A DNA stretch of 63,995 bases, counting the filler, from Thelocarpon superellum (Eukaryota), in assembly GCA_026025795.1 (NCBI GenBank). It is 5 parts of 5 records of this genome, joined end to end, with 100 filler letters (N's around TTAATTAATTAA, not from the genome) between each part and the next. Parts side by side here need not be neighbours in the genome. Positions count along the whole stretch, not along the records: positions 13,102 to 26,091 come from JAPEUG010000470.1; 4 more parts are not named here. The stretch is one strand, 5' to 3'. A program made the position numbers and the translations under genes. Shown in pieces: positions 1 through 63,995 of the stretch (positions within the stretch are counted from its first letter, which is position 1; each line of letters opens with the position of its first letter). The notes under the pieces were generated by a model. That model searched no databases. It worked only from the letters and a program-made list of their open reading frames with translations, and was not told the origin of the DNA.

Positions 1-457
1 AGAAACGGGCCCATCCGACACGCAGCTTTTCGTCCGGTATTTCCTGGAGGAGCTGCGGGATCAGATCCGAGGAGGGCCCCCCAAATCCAAGTAAGCGCGA
101 TCGGTAGGCAGAGGTTGGTGTTGGTGGTTGGTCGTTGGCGGCAATCTGGCGTTTTCTGGGATGCATTCGTGCATCCATCCCTTCAGTCCTCTTTCCCCAA
201 ATCCATCTATTTCCGTCTACGATCTCGACACGACTCGTTGAGCGGATGTTCAATTGGGCTTCCTCGACTGAACCTGTGTCATTTGGCCCTCATTCCATCC
301 GTAGAAGGATTCCTGATGCTCCTAACGGCCGGCCGCGTCTAACTTTTGTGCATCGTCGGGCGGACACTGGAGCATACATGCACACGAAAGACCAACACCT
401 CTAAGACCGCGTCACCTTTCCTCCCCCACGTCTTCTCTTCCTTATCTCCACGCTTCC

Positions 458-1101
458 TCACACGTACACTGCCTTGAGACGCACGTCCTCGCAGTTGAGC
501 TGGTTGTACGCCAGGTAGGCGTTGTACCCGCCGCCGCAGAGCTGCCATCGCACACGCCCAGAGCCAATATCCGCCACCAGGTTGCCGTTGCCGTCGAGGG
601 AGATGCTGTCTAGGTCAGTACATGCGGCGTGATCAAGTGAGGGCCTCGAGAGGGGTGGGGGCAAGAGAAGGGGGCGATTTCTCACCCGCTGCTTCCTCCT
701 CCCGACTGCATCGACGCCGAGTACTGGTTCAGGACGAGCTGGGCACCCGAGCTGACCTCCTTCAGCACACCGTTGTCGAGCGTGAAGCGAGAGGCGGCGT
801 ACTGGGCGCCGACGGGGATGAGGTTTTCCGGGCTGGGCTGGGAGGCGTCTGCGGTGGCGTGTTAGTGATCAGCGTCCGATGAAGGCGCGAGAAGAGCGGG
901 GTGCGCACATTCGATCCAGGTGGGGTTCATGATGCCGCGGATCAGCACCTCCTCGGCCTGGAGGACAAAGGTGGAACTGTCGCTTGTGAAGGCGATGTTG
1001 GTGCCGATCGGGCTGCCCAGAGCTGGCGCACTGCTGACATGGCTAGTGAGACTCAGGAGGGAGAGGGAAAGGGAGAGGACGCCGGTGACGGAGAACAACA
1101 T
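458..1101 (-). CDS. Small secreted protein, 3 exons, possibly PhiA/cell-wall-protein-like
   Basis: ATG at 1101 gives a hydrophobic signal peptide (MLFSVTGVLSLSLSLLSLTSHVSSA). Two GT-AG introns with CTAAC/CTGAC branch points (~849-908 and ~606-685) join in frame to ...FTLDNGVL...GISLDGNGNL...WQLC...NCEDVRLKAVYV*. The family call is by resemblance only. Confidence 0.65.
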
Positions 1102-1428
1102 CCTCAGGGATGCGCCACGAAGTGACAGTAACCGGCGAGGATAGATTGTAAGAATATGATACCGTCTACATTCACAGAAGCGGAGAGAGAGAGAGAGAGC
1201 GCGTCGCAGACCTGACCGGGTCGTCATCCAAGACCCGGACCATAGTCCCAGTATATAGCACGTCGTCCGCCGCGAGTGTGACCAGGTGCCGGGCCGAGTC
1301 GGTAGCCAAGGCAGCTTCAAACGGCATCTCCCAGGCCTAGGGGCTACAAATCTCATCGTCGCCACCCATGGGATCAAGCCAAGCCCGGAGAGGTCAAACA
1401 CGGACGTGGCATGCATGGGATCGGGTCG

Positions 1429-2065
1429 TCAAGGCGAGGTGGTATCCGTGGCTTGCCGCCGCGCTCCCCTCGCCTGCTCGATCTTCTGCATCTTCTCGGC
1501 ATTCTTTCCATCGATGATCTCCACCGCCCGCCGAACGCCCTCCAGCTCGCGGTGTCGTCGGTACTGGCAAAATTCGTAGACCACGAAGGAGAGCCCGATG
1601 AAGGTGCCAGCTGCCCAATTGGACGCCGTGGGGATCGGTGCTGTGCCCGAGGTCCGTTAGTCGGGCTCCCACGTGATGACGCGACGATGAAGCGAGGCGG
1701 CCATGACGCCGAATAGGGAAGATGGAAGAAGCTGAACGAGACAAAGCGAAGAGAACATGCATACCTCCGAGTACCGCCCGGATGCCACCCAGGCCAAAGC
1801 CCCCGGATATTCCGAGCAGAAGCGCGTCACGGACGCATGGTTGACGATGCACTCTCTTGAAGTCCTCGAGCTTGATCGTCTTGGCGACCGTGCTCAGGCT
1901 CAGATCCTCCTGTCGTCCGCCCGCCGTATTCTCCGTTCCGCCGGGGAGGGCATTGGCCGACTTGGATGGCGCGGCGAAGGTTTCGTATCGTTTCTGATCC
2001 TGAGTCAATGTGGTGGACGAGGTCGATGACCCAGATGACGGGGGATCTCGCACGTCTCCCGCCAT
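1429..2065 (-). CDS. COX20: Cytochrome c oxidase assembly protein Cox20
   Basis: Motif DFKRVHRQPCVRDALLLGISGGFGLGGIRAVLG, then intron 1641-1764 (GTATGC...CTAAC...CAG), then APIPTASNWAAGTFIGLSFVVYEFCQYRRHRELEGVRRAVEII. Two TM segments, as in Cox20. Confidence 0.9.
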
Positions 2066-2655
2066 GACCAGACACCAGATGGTATGGGAGTCGATGGCGA
2101 GGTTCTCCGCCGGAGATTTGGCGAGATACTGTGACGGCACATGAGTCCACTGCTGCCGTACCCGTACTCGTGCACGCGCGTCCACCACTCCAGCAACTGA
2201 GATGCCTGCCCTTGAGCCTCACCCAAAAGAATGCTACAGTGAGTCTTTACGGAGTGCTTTGGGAGAACAATGGTAAATGATCATCATATACTGACTGCTG
2301 TCTCCCAATCCTCGTTGAATGATTCCCGCTGGTCACGTGCGTAGCCCACGTGATTGGTCCAATTACCGCCGTTGTCAATCCGTGGTAAACTTCGCGTCCC
2401 ACCTGACAGTTACGCGTCGCACCAGAGCGACGTGAGCGCGTGGTGCATACCGTCGGTAGCGATCTGCTACCACCCACATCTCCATCACCTCTATGTGGCA
2501 TGCTCATGCAAAAGGGTCCGCCACGAACCACGCCATTGATCTCGACCCTGCCTATGCTGTGCATATCTTGAACCGTATGGCGAGGCGTCGGTCCATTCCA
2601 GAGTTGCCTGAGACACGCCGGCCGCGGAATTGACGGCTTGTTCCCCGCCCTCAAC

Positions 2656-5600
2656 ATGCCGTCGCGACGCTCCGGCCAGGGCTATCGGCCCTCCCACAAG
2701 GCCCGCCAGGACGAGTTTGGAGCGGGCCGGTTCAACAAGAGTAAGAGCAAGAGCAAGACCTTTGCTTTTGACCCCCAGCGCCCGAATGAGTCAACGTCAC
2801 AGGACGAGAAGATCGAGGCCACCCGACTGGCCAATGCCATCGATGAGTCCATGGGCTTCGCCCGCTACGACTCGGGCAAGCGAAAGGTCGGGTGGCTCTG
2901 CAACATGCACAGTACCACCATCGAGGACGAAAACGTGCCCGGCGGCCGTGCTGGAGTCGACTTTTACTTCCTCGAGGAGGACGGCGGCACCTTCAAGGCC
3001 ACCATCGAATACGAGCCCTACTTCTTGCTGGCCGTCAAGCGCGGCCGCGAGGCCGAGGTCGAGGAATGGCTACGGCGGAAGCTCGAAGGCTTGGTCAAGA
3101 TCTTCAAGCGGGTGGAGAAGGAGGATCTGCAGGTGCCCAATCATCTGGTCGGCTACCGACGCACCTTCCTACAGCTGTCCTTTGCCAACGTGAACGACCT
3201 GTTGGCCGTACGCAAGACCATCATGCCCATCGCGGAGAAGAACAAGAAGAATGTCAAGGCCATGGACACCTATGCTGAGGTCGCCAGTGCGAGCGCCGGC
3301 TTCGACCTCTTCGATGAGATCCCCAATGACGACCCCCGCCAGAACAGGATCGTCGACGCTAGCGATTACATCATCGACATCCGCGAGTTCGACGTCCCCT
3401 ACCACGTTCGGGTGACCATGGACAAGGACGTACGGATTGGGAAATGGTACACGGTCGAGGCTAAGCACGGCGTCACTTCCTTCACCTGCATCGAGGACCG
3501 GCTGCAGCGTGCCGATCCCGTCGTCATGGCCTACGACATCGAGACGACCAAGCTGCCGCTCAAGTTTCCCGACGCCATCATCGACCAGGTCATGATGATC
3601 TCCTATATGATCGACGGCCAAGGCTTCCTCATTACCAATCGCGAGATCGTGGCCGAAGATATCGCCGACTTTGAGTATACCCCTAAGCCCGAGTACGACG
3701 GGCCTTTTCTGGTCTTTAACGAGCCCGATGAGCGCGCCGTACTCGAGCGCTTCTTCCTGCACATCAAGGAAGCCCGGCCAACCGTCATCGCCACCTACAA
3801 CGGCGACTTCTTCGATTGGCCCTTTGTCGAGGCCCGCGCCAGCGTGCTCGGCATCGACATGTACCACGAGATTGGCTTCCGCAAGAACAACGAGGATATC
3901 TACCAGAGCGACTACTGCTCGCACATGGACTGCTTCAGCTGGGTCAAGCGCGACAGCTACCTGCCGCAAGGCAGCCAAGGCCTGAAGGCCGTCACCGTCG
4001 CCAAGCTGGGCTACGACCCCGACGAGCTGGACCCCGAGCTGATGACCCGCTACGCCGCCGAGCGACCGCAGACGCTGGCCGAGTACTCCGTGTCCGACGC
4101 GGTGGCGACCTACTACCTGTACATGAAATACGTTCACCCCTTCGTCTTCTCCCTCTGTACCATCATCCCCCTGAACCCCGACGATGTCCTGCGCAAGGGC
4201 ACCGGCACCCTGTGCGAGATGTTGCTCATGGTGCAGGCCTACCGGAAAGAGATCATCCTCCCCAACAAGCACCAGCCGCCCAAGGAAGCCTTCTGGGACG
4301 GCCATCTCCTCGAGAGCGAGACGTACGTCGGCGGGCACGTCGAGAGTATCGAGGCGGGCGTCTTCCGGAGCGACATTCCCGTCAACTTTACCCTGGACAC
4401 CGGCGCCATCGACGAGCTGCTGCGAGATCTGGATTCCGCCCTGCGCTTCAGCATCGTCGTCGAGGGCAACAAGTCGCTCGACGACATCGCCAACTATGAC
4501 GAGGTCCAGGAGCAGATCGCCGAACGGCTGCGCACCTTGAAGGCCACGCCCAGCCGTCACGAGAAACCGTCCATCTACCATCTTGACGTGGCGTCCATGT
4601 ACCCCAACATCATGACGACCAATCGCCTGCAGCCCGATTCGATGATCTCGGAATCCGACTGTGCCGCGTGCGACTTCAATCGGCCGGGGAAGACGTGTGA
4701 TCGGCGCATGCCCTGGTCCTGGCGTGGCGAGTTCCTACCGGCCAAGCGAGACGAGTACAACATGATCCGGCACGCGCTCGAGAACGAGAAATTCCCCAGT
4801 CGGTGGCCGAACGGCCCCCCACGCACCTTCCACGACCTCGGCGACGACGAGCAGGCGGCGCTGGTGAAGAAGCGGCTGCAGGACTACAGCAAGAAGATCT
4901 ACCACAAGATCCACGACACGCGGACCATCGAGCGCGAGGCGATCATCTGCCAGCGCGAGAACCCCTTCTACGTTGACACGGTGCGCGACTTCCGGAACCG
5001 GCGATACGACTTCAAGGGCCAGCAGAAGGTGTGGAAGAACAAGACGGAGGCGCTGCGGTCGTCGGGCGCGCCGGCGCTGGAGGTGGAGGAGGCCAAGAAG
5101 ATGGTAGTGGTGTTCGACTCGCTCCAGCTGGCGCACAAGGTCATTCTCAACAGCTTCTACGGCTACGTCATGCGCAAGGGCTCGCGCTGGTACTCCATGG
5201 AGATGGCCGGCGTCACCTGCCTGACGGGCGCGCACATCATCCAGATGGCGCGACAGCTAGTGGAGCGCATCGGCCGGCCCCTCGAGCTGGACACGGATGG
5301 TATCTGGTGCATCCTCCCCGCCACCTTCCCCGAGAACTTCGTCTTCACCCTCAAGGGCGGCAAGAAGCTGCCCATCTCCTACCCCTGCGTCATGCTCAAC
5401 CACCTGGTCCACGCTCGCTTCACCAACGACCAGTATCAGACTCTGGCCGACCCGACGACCTTTCGCTACGAGACGACGAGCGACAACTCCATCTTCTTCG
5501 AGGTGGACGGCCCCTATCGGGCCATGATCCTGCCGACGTCCAAGGAGGAGGATAAGAATCTGAAGAAGCGCTATGCCGTCTTCAACCACGACGGGAGCCT

Positions 5601-8600
5601 GGCGGAGCTCAAGGGCTTCGAGGTCAAGCGGCGCGGCGAGCTCAAGCTCATCAAGATCTTCCAGCAGCAGATCTTCAAGTTCTTCCTTGAGGGCTCCACC
5701 CTGGCCGAGACGTACGGCGCCGTGGCGCGCGTGGCCAACCGCTGGCTGGACGTGCTGCATCAGCATGGGTCGACGTTGGCGGACGAGGAGCTCATCGATC
5801 TCATCTGCGAAAACCGGAGCATGTCCAAGACGCTGGAGGAATATGGCGCGCAGAAGTCGACGAGCATCACCACGGCCAAGCGGCTGGCGGCCTTCTTGGG
5901 CGAGCAGATGACCAAGGACAAGGGGCTGAACTGCAAGTACATCATCTCCGCCCGGCCCAAGCACGCCCCCGTCACCGAGCGCGCCATCCCCGTCGCCATC
6001 TTCTCCGCCGACGAGCCCGTGCGACGCTTCTTCCTGCGGAAGTGGCTCAAGGAAGATCCGGGCGACATGGACCCGCGCAGCCTCATCGACTGGGACTACT
6101 ATCTGGACCGGCTGGGGTCGGTGGTGCAGAAGCTCATCACCATCCCGGCCGCGCTGCAGAAGGTGCGCAACCCCGTGCCGCGCGTCGCCCATCCCGACTG
6201 GCTGCAGCGGCGCATCAACGCCAAGGACGACCGGTTCAAGCAGAAGAAGGTGACGGACCACTTCAGCAAGCAGGCCTTGGCTGAGATTCCCAACGTGCTC
6301 GACCATCGCCTGCCCGATCTGGAGGACTTTGGATCCTCCCCGATGGCCCCGATGGCCCCGATGGCCCCGATGGCCCCGATGGCCCTGGCCAAGGCCAAGA
6401 CCGGTACCGTCACCCGCATGGTGCAGAAACGCAAGGCGCCGGAGCTCGGGGCGGCCACCGTGGCGAATCTCGACCCGTATGCGCGCCTTCCAGCACACAT
6501 GCCGTCGCTCACCGAGGACTACCAGGGCTGGCTGCGGTACCAGAAGCAGAAGTGGAAGATCCAACGGCAAGCGCGCACGCGGCGACGGCAGCTGTTTGGG
6601 GAGCGCAGCCAGGTGGCGACGGATACGCTGGGGAGCCTGTTCCGCAACCAAGCCGAGCTGCTGTACCGCAGCACGTGGCAGGTGCTCCAGCTGCGGGAGA
6701 CCGAGATGCCGGGCGAAGTGCGGGCGTTTGTGCTCATCGACAAGAAGGTGCACGCGCTGAAGGTGGTGGTGCCGCGCCAGGTCTTCATCAACCTGACGAG
6801 CGAGCGCCTGCCGGACGTGGAGATCAAGGGATGCACGGTGGAGCCGGTGCATCACACGTTGCCCAACGGACACCCGTCGGTCCATCTGTTTCAGGTGACC
6901 ATGGCCGAGGACGTGTACATCCGCGAGGGCAAGAAGCTGGCCCATTTGTTCAACCACCCCAGCGTGGAGGGGGTGTACGAGAAGCACGTCCCGCTCAGCG
7001 TCCGGGCGGTGCTCGAACTGGGCAGCCTCTGCACCTTTGATGAGACGCAGGCGGGCGTGCTCGGCAAGGGGCTGGAGCACGGCTTCGACCTATCGGCCCT
7101 GCGCGCCGCGCCGGCGTCGGAGCCGTATCTGTCACAATCGCCCTTGTCCTACCTCTTCCTCTACCACGTCGTCGCGGCCGGCGATCGGCAGGTGTTTGCC
7201 CTCTTCTCGACGACGCAGGCGCGGGCCCACCTCATCGTGCTCACGCGGACACGCGAGGCTCATGGCCTTCCCAACGTCGACAAGGTCTACGACGAGCTCC
7301 GCTTGCGCCGGATGCAGGAAGCGGGTGCGGCGTCGTGGCAGACGTGCTTTGCGTACCAGGAGAAGCTGCAGTTCCAGACGACGCAGGTGACGACGAAGCG
7401 CAAGGCCTACCTCGAGCTCGGCGATCTAGTGCGGAAGATGCGCAGCGATGAGGCGCAGGCTCTCATGCTGGTGGTGCAATCGCCGCAGACGCGGATGCTC
7501 ATGCACGACGTGCCGGTGCTGCAGGAGTTTCCCGCACTCTCGTTACGGCCGCAGTCGGCGGATGCAAATCTCCCGGCGCTCGGGTGGCAGACGTTCGTGG
7601 CCCGGCGCGTCGTGACGCATTACCTCGCGCTGGGGTCGTGGATCTCGCATCTGGTGGAGCTGGCGCGGTACGGCGACATCCCGGTGTGCAACCTCGAGCG
7701 CGACGACCCACGCTTCTTGATCGATGTGGCCTACGCCCGCCGCCTGCAGAAGAGCAACGTCATCCTCTGGTGGTCGGCGGGCCCGCTGCCGGACCACGCG
7801 GGATACGAGAAGGACGACATCCTCGGCGCAATGGAGACGGTGGAGATGCCGTCGATCAACCACCCTGGCACCTACTCGTCAGTGTGCATCGAGCTGGACA
7901 TTCGGAACCTGGCCATCAACACGATCCTGACGTCGTCGCTGATCAACGAGCTCGAAGGGAGCGAGGCGGTCTCGATGAACCCGGCCGCGCTGGCGGCGGA
8001 CGACGAGGCGGGCGAGGGCGGGCAGGTGCTGTACGCGGACAAGGCGTTCGCGTCGGCGGGCATCGCAGTGCTGCGCGAGATGGTCAAGGCGTGGTGGACG
8101 GAGGCGTGCAAGGGGAGCGGCATGGCGGACATCATGGTGCAGCACCTGGTGCGATGGGTGGGCCGGCCCGACTCCTTCCTCTACGACCGGTCGCTGCACT
8201 ACTACGTGCAGATGATGTCGCGCAAGGCGCTGCAGCAGATGATGACGGACTTTCGCCACGTCGGGTCGCAGGTCATCTTCGCCTCGGCCACGCGGCTGCT
8301 GCTGCAGACGTCCAAGGCCGAGGTGGGCAACGCGTACGCGTACAGCCAGTACATGATCAAGTCGATCAAGGCCAAGCCATTATTCCACTTCCTGGATCTC
8401 GAGATCAAGGAGTACTGGGACTATCTAGTATGGTACGACGCCTTCAACTACGGCGGCAAGGCCTGCCAGGAGGTGGTGGAAGCGTCGAAGCAGACGCTGG
8501 ACTGCATCATGCACTGGCAGATGGCCACCTTCCTCCCCGCCCCCCTACAGCCGGTCTTCCACGAGTGGGTGGTGGCCTTTGTCGACATGATGCACGGGCT

Positions 8601-9438
8601 CAAGCACGCTACGCGGGCCGACGCGGCGCACGACGGCCCTCCGCGGCCGACCCAGCTCGCGTTCAAGTCGATGACGGACGACGAGCCGGCGACACAGCTG
8701 GTGCTTAGCAAGAGCTTTGAAAGGGGGCTCAAGAAGCAGATCGGGGGGTTGGTGCGTCGCCAAGCGGCCGAGATGCACCACCCGGAGCTGGCCGCCGACC
8801 ACGTGTTTCCCGTGCTCGCGGGTTCGCACCAGACACTCACCAACGGCGCGCTGGAGCTGGTCAAGGGGCTGATGCAAGTGCTGAGCCTGGACCGGGCCAT
8901 CACGCTCGAGGCGCGGCTCCTGCGCCGCGAGCTGCTGGCGCTGTTTGACATTCGCGAGTTCAGCGCGGACGCGACCTTTGTGAACCCTAGCGAGAGTCTG
9001 CCCCTCACGCAGGTCATCTGTGACGCGTGTACCATGGCACGGGACCTGGATCTATGTCGCGATGAGGACCTGCTGCCGTCCGTGTCGGCCTCGGACGCTG
9101 ACTCCGCCGCCGCGAACCCCGGAGCCAATCCGGCCGGCCGCCCCTGGCGCTGCCCGACATGTGGACACGAACAAGACCAACTGAGCATCGAAGAGCGGCT
9201 GGTGGCGCAGGTCTCGGCGCTGGTAGTGCGGTGGACGACGCAGGACGTGCAGTGCGGCAAGTGTCATCGCGTGCGCGTCAACGACTTCATGGAGCACTGC
9301 TCCTGTAGCGGCGAGTGGGTGGCCACATTGAGCCGGGCGACGCTGGAGAAACGACTCCGCGTGTATGCCACCGTGGCGGGCGCATATGGTTTACGCATGT
9401 TGAGTGATGTGGTGGGTGGGGTGCTGGGGTCCATCTGA
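2656..9438 (+). CDS. POL2: DNA polymerase epsilon catalytic subunit, single exon
   Basis: 2260-aa ORF with ExoI YDIETTKLPLKFPD, motif A DVASMYPNIM, ELDTDG and ELKGFE, and C-terminal CysA (CDAC...CPTC) and CysB (CGKC...CSC) motifs. Confidence 0.98.
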   Translation: MPSRRSGQGYRPSHKARQDEFGAGRFNKSKSKSKTFAFDPQRPNESTSQDEKIEATRLANAIDESMGFARYDSGKRKVGWLCNMHSTTIEDENVPGGRAGVDFYFLEEDGGTFKATIEYEPYFLLAVKRGREAEVEEWLRRKLEGLVKIFKRVEKEDLQVPNHLVGYRRTFLQLSFANVNDLLAVRKTIMPIAEKNKKNVKAMDTYAEVASASAGFDLFDEIPNDDPRQNRIVDASDYIIDIREFDVPYHVRVTMDKDVRIGKWYTVEAKHGVTSFTCIEDRLQRADPVVMAYDIETTKLPLKFPDAIIDQVMMISYMIDGQGFLITNREIVAEDIADFEYTPKPEYDGPFLVFNEPDERAVLERFFLHIKEARPTVIATYNGDFFDWPFVEARASVLGIDMYHEIGFRKNNEDIYQSDYCSHMDCFSWVKRDSYLPQGSQGLKAVTVAKLGYDPDELDPELMTRYAAERPQTLAEYSVSDAVATYYLYMKYVHPFVFSLCTIIPLNPDDVLRKGTGTLCEMLLMVQAYRKEIILPNKHQPPKEAFWDGHLLESETYVGGHVESIEAGVFRSDIPVNFTLDTGAIDELLRDLDSALRFSIVVEGNKSLDDIANYDEVQEQIAERLRTLKATPSRHEKPSIYHLDVASMYPNIMTTNRLQPDSMISESDCAACDFNRPGKTCDRRMPWSWRGEFLPAKRDEYNMIRHALENEKFPSRWPNGPPRTFHDLGDDEQAALVKKRLQDYSKKIYHKIHDTRTIEREAIICQRENPFYVDTVRDFRNRRYDFKGQQKVWKNKTEALRSSGAPALEVEEAKKMVVVFDSLQLAHKVILNSFYGYVMRKGSRWYSMEMAGVTCLTGAHIIQMARQLVERIGRPLELDTDGIWCILPATFPENFVFTLKGGKKLPISYPCVMLNHLVHARFTNDQYQTLADPTTFRYETTSDNSIFFEVDGPYRAMILPTSKEEDKNLKKRYAVFNHDGSLAELKGFEVKRRGELKLIKIFQQQIFKFFLEGSTLAETYGAVARVANRWLDVLHQHGSTLADEELIDLICENRSMSKTLEEYGAQKSTSITTAKRLAAFLGEQMTKDKGLNCKYIISARPKHAPVTERAIPVAIFSADEPVRRFFLRKWLKEDPGDMDPRSLIDWDYYLDRLGSVVQKLITIPAALQKVRNPVPRVAHPDWLQRRINAKDDRFKQKKVTDHFSKQALAEIPNVLDHRLPDLEDFGSSPMAPMAPMAPMAPMALAKAKTGTVTRMVQKRKAPELGAATVANLDPYARLPAHMPSLTEDYQGWLRYQKQKWKIQRQARTRRRQLFGERSQVATDTLGSLFRNQAELLYRSTWQVLQLRETEMPGEVRAFVLIDKKVHALKVVVPRQVFINLTSERLPDVEIKGCTVEPVHHTLPNGHPSVHLFQVTMAEDVYIREGKKLAHLFNHPSVEGVYEKHVPLSVRAVLELGSLCTFDETQAGVLGKGLEHGFDLSALRAAPASEPYLSQSPLSYLFLYHVVAAGDRQVFALFSTTQARAHLIVLTRTREAHGLPNVDKVYDELRLRRMQEAGAASWQTCFAYQEKLQFQTTQVTTKRKAYLELGDLVRKMRSDEAQALMLVVQSPQTRMLMHDVPVLQEFPALSLRPQSADANLPALGWQTFVARRVVTHYLALGSWISHLVELARYGDIPVCNLERDDPRFLIDVAYARRLQKSNVILWWSAGPLPDHAGYEKDDILGAMETVEMPSINHPGTYSSVCIELDIRNLAINTILTSSLINELEGSEAVSMNPAALAADDEAGEGGQVLYADKAFASAGIAVLREMVKAWWTEACKGSGMADIMVQHLVRWVGRPDSFLYDRSLHYYVQMMSRKALQQMMTDFRHVGSQVIFASATRLLLQTSKAEVGNAYAYSQYMIKSIKAKPLFHFLDLEIKEYWDYLVWYDAFNYGGKACQEVVEASKQTLDCIMHWQMATFLPAPLQPVFHEWVVAFVDMMHGLKHATRADAAHDGPPRPTQLAFKSMTDDEPATQLVLSKSFERGLKKQIGGLVRRQAAEMHHPELAADHVFPVLAGSHQTLTNGALELVKGLMQVLSLDRAITLEARLLRRELLALFDIREFSADATFVNPSESLPLTQVICDACTMARDLDLCRDEDLLPSVSASDADSAAANPGANPAGRPWRCPTCGHEQDQLSIEERLVAQVSALVVRWTTQDVQCGKCHRVRVNDFMEHCSCSGEWVATLSRATLEKRLRVYATVAGAYGLRMLSDVVGGVLGSI
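6340..6384 (+). repeat. Coding minisatellite (CCGATGGCC)x5 encoding PMA x5 inside POL2
   Basis: Five tandem 9-nt units read directly from the sequence. Confidence 0.95.
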
Positions 9439-9453
9439 GAGGAGCGGCATATT

Positions 9454-9513
9454 AACGACGAAGATGAAGATGGCGATGATGATGATGACGATGATGACGA
9501 CGATGATGACGAT
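9454..9513 (+). repeat. (GAT/GAC)n trinucleotide microsatellite downstream of the POL2 stop
   Basis: Run gatgatgatgatgacgatgatgacgacgatgatgacgat. Confidence 0.9.
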
Positions 9514-11489
9514 GTATATAATGTTCGCGAGGATGCCTTCTTCGGCCTGATAGACGCGGCGCTTGAGATGTCTGTACAGTCACGGGTGGATAAGGCGACA
9601 GAAAAGAGAATCCCATCAAAACGCGACACACGCCTCGGGCGGTGAGGAGTGCCGAGGATGGAAGAATATTCGGGGAGCGTGCTTGATCCTTTACCACACT
9701 TCCCGGCTTGTGGAGGGACGCTGGAGGCGGAGAAGGAGCTGCAGCATGACGGGATCGTCAATTCTCACATGTCGAGATCAGCACCGGTGACGGATCACAC
9801 GATATGCACCTTTATGCAGCTGCACAGGATCTCCAGCGTCTGGGGCATCCCCTCCCTCCGTTCGAGCCGAACGAGTCACGTCAAAGACGGGCGTCTGGCG
9901 TGGCTCTCATGACAGTACGGAGTAAGAGCTGGCAACCTATCCTGTGGCCTTACGAATAGTCGAGCAGTGGCGCAGGCTGCGAGCATCACACCGGCTGCGG
10001 CAGTGTAAAGTCACGTGAGATGCCTTCTGTCCGACAAAGCTCGGCCTCGACCTCATGTCCAGCAACCCGACCTCCACCCTCCGACGCCCGCTGGCGCTGA
10101 TTTTCCAGATCGAACCGTCATGACCCTGCAGACCACGCGTATCGAGCCACGAGGACCTCCAGCCGATCCCCAGATTCATACTAATCCATTTCCATCGCTG
10201 CTGTGACGGAGATGACTCTCCAATCGTGTGCTGGTCCGGCGCCGGGTCCGTGCTGTCATGGAGCCGAGCCGCCTCATGATCGCTACGAGTGCTCGTAGAC
10301 AGGTCCAATCCTTCCTGCCTGTCGCGACCCACCGGCTGCCCCAAGCACCCAGCCCCAACATGGCGTCCCTGCCAAGAGGAACGGTGCGGCTGTGGGGAGG
10401 GAGGACGCGGTGACCAGGATTGGTTTCATCATCCAAACGTTGACATGGACATCGTCGGTGGGGATCGACGTGCTGTGCCCACATGGCAGCATGTGGAGGA
10501 GGCTCGTCCGTGACTGCGCTCGTCCTCGCTTGTGTCCTTTGTCGCTCTGCCGCGCGTGCTAAGCGATCGTCGGACAGGAGGATCCAGCTCCACCACGGCA
10601 CCAGCTCCATCGTGGCCGGATCCTCGATGGGCGTGCGGCCGGTCCTTGATGATCGTCATGCCGCCCGGTTGCCACGAGCAGAATGACAGCTCGACGTGCC
10701 CGGTGATCCGTGCGCGAGGAGGGTCCCGATGGTCCCGGTGGTCCCGGTGGTCCCAGCGACGGCGGGTGACAGGAGCACAAGCATCGCACGCTCCCCATGT
10801 CTCGCTTCGCGGGGCAGGTCAGGAAGGGGAATCGTCTCTTCGGCTGAAGCAGCACATAGCCGCCCTCCCGAACCTTCCTCCACCTCCATCCACCTTCGTC
10901 CACCAGTCCTTCGCTCTAGGCAGGCGTAGCGCCACGGTGGGCTCCAAGATGGACGTGATGATTTGCCCACGCTCCCATCCTAGCTTCTCTTACTGCTTCA
11001 TCTTAACGCTTCCTGTGTCCGTCCTGTGACCGAGGATCCGCCTGCCCGCTACCTTTGGTCGCCTCCGCGTTCGGCACTGTCACCCTACACACCGTGCACA
11101 GCATGCACCGTGCCATTCCTCCGCACCCCGACGAGCTAACAGAAGAGGACAGGGTCAGGCGCCAATCAGGTCGGATCTGGCTGCTGCCATGGCATCCCCA
11201 CCGCCTGGTATTGACAAGGTTTCCTTTGTTTCAACCTCCCGTTGTCCCGCCCCCGGCGCCGTGATAATGTCACCCGTCTTGAAATGTTTCCCCCCTCTTT
11301 CTGTGTCGGCCGTCTTTTCCCGTCTCGTCCGGGTCGAGGCCGTGTACATAAGAACGGCGGGCCACGAGGCGCGTCGGTGTTCGGACGCCTCTCCACGCCT
11401 TGCTACATGGGACGGACACGGGTCTCTGAGCGTGAGCGGATTCGAATAGCAACAAAGGCCGTTCCAGCAGCATTCGCAGTCGATGAGCC

Positions 11490-12983
11490 ATGTACCTCCG
11501 TGACATCTTTCTCACCATCGTGTACGCGTTGATCGCGTCCGTGTCCTCAACTTCCTTCCTCACCACCAATGGGCCCCGCTTTGAACTGAACGGGCAGCCG
11601 TACTCCTTTGCCGGGACGAATGTGTATGACGGTGAGTGGTGCCTTTACCCACAGATGACATGACCACGCCACTAACCACAGACGCAGTGGCTTACTTCGG
11701 CGCCAACTACACGGACGCGGTCTTTCAGGTCGTCAGGAAATATGGATATCGCGTGATCCGGTCCGCTCCCGTCTGGCCGTGTTCCACCGTCCCGAGCGAG
11801 AACTGATCACGATAGGCTCTGGGCCTTCTTGGATCACGACCCCATGGTCTCCCCTGCGAACCAGTCGACGTACTTCCAGGCGTGGAATGGCGGGAAACCA
11901 TCAATCAACAATGGGATAAATGGCATCGGCTTGTTGGACGAGGTGGTCCAGCAGGCAGAGGACTATGGGATCAAGTTGATCATGACCTTTACCAAGTATG
12001 GCAGTTCCAGAAAGATGGAAAATGGAGGGCTGGGGGTCTGGCTCATGACGGGCTGACCAGCGATGAATCTAGTAACTGGTCCGACTTCGGCGGCATGGAC
12101 GTCTACGTCAACAACACCGTGGGCTACGGCCAGCCGCACGATCTGTTCTACACCGACCCGCAGATCGCCACATACTACAAGGCGTATGTACAGACGATTG
12201 TGCAAAAATATCGCGAGAGCCCGGCCATCTTTGCGTGGGAACTGGCGAATGAGGTCTACCTCGTCTCCTGGTCATGATATGTCCACCATCTGATTGTTGT
12301 TCACAGGCTCGATGTGCTGGCACAGGGCTGAATCCAACATCTGCGGCTTGCAACCCCGCCGTCCTCACCAAATGGGCGGACATGATGTCGACGTTTGTGA
12401 AATCGATTGACCCTAATCATCTGGTAGATCTCCGCTGTGCTTCTCCTTCCCCCCACTTCGACAGCTGACAAAATCCTCTCCGCAGGTCTCCTTCGGGACA
12501 GAGGGCTACTTCAACCGGCCCAGCACGGCCAACGGCTCGTACCAGTACGACGGATATACGGGCCAAGACTACGACGCGGAGATCAAGCTCCCCAACGTCG
12601 ACTTCGGCACGATCCACCTTTACCCGGAATACACGCCCGACGACACACTAGCCTGGACGCTCACGTTCCTCGACGACCACGAGCTGGCCTCCAAGAGCGC
12701 CAACAAGCCTGCCGTGCTCGAGGAATACGGCATCTCGCGCGACAGCACGCGCTTCAACCGCTCGACGACGTATGCACTGTGGCACAGCGCCGTGTTCAAC
12801 TCGACGACGATCAATGGCGACATGACCTGGGCCACCCTCCAAGTCCCGCACGACGGCGCCACGACCCTGGCAGGCGGACAGGCGAGTTGCCCGGACGGAG
12901 ACGAATATGCCATCTGCCCTACCGACCCGGACTTTGCTGCCGACGTGACGGATTGGATCGTCACGATGAATGGGAAGATGTAG
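11490..12983 (+). CDS. Secreted glycoside hydrolase family 5, GH5_7-like endo-beta-1,4-mannanase, multi-exon
   Basis: Signal peptide [20 protein letters not shown]. Motifs [32 protein letters not shown] (acid/base Glu), [19 protein letters not shown] and LEEYG (nucleophile). Several GT-AG introns. Confidence 0.9.
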
Positions 12984-13001
12984 GGGGACGCGTGAGGGCA
13001 C

Positions 13002-13101
13002 NNNNNNNNNNNNNNNNNNNNNNNNNNNNNNNNNNNNNNNNNNNNTTAATTAATTAANNNNNNNNNNNNNNNNNNNNNNNNNNNNNNNNNNNNNNNNNNN
13101 N
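13002..13101. other. Artificial contig-join spacer (N44-TTAATTAATTAA-N44)
   Basis: Six-frame-stop linker flanked by N runs. The identical structure occurs four times in the window. Confidence 0.97.
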
Positions 13102-13137
13102 TGCCCGTGCAAGCATCCTGCTGATCCACCGTCACAG

Positions 13138-14384
13138 GCATGTTTCCCTTACCTGGTGCGCCGCGGCAACAGCCCATGGACCCAAGCCGGCTGCAAGCCT
13201 TCATGTCCCAGCCCAGTGGCTCGGCCAGCAGCGCGGCGCTTAAGCCCTCCAACGCGCGGCAATCCAAGCGATTGTTCGTACAGAATGTGCCCGCGACCGC
13301 CACCGAGGACAGCATCCTGCAGTTCTTCAATCTGCAGCTAAATGGGCTCAACGTCATCGAAGGCACCGACCCTTGCATCTCTGTCCAGATCTCGCGCGAG
13401 AAGGACTTTGCCTTCTTGGAGTTCAAGGCCCCGAACGACGCCACCGTCGCCCTAGCCTTCGACGGCATCTCTATGGAGGCCGAGGATGCGAGCATGACCA
13501 ACGGCGGAAGCAACGGCAGTGCCGCCCACGGCCTATCCATCCGACGACCCAAGGACTACATCGTGCCCGCCGTCGCCGAGGAGACGGAACGTGAGGAAGG
13601 CGTGGTGTCGACCGTGGTGCCCGACACGCCGCACAAGATCAGCGTCGCCGACATCCCACTCTACCTGACCGACGAGCAGGTCACCGAGCTGCTCGTGTCG
13701 TTTGGCGAGCTGAAGGCCTTTGTCCTAGTGCGTGACCGGAGCACGGAGGAGTCACGGGGGATCGCCTTCTGCGAGTATCTTGATCCGTCCGTGACCGACA
13801 TCGCGGTCGAGGGTCTCAACGGGATGGAGCTCGGCGACAAGCATCTGAAGGTGCAACGCGCCAGCATCGGCATGACGCAGGCTTCGGGGCTCGAGATGGG
13901 CGTCAACGCCATGTCCATGTTGGCCGGCACGACGTCGCAAGACCTCGAGGAGGGCCGCGTGCTCCAGATGCTGAACATGGTCACGCCCGAGGAGCTGATC
14001 GACAACGATGAATATGAAGGTATGTCGCCCCCGCCACCTTGTCCCTGCCACCGCGACGTGCGAGCCGGGTGCTGACCGTCTAGAAATTCTCGAGGATGTC
14101 AAGGAAGAGTGCGAAAAGTTCGGCCCGGTCATGGACCTGAAGGTGCCCCGGCCGACGGGCGGGAGCCGGCAGTCCGCCGGCGTCGGTAAGATCTTTGTCC
14201 GATTCGACGCACCAGAGTCTGCGGGCAAGGCTTTCCGTGCATTGGCAGGACGCAAGTTTGCCGACCGCACCGTCGTCACGACCTTCTTCTCCGAGGTAGG
14301 ATCGATGCACAGGCAGCTCCACTACTCACGAGTACAGACGACTGACGTGTGCCGCAGGAGAATTATGAGGTCAACGCATGGTGA
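13138..14384 (+). CDS. Splicing factor U2AF large subunit (U2AF65 homolog), 5'-truncated by the contig start
   Basis: RRM1 (SRQ-like ARQSKRLFV...FAFLEF), linker LSIRRPKDY, RRM2 (GIAFCEY...GLNGMELGDKHLKVQRAS) and UHM (VLQMLNMVTPEEL...ILEDVKEECEKFG...GVGKIFV...LAGRKFADRTVV). Introns at ~14020-14083 and ~14296-14357. Confidence 0.95.
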
Positions 14385-14886
14385 GGCTCGTCACTCAGCG
14401 GGTGTGGAACCGTGCAAAGCACACTTTCCAATGGGCCAGGATCTGTGAACAACGCTGAGGAGGGCGATGGACGTAGATCAGCTTCTCCTAGGTTGCCCGT
14501 CCAGCAGAGCACGGAGGTCTGCGTACTGGCTCACAGAACCTGGACCAACAACGATCGAAGGGTCCTCGGCATTTTGTAACATTGCCCGCGGAGAGTCATT
14601 GCTCGACTGCCTAGCTCCAATGTCATGGCATATCTTGGACCCGGCCGCCACGTAGAATAGTATGTCTGCAGGGTTGGGAGACGGGGACGAGGATGAGGAC
14701 GAAGAGGCCTTCGCTGATACATGATGAGAAGCTGATGAGTTATGATGGAATGCGAGTGGTGCGCGTGGACGTGGAGATTTGCAAGTATGAGATGGATGAC
14801 GTTGCTGCACACCAGCCCCACCTCGACCGACCTTCCTCCCTCCGTTCATCCTCTCACCTTCCATCCTCCCGTGTGGATCCACCGCT

Positions 14887-17115
14887 ATGGCGACACCACT
14901 CGACGCCATCAAATCCTCATTGCCGCCGACTACCGACCCGCTGACCTTTCTGACCATCCTCGAGTACAACTTGACGCCGGACCTGCTGCCCGACCTGTAC
15001 CAGATCCTCCAAGACCCCACCCTCACCTCCAACATTGGCTGGGACTTGATCAGCCTCCTGACCCCGCTCCTCCCCGCCTCCCGAGAGTGCCTGCAAGAAG
15101 TCGCTCGATTGGGCAATCCTCGAGAATGTGTGCTCAAGGCTACGGAGTGCTTGCGTCAAATCGACTTTGAGAAAGTCTCGGGTTATGAGCCGCTACCTTC
15201 CACCGATGCCGACCCAGCTTCCGCGCCTGCACCCGCATCTGAACCAGCATCTAAGCCCCTGCCCGAGCCTGAGTCTGGCCTCGAGCCTGTCACTGAGGCT
15301 ATCACCGAGGCTGCCACCGAGTCTACCATCGAGCCGACCATCGAGCCTACCACCAAGCCTATCACCAAGCCTGTCCCCGAGTCTGGCCCCGACCCTACCA
15401 CTGAGCCTGCCACCAAGCCTATCACCGAACCAGTCCCCGAGCCTGCCTCCGAGGCCAACCCCGAAGAAGATGCAGAGAGAGAGGAGCCGCCATCCGCAGC
15501 AAAGGTCACTCCGTCGCAAACGCCGCTACTGACCTTCACCGCTCTCCTCGCCGTCCTTTCGACCCTGCATCCCCGCATCAAGTCCGCTCGACCGTCCCGC
15601 TTTCTTTCCTCGACCCTCCAAGCCCTCCTCGCGACCTATACCGATGCCACGCATCATTTGCCCACATCGCAGGTGGATGAAATCACCTCGGAAACCATCC
15701 GCTTCATCAAGTCTGTCTCCGGACGGAAGCGGCCTGTCCTTCCTCCACGACGATCCACCCAGGACATTAAGCCGTCTCGGGAAGCTGGCCCAGACCCCGA
15801 GGCCCAAGATGAATCTCCCTCGGCTGAAGAGCTAGTGCTCACGGAGCGTCTCTTGCAGTCGTTCGTCACCCACATCCTCGAAGACTACGTTCTTTCGCTG
15901 GATGTCATCATGGCCTGGTCCGCTCGATTCGAAGAAAAGACACGGCCGGAAAGAGTCATCTCTGGCCGTCCAAAGTTGAGCCAGAAGTTTGCCACCGACT
16001 CGACACTCCAAGAGCAGGAGTCGACGATTGGACAACTCGTGGCCGTGGCTCAGGATCTGAACTTGTCGAATGAGGATTTAATCCGAAGCATTCTCGGTCC
16101 ATTTCCCGAACCATCGGATGATGACGGCCTTCCGAACCAGCCATCGGACATTCCCTTGTCCAAGACTGGCGCGCTCTTTCTCCTTGCGTCTCGAATCTCG
16201 TCCTCCGTTCTGTTTGGCTCATCCGTCTCGCTCCCAACCCTCTCCATCTTTCCCGAACATGCGGGCCTCTCGAAGACCTTCATTGGCCCGAATGGGGTAG
16301 AAACTATTGGCTCGGAGAACGAAGCCGTGGCCGATGCAGTCATTGTCCTTGGCCGATGGGCAATGTACCGGGGAAAGCTGGGAGAGATGAGTGGTGTCGA
16401 GGAAGAAGACTTTACCAACTACCTCCAGGTATGAACACCGAGATGGCAAGTGGCTCTCTACTCACAACTCCAGATTCTCTCCCTCCTGTCCGCCAACCAC
16501 CCCTCACCGGAGATCCGGTACAGCGCGCACGTGTTATGCTCGTCGGTCCTTCACGCGCAGCCATCCGATCTCACACGTCTGGCGTTCATCCTGGACACGC
16601 TGCAGCACTGTCCATTTGAGAACCTCCGCGGCAGCGCCGTGGGCTGGTTCAAGGATGAGACCTTGACCGCCACGTCGCATGTCTCCGAGGACGGCCCCGT
16701 TTCCGTCTTTGCCACGCCCGTAGCGCTGGAAACGCTCGCACCCTACCTCTACCCGGATCTCGGCCCGGTCCTCGAAACCCCGCCCCTCACCGAGGCATGG
16801 TTTGCGCTCAAATCCAGCCTCTCTTTCCACCTCGCCGCGCTCAACCTGCACTACCTCTTCCTCACCGCCTCCCATCTGCACGCACTGCTCAAGATCCCTA
16901 CGCTCTTCCGTACGCACGACATCAAAGCCAGCTATCTCGACCCGCTCCAGCGCTCGACCGACCGTTTCCGTGAGAGTCTCGCCAGTGGCGCTGGCCCGCT
17001 CCTGGATGAAGAAGGCCCCGAGGGCGTTCAAATGGCAGTTGCGGATTTACAGCTACTGCAGAATGTGTTGGCTCGGGTGTGGGAGAAAATGAATCGGCAG
17101 GATGTGTCTGAATGA
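14887..17115 (+). CDS. YAP-binding/ALF4/glomulin (DUF1760, Ybp1-like) family protein
   Basis: N-terminal LPPTTDPLTFLTILEYNL...IGWDL...ARLGNPRE motifs typical of fungal DUF1760 proteins. A 45-nt intron (16429-16473) joins to an exon with HPSPEIRY...CPFENLRGSAVGWFKDE. Confidence 0.8.
15210..15462 (+). repeat. Degenerate 12-nt coding repeat giving an E/P/T/K-rich low-complexity insert
   Basis: Recurrent gagcct/aagcct-nnnacc units; protein EPTIEPTTKPITKPVPE...EPATKPITEPVPE. Confidence 0.8.
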
Positions 17116-18500
17116 TAGATGATGGATGATTGATCTCCTTGTTGACCTCCTTTTTTTCCCCTCTTCTCTGGTCGGCTCGGCTCATTCCTTGATTAAAATG
17201 TGGCAGCGAACGAAATCCACGATATGAGATGAAATGGAATAAGAAGTGAACAAGGCCTGATTCTACCCACGATATGATATGACACGACATGGCAAGAGGA
17301 ATCCACTGACCCAGAACCCATCTCCACCAGGCACACAATTGCTTTTCTTTCTTTTACTCTACTCTACGTATATGTTCACATGCGTGCAGAATTCTCCGTA
17401 GCTACGTGTTCACGTTGATCGCCAGGCTGGTCAGGTAGATTGGGCTGGGTTGGTTGGTGAAATGAGGCAGTCATGGTAGGTAGGTAGGCTAGCTAGGTCG
17501 TGAGAAGTAGAGACAGAAAGTGCATTTCCCTTGGAATGGATCTCATCTCATCTCATCTCATCTCCGCTGCTTCTCCCTCTTCTCCCGTTGTGCCGCCCCG
17601 TCCGTTGACCATCCACTACCCTCGCCACTGCCACTGCCACCGTCACCCTTTTTTCTGTCTGTGTCGCCGCATCGAAAGGGGTCAAAAGGGAAAGTCACGA
17701 AAGGGGTGCAGGAGGAGCACGAGGAGGAGGAGCAGAAGCATGCAAACGAAGCAGAAAAGGGAATGAGACGGAATGGGAGCACTTCGTAACGTCCGCGCTC
17801 GTTGCTTGCTCGCTCGCTCGCTTTGTCCCTCGCTGTCTGCTTTGCTCTTCCTCGCTCGTGCCCTGCGTTCCTTTTGGGGGAAGAAGATGAAGGGGGTGCC
17901 ACACTGGTAGCAGATAAAGAAGAAAAAGAAGTCGTCGTCCGCCCGTCCACTATCCGTCCGTCTGTCCGTCTGATCCCAGGCCCCCCACTTGGCGGTCCCA
18001 GCTGCTTGTCGGAGCTCTCGAGGCTGAGGTGCACCGTCCCGCACTACGCTTTGCTGGTTCGTAATCGTAAAGGTGTAGTCGTGAGTGTGCACCGTGCTGC
18101 TCGAGGTCCGTGGTTTTCTTCCTCTCTCCGTCACCTCCTCCTCCTCCGTCTCTATCTCTGACTCTCGCGATGGGCTTGCGCGCTAATTGGCTCGCATGGT
18201 GGTGGGTTGATATCGTCGTCGCTCTCGCTCTGTCTTTTGCAGGTTCGTCGTGGGGATTGATGTTTCGAACTTGTGCTCTGCTTCATGGGCTTGTCGAAGT
18301 GAAGCTGGCATCGTTGTTGTCGAAGCAATGGATGACCGAAGGCGAGGAGAGATGGAGGACGAGTAGATGAAGTCATGGACATGCACGCGCGAAACCCAGA
18401 GAGTCAGAGGATGCAAGAGCGAGAAGAGGAGAGGAGACAAGAGAAGAGAAGAAGATGATATGTGCTGAGGTGGGAGGGAGGGTGCGATGACAGAGGGCGT

Positions 18501-18701
18501 CTACATGACGCAGCAACCCCAGCCGGGTTGACCTGGGAATGAGAGAAGAGTCACGGTTAGTTGGAGATTGAGCGTGGACAGGAGAAGGGATGGGTGATAG
18601 GAGGGAAGGATGGAATCGATCCACTCACTCTGAGAGTCAACGGGCTTTGGGGAATCGTTCTGAGCGGCCGAGGCCGTGGCGGTGACGGTGACTGGAGACA
18701 T
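18501..18701 (-). CDS. Candidate a-factor-type lipopeptide mating pheromone precursor (34 aa spliced, C-terminal CaaX), mfa-1/ppg2-like
   Basis: ATG at 18701 in a good context (CAAAACAATCAAGAATG). Intron 18533-18628 (GTGAGT...CTAAC...CCCAG). Spliced product is MSPVTVTATASAAQNDSPKPVDSQSQPGWGCCVM*. TATA box upstream; cyanase on the same contig. Confidence 0.8.
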   Translation of the reverse strand: MSPVTVTATASAAQNDSPKPVDSQSEWIDSILPSYHPSLLLSTLNLQLTVTLLSFPGQPGWGCCVM

Positions 18702-18731
18702 TCTTGATTGTTTTGTAGAGCGTGAGAAACC

Positions 18732-18891
18732 CTGAAGTGATGATGGTGATCGTCGTCAGAGTGCTGTGCAAACTTGAATATGGAGTGCTGCGCCAAGGTA
18801 GTTGTGGTGGGCACGTTTTCACAGAGAAGGGGCGCGGAGGATCGGCTGTGGTGTGGAAGAAGGATGGAGGAGGAGAAGTGGAAGCACTTAC
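18732..18891 (-). other. Probable 5'-UTR intron of the pheromone transcript
   Basis: Strong AG|GTAAGT donor at 18891. CTGAC branch point at 18755-18759 and CAG acceptor at 18732; an alternative acceptor lies at 18764. Confidence 0.5.
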
Positions 18892-18981
18892 TAGAAGGCC
18901 TTTGTGGGATTGCTGTTGTGCGGCTGGGTGGTTGTGACGGTGCTGTGAGTGAATCCAGCAAGAGGGCAGTCTGTCAAAGGG

Positions 18982-18989
18982 CTTTTATA
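18982..18989 (-). promoter_or_regulatory. TATA box (TATAAAAG) of the candidate pheromone gene
   Basis: Plus-strand cttttata. Canonical TATAAAAG in a GC-rich genome, ~280 nt upstream of the ATG and upstream of the UTR intron. Confidence 0.7.
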
Positions 18990-19163
18990 AGTAAGCTCGA
19001 CGCTTGGAAGACCCTTCAGATCTCGAGTTATCCAGAGCGGGATACATATTCACGGTTCATGTGACTCAAGTGACGGGTGAACAGCGGCAGATCTTTCGAG
19101 ACTAAGAGATGAATGACGGTAGCGGCTGTCTTAGTATTGTACCTGCTTCATATTGTTGCGGGC

Positions 19164-19415
19164 ATCAAAGATGAGGATTCGGAGATTCTTTGATCGTCGA
19201 GTCCGCCTGACCATCAATGCTCTTGCAAAGCAACAAAGAGAGGGTTCTGGATCACGGCGGTTGAGGCATATGTTCACGCGGCACCTGCGACTTCGAAGCC
19301 TCTTCCCGCTGCCCAGTTTCTGCACCCTGATGCATGGTGTCTTCCCGTCTATCTCGCCACCACGTGTCTAGACCCGGGCGGCCTGCTAGCTGACGAAAGA
19401 TTGGGGCGATCAAAG
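19164..19415. promoter_or_regulatory. Cluster of HMG-box-type (A/T)CAAAG motifs upstream of the pheromone gene
   Basis: ATCAAAG at 19164-19170, CTTTGAT at 19188-19194, AACAAAG at 19232-19238 and ATCAAAG at 19409-19415. Confidence 0.55.
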
Positions 19416-20183
19416 AAATAGTTCGGGTCAATCGAGCATAGCGGAATCGATGTGCACCATTCGACGCTCTCGATCTCATCGCATGCCGCGGGACGCAGGA
19501 AAGATGGGCATGGAGCTCCATTTTCTTCTGCTAGACCAGCTGACTTCAGTCGAGACCATAAGAGCATTCAGCCTGGAACAGCCACAGCACGGGCCAAGGC
19601 AAAAGGTCACGGATGTCCCGACTACCTACCCGACCGGTGGTCTAGGTAGCATTCGAGGCATACACATACACATAGAAGCGTCTGATGACCACCCAGTGCG
19701 GCTGGTAGATCTCGTGCAGTCGATAGTGCGGAAGCGGCTCGTAGTTCCAGCCAAGCAAGCTCTCGGCCACCCATCCGTCCATCCATCACGACACTTGTGG
19801 ATGAATGGACGTTCAAGGTTGAGGAGGGTTGGAGGCGAGTCCAATTCAAAGCTGACATCAGCATGGCCACCATCCCGCTCGAGTAAGGCCAATCTTCGGC
19901 AGCCAATCAATGCCGATCTACTCCCCTCTTCTTCACCACGCTACACGGCCATCTGTCCGATATTGTCGTGTTCATCATCTAGATCGATCGCGGTCCAGGC
20001 ACGACCGTCATGTCACGTCTAGCAGAGTGGCCGCGATACGCTGAGATAGTCGTGGAAAGGATGTATGAAATATGTACTATGAGGAGAAAAATAAAAGTGA
20101 CCGCGTCGGTCATACAGAGAGAGATCAGGCGTGACAGCTGGTCGAACGGCGTCCTTCCTCCTCTTGTATGTACATGAGGTCGA

Positions 20184-22054
20184 CTATGATCGCCCTAGGC
20201 CTCGTCGCCGCCTTCTGTATCCTGGACTAATCGAAGCTCCCAGTGGCACGGGCTGCTGCGGAATGGCGCCAATGGGGCTGGTAAGGACCCTCGAGGGTGT
20301 GACGAAGATGACATATTGCCCGTCCAACTCGGTGATGCTGGGAATCCGGATCCGATCTTCGGTAAGTTCCAAGACGAATTGATTATCCGGTTCCAGGGGT
20401 TGGTACACGCCCGTCGAGTCTCGGTCCCGCCGAGCGACGACGAGCTGCGTGGTCGGCGACGCTCCTCCAGGGAGCATGTTGGACAACATCATGCGATTGA
20501 CTACGGGCGTGCATGGTCAGCGTGGGCTCTTGCCAAAAGTCCATGCCGCGCACATACAGGGAAATCGGATTTCGGCCGCTTGCACTTCACCATTCGTCGC
20601 GGTACTGTTGATCTTCCATGCGAACGAGTCTAGCCGGGTCAGTCACAGCTAGGGACGCGAGGGGAGAAGACCGACTGAGAGACTGAACCCCCGGCGGCAG
20701 GCTCGCCGCATCGACGCCGTACTCCAGGTCGACGTTGAAAGTAAAGGTATTGGCCGATGTGATGGAAAGGCGCAGGCCGTCGATGAACTCGCTGTCCTGC
20801 CTGCCCGGGCCCCCTATCACGTTCACCGTGCGGGCATCACCGAAGCCGTACTGCATGAAGATGTTGCTGGTGTCTTGGGTCTTGCGGCCCAACAGCAGGT
20901 ACTCTCCGTCCAGCGATGTCATCTTGACGATTTGTGCCTTTTGCTCCGAGCTGCATCGTCAGTTAGCAGTTGACCTACCCTCTTCACACCACCCGGTCTA
21001 CCCACATGTGCACATTTCGTTGCGGCTCGGACACGACCCATGACGTTCGATCGTCCGAGAGTTTTCCGACATACGTGTTGGATGGGTCGACGCCCATCTG
21101 GGCGAGGGCGCTGGGGTCGTAAGGAAGCTCGATCTTGGCAATGAGGTCATACGCCGGCTCGCTCATCTGGACGATGTAGGAGTAGGGATGCACGGCCACC
21201 CAGGGCTCGCCGCTCGAACCCGTCACGAAGCTGGCCGCGAGGGGCGAGTTGTTTTGCGTCACGACCAGAGTCCGGTTGCTGGGAGAGAGCAGGTCGAGCG
21301 CCAGGCCGTCCTGGAAATGTTGATCCGTCCGCTCCATCTGCACGGCGTCAATGTCCGACCACGTCTGCCTTGGACGAATGACACGTACCTGACCAAGTAC
21401 CTCGATGGTGTCGCCAAAGTTGGCCACCGCGGGATCATTTGCCAGCGGGGATGGACCCGGCGGTCCAGGCGCTACGGTCACGACCGTGGTTGGCACTCCC
21501 GGAGCTTCTGTTACCACTGTAGCTGGCGCTCCCAGAGGCTCTGTCACCACCGTAGTAAGCGATCCCGGAGTCTCTGTCACCACAGTAGTAAGCGATTCCG
21601 GAGCTGCCGTGACTACTGTCGTCGGCGGCGCCGGAGCGGCTGGCGGGGGAGGTGGGGGTGCCGGAGGCGAGGGCGCTGGCGCTGGCGCTGGCGACGCCAA
21701 AACTGGAGGTATTGGGGCAATTGGCGCGGGGGCAATCGGTGCCGGTGCGGGCGTCGGTGTCCCTGACGATGTGGGGACCGTCGTCGGTGGCACCAGCGTT
21801 GCCGGCACTGGCGATGGCGTGCCGGTGGAGAGCGTGAGTGGGGCCACCGCGGTACCGGGCCCGCCACCCACGGTGATAGGGGAGAGCGCCATGGGCGCCC
21901 CGGTCAAGCCTGTCAAAACTAGGACGGAGGTGCCGCCGGGAAGGGTATTAAAGGTCTCTTGCGCCATTACGACTTGCGCACCGCACAAGAAGGCCCAAGA
22001 CAGGGCAGTAGGAAGGGAGGCGCGGATGCGCCATAAGGAGGGGACCAGCCCCAT
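20184..22054 (-). CDS. Secreted Pro/Thr-rich protein with a conserved-looking uncharacterised C-terminal domain, 4 exons
   Basis: ATG at 22054 with a signal-like N-terminus and Pro/Thr repeats. Globular part DLIAKIELPYDP...NTYVGKL...SWVV...KMTSLDGEYLLLGR...SFAWKIN. Three GT-AG introns keep the frame to the stop at 20184. Confidence 0.75.
21470..21625 (-). repeat. Coding tandem repeat, 5 x 11 aa (TTVVT[A/E/V]xP[E/G]xx)
   Basis: PTTVVTAAPESLTTVVTETPGSLTTVVTEPLGAPATVVTEAPGVPTTVVTVAPG in the translation. Confidence 0.85.
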
Positions 22055-22780
22055 GACGAAATGAAGCAGAAAGGAGAGGAAGAGGAAGCGCCTCGTCACT
22101 ACATTCTCGTCACCTCATCCTGGCGAACCTGGAAAGGTTGGGCACGGAGAGAAGGCCATGTGGAGGACCACATGTATATAACGGCGCATGAGCCGGTGAG
22201 GTTCCAGGTCTGGCATGGGCCTAACGGGGCTCCATGTTTATCGCTTCTCTGGCCCTCCCTGGCTAGGCGGCCAAAGGTGATGTCGTGGCGTGTCTGGCCA
22301 TTTCTCTCGGCGAGGCCCTTTCCGGCCTATCTCACCTCTGTCGCTGCGGAGGAGATCTGGTTTGACAGCCCGATGGGGCCCAATGGGCTTTGGTGGGGGA
22401 GCGTCCCTGTCTCCTTCGTTGCCCGTATCAGCTGTCCGTCGCAGACGTGGCATGCGGTTTCATCTTGGACGCGCGACTACTTTCTACCCACGCCTCGAGA
22501 AGGTACCGTCCCTTCGAGAATAACTAGCGTAAGTATGCATGATTGACGTCTGGCCTTTAGAGTCACACCTGAAGTGATACGAAATGCACCTTCGGTCATG
22601 GCTATCTCGCGCTTCGCTCCACGTGAGGCGTGTCGTGAGGTGCCGGTCCAGCATCACACCCGTCGCTCCATTCCGGTCGAGCGGGCACGGAAGAAGCCGG
22701 GGCAAGAGGGAAGCCCCCACTCATAATTCGAGTACTCCGCTTGTGGGGCTCGCTGCGCGTTCCTAAACTGACAGGCTCCA

Positions 22781-22813
22781 GCTACCAGCCTGCCTAGTAG
22801 ACAGGCTGGTAGC
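22781..22813. repeat. 12-bp perfect inverted repeat (GCTACCAGCCTG-N9-CAGGCTGGTAGC)
   Basis: The arms are exact reverse complements. It lies in the intergenic region between two divergent genes. Confidence 0.85.
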
Positions 22814-23218
22814 CTGTTAACTACTCAATGATTGTAGACCATCGTGCATAGCCCAAGTTGCAGACGCAGAAGATCTTCGGCTGCAGACCCTCCACTCCGG
22901 TAGTTCTGGGAGGTGGTCCGGAATGCAGGCTAATTGCCCCGCTCCTGCTTCCACTCCCGCCGCGTGCTGCCCCTCGCCCCGCCCCTGACAAAGCCATAAC
23001 TACACTAGAGAGCTTCACACGATGACGGCATGATTGCGTGCAACTCCGCTCGTCAACACCGTTACCATCATCATCATCATACTACTGGTAGTGTGAAATA
23101 CACATCCTGCAGGTAGTTTCCTAATTCGACCGCACCTGACCTTACAGTTGACATTGAACCCGCAATTGAGGACTCGATAGTACCCTCGCATCTCGCATCG
23201 TCAGATCCAAACCTAACC

Positions 23219-23831
23219 ATGGCATCAGCACTTGACGTACGTATACCTTTACCGTGCTTCAGCAGTCGAACCCCGAAATGACAGGTCGGCTCAAACTTTC
23301 GCAATAGGCATCGCTTCTCCCTCGCCTGCCCCACGCCGCCTCGACGCTATTCGACGCCAAGGCGGAAAAGGGCATCACATTCGAAGCGCTCGGGAAGGCG
23401 CTCGGACGAGACGAGGTAGCCGTGGCGGCCATATTCTACGGGCAGGCCCAGGCGTCGGCGGAGGACATCGAGAAGCTTGCGGCCGCGCTGGGGCTGGAGC
23501 ATGGGACGCTTCGGCAGCAGCTGCTGGCCTTTCCGAATCGGGGCCAGGTCGTGGAGATGCCGCCCAAGGAGCCGTTGATCTATCGCTTGTTTGAGATCGT
23601 GCAGAATTATGGGTATGCGTACAAGGCGGTGCTAAATGAGAAGTTTGGGGACGGCATCATGAGTGCCATTGCTTTCTCGACTCATGTTGAGGCCGAGACG
23701 GATCAACAGGGCAACAAGTGGGCGGTGATTACCTTGCGTGGCAAATGGTCAGTCTGCCTCCCGAAGGATGAGCTTCTTATGATGCTGGTGCTGATGATGC
23801 TCGACACAGGCTTCCTTACACTCGTTTCTGA
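23219..23831 (+). CDS. CYN1: Cyanate hydratase (cyanase)
   Basis: Exons MASALD | ASLLPRLP...[16 protein letters not shown]...[18 protein letters not shown]...[11 protein letters not shown]...ITLRGKW | LPYTRF*. Two GT-AG introns. Confidence 0.96.
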
Positions 23832-24903
23832 GTCTTGTAGAGTTGTTGTGGTGGTCCATGCTTGCTTGGTCCATATGACCTCACTAGTCATACTACGATT
23901 TGACCCGATCTCAGTCTACACTCACCAGGGGGCAAATCAGAACGTGTAAGCACCTCAAGGCAGCGAGCGTCGGCGTTGAGGAATAAGTGAGCTTTTCCGT
24001 GTCGACAATCAGATCGATGCCGCCGGCCTGCAAGCAGCGGTGATCCGCGAGATCCCTTCCCGTTGGTACGGCTACTCTGTCGCTGTCAGCATGGGTTCGC
24101 AACACTCGAAACCAAGCCCGCCCGCATTGAACGCATCCTCCTTCGCCGCCGCGGATCTCATGGAAATCAGTCGTCCCACCGCACCTCGTCCAATCCGTTC
24201 TCTCTCCGCCCTAGTCGACCCCGCCCAGCTGACGAATCACCCGACGCCCTTCCGCCTGGGCACCGGCCCACGATCCCATGGATGGATCCAGTGTCCAATG
24301 CCAGTTCGACCATCGGCCTGCTCGACCCCCCCTCATGTTGGACTTTGAGCGGCCCCTGTCGCTGCGCGAGCGCCAAGACCGGGTTCGGGCCCGCTTGGCC
24401 ATTACCCCGTCCGTTACCCCGTCGCCTCCAATGGATGACGGAGAGCAGACGATTGGTTGTGCGCGACGCTGCGTTCGATGTTTTGCTACCCAGCACCAAG
24501 CACTTGAAGGACTGCCCTGTGACTGGGAGAATGGAAGAGCCGGGATCGCGTCCTGAGCGGGCCATGGGTCCAAGGAAAGTGACATGTCCACACCGGAGGA
24601 ACGCGTGAATGTTATGATAGCGACGACGCTGGAACAAGAGAATTCACACAGCCTCTTCGTGCCTGTAGTTTCATATCACTAGTAAACAACGTTGCAATCT
24701 GTTCGGTCATCAGCCCCAACTCTTCCGACTCATCGCCACAGTCGGAGAGTGTGGCCCTTCTCCCTTCTCAAGTAGCTGCATCCTCACCCGCTGTCCTCTT
24801 CTCTCCACCAGTATCACAGACCTCCCTCCTCCAGTGCGACCTTCGTCGGTCAGTCGTGTGCAGTCGACGCTTCCCACACCGAACAGATAGACAACGCGCA
24901 AAC

Positions 24904-25637
24904 ATGAACAGCGCGACAAAGTTTTTTGACGCGCAGCGGGACGTCCTGGACCCGTCTTTCCGGAGCCTCACCCACATGTGCCAGCAGACCTACCCACAGT
25001 ATGTCGATGTCATCTCAAGCCAGCCCACCCATCCCTCCAGCATCAATCGTCTGGACCAGGACTCGGCCGGCCCAGTGGCCGAGGAGGCCCTGCGCACGCA
25101 CAACATAGACGATGACGATGGCTTCGAAATCGTCTCCAATGACAGTGAGAGCGATGGTGGCGTCCTGCTTCCTGGGATCTCGTCTCCCTTCTGGTTGTCG
25201 CCAGAGGCCGACGAGGCCGCGTGTCACGTGGCGGACGACGTCGTGCGCGGAGTGCGAGACCTGCATGTTGGCCAGGGCCACACCGACTGTGTGGATGACG
25301 GATGTGCGGACTCATGGGTCACGGTCGAGAAGACCGGGGCGAAGAAGCTTGGGGTGAAGAAGGCAAAGGACCTTCGCCGCGCAGTGGATCCATCGTCCAT
25401 AATGTTCAAGCCCTTCAAGGCCTCCAAGCCCACGCCCATGTTCGATGTCGTCAGCAACAAGTACAAGTGCATGTACTATAAGTGCACGTCAGTGCTCCCA
25501 ATCCCTGCATGTACCTAGCCATGAGTCGCTATGAGCACTGCTGACGTCGCCGCACGAGCAGTATGACAGGTACGACCATGGAAGAAGTGAAGCATCATGC
25601 CCGAATGGTGAAGCACACCGAGTACCTAATGCCGTAA
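24904..25637 (+). CDS. Hypothetical protein with a C-terminal C2H2-like zinc finger
   Basis: ORF from ATG 24904. An intron (GTCAGT...CTGAC...CAG, ~25488-25561) joins YKCMYYKCT to MTGTTMEEVKHHARMVKHTEYLMP*, giving C-x4-C-x12-H-x5-H. Confidence 0.55.
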
Positions 25638-26091
25638 GGACCACGCTACCGTCCCAGAGAAGACGAAGACGAAGACACTGATCAAGGTGTGAATTCTAGG
25701 TGTCCTGGCTGCGGCCAGCAATTCCGTTCCGAGGCAGCATTCGTGGCCCACCGCGAGACGCCTCAGCTCAATTGCCACTTCAGTGTGCGCGGCTGATTCC
25801 CCGAGCCACGGACGCAATCACGGAATGCAAGGATGACGGGGCGGGACATCAAGGCAGTCGAGTGACAACGGCGTGGATACTGCGGTCTCTGAGGAGACTT
25901 TGAGGGTTTGAGGAGATGAAGCCGAATTGACGCGCCTTGAGAAGTGCCCATAGTCCCAAGAGAAAATGAGATGAAGGTTTCCCTCGTGACATGACGCCCT
26001 CACGCATGCACACATCCTGAGTCCTGAGCCCTGAGCCCATGTGAGACTGGACGTTAGTACCCATGTCCTCCTCCGTGTCCGCTGAGACCAG

Positions 26092-26191
26092 NNNNNNNNN
26101 NNNNNNNNNNNNNNNNNNNNNNNNNNNNNNNNNNNTTAATTAATTAANNNNNNNNNNNNNNNNNNNNNNNNNNNNNNNNNNNNNNNNNNNN
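26092..26191. other. Artificial contig-join spacer
   Basis: N44-TTAATTAATTAA-N44. Confidence 0.97.
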
Positions 26192-26898
26192 GTCGTTCTC
26201 GGCTTGCGAACCGGTCTACCTTCATTCCCTCAGACCACGACGAGGCTGGATGGGGCAGCGACTAGGGATACCCTTGTGACGTCAAACGGGAGGAACTTCT
26301 ACGTAGCATGCAGTGAACCCACCATTGCCGTCGTGTCGGATCGCCCCACACCGATGGCAGGGGTGGGCGGTGGACAGTGGCGGTGGAGAGCAGGTGGTAG
26401 GTGGTGGGTGGTGGGTGTTGGTCGTCGTTTGGCGGGCGGGCGTAGACGGTAGGTCGCCATAGAGGCTGACTGGCGACCGATGGCGGTGGGTAGGGCGATC
26501 GCTACGTCGTCTGTATCAGATTTCTCCGCTGCGGCCGCGTTCCGGGGTGTGGAATAGACTCGACATGCAAGTCAGGTACAGAATGGCGTCGGCAAGGCAC
26601 GTGAGTCTGTGCGTTCGCTCTAACCTGGTTGGGGTAGTGGCTTTGGCGCCTCATGAACCGAGCGCATCAGAGGAGGACGACATATCGAGTTTGGGTCGCA
26701 CCTATACCAGGATCTACGCGCGGTGAACACCGCAGTGAACGCCTTACTCGTGTCCCGGGACGCGTACACCGAACGTCCCCCGTGCCACCCGCCAGAGCTG
26801 CGCGTTACTCGTACCCGAGCCACGCCGGTCCACGCCGGTCATGCCCCCCTTGCTGTTCCACCGTAGCCCGGGACCTTGGCGCCCTTGTCACGGGGATC

Positions 26899-30400
<3,502 letters not shown>

Positions 30401-30685
30401 ATGACACACTTGCCTTCCGCCCCCCCTCCCCCCCTCCCCTCCCCTTTTCCCCTTCTCCCTCTCCCTCAATCTTACGTAACAACGGTGCATGGTATCGGTA
30501 GTATGTATGCGTGAATATGGTGAGTTATGGACTTGCAGGGCTGACTTGACTGAGTACCTGCCTCTCCACCTACGCTCCTATGCTGCCACTCCTCCACTCC
30601 TTGACTTCTCCACTCCATCTACCTCGCTGCCAGCTGACCAGGTACCCACCCACGACCCCATGCATCCATGCTGCCACGTGTTCGA

Positions 30686-31593
30686 CTAGAACGTCACCTT
30701 GGTCAAGGTCTGGTGGAACTTCCGTCCCTGTAGCTTTGCCAAGCTCAGTTCTTTCTCGCTCGGGTTGCGCACGGAGGTCGATGGCTTCAAGAGACAGCCG
30801 GTGCATTAGCATTCCTTCTACTTGGCTGCATCTCCTTGGAGGGATGATAGGTCGCACGGGACGAGAAAGTATGAAAGTGCTCACCGCAAAAGTACCCGCT
30901 CCCCACGGCGACCCACCCCGAACCTCGCTCAAGTCCGTCAGGATAGGCATGGCCTCGCCATACCCCAGCGGGACGAAGATGATGCCATGGTGAGCGAGGG
31001 TGCTGAGGGCGGCAATGGCCGTCGACTCCTGACCACCGCCGGGGCCTGACGACGAGACGAAGACGCCGGCATACTTGCCAATGTACGAGCCCTGGAACCA
31101 TTTCTGGCCCGTGCGGTCCCAGAACGTCTTCCACTGCGCCGGGAAGTTGCCAAAGCGCGTCGGGATGCCAAACAGATACCCGTCGTAGCCATCCAGCAGG
31201 TCCGCCAGCACCGCGAATGCGTCCTTGCCCTCGGTCGCTTCGGGAACGATCACGCCGTGGTCTTTCAGCTTGAGGTCCGGAGCGTGCATGGCCCCGAGCG
31301 CCTGCGAGTCGAGTGTCTCCGGTACCCTATGGTGACGTCGTGTGAGTAAGCTGCGGGAAAGCGATGGTGATGTGGGCATGTCTCACGCGATCAAGGTCGC
31401 TTCTCCTCCCGCTGCCTTGATCCCCTCCTGCTCCGCCTTGGCGAGCTGGAAGATGTGGCCGTACATGGAGTACTACGGTGCGCGTGCATTAGTCAGGTGA
31501 TCGTTGGGCGATGCTCTGCCAGCCAGAGCTCCATGTGACCTGCGGCTGTCGGCATGGTGCACTCACAAAGACGATGGCGATCTTGGGAGCCAT
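30686..31593 (-). CDS. Flavodoxin-like NAD(P)H:quinone oxidoreductase (WrbA/Pst2/Ycp4 family)
   Basis: Exons MAPKIAIVF | YSMYGHI...VPETL...[22 protein letters not shown]...GGGQEST...[11 protein letters not shown]...[11 protein letters not shown] | ...[13 protein letters not shown]. Three introns. Confidence 0.93.
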
Positions 31594-32446
31594 GATGGAA
31601 GATGGGGGGTGAGTGGTAGGAATGGAGGATGGGTGAGAGTTGATGGAAGTCCAGGAGGGTGAGAGTCGATGGAGGTCCACGAGGGACGGTGGTGCAATTG
31701 AGTCTGGTCTGGTGTGGATGGAGTGACAATCGAGCCGCAATGGCGTGACTACTTAAATATCGGGTCGTGGTGGGGCAGGGAGGGAGAGGGGGAGGGGGAG
31801 GGGGAGGCCTCAAATACCACCACTACCAGGACTACTAATGCCAGCTGGTAGTATAACTTCCGTAGTACGGAGCGCTCCACATTGCGTCGCAGCGTCAACA
31901 GTCCCGATCCCCGCAGGCAGTCGAAGTGAGTCGGCGCCGGATCGACCGAGTCTCAGTGGCGTGCATGGCAAGACTACGCGGGCGGGGTATTCCTAAGCGA
32001 CGACTAAACTACCAAGAGCTGGTGGGGTGGTCCACACACCGCACATGATTGGTGGGACTCACGTTGGTCACACTCGTTGTGTCCCTGATTATTGGTAAGC
32101 CAGGTCTTTCTGCGCACGCTTCCGCATATCAATTCGGCTTCGTGCTGCTTGCGAAGCATCAGGTAATCATATGTCATACAAGCACGGCCACCGCCCCCTG
32201 CAGCACGTCAACCTTGCAGCTTTCCACTGATCAATGCTATCCACAGACTTTCCCCCGGGCTGGTTCCACCCGCGCTAGTGAATCCGAATGGAGAGAGCTA
32301 CTGGTACGAGTACAGTTGGTCGAGCAGATTCCCGTGGTCCCCGTGGAAACGATGATCCATTCAAAAGTCTCCGAGTATCTTATTGATCCTCTTGGTCCTT
32401 GTTCACGCCTCCTTACCTACGCCCCCGTCAATATCGATCCGGATGG

Positions 32447-35400
32447 TCATATGGCCTGTTCCGCAAGCACTTGCTTGGCGACTTGAATTGCCCGGTCAGG
32501 CATGCCTATGCAACGCGTCAGCGAACGTAACGACACATGAGAAGAGAATGCCTCTCACCCGCAAGTCGCGCTACTTTGAGCGCATGCGATTGTCGATTGA
32601 CTCCCGGTCGAAGCCGGTGGATGTAGGAGAAGCTTCCGTCCCCGTCTTCCACCACGTCGGTGCAATAGCAGGCGAGATGATCCATGGAGGCCGTGAGATC
32701 GGCAAGGGCGTGAAAGTGCGTTGCAAACAGCGTGCGACAACGGTTGACGTGGTAGAGGTGTTCAAGACATGCATAGCCAACAGCAACGCCGTCTTCCGAC
32801 GTCGTACCGCGGCCGACTTCATCCATGATGACCTGCGAGCATTCAGCGCCCAAGCCATATCCACATCGCCGAGAGACCCACCAACGACCGCGACGTAGCT
32901 TGCCGCAAGATGGCAGCCGACTCCAGCATCTCCACCATGAACGTGGATTGATCTTGATACAGATTGTCGGCCGTCCCAATCTGCATCCGGTCAGCTTAGT
33001 GGACACACCCGATCTCTCGAGCCCTCGAGACTGACCCGACTGAAGACCTGGTCAACCAGGCCAATCTCTGCAAACTCGGCGGGAACAAAGGACCCCGCCT
33101 GGGCCATGATGGTGATCAACGCAATCTGTCGAAGAAACGTGCTCTTCCCCGCCATATTGGGTCTGATAGATGGTTAGCGTTCAATCATGGCCGCTCCATC
33201 TCCACACCCACCCCGTGATCAGCCAAATTCGCTCATTCTCGCCAAGGAAGCAATCGTTGGCGCTGAAATGCCTCCCTTGCTCTTCGAGCCCGCGTTCTAC
33301 CATCGGATGCCTGCCTCCCACAATCTTGCATCCTGGCCTCGCGTGGACCAACGGCCGAACCAATCCATGCGTCGTGGCCGCCGTGGCAAAGGCGCAGGCA
33401 ATGTCAAGCTCGTCCAATACCGCCGCATTCCGCCGGAGCAGGCTCAAGTTCAGGATGACCTCGTCGCGCAGGCGGCGGAACACAAGCTGCTCCTCGGCCC
33501 GGATCTGCACCCTGATTTGGTCCATCTGGCCCCCCAGACTCGTCCATTCCGGAAGGTGAAAGGAGCGTGTGCTCTTGCTGGCGCTCACGCTGCGGAATTT
33601 CTCCGTCGACGAGACGGGTGAGGTCGTGTCCTTACCCTTGACGTGGCAGATATGTCCCAGCCCAGGTGTCCAACGCAGCGTCAGACTTTTGGCTCCGTAT
33701 TGCTGCCTCAACATCTCGGCCAGATCCAGCTTCTCTCGATACATCTGGTCAAGCCGATGGTGAAGTCGGGTCAGCGTCGGACTGGCACCTTTCCTCATCA
33801 CCCATACGTCCTCGTCCGACCAGTTGGGCGACTTTGCCGTGTACGCATCCGCGTCCAGGTGGGCGGTCGAGCGTCGGGGAAACCTGAAATGAGTGGTGCT
33901 AGATCTTTCACCTCCGTCGACAGCTTGTGCCTGTGACATGACCCCGGCAGCTTCGTTCTCCTGCAGATGCTGTCTCCGGCTGAGGCCTTCCACGTCGATC
34001 GCTTTATTGATTCGTGCGGCGAGCTTCTTGGGCGCGTTCAGATCGACGCGTCGCAGCAGCGCAACGAGGGCGTCTCGGTTGGGATCGACGTCGGGACGCG
34101 AGGAGCCCGGCTCCCCCGACGTCTCATCGGCAAGGAGCTCGACGGTCATCTGCGTGGCCGTGATGGCCTTGCACAGTGACAGCAGGTCATCATGGTCCCC
34201 TCGACCCAGGGAGAACTTCTGTACCAAGCGCTGTGCGTCTTGAGAATGACGCAGTGTATCGATCACATCTTGTCGTAGCACCACCCGCTGGAGGAAAAAC
34301 GAGACCAGGTCTAGCCGGCCGTTGATGATGGAGAGCGAGGTAGACGGTGCCGCTGGTCCGGCCGGGCCGGGAGGTCAGCGATTGCAAATGCTCTTGGGTC
34401 GGGGACCTACTCAATCGGTCGCTCAGCAATCGTGCACCGCTGCTGGTGACGGTCTTTTGCATCGTATGCAGTAAGCTGCCCCTAGTCAGGCCATCTTTGA
34501 GCGTCGTCTTGATCTCCAGGGAACGCAGACTGTTCTTGTCGATCAACATGCTTTCGTTTGCGTGCTGGCGAATCGGCCGCTGCAACTTCATCGGCAGCCC
34601 TTGTAGCTGCACCTTCACGTACTCCAGCAGCCTCGTCCCGGCCGTGATCTCTTCTCTCGTAAAAGCACGCGCCTCGTCCGAGGCCATGGGGCTCTCGAGC
34701 TCCTCCGCCCAGTCATCGATCCTAGGCTCAAGGTTCGAGGGAGGGTGGTGCATCATCAGGTGGCGATAGTCGTGAAGCAATGAATCACATAGGTGATCTT
34801 GGAATTGCTGCCCGTGTCGGTCGTAGATAATTTCCCGGGGCGCGATCCGCGAAATGGCCGATGGCAACGATGCCATCGTCGTAGCCTGAGTGAAGAAGTC
34901 GCCGGTGGAGAGATCGAGCCATGCAAGACCTACCGCGCCAGGGTGCGACTCTGCGTCCGGTGACGTGCCCTGCGTCGGGTGGCTGGGCGGACCACACTCG
35001 GCGGCATCCGTCACGGAGATGGCCAGTAGGTAATTGTGCTCGGCCGTCTTGATGAAGCGTTCATCGATCAACGTGCCCGGGGTGATGACGCGAGACACCC
35101 TTCGGTCAAACATCAGACCCCCAGATCGCACTTTCTCCGACGCGTCATTGGCAACCTCCTCGCTGATGGCCACGTGCTGCTCTAGGTCTTGCACCAGGAC
35201 CTTCAAGAAACGGTCGAGCTGAAAGAATGGAAACCCCGCCTGGCACTGGTCAGGAGGGTGATCTGGACCTTGACCTCGACCTCTTCAAGCCACATACCAT
35301 CGGCACCGGGCCAGCGTTGGTTGACTTTTGGGCCACCTTGAGGTTCAGCAGGGGCCCGTAACGTTCGGCTTGCTCAAAGTACAGCTATCCAGCGCATCAG

Positions 35401-35803
35401 ATGGTCATCTCATGCTCACATGCCAGAGAAGATGCACCTCATAGAAGCTTCCCACGCGGGTCAGAAGAACACAATTTTCGAATTTACGCATATTGCTCCT
35501 GGCCTGCCGGACCACGGTGGGATAGGCAGCCGGCTCCGCGTCCTTAGGAAACGGCTCCAGAGAGAGGGCGCCTTGCGGAAGGTTGGCCAGTTTAGTCTTG
35601 GAGCTCGTCCGGACATCCCGGTGGGACGAGCTGCCAGGGGGCAGCTGCCAACGCTTGAGTCGTTGAGCCGGCACCGATCTGGATGCGCTCCCGAGGACAT
35701 AGCCTCGACGGGGCAACGGTTGAATCCGCTGTCGAGCGCACACGGAGCAGAGAGATGTGGATCGATTCCTATGAAGTAGGCTCCGTGCAATACTCCAGTC
35801 CAT
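32447..35803 (-). CDS. MSH1: Mitochondrial MutS homolog Msh1, multi-exon
   Basis: Motifs [87 protein letters not shown] and [11 protein letters not shown]. Basic N-terminal presequence. Confidence 0.93.
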
Positions 35804-36394
35804 CGTACCCGTGAGGTTCCGCTCACGCCAGATGCATGGTCAGTCCTACCTCTCGAGGCCCTCAAGTTCAGCCCGAAGGATGTTGGGGGTCTTGATTTCG
35901 CCAGGGTCGACGGGCAGAACGCCAACTCTTCACGACCTCACGTGACGCACTTTGTCTCAGGGAAACATTTGACGGCTCGCGAATGCCGATGGAGGGGGGT
36001 CCACGTGACTTCACATACGACGCATCTACGAGACTGGGCTACACCACCGATGGGAGGTGAAGGTTGCAAATCTGACGATTCTAAATACTATCGAAGCACC
36101 CGAAATGTGGACGAGAACAGGTGTGCGGGACGATGCAGAGAAGGGCAGATGCCTGATGCCGGAGCAGAACGTCAAGACACGACGAGACGCCCAGGAACGA
36201 TGACAGATGGAGATGGAAATCTAGGCCAAGCAAGGAAATATAGCGCCCCGAGCCCTCTCGTCTCCTTCTCCTCACGTCCCCCGCTCCCGTCGCCATGGCG
36301 GCGAGCGGCGCGTACCTTCCGTTACTCCTATCCATCTTCCCACGTCGTCGCGGTTCAAGGAAGGGTGGGGCCGCGAAGCTTGAGAATGTCCTGA

Positions 36395-37879
36395 TCACTG
36401 TGTGGTGCACGACGTCGTTTCGGCGTGGGCGCGAGGATCGTCATCGTCGTCGACCATGGCATTCCCCTGCGCTCTCGCCTTCTGCTCGGGATCAATGTCT
36501 TCGAGCGTGTGATCGGAGATCTCGTCGGCCATTTGATCTTCGGGCGGCGTCGGCAGCGTGCTGGCCTGACCCAAGATCTGCTGAAGCTGGTCCAGTTCTG
36601 CATCCGACGGCTGGAAGGTGGCGTTGGGGAATTTCACGTCAAAGCGAATGTAGAGATTACCAAAGAGGAGCTCCTCCTCACGGTAATAGTAGGGCATGCC
36701 TTGCCCCGGAATCATCTTGATGTCACCTGCGCGGCACGTGAGTTAGCCTACACGTGAGCCATGGGGGGGAGAGAGAGGCTGGCCGAGCGTACCAGGACTG
36801 AGGTATCGGCGGCGTTCGACGTGGACCCGCAGCAAGCGCTTGTCGAGATGCTCGATATAGAGGTGGCCGCCCGTCAGCGCCGTGACCAGATCGATCTCGG
36901 CGAGGTGAAAGAGGTCGTTGCCCTTGCGCTCAAAGCGGTCGTGCGGCTTCTGTCGGATTTCGAACTGCACATCGCCCGGCAGCGCGCCGGGCGCCTGGTC
37001 GCCTTCGCCGGGGAAGTCGAAGACGGTGCCGTTGCGGACGCCGCGGGGGATACGCAGATGGAGAACCTTGCGCTCCGTGACGATCTTCTTGCCCATGCAC
37101 TGCTTGCACCGGCCCTCTTCCGAAATGATCTCGCCCGAGCCTTCACATTTCGGGCAGGGCGTGTGGAACTGCTGCCGCATCGGCCCGATGCGCCGCTCCA
37201 TGCGCAGCATGCCAACGCCGCCGCAATCTCCGCACTCCTGCACGGCGCCCTTCTTGCCACCGCGACCTTCGCACTTGGGACAGATGACCGATTTCTGCAG
37301 CGCCAGCTTCGACGTCTTCCCACGATAGATGTCCTCGAGCGAGACTTGGTGCGGGTGGATGATGGGCTTCACCTTTTGGGGACCCCCGCGCCCCGCGTCG
37401 CCGCGGAAGAGGCTACCGAAGCCGCCGCCGCCGCCGAAGCCGCCACCTCCAAAAGACGCGCCGCCGCCGCCGAAGAACTGCGAGAAGAGGTCCTCGGCCG
37501 ACATGCCGCCCCCACCGCCGCCCTGCTCAAGCCCTTCTTGGCCATATTGGTCGTAGATTTGTCGTCGCTGGGGATCCGACAGGATACCATATGCATGTGA
37601 GAGGTCCTTGAACTTCTCTGCTGCCTCGGGGTTGTGCGCATTCTTGTCTGCGCGAGTGTCCGTCAGCACCGGTCACGCTCGGCGGAGGCCCGCGCGGAGG
37701 GAGCACACGTACCCGGGTGATGCTTTAGTGCGCCTTTCTTGTAGGCCGTCTTGAGCTCGGCATCGGATGCCGTGGGGGCAACCTGTCCTTTGCATGAGCT
37801 TTACCCCCACCTCGCTCGTCAAGGCAGCGAGGAGATGACCTACCCCGAGGATATCATAGAATTTGGTGTCCTTCACCAT
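36395..37879 (-). CDS. YDJ1: Type I Hsp40/DnaJ chaperone (Ydj1/Mas5)
   Basis: J-domain MVKDTKFYDILGV...HHPDKN, G/F-rich region, four CxxCxGxG-type motifs, GQGMP and a C-terminal CaaX (CTTQ). Confidence 0.9.
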
Positions 37880-38766
37880 CTCGAGGGAGTACCAGGGACA
37901 CGCGCGTCGACGGTTGCGCCTACGTCACACTGACTGGACGCTCGTCAAGGTGCGGGGATCAGTCTGGCAGAATGACGGGTCAGTAAGGCTGGTCTCAGGT
38001 GATCCTTGCCACCATCCTCAACGTCCACAAAGACGAGCGGTCGACGGTCGAGGACGGGACCGATGCGCAGGGCTGCGTACCACGGCTCAGCACCGGAGAG
38101 AATTCGTGAGGTTGAGCCAGGTCCCGTCACGGTTCGGTGGGGAGCGATGGGCCAGAAAGGAAAGGTGGAAATGTTGAGGTTGTTGAGGTCGGACGGGAGG
38201 AGGCTAGGAGTGTGAGTAGAGGGTAAAAGAACCGCAGGCGACTCGACGTCGAACGCACAGCCTAGCAGTGGAAAAGCGTGGAAGACTGACTTCACGGGTC
38301 GAGTGGTCAGATTGCCGAGCTTGATATGGTTGGCGTTGACTTGCGGATGCCCGTGTGTTGCCGTCGACTGAGGTGCAGAACTCGAGAGAAGGCCAGAGAA
38401 AGTATTTCGCCCTACCAAGTACGAAGTACTTTCGTGCCTGGAGCGTCGGCAGCGGTAGTGGCACCCCTTCCTCTCTCTCTCAGCCGCCTGACGCCAACCA
38501 CGGGGACCGCCAGCTGCAGTTATGCTGAGCTTACTCGTACCCTTTCTCTTTGGTGGCGGGGACCTCGCTTGGTCTACCAATCATCCGCTCGTGATCTCGC
38601 TCGCCCTAGTCGAGCCTTATCGGGCTGTTGACGACAGGCGTGACAGCGACCAGTGCAGTAACTTATCTGGCCAGCTTGCTGTCAACACTCCAGGCTGCGG
38701 ACGACTCTTTCACCCATCTACCGCGCCCTCGCTCAACCTCACCTCAACCTCAACTTCTACCTCAAA

Positions 38767-39146
38767 ATGGACCCTGGATTTCTCGCCGCGTTGGAGGAGG
38801 CAAAGAAAGGCGCGGCAGAAGGAGGCGTGCCTGTGTGTGCACATCCGCCCGACTGATCCGCGGCGGTGAGGCTAACTGCAGATCCTGATGATCAAGATCG
38901 GGGCCGCGCTCGTGCATCGAGATGGTCACATCATGGGCCGCGGCCACAATATGCGCGTGCAAAAAGGCAGTGCGACGCTCCACGTACGTCGTCGTCGGGC
39001 GCAGGCAGCGATGGGTTCCGAGGTACGGATGAATAATCCTCCTACAGGCCGAGATGTCGGCACTCGAGAACACGGGCCGGCGTCCAGCGTCGGACTACCG
39101 CGGGGCTACCATGTACACCACCCTCTCGCCTTGCGACATGTGTACC
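38767..39146 (+). CDS. FCY1: Cytosine deaminase, 3'-truncated at the contig end
   Basis: MDPGFLAALEEAKKGAAEGGVP | IGAALV...GRGHNMRVQKGSATLH | AEMSALEN...TMYTTLSPCDMCT, with HAE and PCxxC zinc motifs. Confidence 0.93.
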
Positions 39147-39246
39147 NNNNNNNNNNNNNNNNNNNNNNNNNNNNNNNNNNNNNNNNNNNNTTAATTAATT
39201 AANNNNNNNNNNNNNNNNNNNNNNNNNNNNNNNNNNNNNNNNNNNN
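39147..39246. other. Artificial contig-join spacer
   Basis: N44-TTAATTAATTAA-N44. Confidence 0.97.
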
Positions 39247-39877
39247 GTTGGAATTGCCGAGCTGGAGATACCTAGGTGGAATGTCTTCAGCGCGTCTCTC
39301 TCCGGTGTGGTGGGTGTTCGACTTTGCAAAGCCAACGGGAGAGGGGAAGTCACCGGGGTGCTACTGCGCTATGGCCTTGGAAGTTTTGAGGTTCTTGAAA
39401 GATATGCCCCACATCTTGCCATGGCGGAAAGCACAAGCTCTGGTGCCATCTGCTTTCTCATCCATCGAAGCGGCATGTCCGGTGTGTACCGGCGGCGGCA
39501 GACGATCGAACAGATTGAAATCCGCGGGCATGTGAGCATCTCCGAGTTGCGCACAGACGATCGTTTGTGGCACTCGTATCCGATGACCGGAAGGCTGTAC
39601 CGGCTTTCCTCGAACTCGTTTGCGCGAGTCGAGGTGTATCTGCATCACGACGGATGAGTGCCTGTCCGAGATACATCCACAAGCGGAAGTGGACTCGTGC
39701 CAATAGAAGAGGAGACACCTCGATGGTCGTGGTTGCCAGAGAAATTCGACCGTGCGTCGTACATGAAGCCGAGAAGGGCGAGAATTTTGTGGTCAGACGA
39801 TATAATCTCATGCTTACCCGGCACCAAACGTCGTGCGCATCTTCACGTGGTCTGCGTCACCTATTGAACATGGAGAC

Positions 39878-40258
39878 GGGGGCCAGGAGCGACGACAGTC
39901 GACCATCCATTCAGCGCGCTTACTCCTGTCCGTTTCGAGAAGCTAAGATTATCGTTGGACGTCGCAGCTCCTGGCCCCCGCATCTATTGGAGGGACAGTG
40001 TAATATCTCAACAATAGATGAGTATGTCGACCATATATTCTGTAGCCAGGGGGCCAGGAGCCGCGACGTCCAACGACAGACCTAGCGTCCATACTCGTGG
40101 TCGTATAGGAGAGATAAAATACGCGGTCCAGCGTAGCGGGTCCTGACCCCCACCACTCGTTCTCGCAGGAGGTCTCTGAGAGACAATCTCAACAAAAGTA
40201 GAGTCGAGCAGAAGATGGAAACGGGGGCCATGAAGCAGCGACGTTGAACGATCGACTT
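39878..40258. repeat. Cluster of four copies (mixed orientation) of a ~37-nt dispersed repeat, including a 28-bp inverted repeat
   Basis: Copies at 39878-39914 (-, diverged), 39943-39979 (+), 40049-40076 (-) and 40223-40258 (-). Core ATCGT(C/T)G(A/G)ACGTCGCAGC. Confidence 0.75.
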
Positions 40259-40623
40259 CATCTCCTTGTACTCACGTACTCGTCCGAGTACGTCCCCACT
40301 CATACTTCCGTTCCCGGCTAGATCCAACTCAATTCGGCATTACCGACCCTCAGCAATCAAGGGGGCCCCCAGACCGGCACGAACGAGCAGCGACGCAGCC
40401 TTGCGGCGGGACGGGACAGACTAGCAGATCATCAAAGAAGCGACGACGAGAAGTGGTGACCACGACGGCCGTCGCTCCATCGCTCCCTCGCTCCCTCGCT
40501 CTCTACCCTCCACTCCTGCGATGTGTGACCGGATGTGGCAGGCGATCCGAGACTATGCATGGTGACATGTTGTAACTTGGCCCACCTCGATGCATCAGCT
40601 CCAGTCCAGACGTGACATGCGCA

Positions 40624-41985
40624 ATGGTCATGGTCGACCGGGGTCGACCTCGACCGTCGACATTCCCTCTCCACGTGCCCTGGCTGCTTTGGCTCCAGTT
40701 CGTCCTGACCGTCTGCTGCACCGCCCACACCACCCTCTCCGATGACGTGCTCCGCCATCTCCCCGACGGCTCGGCCGACTTTGACATCCACCACGGCGCC
40801 CTCCTGGCTCCCATCCTTCGTCCACGGGTCCCCGGCACGCCGGGCTCGACGGCGGTGCTGAACCACTTTGTGGACTTTTTCCGCACGACGCTCCCGCAAT
40901 GGAACGTGGAGTTTCAGAACTCGACGTCCACGACGCCCGTGACGGGCGACCAGGAGGTGCCGTTTGTGAATCTGATTGCCACGCGAGATCCACCGTGGGC
41001 GGCCGTGGGCGAGGTGGAACGATTGACCCTGGTGGCGCACTACGACAGCAAGATGAAGCCGGATGGATTCATCGGCGCCACGGATAGTGCGGCGCCATGC
41101 GCCATGATCATGCATGCCGCGCGCAGCGTGGACGCGGCGCTGACGAAGAAGTGGGAGCGCATGCAGGCGGATGGAATCGGCAAAGACGGGTTCGGATGGA
41201 TGGAGGAAGAGCGAGGACTGCAGATCTTATTTCTGGACGGCGAAGAAGCCTTTCTCTCTTGGACGCAGACGGACTCGTTGTACGGCGCGAGGCGAGTAGG
41301 CGTCTTGTCCGATCAAGCTTCAAACTCCCCTCTAACCGTGGCATCCAGATCGCTGGCGGAAACATGGGAGCACACGGCCCATCCGGCCCTATCCACCTAC
41401 CACAACCCGCTCTCCTCAATCTCCCTCTTTGTCCTACTCGACCTCCTCGGGTCATCGAGCCCCAGCGTCCCCTCCTACTTCCGCACCACGCACTGGGCGT
41501 ACGCCAACATGGCGGAACTCGAATCCCGCCTCCGCCTCCTCGACCGATTCCACTCGTCGCCCAACCACCCATCCAAGCGCACTCCACCCTCTTCCAACGC
41601 GCATCCACCATACAAGCGGGCCACCGAACCCGCCTTTCTGCGGGACAAGGCGTACTCGTCGCGCACGTTCGGGATCGAAGACGACCACCTCCCGTTCCTG
41701 CACCGCGGCGTGGACATTCTGCATCTGATCCCGAGCCCCTTTCCGCACGTCTGGCACGACCTCTCGGACGACGGGGAGCATCTTGATCTCGACACCGTGG
41801 CCGATTGGGCTACGCTGGTCACGGCGTTCGTGGCCGACTGGCTGGAACTCGATTCCTTTTTGGATACGGCAGCGACGGCGATGGAGAAGGAGAAGGAGAA
41901 AGAGAGGGGGAATGCGGATGTGAAGGGAGCAAAGGGCGTGAGAGGTGTCCAGGCTAGAATTGTAAGTTCTCGGACGGAATTATGA
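40624..41985 (+). CDS. Glutaminyl-peptide cyclotransferase (peptidase M28 family)
   Basis: Motifs PRVPGTPGS, LVAHYDSK, GATDSAAPC, DGEEAF, DSLYGAR, LLDLLG, IEDDHLPF and WH. Signal peptide and C-terminal RTEL. One 57-nt GC-AG intron at 41292-41348. Confidence 0.92.
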   Translation: MVMVDRGRPRPSTFPLHVPWLLWLQFVLTVCCTAHTTLSDDVLRHLPDGSADFDIHHGALLAPILRPRVPGTPGSTAVLNHFVDFFRTTLPQWNVEFQNSTSTTPVTGDQEVPFVNLIATRDPPWAAVGEVERLTLVAHYDSKMKPDGFIGATDSAAPCAMIMHAARSVDAALTKKWERMQADGIGKDGFGWMEEERGLQILFLDGEEAFLSWTQTDSLYGARRVGVLSDQASNSPLTVASRSLAETWEHTAHPALSTYHNPLSSISLFVLLDLLGSSSPSVPSYFRTTHWAYANMAELESRLRLLDRFHSSPNHPSKRTPPSSNAHPPYKRATEPAFLRDKAYSSRTFGIEDDHLPFLHRGVDILHLIPSPFPHVWHDLSDDGEHLDLDTVADWATLVTAFVADWLELDSFLDTAATAMEKEKEKERGNADVKGAKGVRGVQARIVSSRTEL

Positions 41986-42142
41986 TGCGTCTTGGTACCA
42001 GTTTCAGCGGGTCTGTAGCCTGTCTGAGTCTGTAGTATTTTTTCGTGTCTATCACCTACCTTGCGTTACGTTACGTTGCGTTGCGTCCGTGTACGAGTAT
42101 GAGCATGAGGATGAACATGCGCACATAGCGAGGGGAGAGGTA

Positions 42143-43798
42143 TCAATCCTCCTCGGCTTTCCTCTTCCCTCTTCGCCTCCCCTTTTCCTTTGCCGTGCCC
42201 TTCTGTTTCGTGAGTCGCGTAGGGGATGACGATGCCTGCGTAGGTCCCCGCCACCCTCTTCGTCGTGGAATAGGAACAAGGTAGAAATCGGTATGGACAC
42301 CTCCCTCTCCCTCTTCTTCATCCTCTCCATCTTCCTCTCCTCTCTCTTCCATCTCGTCACTCTCTTCATCCCCTCCGACCAGGACTTCACGCCCAGCTGC
42401 ATCTTCAGGAAGAGGAAGAGGATCCCCCTCGCTCAAAGCACGAAACGTCATCTCCTCGCCAAAGAGAACCGAGCATCGTCCCGCCGCCGCCTGGACAACG
42501 CGCGCGTCCCATCCCCGCGTCATGGACGCGACGCCGAGCACGTCGCTCCAGTCGCGAAGACCGAGACGCGCGAGGCGTGTCTGATGCACGCTTCTGCCCC
42601 TGCTTCGGCTCCTGCTCCTTTCCGCGCTTCTGTCTGTGCGGCTGCCCCTGCTTGTGCTTCGGCCGAGACTGAAGCCGGGCGTGGAAGAAGCCTCAATGGA
42701 TTCACCCTCACTCTCGCTTGCAGACTCGTCGTGGGCCTGTCGCTTTCGTGGCGCTCGCGAGTGTGCGCGCTTCGACGAGGCCGTGGCGGATGCAGATCGG
42801 CTCGCTGACGCTGACGCTGACGCTGACGCTGTCGTCGTCTCCGCTTCTGGTGTCGTGGCGCCCGGCGAGGCAGAGGTGCCCCAGGCATAGGCGCTCCGTG
42901 CCTTGTGTAGACCCTGTAGCGTGTCGTCGAGCTTTGAGAGGACGTGACGGACGGCGGGACGTAGGATCTCAGACGCTTGGGCGTCGTCGGCCATGATCAC
43001 CGGGCGTAGGCCTGGTGCTGCGTCGTCATCTTCCACCTCCCATTCTCGCTCCTCGAATCGTTTCCGCGCCCTCTTGAGCACCTCGGCTGTAATCAACTCT
43101 TCCAGCAGATGGCTGGGCTTGTGTCTGTCCTTCCTCTTGACCCGCCATCTCTCCACGTCTGGGTCTTGTTTCCATCCCACTGCTTCTTCTCCCTCTCGCG
43201 GTACCATGTCAGGCGGGAGAGGCCAGGCGGTCCATTGCTTCCCTGGACGAAAGGCTTCTTCTTCCTCCTGCCCTTCTTCGCGTTCCAACTCTCCCTCCCA
43301 CCGCTCCTTGGAAGCCCACGATGGCACACCCACGCCTGCCTCGGTCCGTCGGAGCCTCGCCCGCAGCCGGTGCGCACAGTACAGATGCAGACTCAGATCC
43401 GACGCACGTTGCTGGTCCAGAGAGGCAGCTAGGAGGCGTTCGGGCTCCGTCCAGCTTCGCCACGTCGATGCTGGACCACGGTAGCGGTTTGGTCGGGAGG
43501 CGTCGGACGTGCTGTCTCCGCCGTCGGATTCTCTTGAGCGTGGTACGTGATCGGGGGGGTCCTCGTCTGAACTGTCCGCGTCGGGTTGGGTCTCCGGGTC
43601 TTCTTCATCGCGTGCCCCACCAGGGAGCGTCAGTGGGTCAAGCTGGGCCGAGGGCGGCGGTTGGCTTTCATCTGGGTTATCCTCCATCAGCGGCGGGGAA
43701 GGATCGCTGGCACCTCGACCTGTCCCTTCCCAGCTTGACGTGTAGGGATCTACGGCGTGCTGTGAAGATCGGTTAGTTGAGTTACGTCTCAGCGTCAT
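42143..43798 (-). CDS. RRN9: RNA polymerase I upstream activation factor Rrn9-domain protein
   Basis: Motifs RPNRYRGPASTW...ERLLAASLDQQRASDLSLHLYCAHRLR and WTAWPL, plus C-terminal GLRDWSDVLGVASM...RCSVLFGE. The start codon is uncertain (43798 or 43687). Confidence 0.75.
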   Translation of the reverse strand: MTLRRNSTNRSSQHAVDPYTSSWEGTGRGASDPSPPLMEDNPDESQPPPSAQLDPLTLPGGARDEEDPETQPDADSSDEDPPDHVPRSRESDGGDSTSDASRPNRYRGPASTWRSWTEPERLLAASLDQQRASDLSLHLYCAHRLRARLRRTEAGVGVPSWASKERWEGELEREEGQEEEEAFRPGKQWTAWPLPPDMVPREGEEAVGWKQDPDVERWRVKRKDRHKPSHLLEELITAEVLKRARKRFEEREWEVEDDDAAPGLRPVIMADDAQASEILRPAVRHVLSKLDDTLQGLHKARSAYAWGTSASPGATTPEAETTTASASASASASRSASATASSKRAHSRAPRKRQAHDESASESEGESIEASSTPGFSLGRSTSRGSRTDRSAERSRSRSRGRSVHQTRLARLGLRDWSDVLGVASMTRGWDARVVQAAAGRCSVLFGEEMTFRALSEGDPLPLPEDAAGREVLVGGDEESDEMEERGEEDGEDEEEGEGGVHTDFYLVPIPRRRGWRGPTQASSSPTRLTKQKGTAKEKGRRRGKRKAEED

Positions 43799-44587
43799 TG
43801 CGTGCCCCCGAGGCGAGTGTGTGGAGAGTGATGGCGTTCAGAAGATCCACCTTGACGCTCGACCATCTTTCCCCCTCGATACACATTGTCGTTGGGGTAG
43901 GGTTGACATGTTGTCCGGCTCTTGTCCGGCTCTTGTCCGCCTGCCGCTCCCCTTTACTCTATGTTCCTTTCTCACTCCCCGTGTGCCTCCGTACCGAGAT
44001 GGGCGTCAGGAGGACACCCGCACAGTACTGACGCACCCCGGTAACTACACTTGAGATGGGTGGTCTATTCCACGGAAGCTATCCGTCGTTCTACTATACA
44101 GCTATTGTGGGTCACGTGCAGCGGCTTACTCAGAAGCCTCGAGCTCCCGTATGGAGCCTCCACAGTACGAATACCACCTTGCTCACACGAATCCTTAGAC
44201 TGGGAAGCCGCACCACCCATCTGTTCTGCCCTGAGGGGGAACCCACTTATTTGCCTTTCCAAAAAGAGCACTGTATTTTCGACTTCGAGCGCTGGCCTGA
44301 TCACTCGAACAAGCGGAGCTCCGTCTTGGTGTGCGGCACGAATCGTGCTATTACTCACAAAGCGAATAGGCCGAATGAAGACCGAACGAAGGGAACGCGT
44401 TGGGAATCAAATCAATGGGATCAGGAAGAAGCCCATCCTCGATATGCTCCATCATGACCACTATACCCACCATGCTCCTCCAAGTCACTGCAACCAACCC
44501 AATTTTCCATTTGCCCCGTGGTCAATCATCCAACGGAGGCCATTCCACGTATACCGTGCACTCGCTCTCACTCATGGGTATCAAGTG

Positions 44588-47500
44588 TCACATCCAGAAC
44601 AACCAGCGCACCGCGCGGACAAACCCACCCACCGATCCCCGAACCAACCGAATGGCCACCACGATCAACCACACCCACCACATGGCGCCCAACAGCGTCC
44701 ATTCCAAGAGCACGTAGGCGAATCGCCGTAACCATCGGAAGCGTCGCCGTCGGCGCCGCGCGATGAGATCCAATGCGTCGTTGAGCTGCTTGAGCGCCAA
44801 CGTGTGCGTCGTCGACAGTTCCGCGTTCAGGGCGTCCGCGTCGTCGGCCGCTGCGCGTGCAGTCGGACTGATCTTGTGATTCACCCGGTCGGTGCTCGCC
44901 CTGATCTGGCCCAGCAGTCGCGCCACCGTCGTGTCGCTGAACCGCGTCGCCGCCTGTTCAAAGGCTCGCATCGTCGCGTCCATCTCTCGCGTCTCCACCT
45001 GCGCCACCATCATATGATGCTGTGACCGGGAGCCTCGCAGCGTGGGCCAGTCCGACGGCGACTTCAGTAATGACCGAGGCACCGGCGCCACCTCGTCTCC
45101 GAGCCGCACAATCTCACGCGCCTTGACTCCCGACGACAGCAACAAGGCCCGCACGCGGATGGTCTCGCGCGGATCAGCGGGCGCGCGCGACACCGAGAGC
45201 TCTCGATCGGAGATGCTCCAGTGCCGCCCGCCCGCTGGCCCCGACCGCGAGAGCGGCCGTTGCGTCGCAGAGGCGTCCAACCGGGCCAGACCCGTCATGG
45301 GATACGAATGGCGCACGCCCGCCCGCCCGGGAAATCCAAGCGCCGCATTGAGTCGAGAGTCGGCATCGCGCACGCCGTCATGTGAAGGGGCAACGGCGGC
45401 ATTGGCCTCCCGACCAAAGCCAAAGCTACTTCGCCGAGACTCCACGTCGGAGACAGCCGAGTCCTTTGCATCGCCTTGACGCGCAGGCACCGTGTCCGCA
45501 GTCGGCAGATCAATACGTGTTGGCGGCGGTCGGCCAAAGCGAGGCGATCGCAGTTGGTGCCGTGGCTCTTGTGGCGGCCGGGGGAGTGGCTCGTTGGAGG
45601 CCGTGCCCGTGCCCGTGCCCGTGCTCATGCCCGCCGTCTTCCGCTCGTCTTCTGAAAGACACGTCACGTCCGACGGCTGCCGTGAACGGAGACTAGGCCG
45701 ATCGCGACCGGCGATGTTGCGAATCCCCGGGTCGTGCTCGTCGCGAATCCGGTGGCGGGAACTGGCGTTGGTGGCCCGGCGCCGCAGTCCCGGACGCTCC
45801 TCCTCCACATCCGACGCATCGGACTTGACACTAGACGCCGTCGATGAGACCGTCGGAGTCAGATGATTGTCCTTCTTGCTGAGAAAGTCGCCCACCCGAG
45901 ACACCTCCGTTCGCACAATCTCCTCGAGCCGGCCACCCTTGAAGAAGCTTCGAAGTCGCGAGCCTTCGGGCTCACGGTCGCCCCGCTCGCCTCGCGGCCG
46001 CCGCGTCTCCACCTCCACGCCAAGTCCCTCACTCGTGCGGCGGGACGTCGGCCTCTTGACCAGACTCGTCGCCCGCGGCCGAGCCTTGCCGGCGTGAGAT
46101 GCCTCACGTACCGAAGGTCGGTCCTGGTCCGAGACCACGCGCTTGCGGTCTATGGGATCCGTGACCTTTCGGCTCGGCGAGACCGCTCGGCTATCGGGTA
46201 GCGACAGATCCAAAGCGATGCTAGGGATGAAGCCTTTGGGAACCTGCGCGCCAAGAGCGGCGTTCAGGACCTGCGGTGAGTTGGGTGCGGTGCTGTCAAG
46301 CCCATCCATGGACACACGTGTGGGACCCACGCCGTCCGGGCTGGCACTTCCCCGACCACGCTCCGCCTCGGGCTCCGGTGCCGGGGCGGAGCGCGAGTCA
46401 GGCCGTCCGTGTGGGCGCTGGGCGGATTTCACATCAGGACTGCTGCTGCTCACGACCCTGGATTGATGGCCATCCTTCACCGGCGACTGCCCGAGCGGCT
46501 TCTGCGGCGAGACGCGGAGCGGAGAGTGAATCCCATTCAACGGCGCCCAGTCCTCTCTGCCCACCTCTTTCTCTAGCATGGCCATCATGCGCTGCTCCAA
46601 CATCACGCTATCGCCCGTGTCGAAGACGTCGGTGGAGGGCTCCGGGAAGCCCGTCCGTCCCCGACCGGCCCCGTCATTCGAGTTGGTCGAGGTGGAGGAG
46701 CTGCGCGAATGACCCTTCTCGCGTGCCCACGGGTGGAGGCGAGTCCGGGGCTCGTCGTCCGCCTCGCGGCGCTTGCTTCGGTCGCGTAAGCGGGACCGTC
46801 GCCAGCTGCGAAAGCCACCGCTGTCCCGGTCTTGGTCGGGCGAGGACTTGGCGGCCAGGCGGTTGACGGGCACGTCAGGCGCCGCCTGCCGCGGCTCGTC
46901 GGAGCTGCCACGCGCGGACCCCGGGTCTGGTTTGGACGATGCCGGAAAGATCTTGTGCCAGTGCTGATCTTCGATCAGCTCCTTGTGTGTGTCTTGTTCC
47001 AGCCAGTACGCGTCCGCCAAGCACTCGGCGGGCGTGATGCTCCAGTCATTCCGTGGACGTTTCTGCTTCGCGTTGCCGCCTCCCCATGGCGGGCCGGAGT
47101 TGGGTGAATTTGGGGGGCTGGTGGATTCCGGCTCCGCGTCCGGGAAAGAAGGCAGCCGCACGCGATGCCCGTTACGAAAGGTAGGAAGGGTGGATTCTTC
47201 TTCGACCTGATCCACCCAAGCTTTGACTTTGGTGAGATCGGTCCACCCGTCTCGCTCCGGGTCCACGGGCATCTTCTCGCGCGCGCGGGTTTTCCGGTTG
47301 CGGACACACTGCAGCGGATTGTACGGTCGACTCTCGAACCCCCCCGCTCCCGTGCCCGACGTCGAGCGGGAGAGAGGACGAATGAATTCCAGTGTGACGG
47401 GTGAACTCGGTGCGGTAGAAAAGGAGCCGACTGGGTCAGCTGGCTGCGGTCGGAGGGGAGGCAGGTATTGTAGGAGGTGTTTGTACATGGCGGAGAGTTC

Positions 47501-48457
47501 AAGCGCGGCCTTGGCCTTCTCGGCACGGGCGAGCGTAGCGGCGGAGAAGGTGTATTCCACGTCACGTTCCGACTCCCACGGAAAGGTCGTGGTGTTCTCA
47601 GGGTATGTGCGAATGCTCAGGTGGTTGTGAGCTTCATGATGCGATCTACTCTGGCTCGGGCTCGACCTGCGGTCGCCGCTGGGAGAATGGTTCCGGGGCG
47701 ACGGTCGTTCTTGTCTTGAATATCGCAGACTTCCCCCAGTCGAGCCGGGGCTCGAGGTGGGAGCGGCGGCGGAGACGGTGCGATGGCCGTGGAGGGAGCC
47801 ACTCCCCAACCGGGTCAGGTTTGCGCTCCTCCGTCGGCTTTCGCTCAGGCTCAAGGCGAGATTGACAATCTGGGCGGGATCGGCATCGATACCGATGGAA
47901 GGGGCCGAGGTATGTCGGGCAGAGACCGGGTCGTGCCCCTCGGAGCGAGCTTGTATCTTCCGTCCACTTCCTGCACCTGCACCTGCGCCATCATAGACTT
48001 GGACTGCGCCGTGAGCCAAGGGATCATGGTCGACACGGACGGCGGGCGGAGTGACGGTGGTGACTTGAGTTGCCAGCGGCGAGCCCCCGAGCGACGTCGA
48101 CTGGGCCGAGCGATGCCGCCGATGGGCCGCGGGCGGGGTGGGTAGCGGCCCAGCGTTCGATCCACCACTCCGGCTCTTCCCCTTCTCCGTCTTGCGTGAT
48201 TTGGACACGGGTAAGAATACATGGCCCGATGCGTTCGTCGCAAGATCCGTGTCGAGCAGAAAGCCGCCCGAGCCTTTGGTGCGGTGTCGTCCTTTGATCG
48301 AGTGTCGGCCTAGACCATACCGGTCGTCCTCCGAGTCGCCCCGGCGTCGATCGTGGAGGGCGGCGTCCGGGTCGAGCATGGATGCCGCGCTCGAGGCCGA
48401 GCCCGAGCCCGAGAGGTTGGACGATGGTCCCTTCAGTCCCGTCGACGACTCGGACAT
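44588..48457 (-). CDS. MTC4: Mtc4-like protein (maintenance of telomere capping 4)
   Basis: Motifs RPYNPLQCVRNRK.R and DWSITPAECLADAYW, and a C-terminal hydrophobic segment (FAYVLLEWTLLGAMWWVWLIVV). Likely start MSESSTG at 48457; the ORF stays open to 48685. Confidence 0.75.
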   Translation of the reverse strand: MSESSTGLKGPSSNLSGSGSASSAASMLDPDAALHDRRRGDSEDDRYGLGRHSIKGRHRTKGSGGFLLDTDLATNASGHVFLPVSKSRKTEKGKSRSGGSNAGPLPTPPAAHRRHRSAQSTSLGGSPLATQVTTVTPPAVRVDHDPLAHGAVQVYDGAGAGAGSGRKIQARSEGHDPVSARHTSAPSIGIDADPAQIVNLALSLSESRRRSANLTRLGSGSLHGHRTVSAAAPTSSPGSTGGSLRYSRQERPSPRNHSPSGDRRSSPSQSRSHHEAHNHLSIRTYPENTTTFPWESERDVEYTFSAATLARAEKAKAALELSAMYKHLLQYLPPLRPQPADPVGSFSTAPSSPVTLEFIRPLSRSTSGTGAGGFESRPYNPLQCVRNRKTRAREKMPVDPERDGWTDLTKVKAWVDQVEEESTLPTFRNGHRVRLPSFPDAEPESTSPPNSPNSGPPWGGGNAKQKRPRNDWSITPAECLADAYWLEQDTHKELIEDQHWHKIFPASSKPDPGSARGSSDEPRQAAPDVPVNRLAAKSSPDQDRDSGGFRSWRRSRLRDRSKRREADDEPRTRLHPWAREKGHSRSSSTSTNSNDGAGRGRTGFPEPSTDVFDTGDSVMLEQRMMAMLEKEVGREDWAPLNGIHSPLRVSPQKPLGQSPVKDGHQSRVVSSSSPDVKSAQRPHGRPDSRSAPAPEPEAERGRGSASPDGVGPTRVSMDGLDSTAPNSPQVLNAALGAQVPKGFIPSIALDLSLPDSRAVSPSRKVTDPIDRKRVVSDQDRPSVREASHAGKARPRATSLVKRPTSRRTSEGLGVEVETRRPRGERGDREPEGSRLRSFFKGGRLEEIVRTEVSRVGDFLSKKDNHLTPTVSSTASSVKSDASDVEEERPGLRRRATNASSRHRIRDEHDPGIRNIAGRDRPSLRSRQPSDVTCLSEDERKTAGMSTGTGTGTASNEPLPRPPQEPRHQLRSPRFGRPPPTRIDLPTADTVPARQGDAKDSAVSDVESRRSSFGFGREANAAVAPSHDGVRDADSRLNAALGFPGRAGVRHSYPMTGLARLDASATQRPLSRSGPAGGRHWSISDRELSVSRAPADPRETIRVRALLLSSGVKAREIVRLGDEVAPVPRSLLKSPSDWPTLRGSRSQHHMMVAQVETREMDATMRAFEQAATRFSDTTVARLLGQIRASTDRVNHKISPTARAAADDADALNAELSTTHTLALKQLNDALDLIARRRRRRFRWLRRFAYVLLEWTLLGAMWWVWLIVVAIRLVRGSVGGFVRAVRWLFWM

Positions 48458-49466
48458 AATGGCGGCATCGAGGGGCCTGCTATCGATAGAGCCACCATGG
48501 ATGTGGGGCGGCGCGGCTGTCCGGACGAGATCGTCACCCGGTCCGCACGGTCGCGGGCCTGCATCTAGACGTCTCAGTGGAAGATGGGTGCAGGACAAGT
48601 TCCGCGGGGTCGTGGTGGAGCTTTGGGGGAGCGGGGAGGCGGTGGCAGGGGGGTAGTGCTGTCTAGCTAGAGGTCTAGAGGTCATTTAATGATGCCCTGA
48701 CTCCGACGCTCGGTTCCATGTGATCGGTCGGGCGGGCCCCTGGTCATGTGACCTGCATGATGCCCGACACCGGCGAAACCAGCGGTCCCAATCCTGTCTG
48801 CCCACCGGTCGCGAGCCTGACCTGGCATGCCATCGTCTCGAATCTTACAGCTGCGTGAATTTATGAGGTAGGCGCGAACACTTTCATCGAACGTCTCAAT
48901 CTTTGCGGTGAGCTGGCCGCTTGTGTGACCGCCATTTCGTGGGGTGCTCGAATTCCTGCGCCTGTGGCCGTTTCTGCACCTATTCGAGTCCGGTCCCCCA
49001 TCGCCACCCCTACCTGAGTCGTCGCAGTGATCGAAAAGTGGTAAATTAGCCCGTTGCGAGACTTGGTCACGGAATCGATTCAGCATCTACCCGAGCCTAG
49101 GGATGGCTTTAGGTAAGAGTCTCTAAGCTCTCTGATAGTGCCAGGGGGACCTGGTCACTGCACTAAGCAAGCCAGAGCACCAGCCGGGTCCTTGTCCCCT
49201 TCTGTACAAGTGCTTTTCCCAGCCGAGGGCTCGTTATGGTGGGTGCAACTTTCGAGCGGCCAGGCGGTCAGGCGCCGAAACCATATGCAACGGCTCCTTC
49301 TTCTACACGTCGACAACGTGACGATCATTCCCGAACGTTTTGCCCACCTAAGAACCGGACCAACATGAATTTGATCTGGCCTCCGTCGGACTTGAAGCCT
49401 CGCACTATTCGTAATATGGTACATGCAACGAGAACAGAGACATCGTCAAGGGCAAGAAAGTAGAGG

Positions 49467-51271
49467 TCAAGTGCCCTCGAGGGGTAGGCCCATTCCTCCT
49501 AACGTGACCATCTTCACCGTCTGATACTCGTCGATGCCATACTTGCTCCCTTCACGGCCAAAACCGCTCTGCTTGACCCCGCCGAATCTGAGAAAGTCAG
49601 CGAACCGACAGAACATGCCCATGCCGTCTTGGGGCGGACGGGGAAACACTCACGGAGCGGCAGCATCACTGATCAATCCCGTATTGACCCCGACCATGCC
49701 CACCTCCAGTGCCTCCGCGATGCGCCAGATGCGTTGCACATCCTGACTGAACAGGTAGGCAGCCAGGCCCACGTCCGTCTGGTTGGCCAGGGTCACCACT
49801 TCCTGCTCCGTGGCAAACGGAAAGAGGCCGGCAACGGGGCCAAAAGTCTCGTCGCTGGCAAGCTGCATTTCGGCATGCATCCCGGTGATGACAGTTGGTT
49901 GAAAGAAATTCGCCCCATGCTCGGGCATCTTCTGCCCGCCCACCAACACCTGCCCGCCCTTGGATGTGGCATCCTGCACATGCTGTTCCACCTTGGCCAC
50001 CGCGCGGTCATGGATGAGGGGCCCGTGCGTGGTGCCATCACCGTATCCCGAGCCAACCTTGAACCCCTTGACTTTGGCGGCAAGCTTCTCGGCGAAGCGG
50101 TCGTAGATACCGCGTTGCACGTAGATCCGATTCGCACAGACACACGTTTGCCCTGAGCTGCGAAACTTGCTGGCGATGGCACCGTCCACGGCCTGGTCAA
50201 GGTGCGCGTCATCGAAGACGATGAAGGGTGCATTGCCGCCCAGCTCGAACGAGACTTTCTTGAGAGTGTCAGCACACTGCTTCATGAGCAGCTTCCCTAC
50301 CCCGGTGGAGCCGGTGAAAGACACTTTCTTGACGGTGGCACTCGAGGTGAGCGTGGCACCGACCACGGCCGTGTTCTTGAGTGCCGTCACAAAGTTGACC
50401 ACGCCGTGAGGAATGCCCGCGCGATGGGCCAGCTCCGCCAGAGCAAGCGAGGTAAAGGGGGTTTCCCCTGGAGCCTTGGCGACCACGGTGCAGCCCGCGG
50501 CCAGGGCAGGACCGATCTTACGGGTGATCATGGCGGCAGGAAAGTTCCAGCTGTAGCCACCCCGGATTAGTACCATGGTGGTGAGGATCAGGGGAGAGCC
50601 GGGCCAGCTCACGGTGTGATGAGACCACACACCCCCACGGGTTGCTTCACCGTGACGATCCGGTTGCCCGGGACCGTGGACGGAATGTGGTCGCCGTAGG
50701 TCCGCGGCGCCTCCTCACTGAACCACTCGAAAAAGGAGGCAGCGTAGGTGGCCTCCCCCCGGGCATCAGCCAAAGGCTTCCCATTCTCCCAGGTAATCAG
50801 GGTCGCGATATCATCGAGATTCTCCACCATCAACTCGTACCACTTCCGGAGCAGTCGTGCACGCTCACGACCAGTCCGAGCACGAAAGGAGGGCAAGGCG
50901 GAGGCTGCGGCGGCGATGGCGCCTTCTGTGTCGGCCGCGTCGAATTCAGGACAAGTCCCGATGACCTCCATCGACGCCGGGTCTGTCCTCGTCGTGGCGA
51001 ATCAGCAACGGCAGGTGGTTGACGTTCGTAGTCCGCGTCACATACCTTGGACCTCGAAGGTCTGGCCCGATTTGGCCGTGACCCATTGACCGTTGACATA
51101 GCACTCATGTCTCAAGAGTGACTTGTCTTTCAACTGTTACACCGGCATCAGCCTGCGTTTTGCCTTGCACGGGCGAGATGCAATGGCAGGCACCGCTTCA
51201 ACGTGGCTAAGCAATGGTCTGCGGCGTGTGATGGGCAGCGGTCACCTTACCTCCGGTACGGTGTGCGACAT
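49467..51271 (-). CDS. UGA2: Succinate-semialdehyde dehydrogenase, multi-exon
   Basis: MSHTVPE | LKDKSLL...ENGKPLADA...[14 protein letters not shown]...[10 protein letters not shown]...ELGGNAPF...GQTCVCANR...ETFGP...[17 protein letters not shown]. Confidence 0.93.
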
Positions 51272-52166
51272 GACGAGCTTCGTAACTACTGCAATGTGAG
51301 GTTGAAGATGGTATTTCCGCGGCCTGTAGAGCTTTACCGCTGGCTGGAGAACGGTTTGTGTATGAAGTATTCATTGCGTCTAGGCCGTGGCCGGGCTGAC
51401 AATTGCGGGGCCAACAACTGGATTTCGTCACTTTGTCACGAGCACGGACACCGGCAAATCGGCTGAGCGGTTGACAATGACTGGATTGCCCCCACTACGT
51501 CATGCCCACCTCTCTCGACGTGACGGAAGACGCGTTGCTCTTAGGGCGAAGGCATGGATGCATAGATGACATGTAGAATAGAATGTCAGATACCCAGGCC
51601 TCCACTAAGTACATCTAGAAGCGTGTACGTGCTTGGGGCACGATGGATGAACCTTCATGCCGCTAGGAGTGTTCCGAGCAACAACCGCCGACCACTTTGG
51701 CACCTTGGCCGAGAGTGTCTCGCAGCTGTGACTCCTCGATTGCCGCTCAGCTCGCTTCGCGCCCCAGACGTCACGGGCTGACCGCGTGCTCACCAGAACT
51801 TGTACGAGTGCGTTTGAGGGCTTACAAAAAGCCCGGCTCAAAGTCAACCATGCGCAGCAGCAAGAGTACTGCACGACAACCTAAGATCTAGGCTGTCGCG
51901 ACTCGCTGGGAAGTAAACAATTGGGTGCCTGACCCTTGCCAGTAATGGATATCGGATCACTCCTTCACCATGTGAACCGAAGAGGAGGGCAGCACGCGAG
52001 TCTCCAGGAGCTGCCAGCGTACCCAGCCACGACGTATACTAACAGTATCCACCTAGAAACCGGCCACACCTAGAAACCGGCTACTTTTCTCTCGACCCTA
52101 CCTCCACAATCAGCCACAACTCCACCACCACAACTGCTACTTATCAACCCTTAGAGATGTAAGTAG

Positions 52167-52266
52167 NNNNNNNNNNNNNNNNNNNNNNNNNNNNNNNNNN
52201 NNNNNNNNNNTTAATTAATTAANNNNNNNNNNNNNNNNNNNNNNNNNNNNNNNNNNNNNNNNNNNN
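52167..52266. other. Artificial contig-join spacer
   Basis: N44-TTAATTAATTAA-N44. Confidence 0.97.
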
Positions 52267-53375
52267 TCCGCGCGCCCCCGACGTCACCCACGCAGCCGCT
52301 AAGCTGCTCCGGGCCAATTACAGTTTCGGGACGACCCGTCTATCCGCCTGGCTGGCTGTCTGCCCGTCTGTCTGGCGGCCGGTCGCTTATGCAACCCGTG
52401 GGCCTGTTCGTCTCGCTTGGCCGGACGAGGGCGCGAACGAGTAGCGCCGTTGCCGTCGCTCTCGCGCACGGGTCGTCCGTCGATGTGTCCCGTCCGGCCA
52501 GCTCGACGCTGCTCGTACAGCCACGTTGCCGTGACGCGCTGCGCGTCATGGAATGGGTTCCGCGGTAGATGGAATAGGTAATTTGCGGATGGGTTGGCAG
52601 AAGGCGCGAAGACCCTCCAGCTACCTGCCTGGTCTGCCGGTGTCTGCCCGGCTGTTTCGGTCGGTCGGGAGCCGTTGAGCCCAGAGATGTGTGGAGCCGG
52701 ACAGCGTAGGACATTGCAGAGTGCCGCTCGCCGTACGTGGGTCAACTTCGAGGAGGGCACGGTGGGGAGATGAGCATCGGGACGCGCGTCGCGGGTCCCT
52801 GCGTGAGGTTACGACCTGGTATGTCTTGAAAGTCCGCGGGGGCTATTGAGCCAGCCACCTCTCATGGAGGACCCCCGACGATTGTCCGCTGTGGCCGTGC
52901 GCGAATGCGACTAGATGTTGAGTCGGATGGACACTCGTTAGGTAAGCAGCCGGCACGACCATGGTGCTATCCGCGTGGAAAGATTTTGCCATGTGGTGAA
53001 GATGGCAAGCCCGCGCCCGACCGTGGTATTGGTGGTCAGTGGCCATGGCGCTACTCAACGGTAACGATTCTACAGCCTTTTCCGATGAGTGATGCGCAGT
53101 CGAATGGAGTGCATCAGCTGCAGCAGTGCATGGGAGTCGCCATCAAGATTGCATACAGCGGCGGACACGCGCGGTCGTGGAGATGATGAGACACTGCGCC
53201 GTGTCCGTCGACCATCTCAAGCGGCGGAAAGAGATCTACTTGGGACACTGCATGGCACGCGGACGTACCCCGGAATAGTTGGCATCAAGGCCGGGCACGC
53301 TCTGGACCGTCACCACAATCACCATTTCATCCTCGACTTGGCGCAAGGTGGAGGATGACTCATCAACATTCGACG

Positions 53376-54171
53376 CTAAGTTCATCGTCGAACGTCGCAG
53401 CTTTCAGGGTCCTCGTCAGGGTCCTCCTCGAGTGACACCAAACACGATGGCCATGCAGTGGGGGAGGGACGGCGCCGGTAGCTGCAGGTGCGTGCAGACT
53501 GATATCGTTTCTCTGCCCCGGTTCTCTCGCTCGTCTCGGCAGCGACATATCAGACTCTACGCGAGCTCGCACCAAGGGGGTGGCTGGCGTATGTAAGCGC
53601 CAGGTGACATAATCCGTCCCGACGCCGCGGGCCAATGGCGAGAGCGACTAAGTTCATCGTCGAACGTCGCAGTTTTCAGGGTCCACTTTAAGTTGGAGAG
53701 GCGACCAAGGAGGGTGAAGCCGCATCTCGCGTTACCCCAGATGTGCATCGGTGTGGTGGCACTGGCGGTGGCGATGCCCGATGGACCCACTCCACCTCGA
53801 CGGCCGCAATCATGGGCCTCCATAGTATCGACCGTGCTCGCTTGTCCCGTGGGGCTGGATCGGCATCTTGCGTCCTTGTCAAGGGGGGAGAGGTCATGCA
53901 TCAACTTCGTTACGGCTGGTCATCTTCATTGGATGAAGTCAAGACTGGTGAGTCGACTCCGCTAGATAGGAACGGCAGTGGGATAGACGATGAGTATGGT
54001 CGCACGTAGGTAGAGAAAAATCGAGAATCGATCATGGTGTGGAAACCGGCGACATGGCGAAAGTGGCTCGTCATGTGACGCCTCTTTGAACGTGGCGATG
54101 AGGCGGCGGGGACGACGAGGTCGACACGAAGGCAACTGCACCGCCCTAAGATTATCGTCGAACGTCGCAGC
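53376..54171 (+). repeat. Three spaced direct copies of the ~37-nt dispersed repeat
   Basis: 53376-53412 and 53648-53684 match at 36/37 nt (CTAAGTTCATCGTCGAACGTCGCAGYTTTCAGGGTCC). 54146-54171 reads CTAAGATTATCGTCGAACGTCGCAGC. Confidence 0.9.
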
Positions 54172-54913
54172 CTTGTGGCTGAGAGCAGAGTAAGGCTGGT
54201 GGCGTGGGACACGGAAGACGACACCGAGGCTGGTGGCGTGGTACAGGGAAGATGAGACAAACCGCATGATTGGCTGAGGATAGGGGTGAGGTGATGGCTC
54301 TCCGGTGGTGAGTCAAGTAATAGCTCGAGCGGTGGGTAAGGAAGCGATTCGTGGACCGCAGGAGGCGCAAAAGCCAGCGGATCAGTGGTCGACGAGCGCC
54401 CGACATCCCCGCCCGCCCGAGCCTCCACTCGTCAGGCCCGGTAAGCCTGAGCTCCGCACCCCAAGCACAGGCGGTGGAGATTGGGCAGCGACGAAGGTGA
54501 CGAGCGCACGAGCATGGCCGGTGAGGTGATTGATTGCAGGCCGCATGGACTCGGACCTCTGTCCTAGTGGAATGCCGCTAATGCACCACACTTGCTCTCT
54601 GGTAGAAGCGGGGTCGAGGGATGACGATGAGGGTCCCTCGATTTGGCCATGCCTGGACGCAGACCAGTCAGGTTTCCCCGATCGAGACCACATGCAGGCA
54701 TGCACCTACGTGCGAGATACTGCAGTCGCGGACGCAGGCTACGGACGCAGGCTACGGATCGATTGGCACGTACATTAGTCACGGTCGCTGGTGAGTTTGA
54801 TGTTTGTGGTGGGCGAGGGTGGCAGGAGTGGGGTGCGTGAGCCTGCAGAACGTCAGAGGAGATGGCGAGCAGACAAGGGAGACGGAGAAGAAAAGTGGGG
54901 TCGGCACCGGGCA

Positions 54914-55032
54914 GGATGCCGACTGGTAGAGGATGCCGACTGGTAGAGGATGCCGACTGGTAGAGGATGCCGACTGGTAGAGGATGCCGACTGGTAGAGG
55001 ATGCCGACTGGTAGAGGATGCCGACTGGTAGA
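54914..55032 (+). repeat. Minisatellite (GGATGCCGACTGGTAGA)x7
   Basis: Seven perfect 17-nt tandem units, 119 nt in total. Confidence 0.97.
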
Positions 55033-56170
55033 CGCAGTCGATCCTCGGCAAGCGTCTCGAATGGCGTGTTGCCTTTCCTCGCTGACCAGGCTGACAGGTC
55101 GACGTGCAAGGAGGGAAGATCCGGCTTTCACTCATGTCTCACGTCTCGTGGGGGTGCCGAGGCGGGGGCGGGTCCGGGTGTCTTCCTACTGGCGGCGTGT
55201 TCCGATGGCGGTCGCTTACCATCGCTAGTAGAGAGTAGTGGCCGCATCTCGACCATGGTACGCTCGTGCATCAGGCCGGGAGCGTGTCGGCGACCGGTGA
55301 AGGTGGAGATGAGGACCCACAAATGCTCGTGGGTGTTTTTGCTTTTTGGTGTGCTTTCGCCTGCCCCGCCCGGACGAATTCGGGAGCACTTCCGATTTGG
55401 ATGCTCCCATCTACTCGTGCTGCCTACAGGACGCTAAGTCACTGGCCGAGCGGGGGTGATGAATGTGAGCGAGGTGCATCGGATGAACGGAATGGACAGG
55501 CATGGCCAAGTGGACAAGCATACCATCCCGGCACTCATCCTGCACGTCAGACGGTGGTACGCGCTATCACTAGCCCCCTCTGCTGTGCGACATCCGTACG
55601 TGTCGCGAGGGCTCTCATTCGACGACGGGCGATGCAGGCCTGCACTGCGGCCATCATACGACCCCCGCTGGCACGCTCCGTGGTGGAGAAAGGAAAAGTG
55701 GGTCTCGCATGCAGGGCGAGCAGAACCTAGGGAGGGAGGCGTGCGGGGAGAGCGAGCGGGAGAGAGAGTTGCTGGCAGAGAGGGCTTGCAGGGCGATAAG
55801 ACGTGAAAGTGCATGGGCGCTACTGCAAGAGTGCCCGTTCTGCACGTACGTGGACACGGTATCGTGGAAGAAGCAAACTGCATAGAAGAAGGACGCTACT
55901 CCGCGCCGGAAAAAGCAAAGAGACGAGAATGCGTTGTTCGATGTGTCAGAATCAGGAAAAAGAAATGACACGATGCAGTCCTACTCGTCGAGACCCGCAC
56001 TTGCAAGCTCCGGAACCCGGGTCTCGAGCCGCGATAGCGCTAGCCAGCAGCGAGAATCCAGGTCAAGCCGAGGCGGCGTCAGAAGCATCTGCACCTGCTT
56101 GAACGGTATGCCGGGAAACGACCCGGTGTGTTGATATGCACCGAAATGGAAGTCTCCCGATGCCATGCAC

Positions 56171-58414
56171 TCACACCCCCCCGTTCCGTTCGCTGCGCCA
56201 GATAAAGGTCGGACAGCGCCACTGCGTCCCGCGCTCTTTGGAGCCCGAGGGTCCTAATGGTCTAGATCACCCCGTCAGTCCGTCCGTCTCTCCGCGGCTC
56301 CGGCACGTGATGGCCGGATCGCGACGGGGGCAGTCTCCCATCCACCTGACCTACCGCGCACACATCCAAAAGGCCCGGCCGCAGTTGACGCCGCTCTTCT
56401 TCGTCGTCATGAGCTGGCAGGGTTCGCGATGGCTCTCGCATCGCGGCGCCGCCGGCTGCGTGAAGAGTCGTGACCACGACTCCTTGGACACGATTGGGTC
56501 AAAGACCGCCTCGTCTTCCGTCATGTGCGCGCCATGGTCGACGGTTGGCGTCGTCGTGTCTTGTCCCCCATCTTGTTGATTGGGGGACTGATTCTCCCTT
56601 TCGGATGGCTGGCTCGACCAAGGCAACCTGGGGCCGAGACTGGGAGACGGAGCGAGCGAGAGCGTGCCGGGGGTCGGCAGCTCCGGCAGCTCGGGCATGG
56701 TGAGGCGCGTGGGGAAAGCGTTACTGCGGAGGATGGGCCGGGGCTGGAGAAAGGCGGTCAAGCTCTGCTGGCTGGGGCCCGGATCGCTGACGGGTGCGGG
56801 CGTGCTCCGCGCCTTGGATCGCTTCGTCGGTCGGTCGGGCGAGGATGCCTGCTGCCGTTTGCCGGGACTCGGCTCTCCCGACCCGGACGCGCTCACCAGC
56901 GACGCGACTGGCAGGGCGGAGGCATTCGGCCGCGTGGTCGGACTGGTCATCACCGATGACCCCGAGCACGCAGACACATCAGATGCAAGGGTCGGCGGCG
57001 CCACAGCGTCCGGTTTACTGCCGGACGTGGAGGACCGCTTGAACATGTCGCGAATGTTGCCTCGTCGATCGAATTCCGGGATGAGCCGGCCCGACAAGGC
57101 CGGCGTATCTTTCAGCGTGACCCGTCCGATGCGCGTGCCCTGTGCAAAGATGCCGGGAGGATTCATGAGGTCGCGCAGGTCTCGCTCCGCTCCCTTCCAC
57201 TCGATCCGGTCCTTGGCGACGGCATAGACGGGGCAGTGGTCGGAGCCCTGCCCCTCGTCAGCATCGGCGCATCGGCGCATCTGCTCGGGCACGGGGGCGG
57301 TCGCTGGGGTCGCCGGAGCACAGCACGTACCATCAGGCCCTCCTGAATGTTGGAGGCTTCAAACCAGTCCTTGATCCCGAGGCTGCAGAGGACGTAGTCG
57401 ATGCGCGACCCAAAGTTGCCCGGGCGGGCGTTGATCTTCTGCTCCCAGCAGGTGTACATGCCGCGTCGGCGGGGATGGAAGCCCCGACAGAGATCCCACA
57501 TGACGGGTTGCGCGCGACCGGGGTCCGGGTGGCCGTAGTAGACGCCGTCGGGCAGCCATTGGTTGAGCAGACGTCGGGCCGGGGTGGAGACAAAATCATC
57601 GGACGAGGTGCCCTGCTTCTCCATCTCCTCTTGCGCGTGCGCGGCATCGATGGGCGCGCGGGAGATGTTCAGGTCGCCGGTGACGATGACATTCTTGCCC
57701 ATCTCGACCAAGTTCCGCACCCGTGCATCCAGCATGTCGAGGAAGCCCAGGCGGAATTGGTCGCGGGACATGTCGCGGTGGGCCGGACAGTAGACCCCGA
57801 TGAGCACCAGGGCCGGGAATTCCAGGAGCACGCATCGACCTTCGGCGTCGATCACGAGGGGGTCCACCTCGTACCGATGAAGCTGCTCGTCGGTCGGATA
57901 GCCCCCGATCTGATCGGGAATCGGCAGCTCGCGGTAAGGTGCTCGCGCCTGGGGCGCACTCAGCCCGCCCGTGATGCCTTCTTCGGCGCGGATGGGGGCG
58001 CATGTGGCTTGACGGGTGTAGATGGCGACGCCGGCGTAGCCTGGGGGGGTTAGTGCTCGTCGGACGGTGGCAGGGAGCATGCCGGGCGCACCTCTCTTCG
58101 TCTTGGGCACACTGAAATAGCAATCCCATCCGGGGACCAAGACAATGTCATCGGTCAGATCCTTCTTCTGAATCTTGATCTCCTGCAGGACGACAATGTC
58201 GGCCTCGAGGATGTCGAACATGGCCTGGAGGGTGAGCGACGGACGAGGGGGGGTTTTGGGGGGGGGCGACCTACTTGAAAGGTCTTCTTGTCGCGCCATG
58301 GCTGGTATTGAAAAGGGTTTTTGATGCCGTTTACTGGTGACAGTCAGGGAGCTGTGAGCGTCGGCGATGGAGGGGGGGCGACTTGCCATTCCACGTGGTG
58401 ATGCGGAACCCCAT
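56171..58414 (-). CDS. APN2: AP endonuclease 2 (DNA lyase), multi-exon
   Basis: MGFRITTWN | VNGIKNPF...ADIVVLQEIK...GYAGV...GVYCP...GDLN...YTCW...GSRIDY...GSDHCPV, a PIP-like QQSLTAFL and a C-terminal GRF zinc finger (C..H.EPC...GRAFWMCARP...C.TFIW). Confidence 0.95.
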
Positions 58415-58633
58415 GACACATGTCGAGGCCGGGTGGGGGGTGGCGAGGGCAGAATGAGGAATTGCAGAGGTCTACAGCTCCCCGAGCACGCACGCAGAGC
58501 TGATGAGGGAAGACATTGAGTGGAGGACTGCAAGGAATGATGTGTGAGCTCGCAGTCTGGCCCAGTCTTCGCTGCGGCCTACTATCGGCGTAAACACCGA
58601 CGCGACCGACATTGGTGGTCGTATTAGTATTGA

Positions 58634-58745
58634 CTCGAACGTCGAGCGTCGAACGTCGAACGTCGGACGCGGATCCTTGGACCTCCGCCACTCGTTACTC
58701 GTCACTGGCTCCTCGTCACTGGCTCCTCGTCACTGGCTACTCGTC
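58634..58745 (+). repeat. Short tandem repeats in the APN2/COX13 divergent promoter
   Basis: Tandem (CGTCGAA)-like 7-mers at 58634-58667 and (CTCGTCACTGGCTC) about x3 at ~58698-58745. Confidence 0.8.
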
Positions 58746-58997
58746 GCCGGCCGCTCGTTTCTCGCTTGTCGCCTCTGGCATCGGGTCTCTCGTCTCTCAC
58801 CTCCAGCATGCGACGGAATCGACGGACACACGCCGACCCTCGTCCCTCGTACGGTCGCTGACTAAGGTCAACCGCCGAGAGGCTCCACGGGGGTCGGACA
58901 TCACCCTCCATCACCAACACCCTCATCACCAACACCCTCATATCTCTCTCACCGTGTCCAGTACTCTTGTGCTGTCCTGTCCTCTCCCACCAGCACC

Positions 58998-59662
58998 ATG
59001 TTTCCGCAACGGCGGCTCGTCAACTCGTCGCAGCGATGGGTCCACCAACTCCGACCGTCCTCATCACCACGGGCACTGGGGTCGCGTCGGTTCGCCAGCT
59101 CGGGTCCCTCGGGTCTGGAAGGCGCGGCGGACAATGCCTTCAACCGAGAGCGACAGGCCATCAAGGACCACGCCGCGGCGACGAGTGGTGCGTCTAGCGT
59201 GCCTCTTCCTCCGTCGATGCCTGACTGACGAGTGGTGGCAGATCTGTGGCGGAAACTGTCCATCTAGTACGTGGCGGCCGTGGAGCACCCTGGTCCGCTC
59301 GAACCGCACTGACCGTCTCTGCTCCTCCAGCGTCGTCATCCCCGCCTTGATCATCGGATCCCTCAATGCGTGGAACCTGTGGAGCGCGCATTGGGAGCAC
59401 TGGGCGCACATGCCGCCGTTGGAAGAGCGACCGGAGTATCCCTACCAGAATCTCCGGACCAAGAATTTCTTCTGGGGCGACGGTGACAAGGTGAGGAATG
59501 AGGATGACGGCTGACGCGGGAGAGACTTGCTAACCCGTGATAGACTTTGTTGTAAGTGACGTTTCTACGGTGGAAGCAATGAGTGGTGACGGCGGGTGAC
59601 GCGGACTGACGCTTGACGGCAGCTGGAACGACGAAGTCAACTACCACAAGAAGGACGAGTGA
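58998..59662 (+). CDS. COX13: Cytochrome c oxidase subunit 6A
   Basis: Presequence, then DNAFNRERQAIKDHAAATS | DLWRKLSI | ...EHWAHMPPLEERPEYPYQNLRTKNFFWGDGDK | TLF | WNDEVNYHKKDE*. Confidence 0.96.
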
Positions 59663-59733
59663 GGAGGGGGGAAAGGTGAGACGAGGGCAGGAAAGACGGA
59701 AGATGTGGGAGCGGAGTGGATCATGCCAAGGAG

Positions 59734-59852
59734 GTTGGGGAGTGTACGCTACGGGAGGTGCCATAGAAGAATGCAAGCTCGGGAAGCCGGAGGATGTTGG
59801 GGAGTGTACGCTACGGGAGGTGCCATAGAAGAATGCCAGCGCCGGAAGCCGG
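59734..59852 (+). repeat. 62-nt tandem duplication (x2) downstream of COX13
   Basis: GTTGGGGAGTGTACGCTACGGGAGGTGCCATAGAAGAATGC occurs at 59734 and 59796. Confidence 0.9.
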
Positions 59853-60152
59853 GTCATGGTCTTGTGATGTACCGCAGGACAGTGACCTATGTTGACTCCG
59901 CACGATCATCGTGTGTGGGTTACGGTCGGACGGTGAGGATCTATGCAGGAAAGAAGCCGACCGTGTCTCATTCTAAGATAGATGGGTGAGTGAGTGAGCG
60001 AGTGTTAGATACTTGAGAAACCACGTCAGGATCAGACGAGAAAATCAACATCAAAGTCATGGGCAGCCGTAAAGGGACGAGCAGGGGAGATGGGCAGAGC
60101 ACGAGAGCGGAGGCTGGGACCCGCGGGACGAGGTGAGGTGAGCATGAGATAG

Positions 60153-60219
60153 TCACGCATCCTCCACCTTGATCTCGACGTCGACGGCAGCGGGGACGGC
60201 AGCAGCGTCAGCGTCAGCT

Positions 60220-60261
<42 letters not shown>

Positions 60262-63248
60262 TCAGCAGCAGCAGCGGAGGCGTCGGCACGGGCGCCGGCA
60301 TGGACCCCGGCCTGGACATCGGGGACCACGTCTTTCCCCAGTGCCGTGTCCACCCCCCCCGCTTCCTCGGGCCCCTCCTCCTTCTTGCGCACATCCTCCT
60401 CCCGGTCCACATCCTCGGCGGGTTCCGGCACCTCGTCGCCATCGCCCTCGTCGCCATCGCCCTCGTCGCCCTCCCAGTCCATCTCCTCGAGCAAGGGCAT
60501 GCCCGCCTCCTGCTCGTACTCGTCCAGCTCCTCCGCTTCGTCCTCGAGGCTCACCAGGGCGCCCTCGGCCTCCTGACGCGACTGTTCGCTCTTCCGGTTC
60601 AGCTCGATGAAGGTGGCGGCCCAGTCGTTCGCCAGCTGCTGCTCGCCCATCAGATGCATGATGGTGGATTTCTTGGCCACGGCTTCCGTGTGCCCGCGAA
60701 TGTCTTCGAGGCGGACGTGCGCTGATGCATCGCTCCGCGTCAGCAAGCAGGACGACCACACGGGGGATGCACGCACCGTCGATGGCGCAGTCGAGACAGC
60801 GCAGCGCCAGCGTCATGTGCTCGTTGCGCCGCGGGCTGGCGCGGGCCTCGAGGCCACTGAGGCCCATGTGCGCGTCGGCGAGCGACATGTACGCGAGCGC
60901 GATCGTGGCGACGTCTTCGGTCTCGAGGATCTAGCGCGATGGACGCGAGGTTAGCCGCGACGATTGCGGACGGGGGGCCGCGGGGATGCCCGACGCACCG
61001 AGGGCAAGATGGACTCGAGAATGGTCACGGCCGCCTCGAATTCCTTCAGCGTCACCAGGATGCGCGCGTGCACGGTCATGGCGCGCCACAGGGCCGGCAA
61101 CAGGCGGGCGCGCCAGGCCTGCCGCGCGGCGCGTGCGACGGCGGCGAAGCCCTTGGGCGCGCGATGGCAGCGGTGGAAGACCTCGGCGCGCAGGGTCAGC
61201 AGTCGCACGCGCTGATACAGGTCGGCGTTGTCGTCGCGCAGTCGCGCCGCGCTCGTCTCCAGCATGGCCATGGCCTGGTTCCGCCGGCCGCGTCGCATCA
61301 AGAAGTCGATGTGCAGCAGGTCCACCTCGAAGACGAGGTCGGGCTCCGCCGGCAGCGGGAGGCGCACGTGCACGAGCAAGCGTTCGGCGATGCCCAGGTG
61401 GTTCCGATGCAGCGCGCGCTTGAGCTGGATCAGGCCCGTGTACACGGCGGTCAGGTGCTGGATCTTGAGCGTGCGTCGGGACTCGGCGGGCACCTCGTCC
61501 AGTTGGCGCAAGGCATCCGCGTACCGGCCGCGTTCCGCCAGCTGCGCCACAGGTCAGCGGTGCCGCGGAGGGGGGAAGACAGGCCACGCACCATGTACGC
61601 CTGTCGCCCCACGCAGCGGACGACATCCTCGGGCGGGGCCTCGTCGGCGTAGCAGTGCAGAAAATGGGCACACGCGGACCACGACAGGTGCTCCATGCCT
61701 AGGCACACGAGATGCGTCAGCACGGGTCATGGTCGGGGGCACGGGCGTCCGGGACTCACCCAGACGCCCCCACAGCGTCGACTGCAGGACCATCAGGGGC
61801 CCGACGGCGTTGGCGACGCGGCGATGCATGTGCAGATGCGAGGCCTTGACGAGCAGCTCAATGGCCTTGGGCACGCTCTCGCCGCGGGCCATGCTGGTGC
61901 GGGCCTCGGCCAAGAGGGCGGTGGTGGACAGGGTCCACATGGCCGTGTCGCGCACCTTGGCGCGGAGGGCGGCGAGCCCGTCGCGGTCGAGGCCCCAGCG
62001 GCCCGGGCCGCCGACGCCCTGCAGCTTGCGCGGGTGCGCCTTGGCGAAATGATGGAGCCAGTTGAGGCAGAAGTGGAGGCAGCCGTGGTCCTTGTGGTCG
62101 CGCGCGGTGGCGATGGCCTCTTGCATGGCCGCGACGGCCTCGCGCAGGCTCCCCAGGTCGGCGTGGAGGATGGCGAGGTTGAGCAGGGCGTACTGGTAAA
62201 AGGTGCGGTCGCGCTGGTGCATGGTGTAGTCAAAGTAGCGGTGCAGACGGTCAAAGGCCGAGGGATAGTCGCCGGCGCGCCAGGCGTCGAGGAAGCCGGC
62301 GTAGTGGGCGAGACTGGGGAGGGCCGGGTTGGCCTGGATCATGTCCTCGAGCGTGCCGGCCATGATCTTGGTCACGCGCGTGCCGCGTTCTGCGAACCGG
62401 TCAGCGCAGCTGGAGCGGGGGAGCGTGGTGGGCAAAGCACGCAGCGGAAAAGGGAGCCTACTCTGCATGGCCTCCACCTGAAACTCCAACAGCGTCTCGA
62501 CGTCCGCCGTGCTGACCAGACCCGGCTGCAGGATCGTGGGTCGCGCGGGAGGGTGGGGGTGGAGGCCCGGGGGCGGGACGGTGTCGGCTGGGGTGGACTC
62601 GGGCGGGGCGGACTCGGCCGGGGCGGACTCGGGCGGGCCATAGACGACCTGGGCCAGGGGCTGCTCGCGACTCACGCCCGCCTGCTCCAGATTGACGTCG
62701 AAGCTGGTCGGCGTCGCGGCTGGGTTGCGCCGGCTCCAGAGCTGCATGGAGGGGTCGCGGTAGGCGAGAAAGACATTCCACAGCGCGACGGCGTCGTTGA
62801 ACTGCAGCCGGGTAAACTCCAGGTGCACGCGGCGGATGAAGGTGCCGACGGGCGAGGCCCGGTTGATGGGCATGGTGCCGGTCGGGGGCGCGATGCCGCG
62901 GGCGGCGTCGCGGCGCACGTCGGCCGGGCTGGGCGCCAGCAGGGCGACGGCCTCGGTGCAGAAGCGGTCGAGGGCATCGAAGCTGTTGATGTCCCAGATG
63001 CGCTGCAGCAGCAGATCCCACACGGTGCGGCCGGGGATGACGGAGAGGTGGGTGATGGTGTGCCGCTGGAACTCGTCGAGCAGCACCAGGGCATTGGGCG
63101 CGCGCGCATCCGGGCGGTCGAGGTTCAGGACGAGGCCGGCGACGAACATGAGGACGGGGATGGAGGACTGGTTGGGCACCTTGGCCTCGACGAGGAGGTG
63201 CACGAGGGCCACGAGGACGATCTTGGGCGGGGTGAGGTAGCGCGTCAT
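60153..63248 (-). CDS. APC5: Anaphase-promoting complex subunit 5, multi-exon
   Basis: MTRYLTPPKIVL...GRTVWDLLL..IWDINSFDAL...EFTRLQF, and the Apc5 domain FLDAWRAGDYPSAFDRLHRYFDY...YQYALLNLAILHADLG. Acidic, poly-Ala C-terminal tail. Confidence 0.9.
60199..60275 (+). repeat. (CAG)n microsatellite encoding poly-Ala in the APC5 C-terminus
   Basis: About 13 pure CAG units at 60221-60259 with degenerate flanks. Confidence 0.9.
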
Positions 63249-63795
63249 GGTGGCGGGTCTGGTCTATGCGTGAGCGAGATGGAGGAGAAGGGTGGGCTGG
63301 GGCTGCTGTTGGTCTTGTGCGTGTTCGCGTGCGGATCGTGGTGCTGCACGGAGCATGGGCGGACGAGGGGGGGATTTATATCTTCGGGCGAGCGTCGCCC
63401 GGCGCACGGACGACGGGACGACTCGAGGCGGACTGGAGACGATGTCCCCACGGGCGCTGGACATGCCGGAGGGCGTGCAACTGGCCGGGGAGGGGGGCAA
63501 ACAATCGTGCATTGGCGCTTTGCCGGGGTGGGGGGAGGAGGTGGGATGGAGAGGACGGGCGTCGAGGGTCGAGATCGAGGTCGCTGCACCTGACGCGGCA
63601 GTTTGCCTGCAACGCGACGCGACTAGCGCGAGGCGGCGTGTAGCGGGTACTTGCGATTGCCGCTAGATGTGGTGGGAGATTGGCGTAGCGGTACTTGGAG
63701 CTGAGCTGGTAGCTGCTTCGGGCTAGTCAAGTTTGATGTCGAGTCCCGCCGCCGCCAGGATCGTGACAAAGTGCAATGGAGAGCTCGCCGGTCGG

Positions 63796-63857
63796 GTGCA
63801 TCGTGCATCATACATTGTGCATCGTGCATCATACATCGTGCATCGTGCATCATGCAT
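63796..63857 (+). repeat. 21-nt tandem repeat x3 built from (GTGCATC)-like 7-mers
   Basis: GTGCATCGTGCATCATACAT(T/C) repeated. Confidence 0.9.
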
Positions 63858-63995
63858 GGGGGGCCTCGTCTCTGTCCGTCATTCCATCGCCATTGCACCC
63901 TCGGCCGAGGACATGAGGTGGATGTAACGTGGGCAGGGAAGATGGACATTGGCCGCATCTCATTCGGTCGCGATCTGCAGGTAGCAAACAATCGC

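Follow-up and report, generated by a model that had tools for sequence, protein, structure and literature searches.

The window analyzed here is a joined stretch of 63995 nt from Thelocarpon superellum, composed of five parts of five records with filler between them. All coordinates count along this stretch, and the candidate's part comes from JAPEUG010000470.1 (13,102-26,091). Pol2 places the window beside Thelocarpon, in a lichen-fungus lineage; the clade recovered includes Thelocarpon impressellum, Caeruleum, Vezdaea, Piccolia, Sarcosagium, Peltula, Sclerophora and Chaenotheca. A protein-atlas search with the neighboring PF08568 protein, aimed at the same placement, had a best score of 0.85 and was uninformative. 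The original prediction placed a complete gene in an apparently empty gap of about 3 kb between a DUF1760 gene and a Pro/Thr-rich gene. The gap is present, extending from the end of a PF08568 (Ybp2-type) gene at ~17112 to the stop codon of the Pro/Thr-rich gene at ~20184. It hosts a candidate unit on the minus strand, convergent with the PF08568 gene and composed of the following features:

18982-18989, minus strand: TATA box, TATAAAAG, the sole TATAWAWR match in the 63995 bp of the window, both strands included
18892-18950, minus strand: first exon, non-coding (5' UTR), with a presumed 5' limit
18732-18891, minus strand: 5'-UTR intron of 160 nt, with a GTAAGT donor (18891), a CTGAC branch site and a CAG acceptor (18732)
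18629-18731, minus strand: second exon, composed of 30 nt of 5' UTR (18731-18702) and 73 nt of CDS (18701-18629)
18533-18628, minus strand: CDS intron of 96 nt, phase 1, with a GTGAGT donor, a CTAAC branch site and a CAG acceptor
18501-18532, minus strand: last coding part, ending in ...QPGWG-CCVM and followed by TAG (18503-18501)
18300-18500, minus strand: 3' untranslated region, C/T-rich, with an approximate 3' end

The TATA box, the ATG at 18701, the canonical 96-nt intron and the 34-aa product ending in CCVM had all been proposed for this strand, and each is found at its proposed position; the 5'-UTR intron, earlier put forward as probable, carries donor, branch and acceptor signals. Transcription would begin ~30-60 nt below the TATA box. 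The ATG at 18701 carries an A at -3 and opens a pro-region rich in S/T/A/Q/N/P, encoded in the second exon. In the CDS intron, the CTAAC branch site lies ~25 nt 5' of the CAG acceptor, and removal of this intron yields a CDS of 105 nt encoding the 34-aa product, in which Cys31 of the C-terminal CCVM is the predicted farnesyl acceptor. The same 96-nt intron is stop-free and in frame, giving an unspliced ORF of 66 aa with an unchanged CCVM end, a point absent from the original prediction. Over 18200-19099 the plus strand has a GC skew of +0.34 to +0.47, leaving the candidate's sense strand C-rich and G-poor.

The candidate looks like a real minus-strand gene owing to its unique TATA box, ATG-free leader, two canonical introns and C-rich sense strand. 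The single TATAWAWR match, compared with a simulated mean of 0.7 for both strands of the window, is positioned 281 nt 5' of the ATG and on the same strand as the ORF. No ATG occurs on the minus strand in the 346 nt 5' of the start (19047 to 18701, past the TATA box), so the CaaX-ending ORF comes first in the unit. Over the whole window, the minus strand carries five strict GTRAGT..CTRAY..YAG patterns, two of which lie next to each other inside the candidate unit. A small three-exon, TATA-driven gene, with the 34-aa precursor as its first and only sizeable ORF, would be the best explanation of this arrangement.

These signals have to be weighed against coincidence, namely a chance ORF in an intergenic region or a non-coding transcript, accompanied by a CaaX end, a TATA box, intron-like signals and HMG motifs that are all fortuitous. 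Taken alone, the ORF carries little weight. The window contains 612 ATG-to-stop ORFs of 15-100 aa; 18 of them have a CXXX end, compared with 19.8 in shuffles, and two have a canonical CaaX end, compared with 0.67. The candidate alone ends in C-x-[AVILM]-M; shuffles give 0.085 such ORFs per window, so that one is expected in ~8.5% of windows, and ORFs of this kind were what the original prediction sought. CaaX-ending short ORFs are also abundant elsewhere, with 284,073 reported from 332 yeast genomes in the Srikant et al. preprint. The strict intron pattern likewise shows no enrichment over the whole window (10 observed, 10.2 simulated). Once the promoter defines the unit, however, a CaaX end is improbable as chance, given rates of ~1 in 1000 for a canonical CaaX end and ~1 in 7000 for C-x-a-M per shuffled short ORF (~636). 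The coincidence would also have to supply the sole TATA box of the 64 kb, correctly placed and on the correct strand, an ATG-free leader that makes the CaaX ORF the first one, two adjacent canonical introns on a G-poor strand and the HMG cluster described below. When the coincidences are multiplied as independent events, their joint probability falls far below 1 in 10000 for the window. The signals around the ORF, comprising the TATA box, the introns, the ATG-free leader and the HMG cluster described below, are not chance-like, and an explanation by chance is unlikely.

Codon usage is compatible with either reading. Over the 34 codons, the candidate's score is equaled or exceeded by 14.9% of 308 null ORFs, and 21.5% of 205 true coding chunks fall at or below it, an overlap that leaves room for a chance ORF. 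The 96-nt intron read in frame scores -0.588, which is non-coding-like, compared with -0.029 for the two exon parts. Pfam returned no match above the cut-off for any of 29 ORFs on both strands of the 3-kb gap, and Rfam returned no family over 17000-20300, known RNAs such as intronic snoRNAs included. Another protein domain or a known RNA at the candidate is ruled out by these two results.

All homology searches used the unspliced 66-aa ORF as the query. A word-based search of a 5.8-billion-protein collection, covering proteins of 36-116 aa and of 30-35 aa, found none that shares words with it, and phmmer against 1.84 billion representatives gave seven matches at E <= 0.001, all to long proteins (698-1433 aa). 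We rejected these seven as homologues, their best stretches lying mainly in the intron-encoded, low-complexity part of the query. The lack of a homologue in both searches fits a chance ORF. An exact look-up of 13 window ORFs in the protein collection found none of them (0/13), and blastn and tblastn detected no second copy of the candidate in the window. Precursor genes of the a-factor type are expected to be conserved among related species, often in synteny or as several copies, and most strongly so in the mature C-terminal part. The candidate is probably unannotated, as the original prediction had supposed, because the collection contains nothing of 30-116 aa that shares words with its ORF.

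Fungal G-protein gamma subunits end in Cys-Cys-a-a-X, and the double Cys of the candidate recalls that tail, raising the alternative that the ORF belongs to a larger gene, as its leader (upstream ORF) or its last exon. The C-C-V-M tail has four residues, whereas C-C-a-a-X has five. None of the 29 gap ORFs on both strands matches G-gamma or any other Pfam family at E <= 1, an in-frame stop lies 54 nt 5' of the ATG at 18701 (ORF 18501-18755), and downstream, toward the convergent PF08568 gene, the largest minus-strand ATG ORF is 76 aa and belongs to no family. A subunit of the Ste18/GPG1 type, with a GGL domain of ~60 aa ahead of C-C-a-a-X, was accordingly rejected by the missing Pfam match and a tail one residue short. 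This alternative is largely refuted and most improbable.

The predicted peptide has the general build of an a-factor precursor. Its length, 34 aa spliced and 66 aa unspliced, falls inside the 21-68 aa spanned by the reference set, 60 known a-factors listed in file S2 of PMC10569646. It is a short ORF (<100 aa) with a CaaX/CpaX motif immediately before the stop, as sought in PMC13037118, here CCVM followed by TAG. Residues 1-25 are 72% S/T/A/Q/N/P, the pI is 4.2, and on heuristic grounds the N-terminal extension is polar or S/T-rich and lacks a signal-peptide-like hydrophobic core (Kyte-Doolittle 9-residue maximum of 1.21, longest hydrophobic run of 4). PMC13037118 calls for a "hydrophobic" N-terminus, a character that the candidate has only weakly. 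An aromatic residue (Trp) is positioned two residues ahead of the Cys, and X is Met, as in the CVVM and CTVM motifs of file S2.

The CaaX box itself has been scored in the supplement of PMC9231725 with yeast-enzyme models, in which three of four predictors and 12 of the 13 models score CCVM as prenylated, and both predictors (2/2) and all 13 models (13/13) score it as cleaved. FlexPepBind is the one predictor of the four that scores it as not prenylated. By extension from these models, CCVM would be farnesylated in this fungus, with aaX removal and carboxymethylation of the Cys. A Cys at a1 is absent from the terminal motifs of the 60 a-factors of file S2 and of the Leotiomycete entries of file S10 (PMC10569646), and is thus without precedent among the a-factors listed.

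In architecture the candidate resembles the Sordariomycete a-factors, represented by Neurospora crassa mfa-1, Podospora anserina MFM, Sordaria ppg2 and Fusarium/Gibberella. These are likewise short single-peptide precursors, of 21-24 aa compared with 34 aa in the candidate. They share with it a Met-Pro-Ser / Met-Ser-Pro start, an S/T/A/Q-rich pro-region without a signal peptide, a Gly and an aromatic residue just ahead of the Cys, and C-a-V-M as the C-terminus (file S2, PMC10569646). The candidate differs in having no detectable sequence homology to them, a precursor 10 residues longer, a Cys at a1 in place of Val/Thr, and a Trp two residues from the Cys in place of a Tyr adjacent to it. Its coding region, unlike theirs, is split by an intron, and its host belongs to another class (the Thelocarpon lineage).

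The a-factors of Saccharomyces cerevisiae (MFA1/MFA2) and other Saccharomycotina resemble the candidate in length (33-38 aa, file S2), an acidic or polar N-terminal extension, a Trp toward the C-terminal side and a CaaX box. They carry Ala or Val at X, whereas the candidate carries Met, and their precursors have an Asn-Tyr/Trp cleavage context, whereas the sole Asn of the candidate is residue 15. The biogenesis assumed below follows the yeast pathway of farnesylation, aaX removal, methylation, N-terminal trimming and Ste6 export, as described in PMC2134810 and PMC2148179. In Schizosaccharomyces pombe, the M-factor genes mfm1-3 encode farnesylated CaaX pheromones and contain introns (Srikant et al. 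preprint), providing a precedent for the intron of the candidate; this distant taxon has three M-factor copies, whereas the window holds one copy of the candidate.

A putative Leotiomycete a-factor, the Botrytis cinerea BCIN_13g03330 family, was found through homology-independent searches (PMC10569646). Its ORF is likewise small and unannotated, its N-terminal half is rich in S/T/A, and its last four residues read C-x-V-M. Members of this family are 45-64 aa and Cys-rich (...CDGYECCCIPIPCTVM), and the candidate lacks that core. Membership was rejected on inspection of file S10 of PMC10569646 by eye: the family core reads ...C-x-E/S-C-D-G-x-x-C-C-C-I-P-I-P-C-x-V-M, and the only Cys residues of the candidate are the two terminal ones.

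Upstream of the TATA box, four HMG-box cores are present within 75 bp (19164-19238), at a distance of 175-249 bp, each matching A(A/T)CAA(A/T)G:

19164-19170, plus strand: ATCAAAG
19188-19194, minus strand: ATCAAAG
19213-19219, plus strand: ATCAATG
19232-19238, plus strand: AACAAAG, reading AACAAAGAG

The whole window contains 26 such sites, and these four form the densest cluster. With the published consensus (PMC3730723, section 13) and a motif test picked after the promoter was read, none of 1000 Markov-1 window simulations contained four sites per 100 bp (six contained three), and local 300-bp shuffles contained four sites in 0/20000 mononucleotide and 0/20000 dinucleotide cases, which counts against a chance ORF. 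The cluster was absent from the original prediction. A further TCAAAG core lies at 18974-18979, close to the TATA box. As to HMG-box, mating-type or pheromone-response control, the promoter offers motifs, namely four cores including ATCAAAG, as candidate sites. The promoter contains no Ste12-type PRE (TGAAACA) and no Mcm1 box, unlike yeast a-factor control, which acts via Mcm1/alpha2/Ste12, and it contains no match to a MAT1-1-1-type motif. In S. pombe, the HMG-box factor Ste11 drives the M-factor genes via TR-box sites, and one site in the candidate promoter reads CTCTTTGTTG on the minus strand. The legend to Fig. 7 of PMC3730723 lists the Ste11 site among the HMG-box sites.

According to PMC3730723, ATCAAAG is present at both pheromone genes of Podospora anserina, MFM and MFP; such cores lie upstream of MFM as they do upstream of the candidate. 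Deletion of the Ste11-type factor PaHMG5 nearly abolishes both pheromone transcripts, with fold changes of 0.004 and 0.0004. In N. crassa, the core site of mat a-1 is CTTTG (PMC3691137). We propose that 19164-19238 is a putative binding platform for MAT1-2-1 or Ste11-type HMG factors, and this cluster would be the best functional hint for the candidate.

A real small gene could nonetheless encode a prenylated peptide or protein with no part in mate recognition, such as a membrane-anchored or developmental peptide. The evidence for gene-likeness and the prenylation prediction fit this reading equally. Apart from pheromones, we are not aware of any class of CaaX peptides of 30-40 aa in ascomycetes, which counts against it, as does an architecture far closer to the Sordariomycete a-factors than that of the Cys-rich Leotiomycete protein. 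With its two ATCAAAG cores, the dense HMG cluster also resembles what is seen at the Podospora pheromone genes, although Podospora HMG-box factors also control non-mating genes such as AOX and PEPCK (PMC3730723). Moreover, a conserved CaaX candidate described in PMC10569646 is expressed irrespective of mating type in the three species analyzed there, and the authors doubt a role in mating. A non-pheromone function is fairly unlikely on this balance.

We favor, with a probability of roughly 60%, the reading of the candidate as an a-factor-type (farnesylated lipopeptide) mating pheromone precursor gene. The original prediction that it encodes the lipopeptide pheromone of this fungus is thus upheld in part: the gene-like signals, the Sordariomycete-like architecture, the predicted prenylation and cleavage of CCVM and the HMG cluster argue for it, and the unprecedented Cys at a1 argues against it.

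For such a gene, MAT1-2-1 and/or Ste11/PaHMG5-type HMG-box factors would bind the sites seen at 19164-19238, and transcription would begin 3' of the TATA box (18989-18982). Splicing would remove the leader intron (160 nt) and the coding intron (96 nt), both recognized from their signals, and translation from the first AUG at 18701 would produce a precursor that heuristically lacks a signal peptide. Farnesyltransferase would act on Cys31, a Ste24/Rce1-type protease would cut off CVM, and Ste14 would methylate the new C-terminus, three steps predicted from published yeast models and extended here to this fungus. Trimming of the S/T/A-rich N-terminal extension would then leave a peptide of ~7-16 residues ending in ...PGWGC(farnesyl)-OMe; the original prediction had put forward a mature form near (S)QPGWGC-farnesyl-OMe. 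By analogy with the family, a Ste6-type ABC transporter would export this peptide, and the partner would sense it through a receptor of the Ste3/PRE1 type. The original prediction also took such a gene to imply an intact pheromone-signaling system; a Pfam scan of 111 ORFs recognized none of STE3, STE6, RAM1, STE14, STE24 and RCE1 in the window.

APN2, COX13 and APC5 classically flank MAT in Pezizomycotina, with the MAT genes usually next to APN2. An APN2-COX13-APC5 block is present ~37 kb from the candidate, a distance counted along the joined five-part stretch, the parts of which are not necessarily neighbors in the genome. The slot adjoining APN2 is occupied by 5.3 kb of repeat-bearing DNA, and no alpha-box or HMG-box MAT gene was recognized next to APN2 or between COX13 and APC5. 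That the candidate is both the first a-factor-type pheromone gene recognized in the Thelocarpon/Lichinomycetes-type lineage and physically tied to the mating-type region appears improbable. If both were true, the mating-type region of this lineage may be rearranged, with a pheromone gene linked to MAT, which would be a step toward the pheromone/receptor loci of basidiomycetes.

Precursor genes of the a-factor type are rarely found beyond a few fungal groups. In Pezizomycotina, they are known from Sordariomycetes, together with a doubtful Leotiomycete candidate, and attempts in other classes failed (Wilson et al. 2023, PMC10569646). In a literature search that covered few subscription journals, we found no a-factor-type pheromone reported from Eurotiomycetes, Dothideomycetes, Lichinomycetes/Thelocarpon or lichen-forming fungi in general.

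Because crosses in culture are impossible for most lichen fungi, their sexual biology is difficult to investigate. A pheromone candidate would enable testing of the cognate receptor in yeast and would allow mating competence to be scored from transcriptomes. It would also give a template for relatives, composed of a TATA box, clustered HMG sites and a short CaaX ORF with or without an intron; if the lineage-first and MAT-linked reading is true, the intron-split form of this arrangement would help in looking for the a-factor genes that are "missing" from other classes outside the Sordariomycetes. Where chance CaaX-ending ORFs abound, promoter evidence can pick the correct one.

The candidate a-factor-type pheromone precursor gene can be read on the minus strand with every feature that the original prediction had listed for it, each at its predicted position:

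18989-18982, minus strand: TATA box TATAAAAG
18701, minus strand: start codon ATG
18701-18629, minus strand: first part of the CDS, 73 nt
18628-18533, minus strand: coding intron, 96 nt, running from a GTGAGT donor to a CAG acceptor, its CTAAC branch lying ~25 nt ahead of the latter
18532-18501, minus strand: last part of the CDS, 32 nt, with TAG at 18503-18501

The spliced 105-nt CDS translates as predicted into 34 aa with the C-terminus PGWG-CCVM, and the proposed 5' leader intron of 160 nt is also present (GTAAGT at 18891, CTGAC branch, CAG to 18732). Upstream of the ATG, the reading frame is closed by a stop 54 nt away. The coding intron, a point absent from the prediction, is a multiple of three, in frame and without a stop, giving an unspliced ORF of 66 aa with the same C-terminus, so that a transcript retaining the intron would still encode a CaaX protein. 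The spliced 34-aa form is favored because the intron has a clearly non-coding in-frame codon score (-0.588) versus -0.029 for the exon parts.

The window holds 612 ATG-to-stop ORFs of 15-100 aa, whose endings were compared with 200 block shuffles of the window. CXXX endings occur in 18 of them (19.8 in shuffles) and canonical CaaX endings in two (0.67 in shuffles), with the candidate the only one ending in C-x-[AVILM]-M (0.085 per shuffled window). Taken alone, the ORF is weak evidence, and the weight lies with its genomic surroundings; dozens of C-x-[AVILM]-M-type ORFs would arise by chance over the whole genome. The preprint of Srikant et al. (10.1101/2021.09.28.462209) counts 284,073 short ORFs with a CaaX end across 332 yeast genomes. 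The TATA box stands 281 nt ahead of the ATG, on the strand expected for it, and is the single TATAWAWR match on both strands of the window. Going upstream on the minus strand, the next ATG comes only at 19047, beyond the TATA box; no ATG lies between the box and 18701, which makes the CaaX ORF the first one in any transcript from this promoter. Provided that the promoter sets the transcription unit without regard to the ORF, a canonical CaaX at the end of its first ORF is expected by chance about once in 1000. Two of the five strict GTRAGT..CTRAY..YAG patterns on the window's minus strand are the candidate's adjacent introns, the pattern itself not being enriched window-wide (10 observed vs 10.2 simulated); real introns of neighboring genes open with looser donors (GTATGA, GTGAAG, for example). 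The plus-strand GC skew is +0.34 to +0.47 over ~18200-19100, the candidate's sense strand being C-rich and G-poor.

The HMG-box core A(A/T)CAA(A/T)G, a consensus taken from the 2013 study of Ait Benkhali et al. (PMC3730723), is matched four times within 75 bp (19164-19238), 175-249 bp above the TATA box:

19164-19170, plus strand: consensus match ATCAAAG
19188-19194, minus strand: consensus match ATCAAAG
19213-19219, plus strand: consensus match ATCAATG
19232-19238, plus strand: consensus match AACAAAG, reading AACAAAGAG

This is the densest cluster among the 26 core matches of the window. Markov-1 simulations of the window gave four sites per 100 bp in 0/1000 runs and three sites in 6/1000, and local 300-bp shuffles gave four sites in neither 20000 mononucleotide nor 20000 dinucleotide-preserving trials; the cluster was spotted by eye before testing, making these statistics partly post hoc. 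In Podospora anserina, as described in PMC3730723, the core ATCAAAG occurs in both pheromone genes, MFM (CaaX type) and MFP, the Ste11-type factor PaHMG5 prefers (A/G)ACAAAGAA, and its deletion leaves the pheromone transcripts at 0.004 and 0.0004 of the wild-type level. The N. crassa mat a-1 core site is given as CTTTG (PMC3691137). Neither a Ste12-type PRE nor an Mcm1 box was found in the candidate promoter. Stacked coincidences in non-coding DNA would have to account for this cluster together with the TATA box and the ORF, and we regard them as quite unlikely; the signals read here point with good confidence to a likely real, HMG-regulated small gene.

The predicted precursor lacks a signal-peptide-like core (Kyte-Doolittle maximum over 9 residues 1.21, longest run of hydrophobic residues 4), is acidic (pI 4.2), and consists of 72% S/T/A/Q/N/P over residues 1-25. 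According to Berger et al. 2022 (PMC9231725, supplement), CCVM is predicted to be prenylated by three of four predictors (FlexPepBind dissenting) and 12 of 13 models, and to be cleaved by both predictors and all 13 models. Such processing would also suit a prenylated peptide with a non-pheromone role, which we consider unlikely; the layout of the candidate resembles that of the 60 known a-factors (21-68 aa) that Wilson et al. 2023 (PMC10569646) list in their file S2. Sordariomycete entries of that file start with Met-Pro-Ser and continue through an S/T/Q-rich middle to Gly-Tyr-Cys-Val-Val-Met. Cys at a1, the residue after the predicted farnesyl acceptor Cys31, occurs in none of the 60 sequences of file S2 and in no Leotiomycete entry of file S10; with Cys31 farnesylated and CVM removed, this second Cys would be lost. 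The proposed mature form (S)QPGWGC marks one possible N-terminal limit. By analogy with yeast, cleavage after the sole Asn (residue 15) would leave a peptide of 16 residues. The nearest functional analogues of the candidate are Sordariomycete a-factor-type precursors and yeast MFA1/2. It shares introns and, at the motif level, HMG-box-factor control with S. pombe M-factor genes, and differs from the Leotiomycete "putative a-factor" of file S10 (PMC10569646), which is Cys-rich and 45-64 aa long.

Pfam searches (E ≤ 1) matched neither the candidate nor any of 29 ORFs on both strands of the 3-kb gap between the PF08568 gene and the Pro/Thr-rich gene, ruling out a hidden G-gamma subunit; the tail, besides, is C-C-V-M, and fungal G-gamma subunits end in C-C-a-a-X. 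Rfam gave no match within 17000-20300, no substantial ORF lies on the minus strand downstream of the candidate up to the convergent PF08568 gene, and the window holds no second copy. As the prediction had supposed in calling the gene probably unannotated, it is absent from the protein collections searched, where no homologue was found: a word-based comparison of the ORF with a 5.8-billion-protein collection matched no protein of 30-116 aa, and 0/13 window ORFs are represented there. An exhaustive phmmer run gave only seven matches, set aside as long proteins aligned mainly over the intron-encoded low-complexity stretch.

The predicted neighbors are confirmed. Cyanase (Cyanate_lyase and HTH, 23308-23946, plus strand) lies 4.3 kb from the candidate, and the Pro/Thr-rich gene (20184-22054, minus strand) has at least three exons, ends at about 20184, and contains one GTGAAG/CTGAC/TAG intron and another with a CTAAC branch and CAG acceptor. 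The PF08568 (Kinetochor_Ybp2) gene is the DUF1760 gene of the prediction, DUF1760 presumably being an older family name; it forms one frame but for a single in-frame stop (16432-16434), which looks to lie inside a short intron (GTATGA...CAG, 16428-16475). At the window's right end (56354-63263), ~37 kb from the candidate along the window, is the classical Pezizomycotina MAT flank APN2, COX13, APC5. The genes of the flank, its left neighbor, and those between it and the candidate are:

26638-29862, plus strand: POLQ/Hel308-type helicase (DEAD, Helicase_C, HTH_61, POLQ_helical), between candidate and flank
32521-35284, minus strand: MutS homologue, domains I-V, between candidate and flank
36746-37672, minus strand: Ydj1-type DnaJ, between candidate and flank
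49653-51001, minus strand: aldehyde dehydrogenase, next gene left of 51000-56350
57166-58578, minus strand: APN2-like gene (Exo_endo_phos), running on into a GRF zinc ribbon at 56354-57358
58594-59511, plus strand: COX13/COX6A
61557-63263, minus strand: APC5 (ANAPC5), with TPR at 60954-61553

The 3' side of APN2, the usual place of MAT idiomorphs, is here 5.3 kb (51000-56350) without a recognizable gene: neither HMG_box nor the MAT alpha box is matched at E ≤ 1 by any of the 51 ORFs of 60 aa or more or the 58 ORFs of 33-59 aa, and signature peptides of the alpha/HMG type were likewise not found. It carries translated repeats, three ATFDDELS-like copies at ~53.4-54.2 kb and tandem QSASSTSRHPLPVGILY at ~54.85-55.1 kb. 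SLA2 is not in the window. A 1365-aa uninterrupted ORF (44591-48685, minus strand), matching no Pfam family at E ≤ 0.5, may be a lineage-specific large protein. Four pairs of 44-nt N runs (352 N in total), spaced almost evenly ~13 kb apart at 13002-13101, 26092-26191, 39147-39246, and 52167-52266, appear to be deliberate masking and not assembly gaps.

Fungal in origin, the window encodes, among other genes, DNA polymerase epsilon, whose Pol2 N-terminus has its best listed matches, 81-84% identical, in lichen fungi (Thelocarpon, Caeruleum, Sclerophora, Piccolia, Pycnora, Peltula, Lasallia, Candelina). A FastTree phylogeny of 41 rows (the window and 40 named matches of 120 listed, leaving out 80 unnamed or redundant ones) recovers it and Thelocarpon impressellum as sisters (local support 100; the two are 82% identical over 2226 columns), within a clade that also contains Caeruleum, Vezdaea, Piccolia, Sarcosagium, Peltula, Sclerophora, and Chaenotheca. 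Because of this placement, the window's fungus is, by its sequence, neither a Sordariomycete nor a Leotiomycete. Wilson et al. (PMC10569646) describe their own candidate as the first in Pezizomycotina outside Sordariomycetes, other attempts having failed. The literature searched, with most subscription journals beyond reach, described no a-factor from lichen fungi, Lichinomycetes/Thelocarpon, Eurotiomycetes, or Dothideomycetes. The best reading is that the candidate encodes an a-factor-type pheromone precursor, to which we assign a probability of about 0.6, and it is of moderate to high interest for fungal and lichen biologists.
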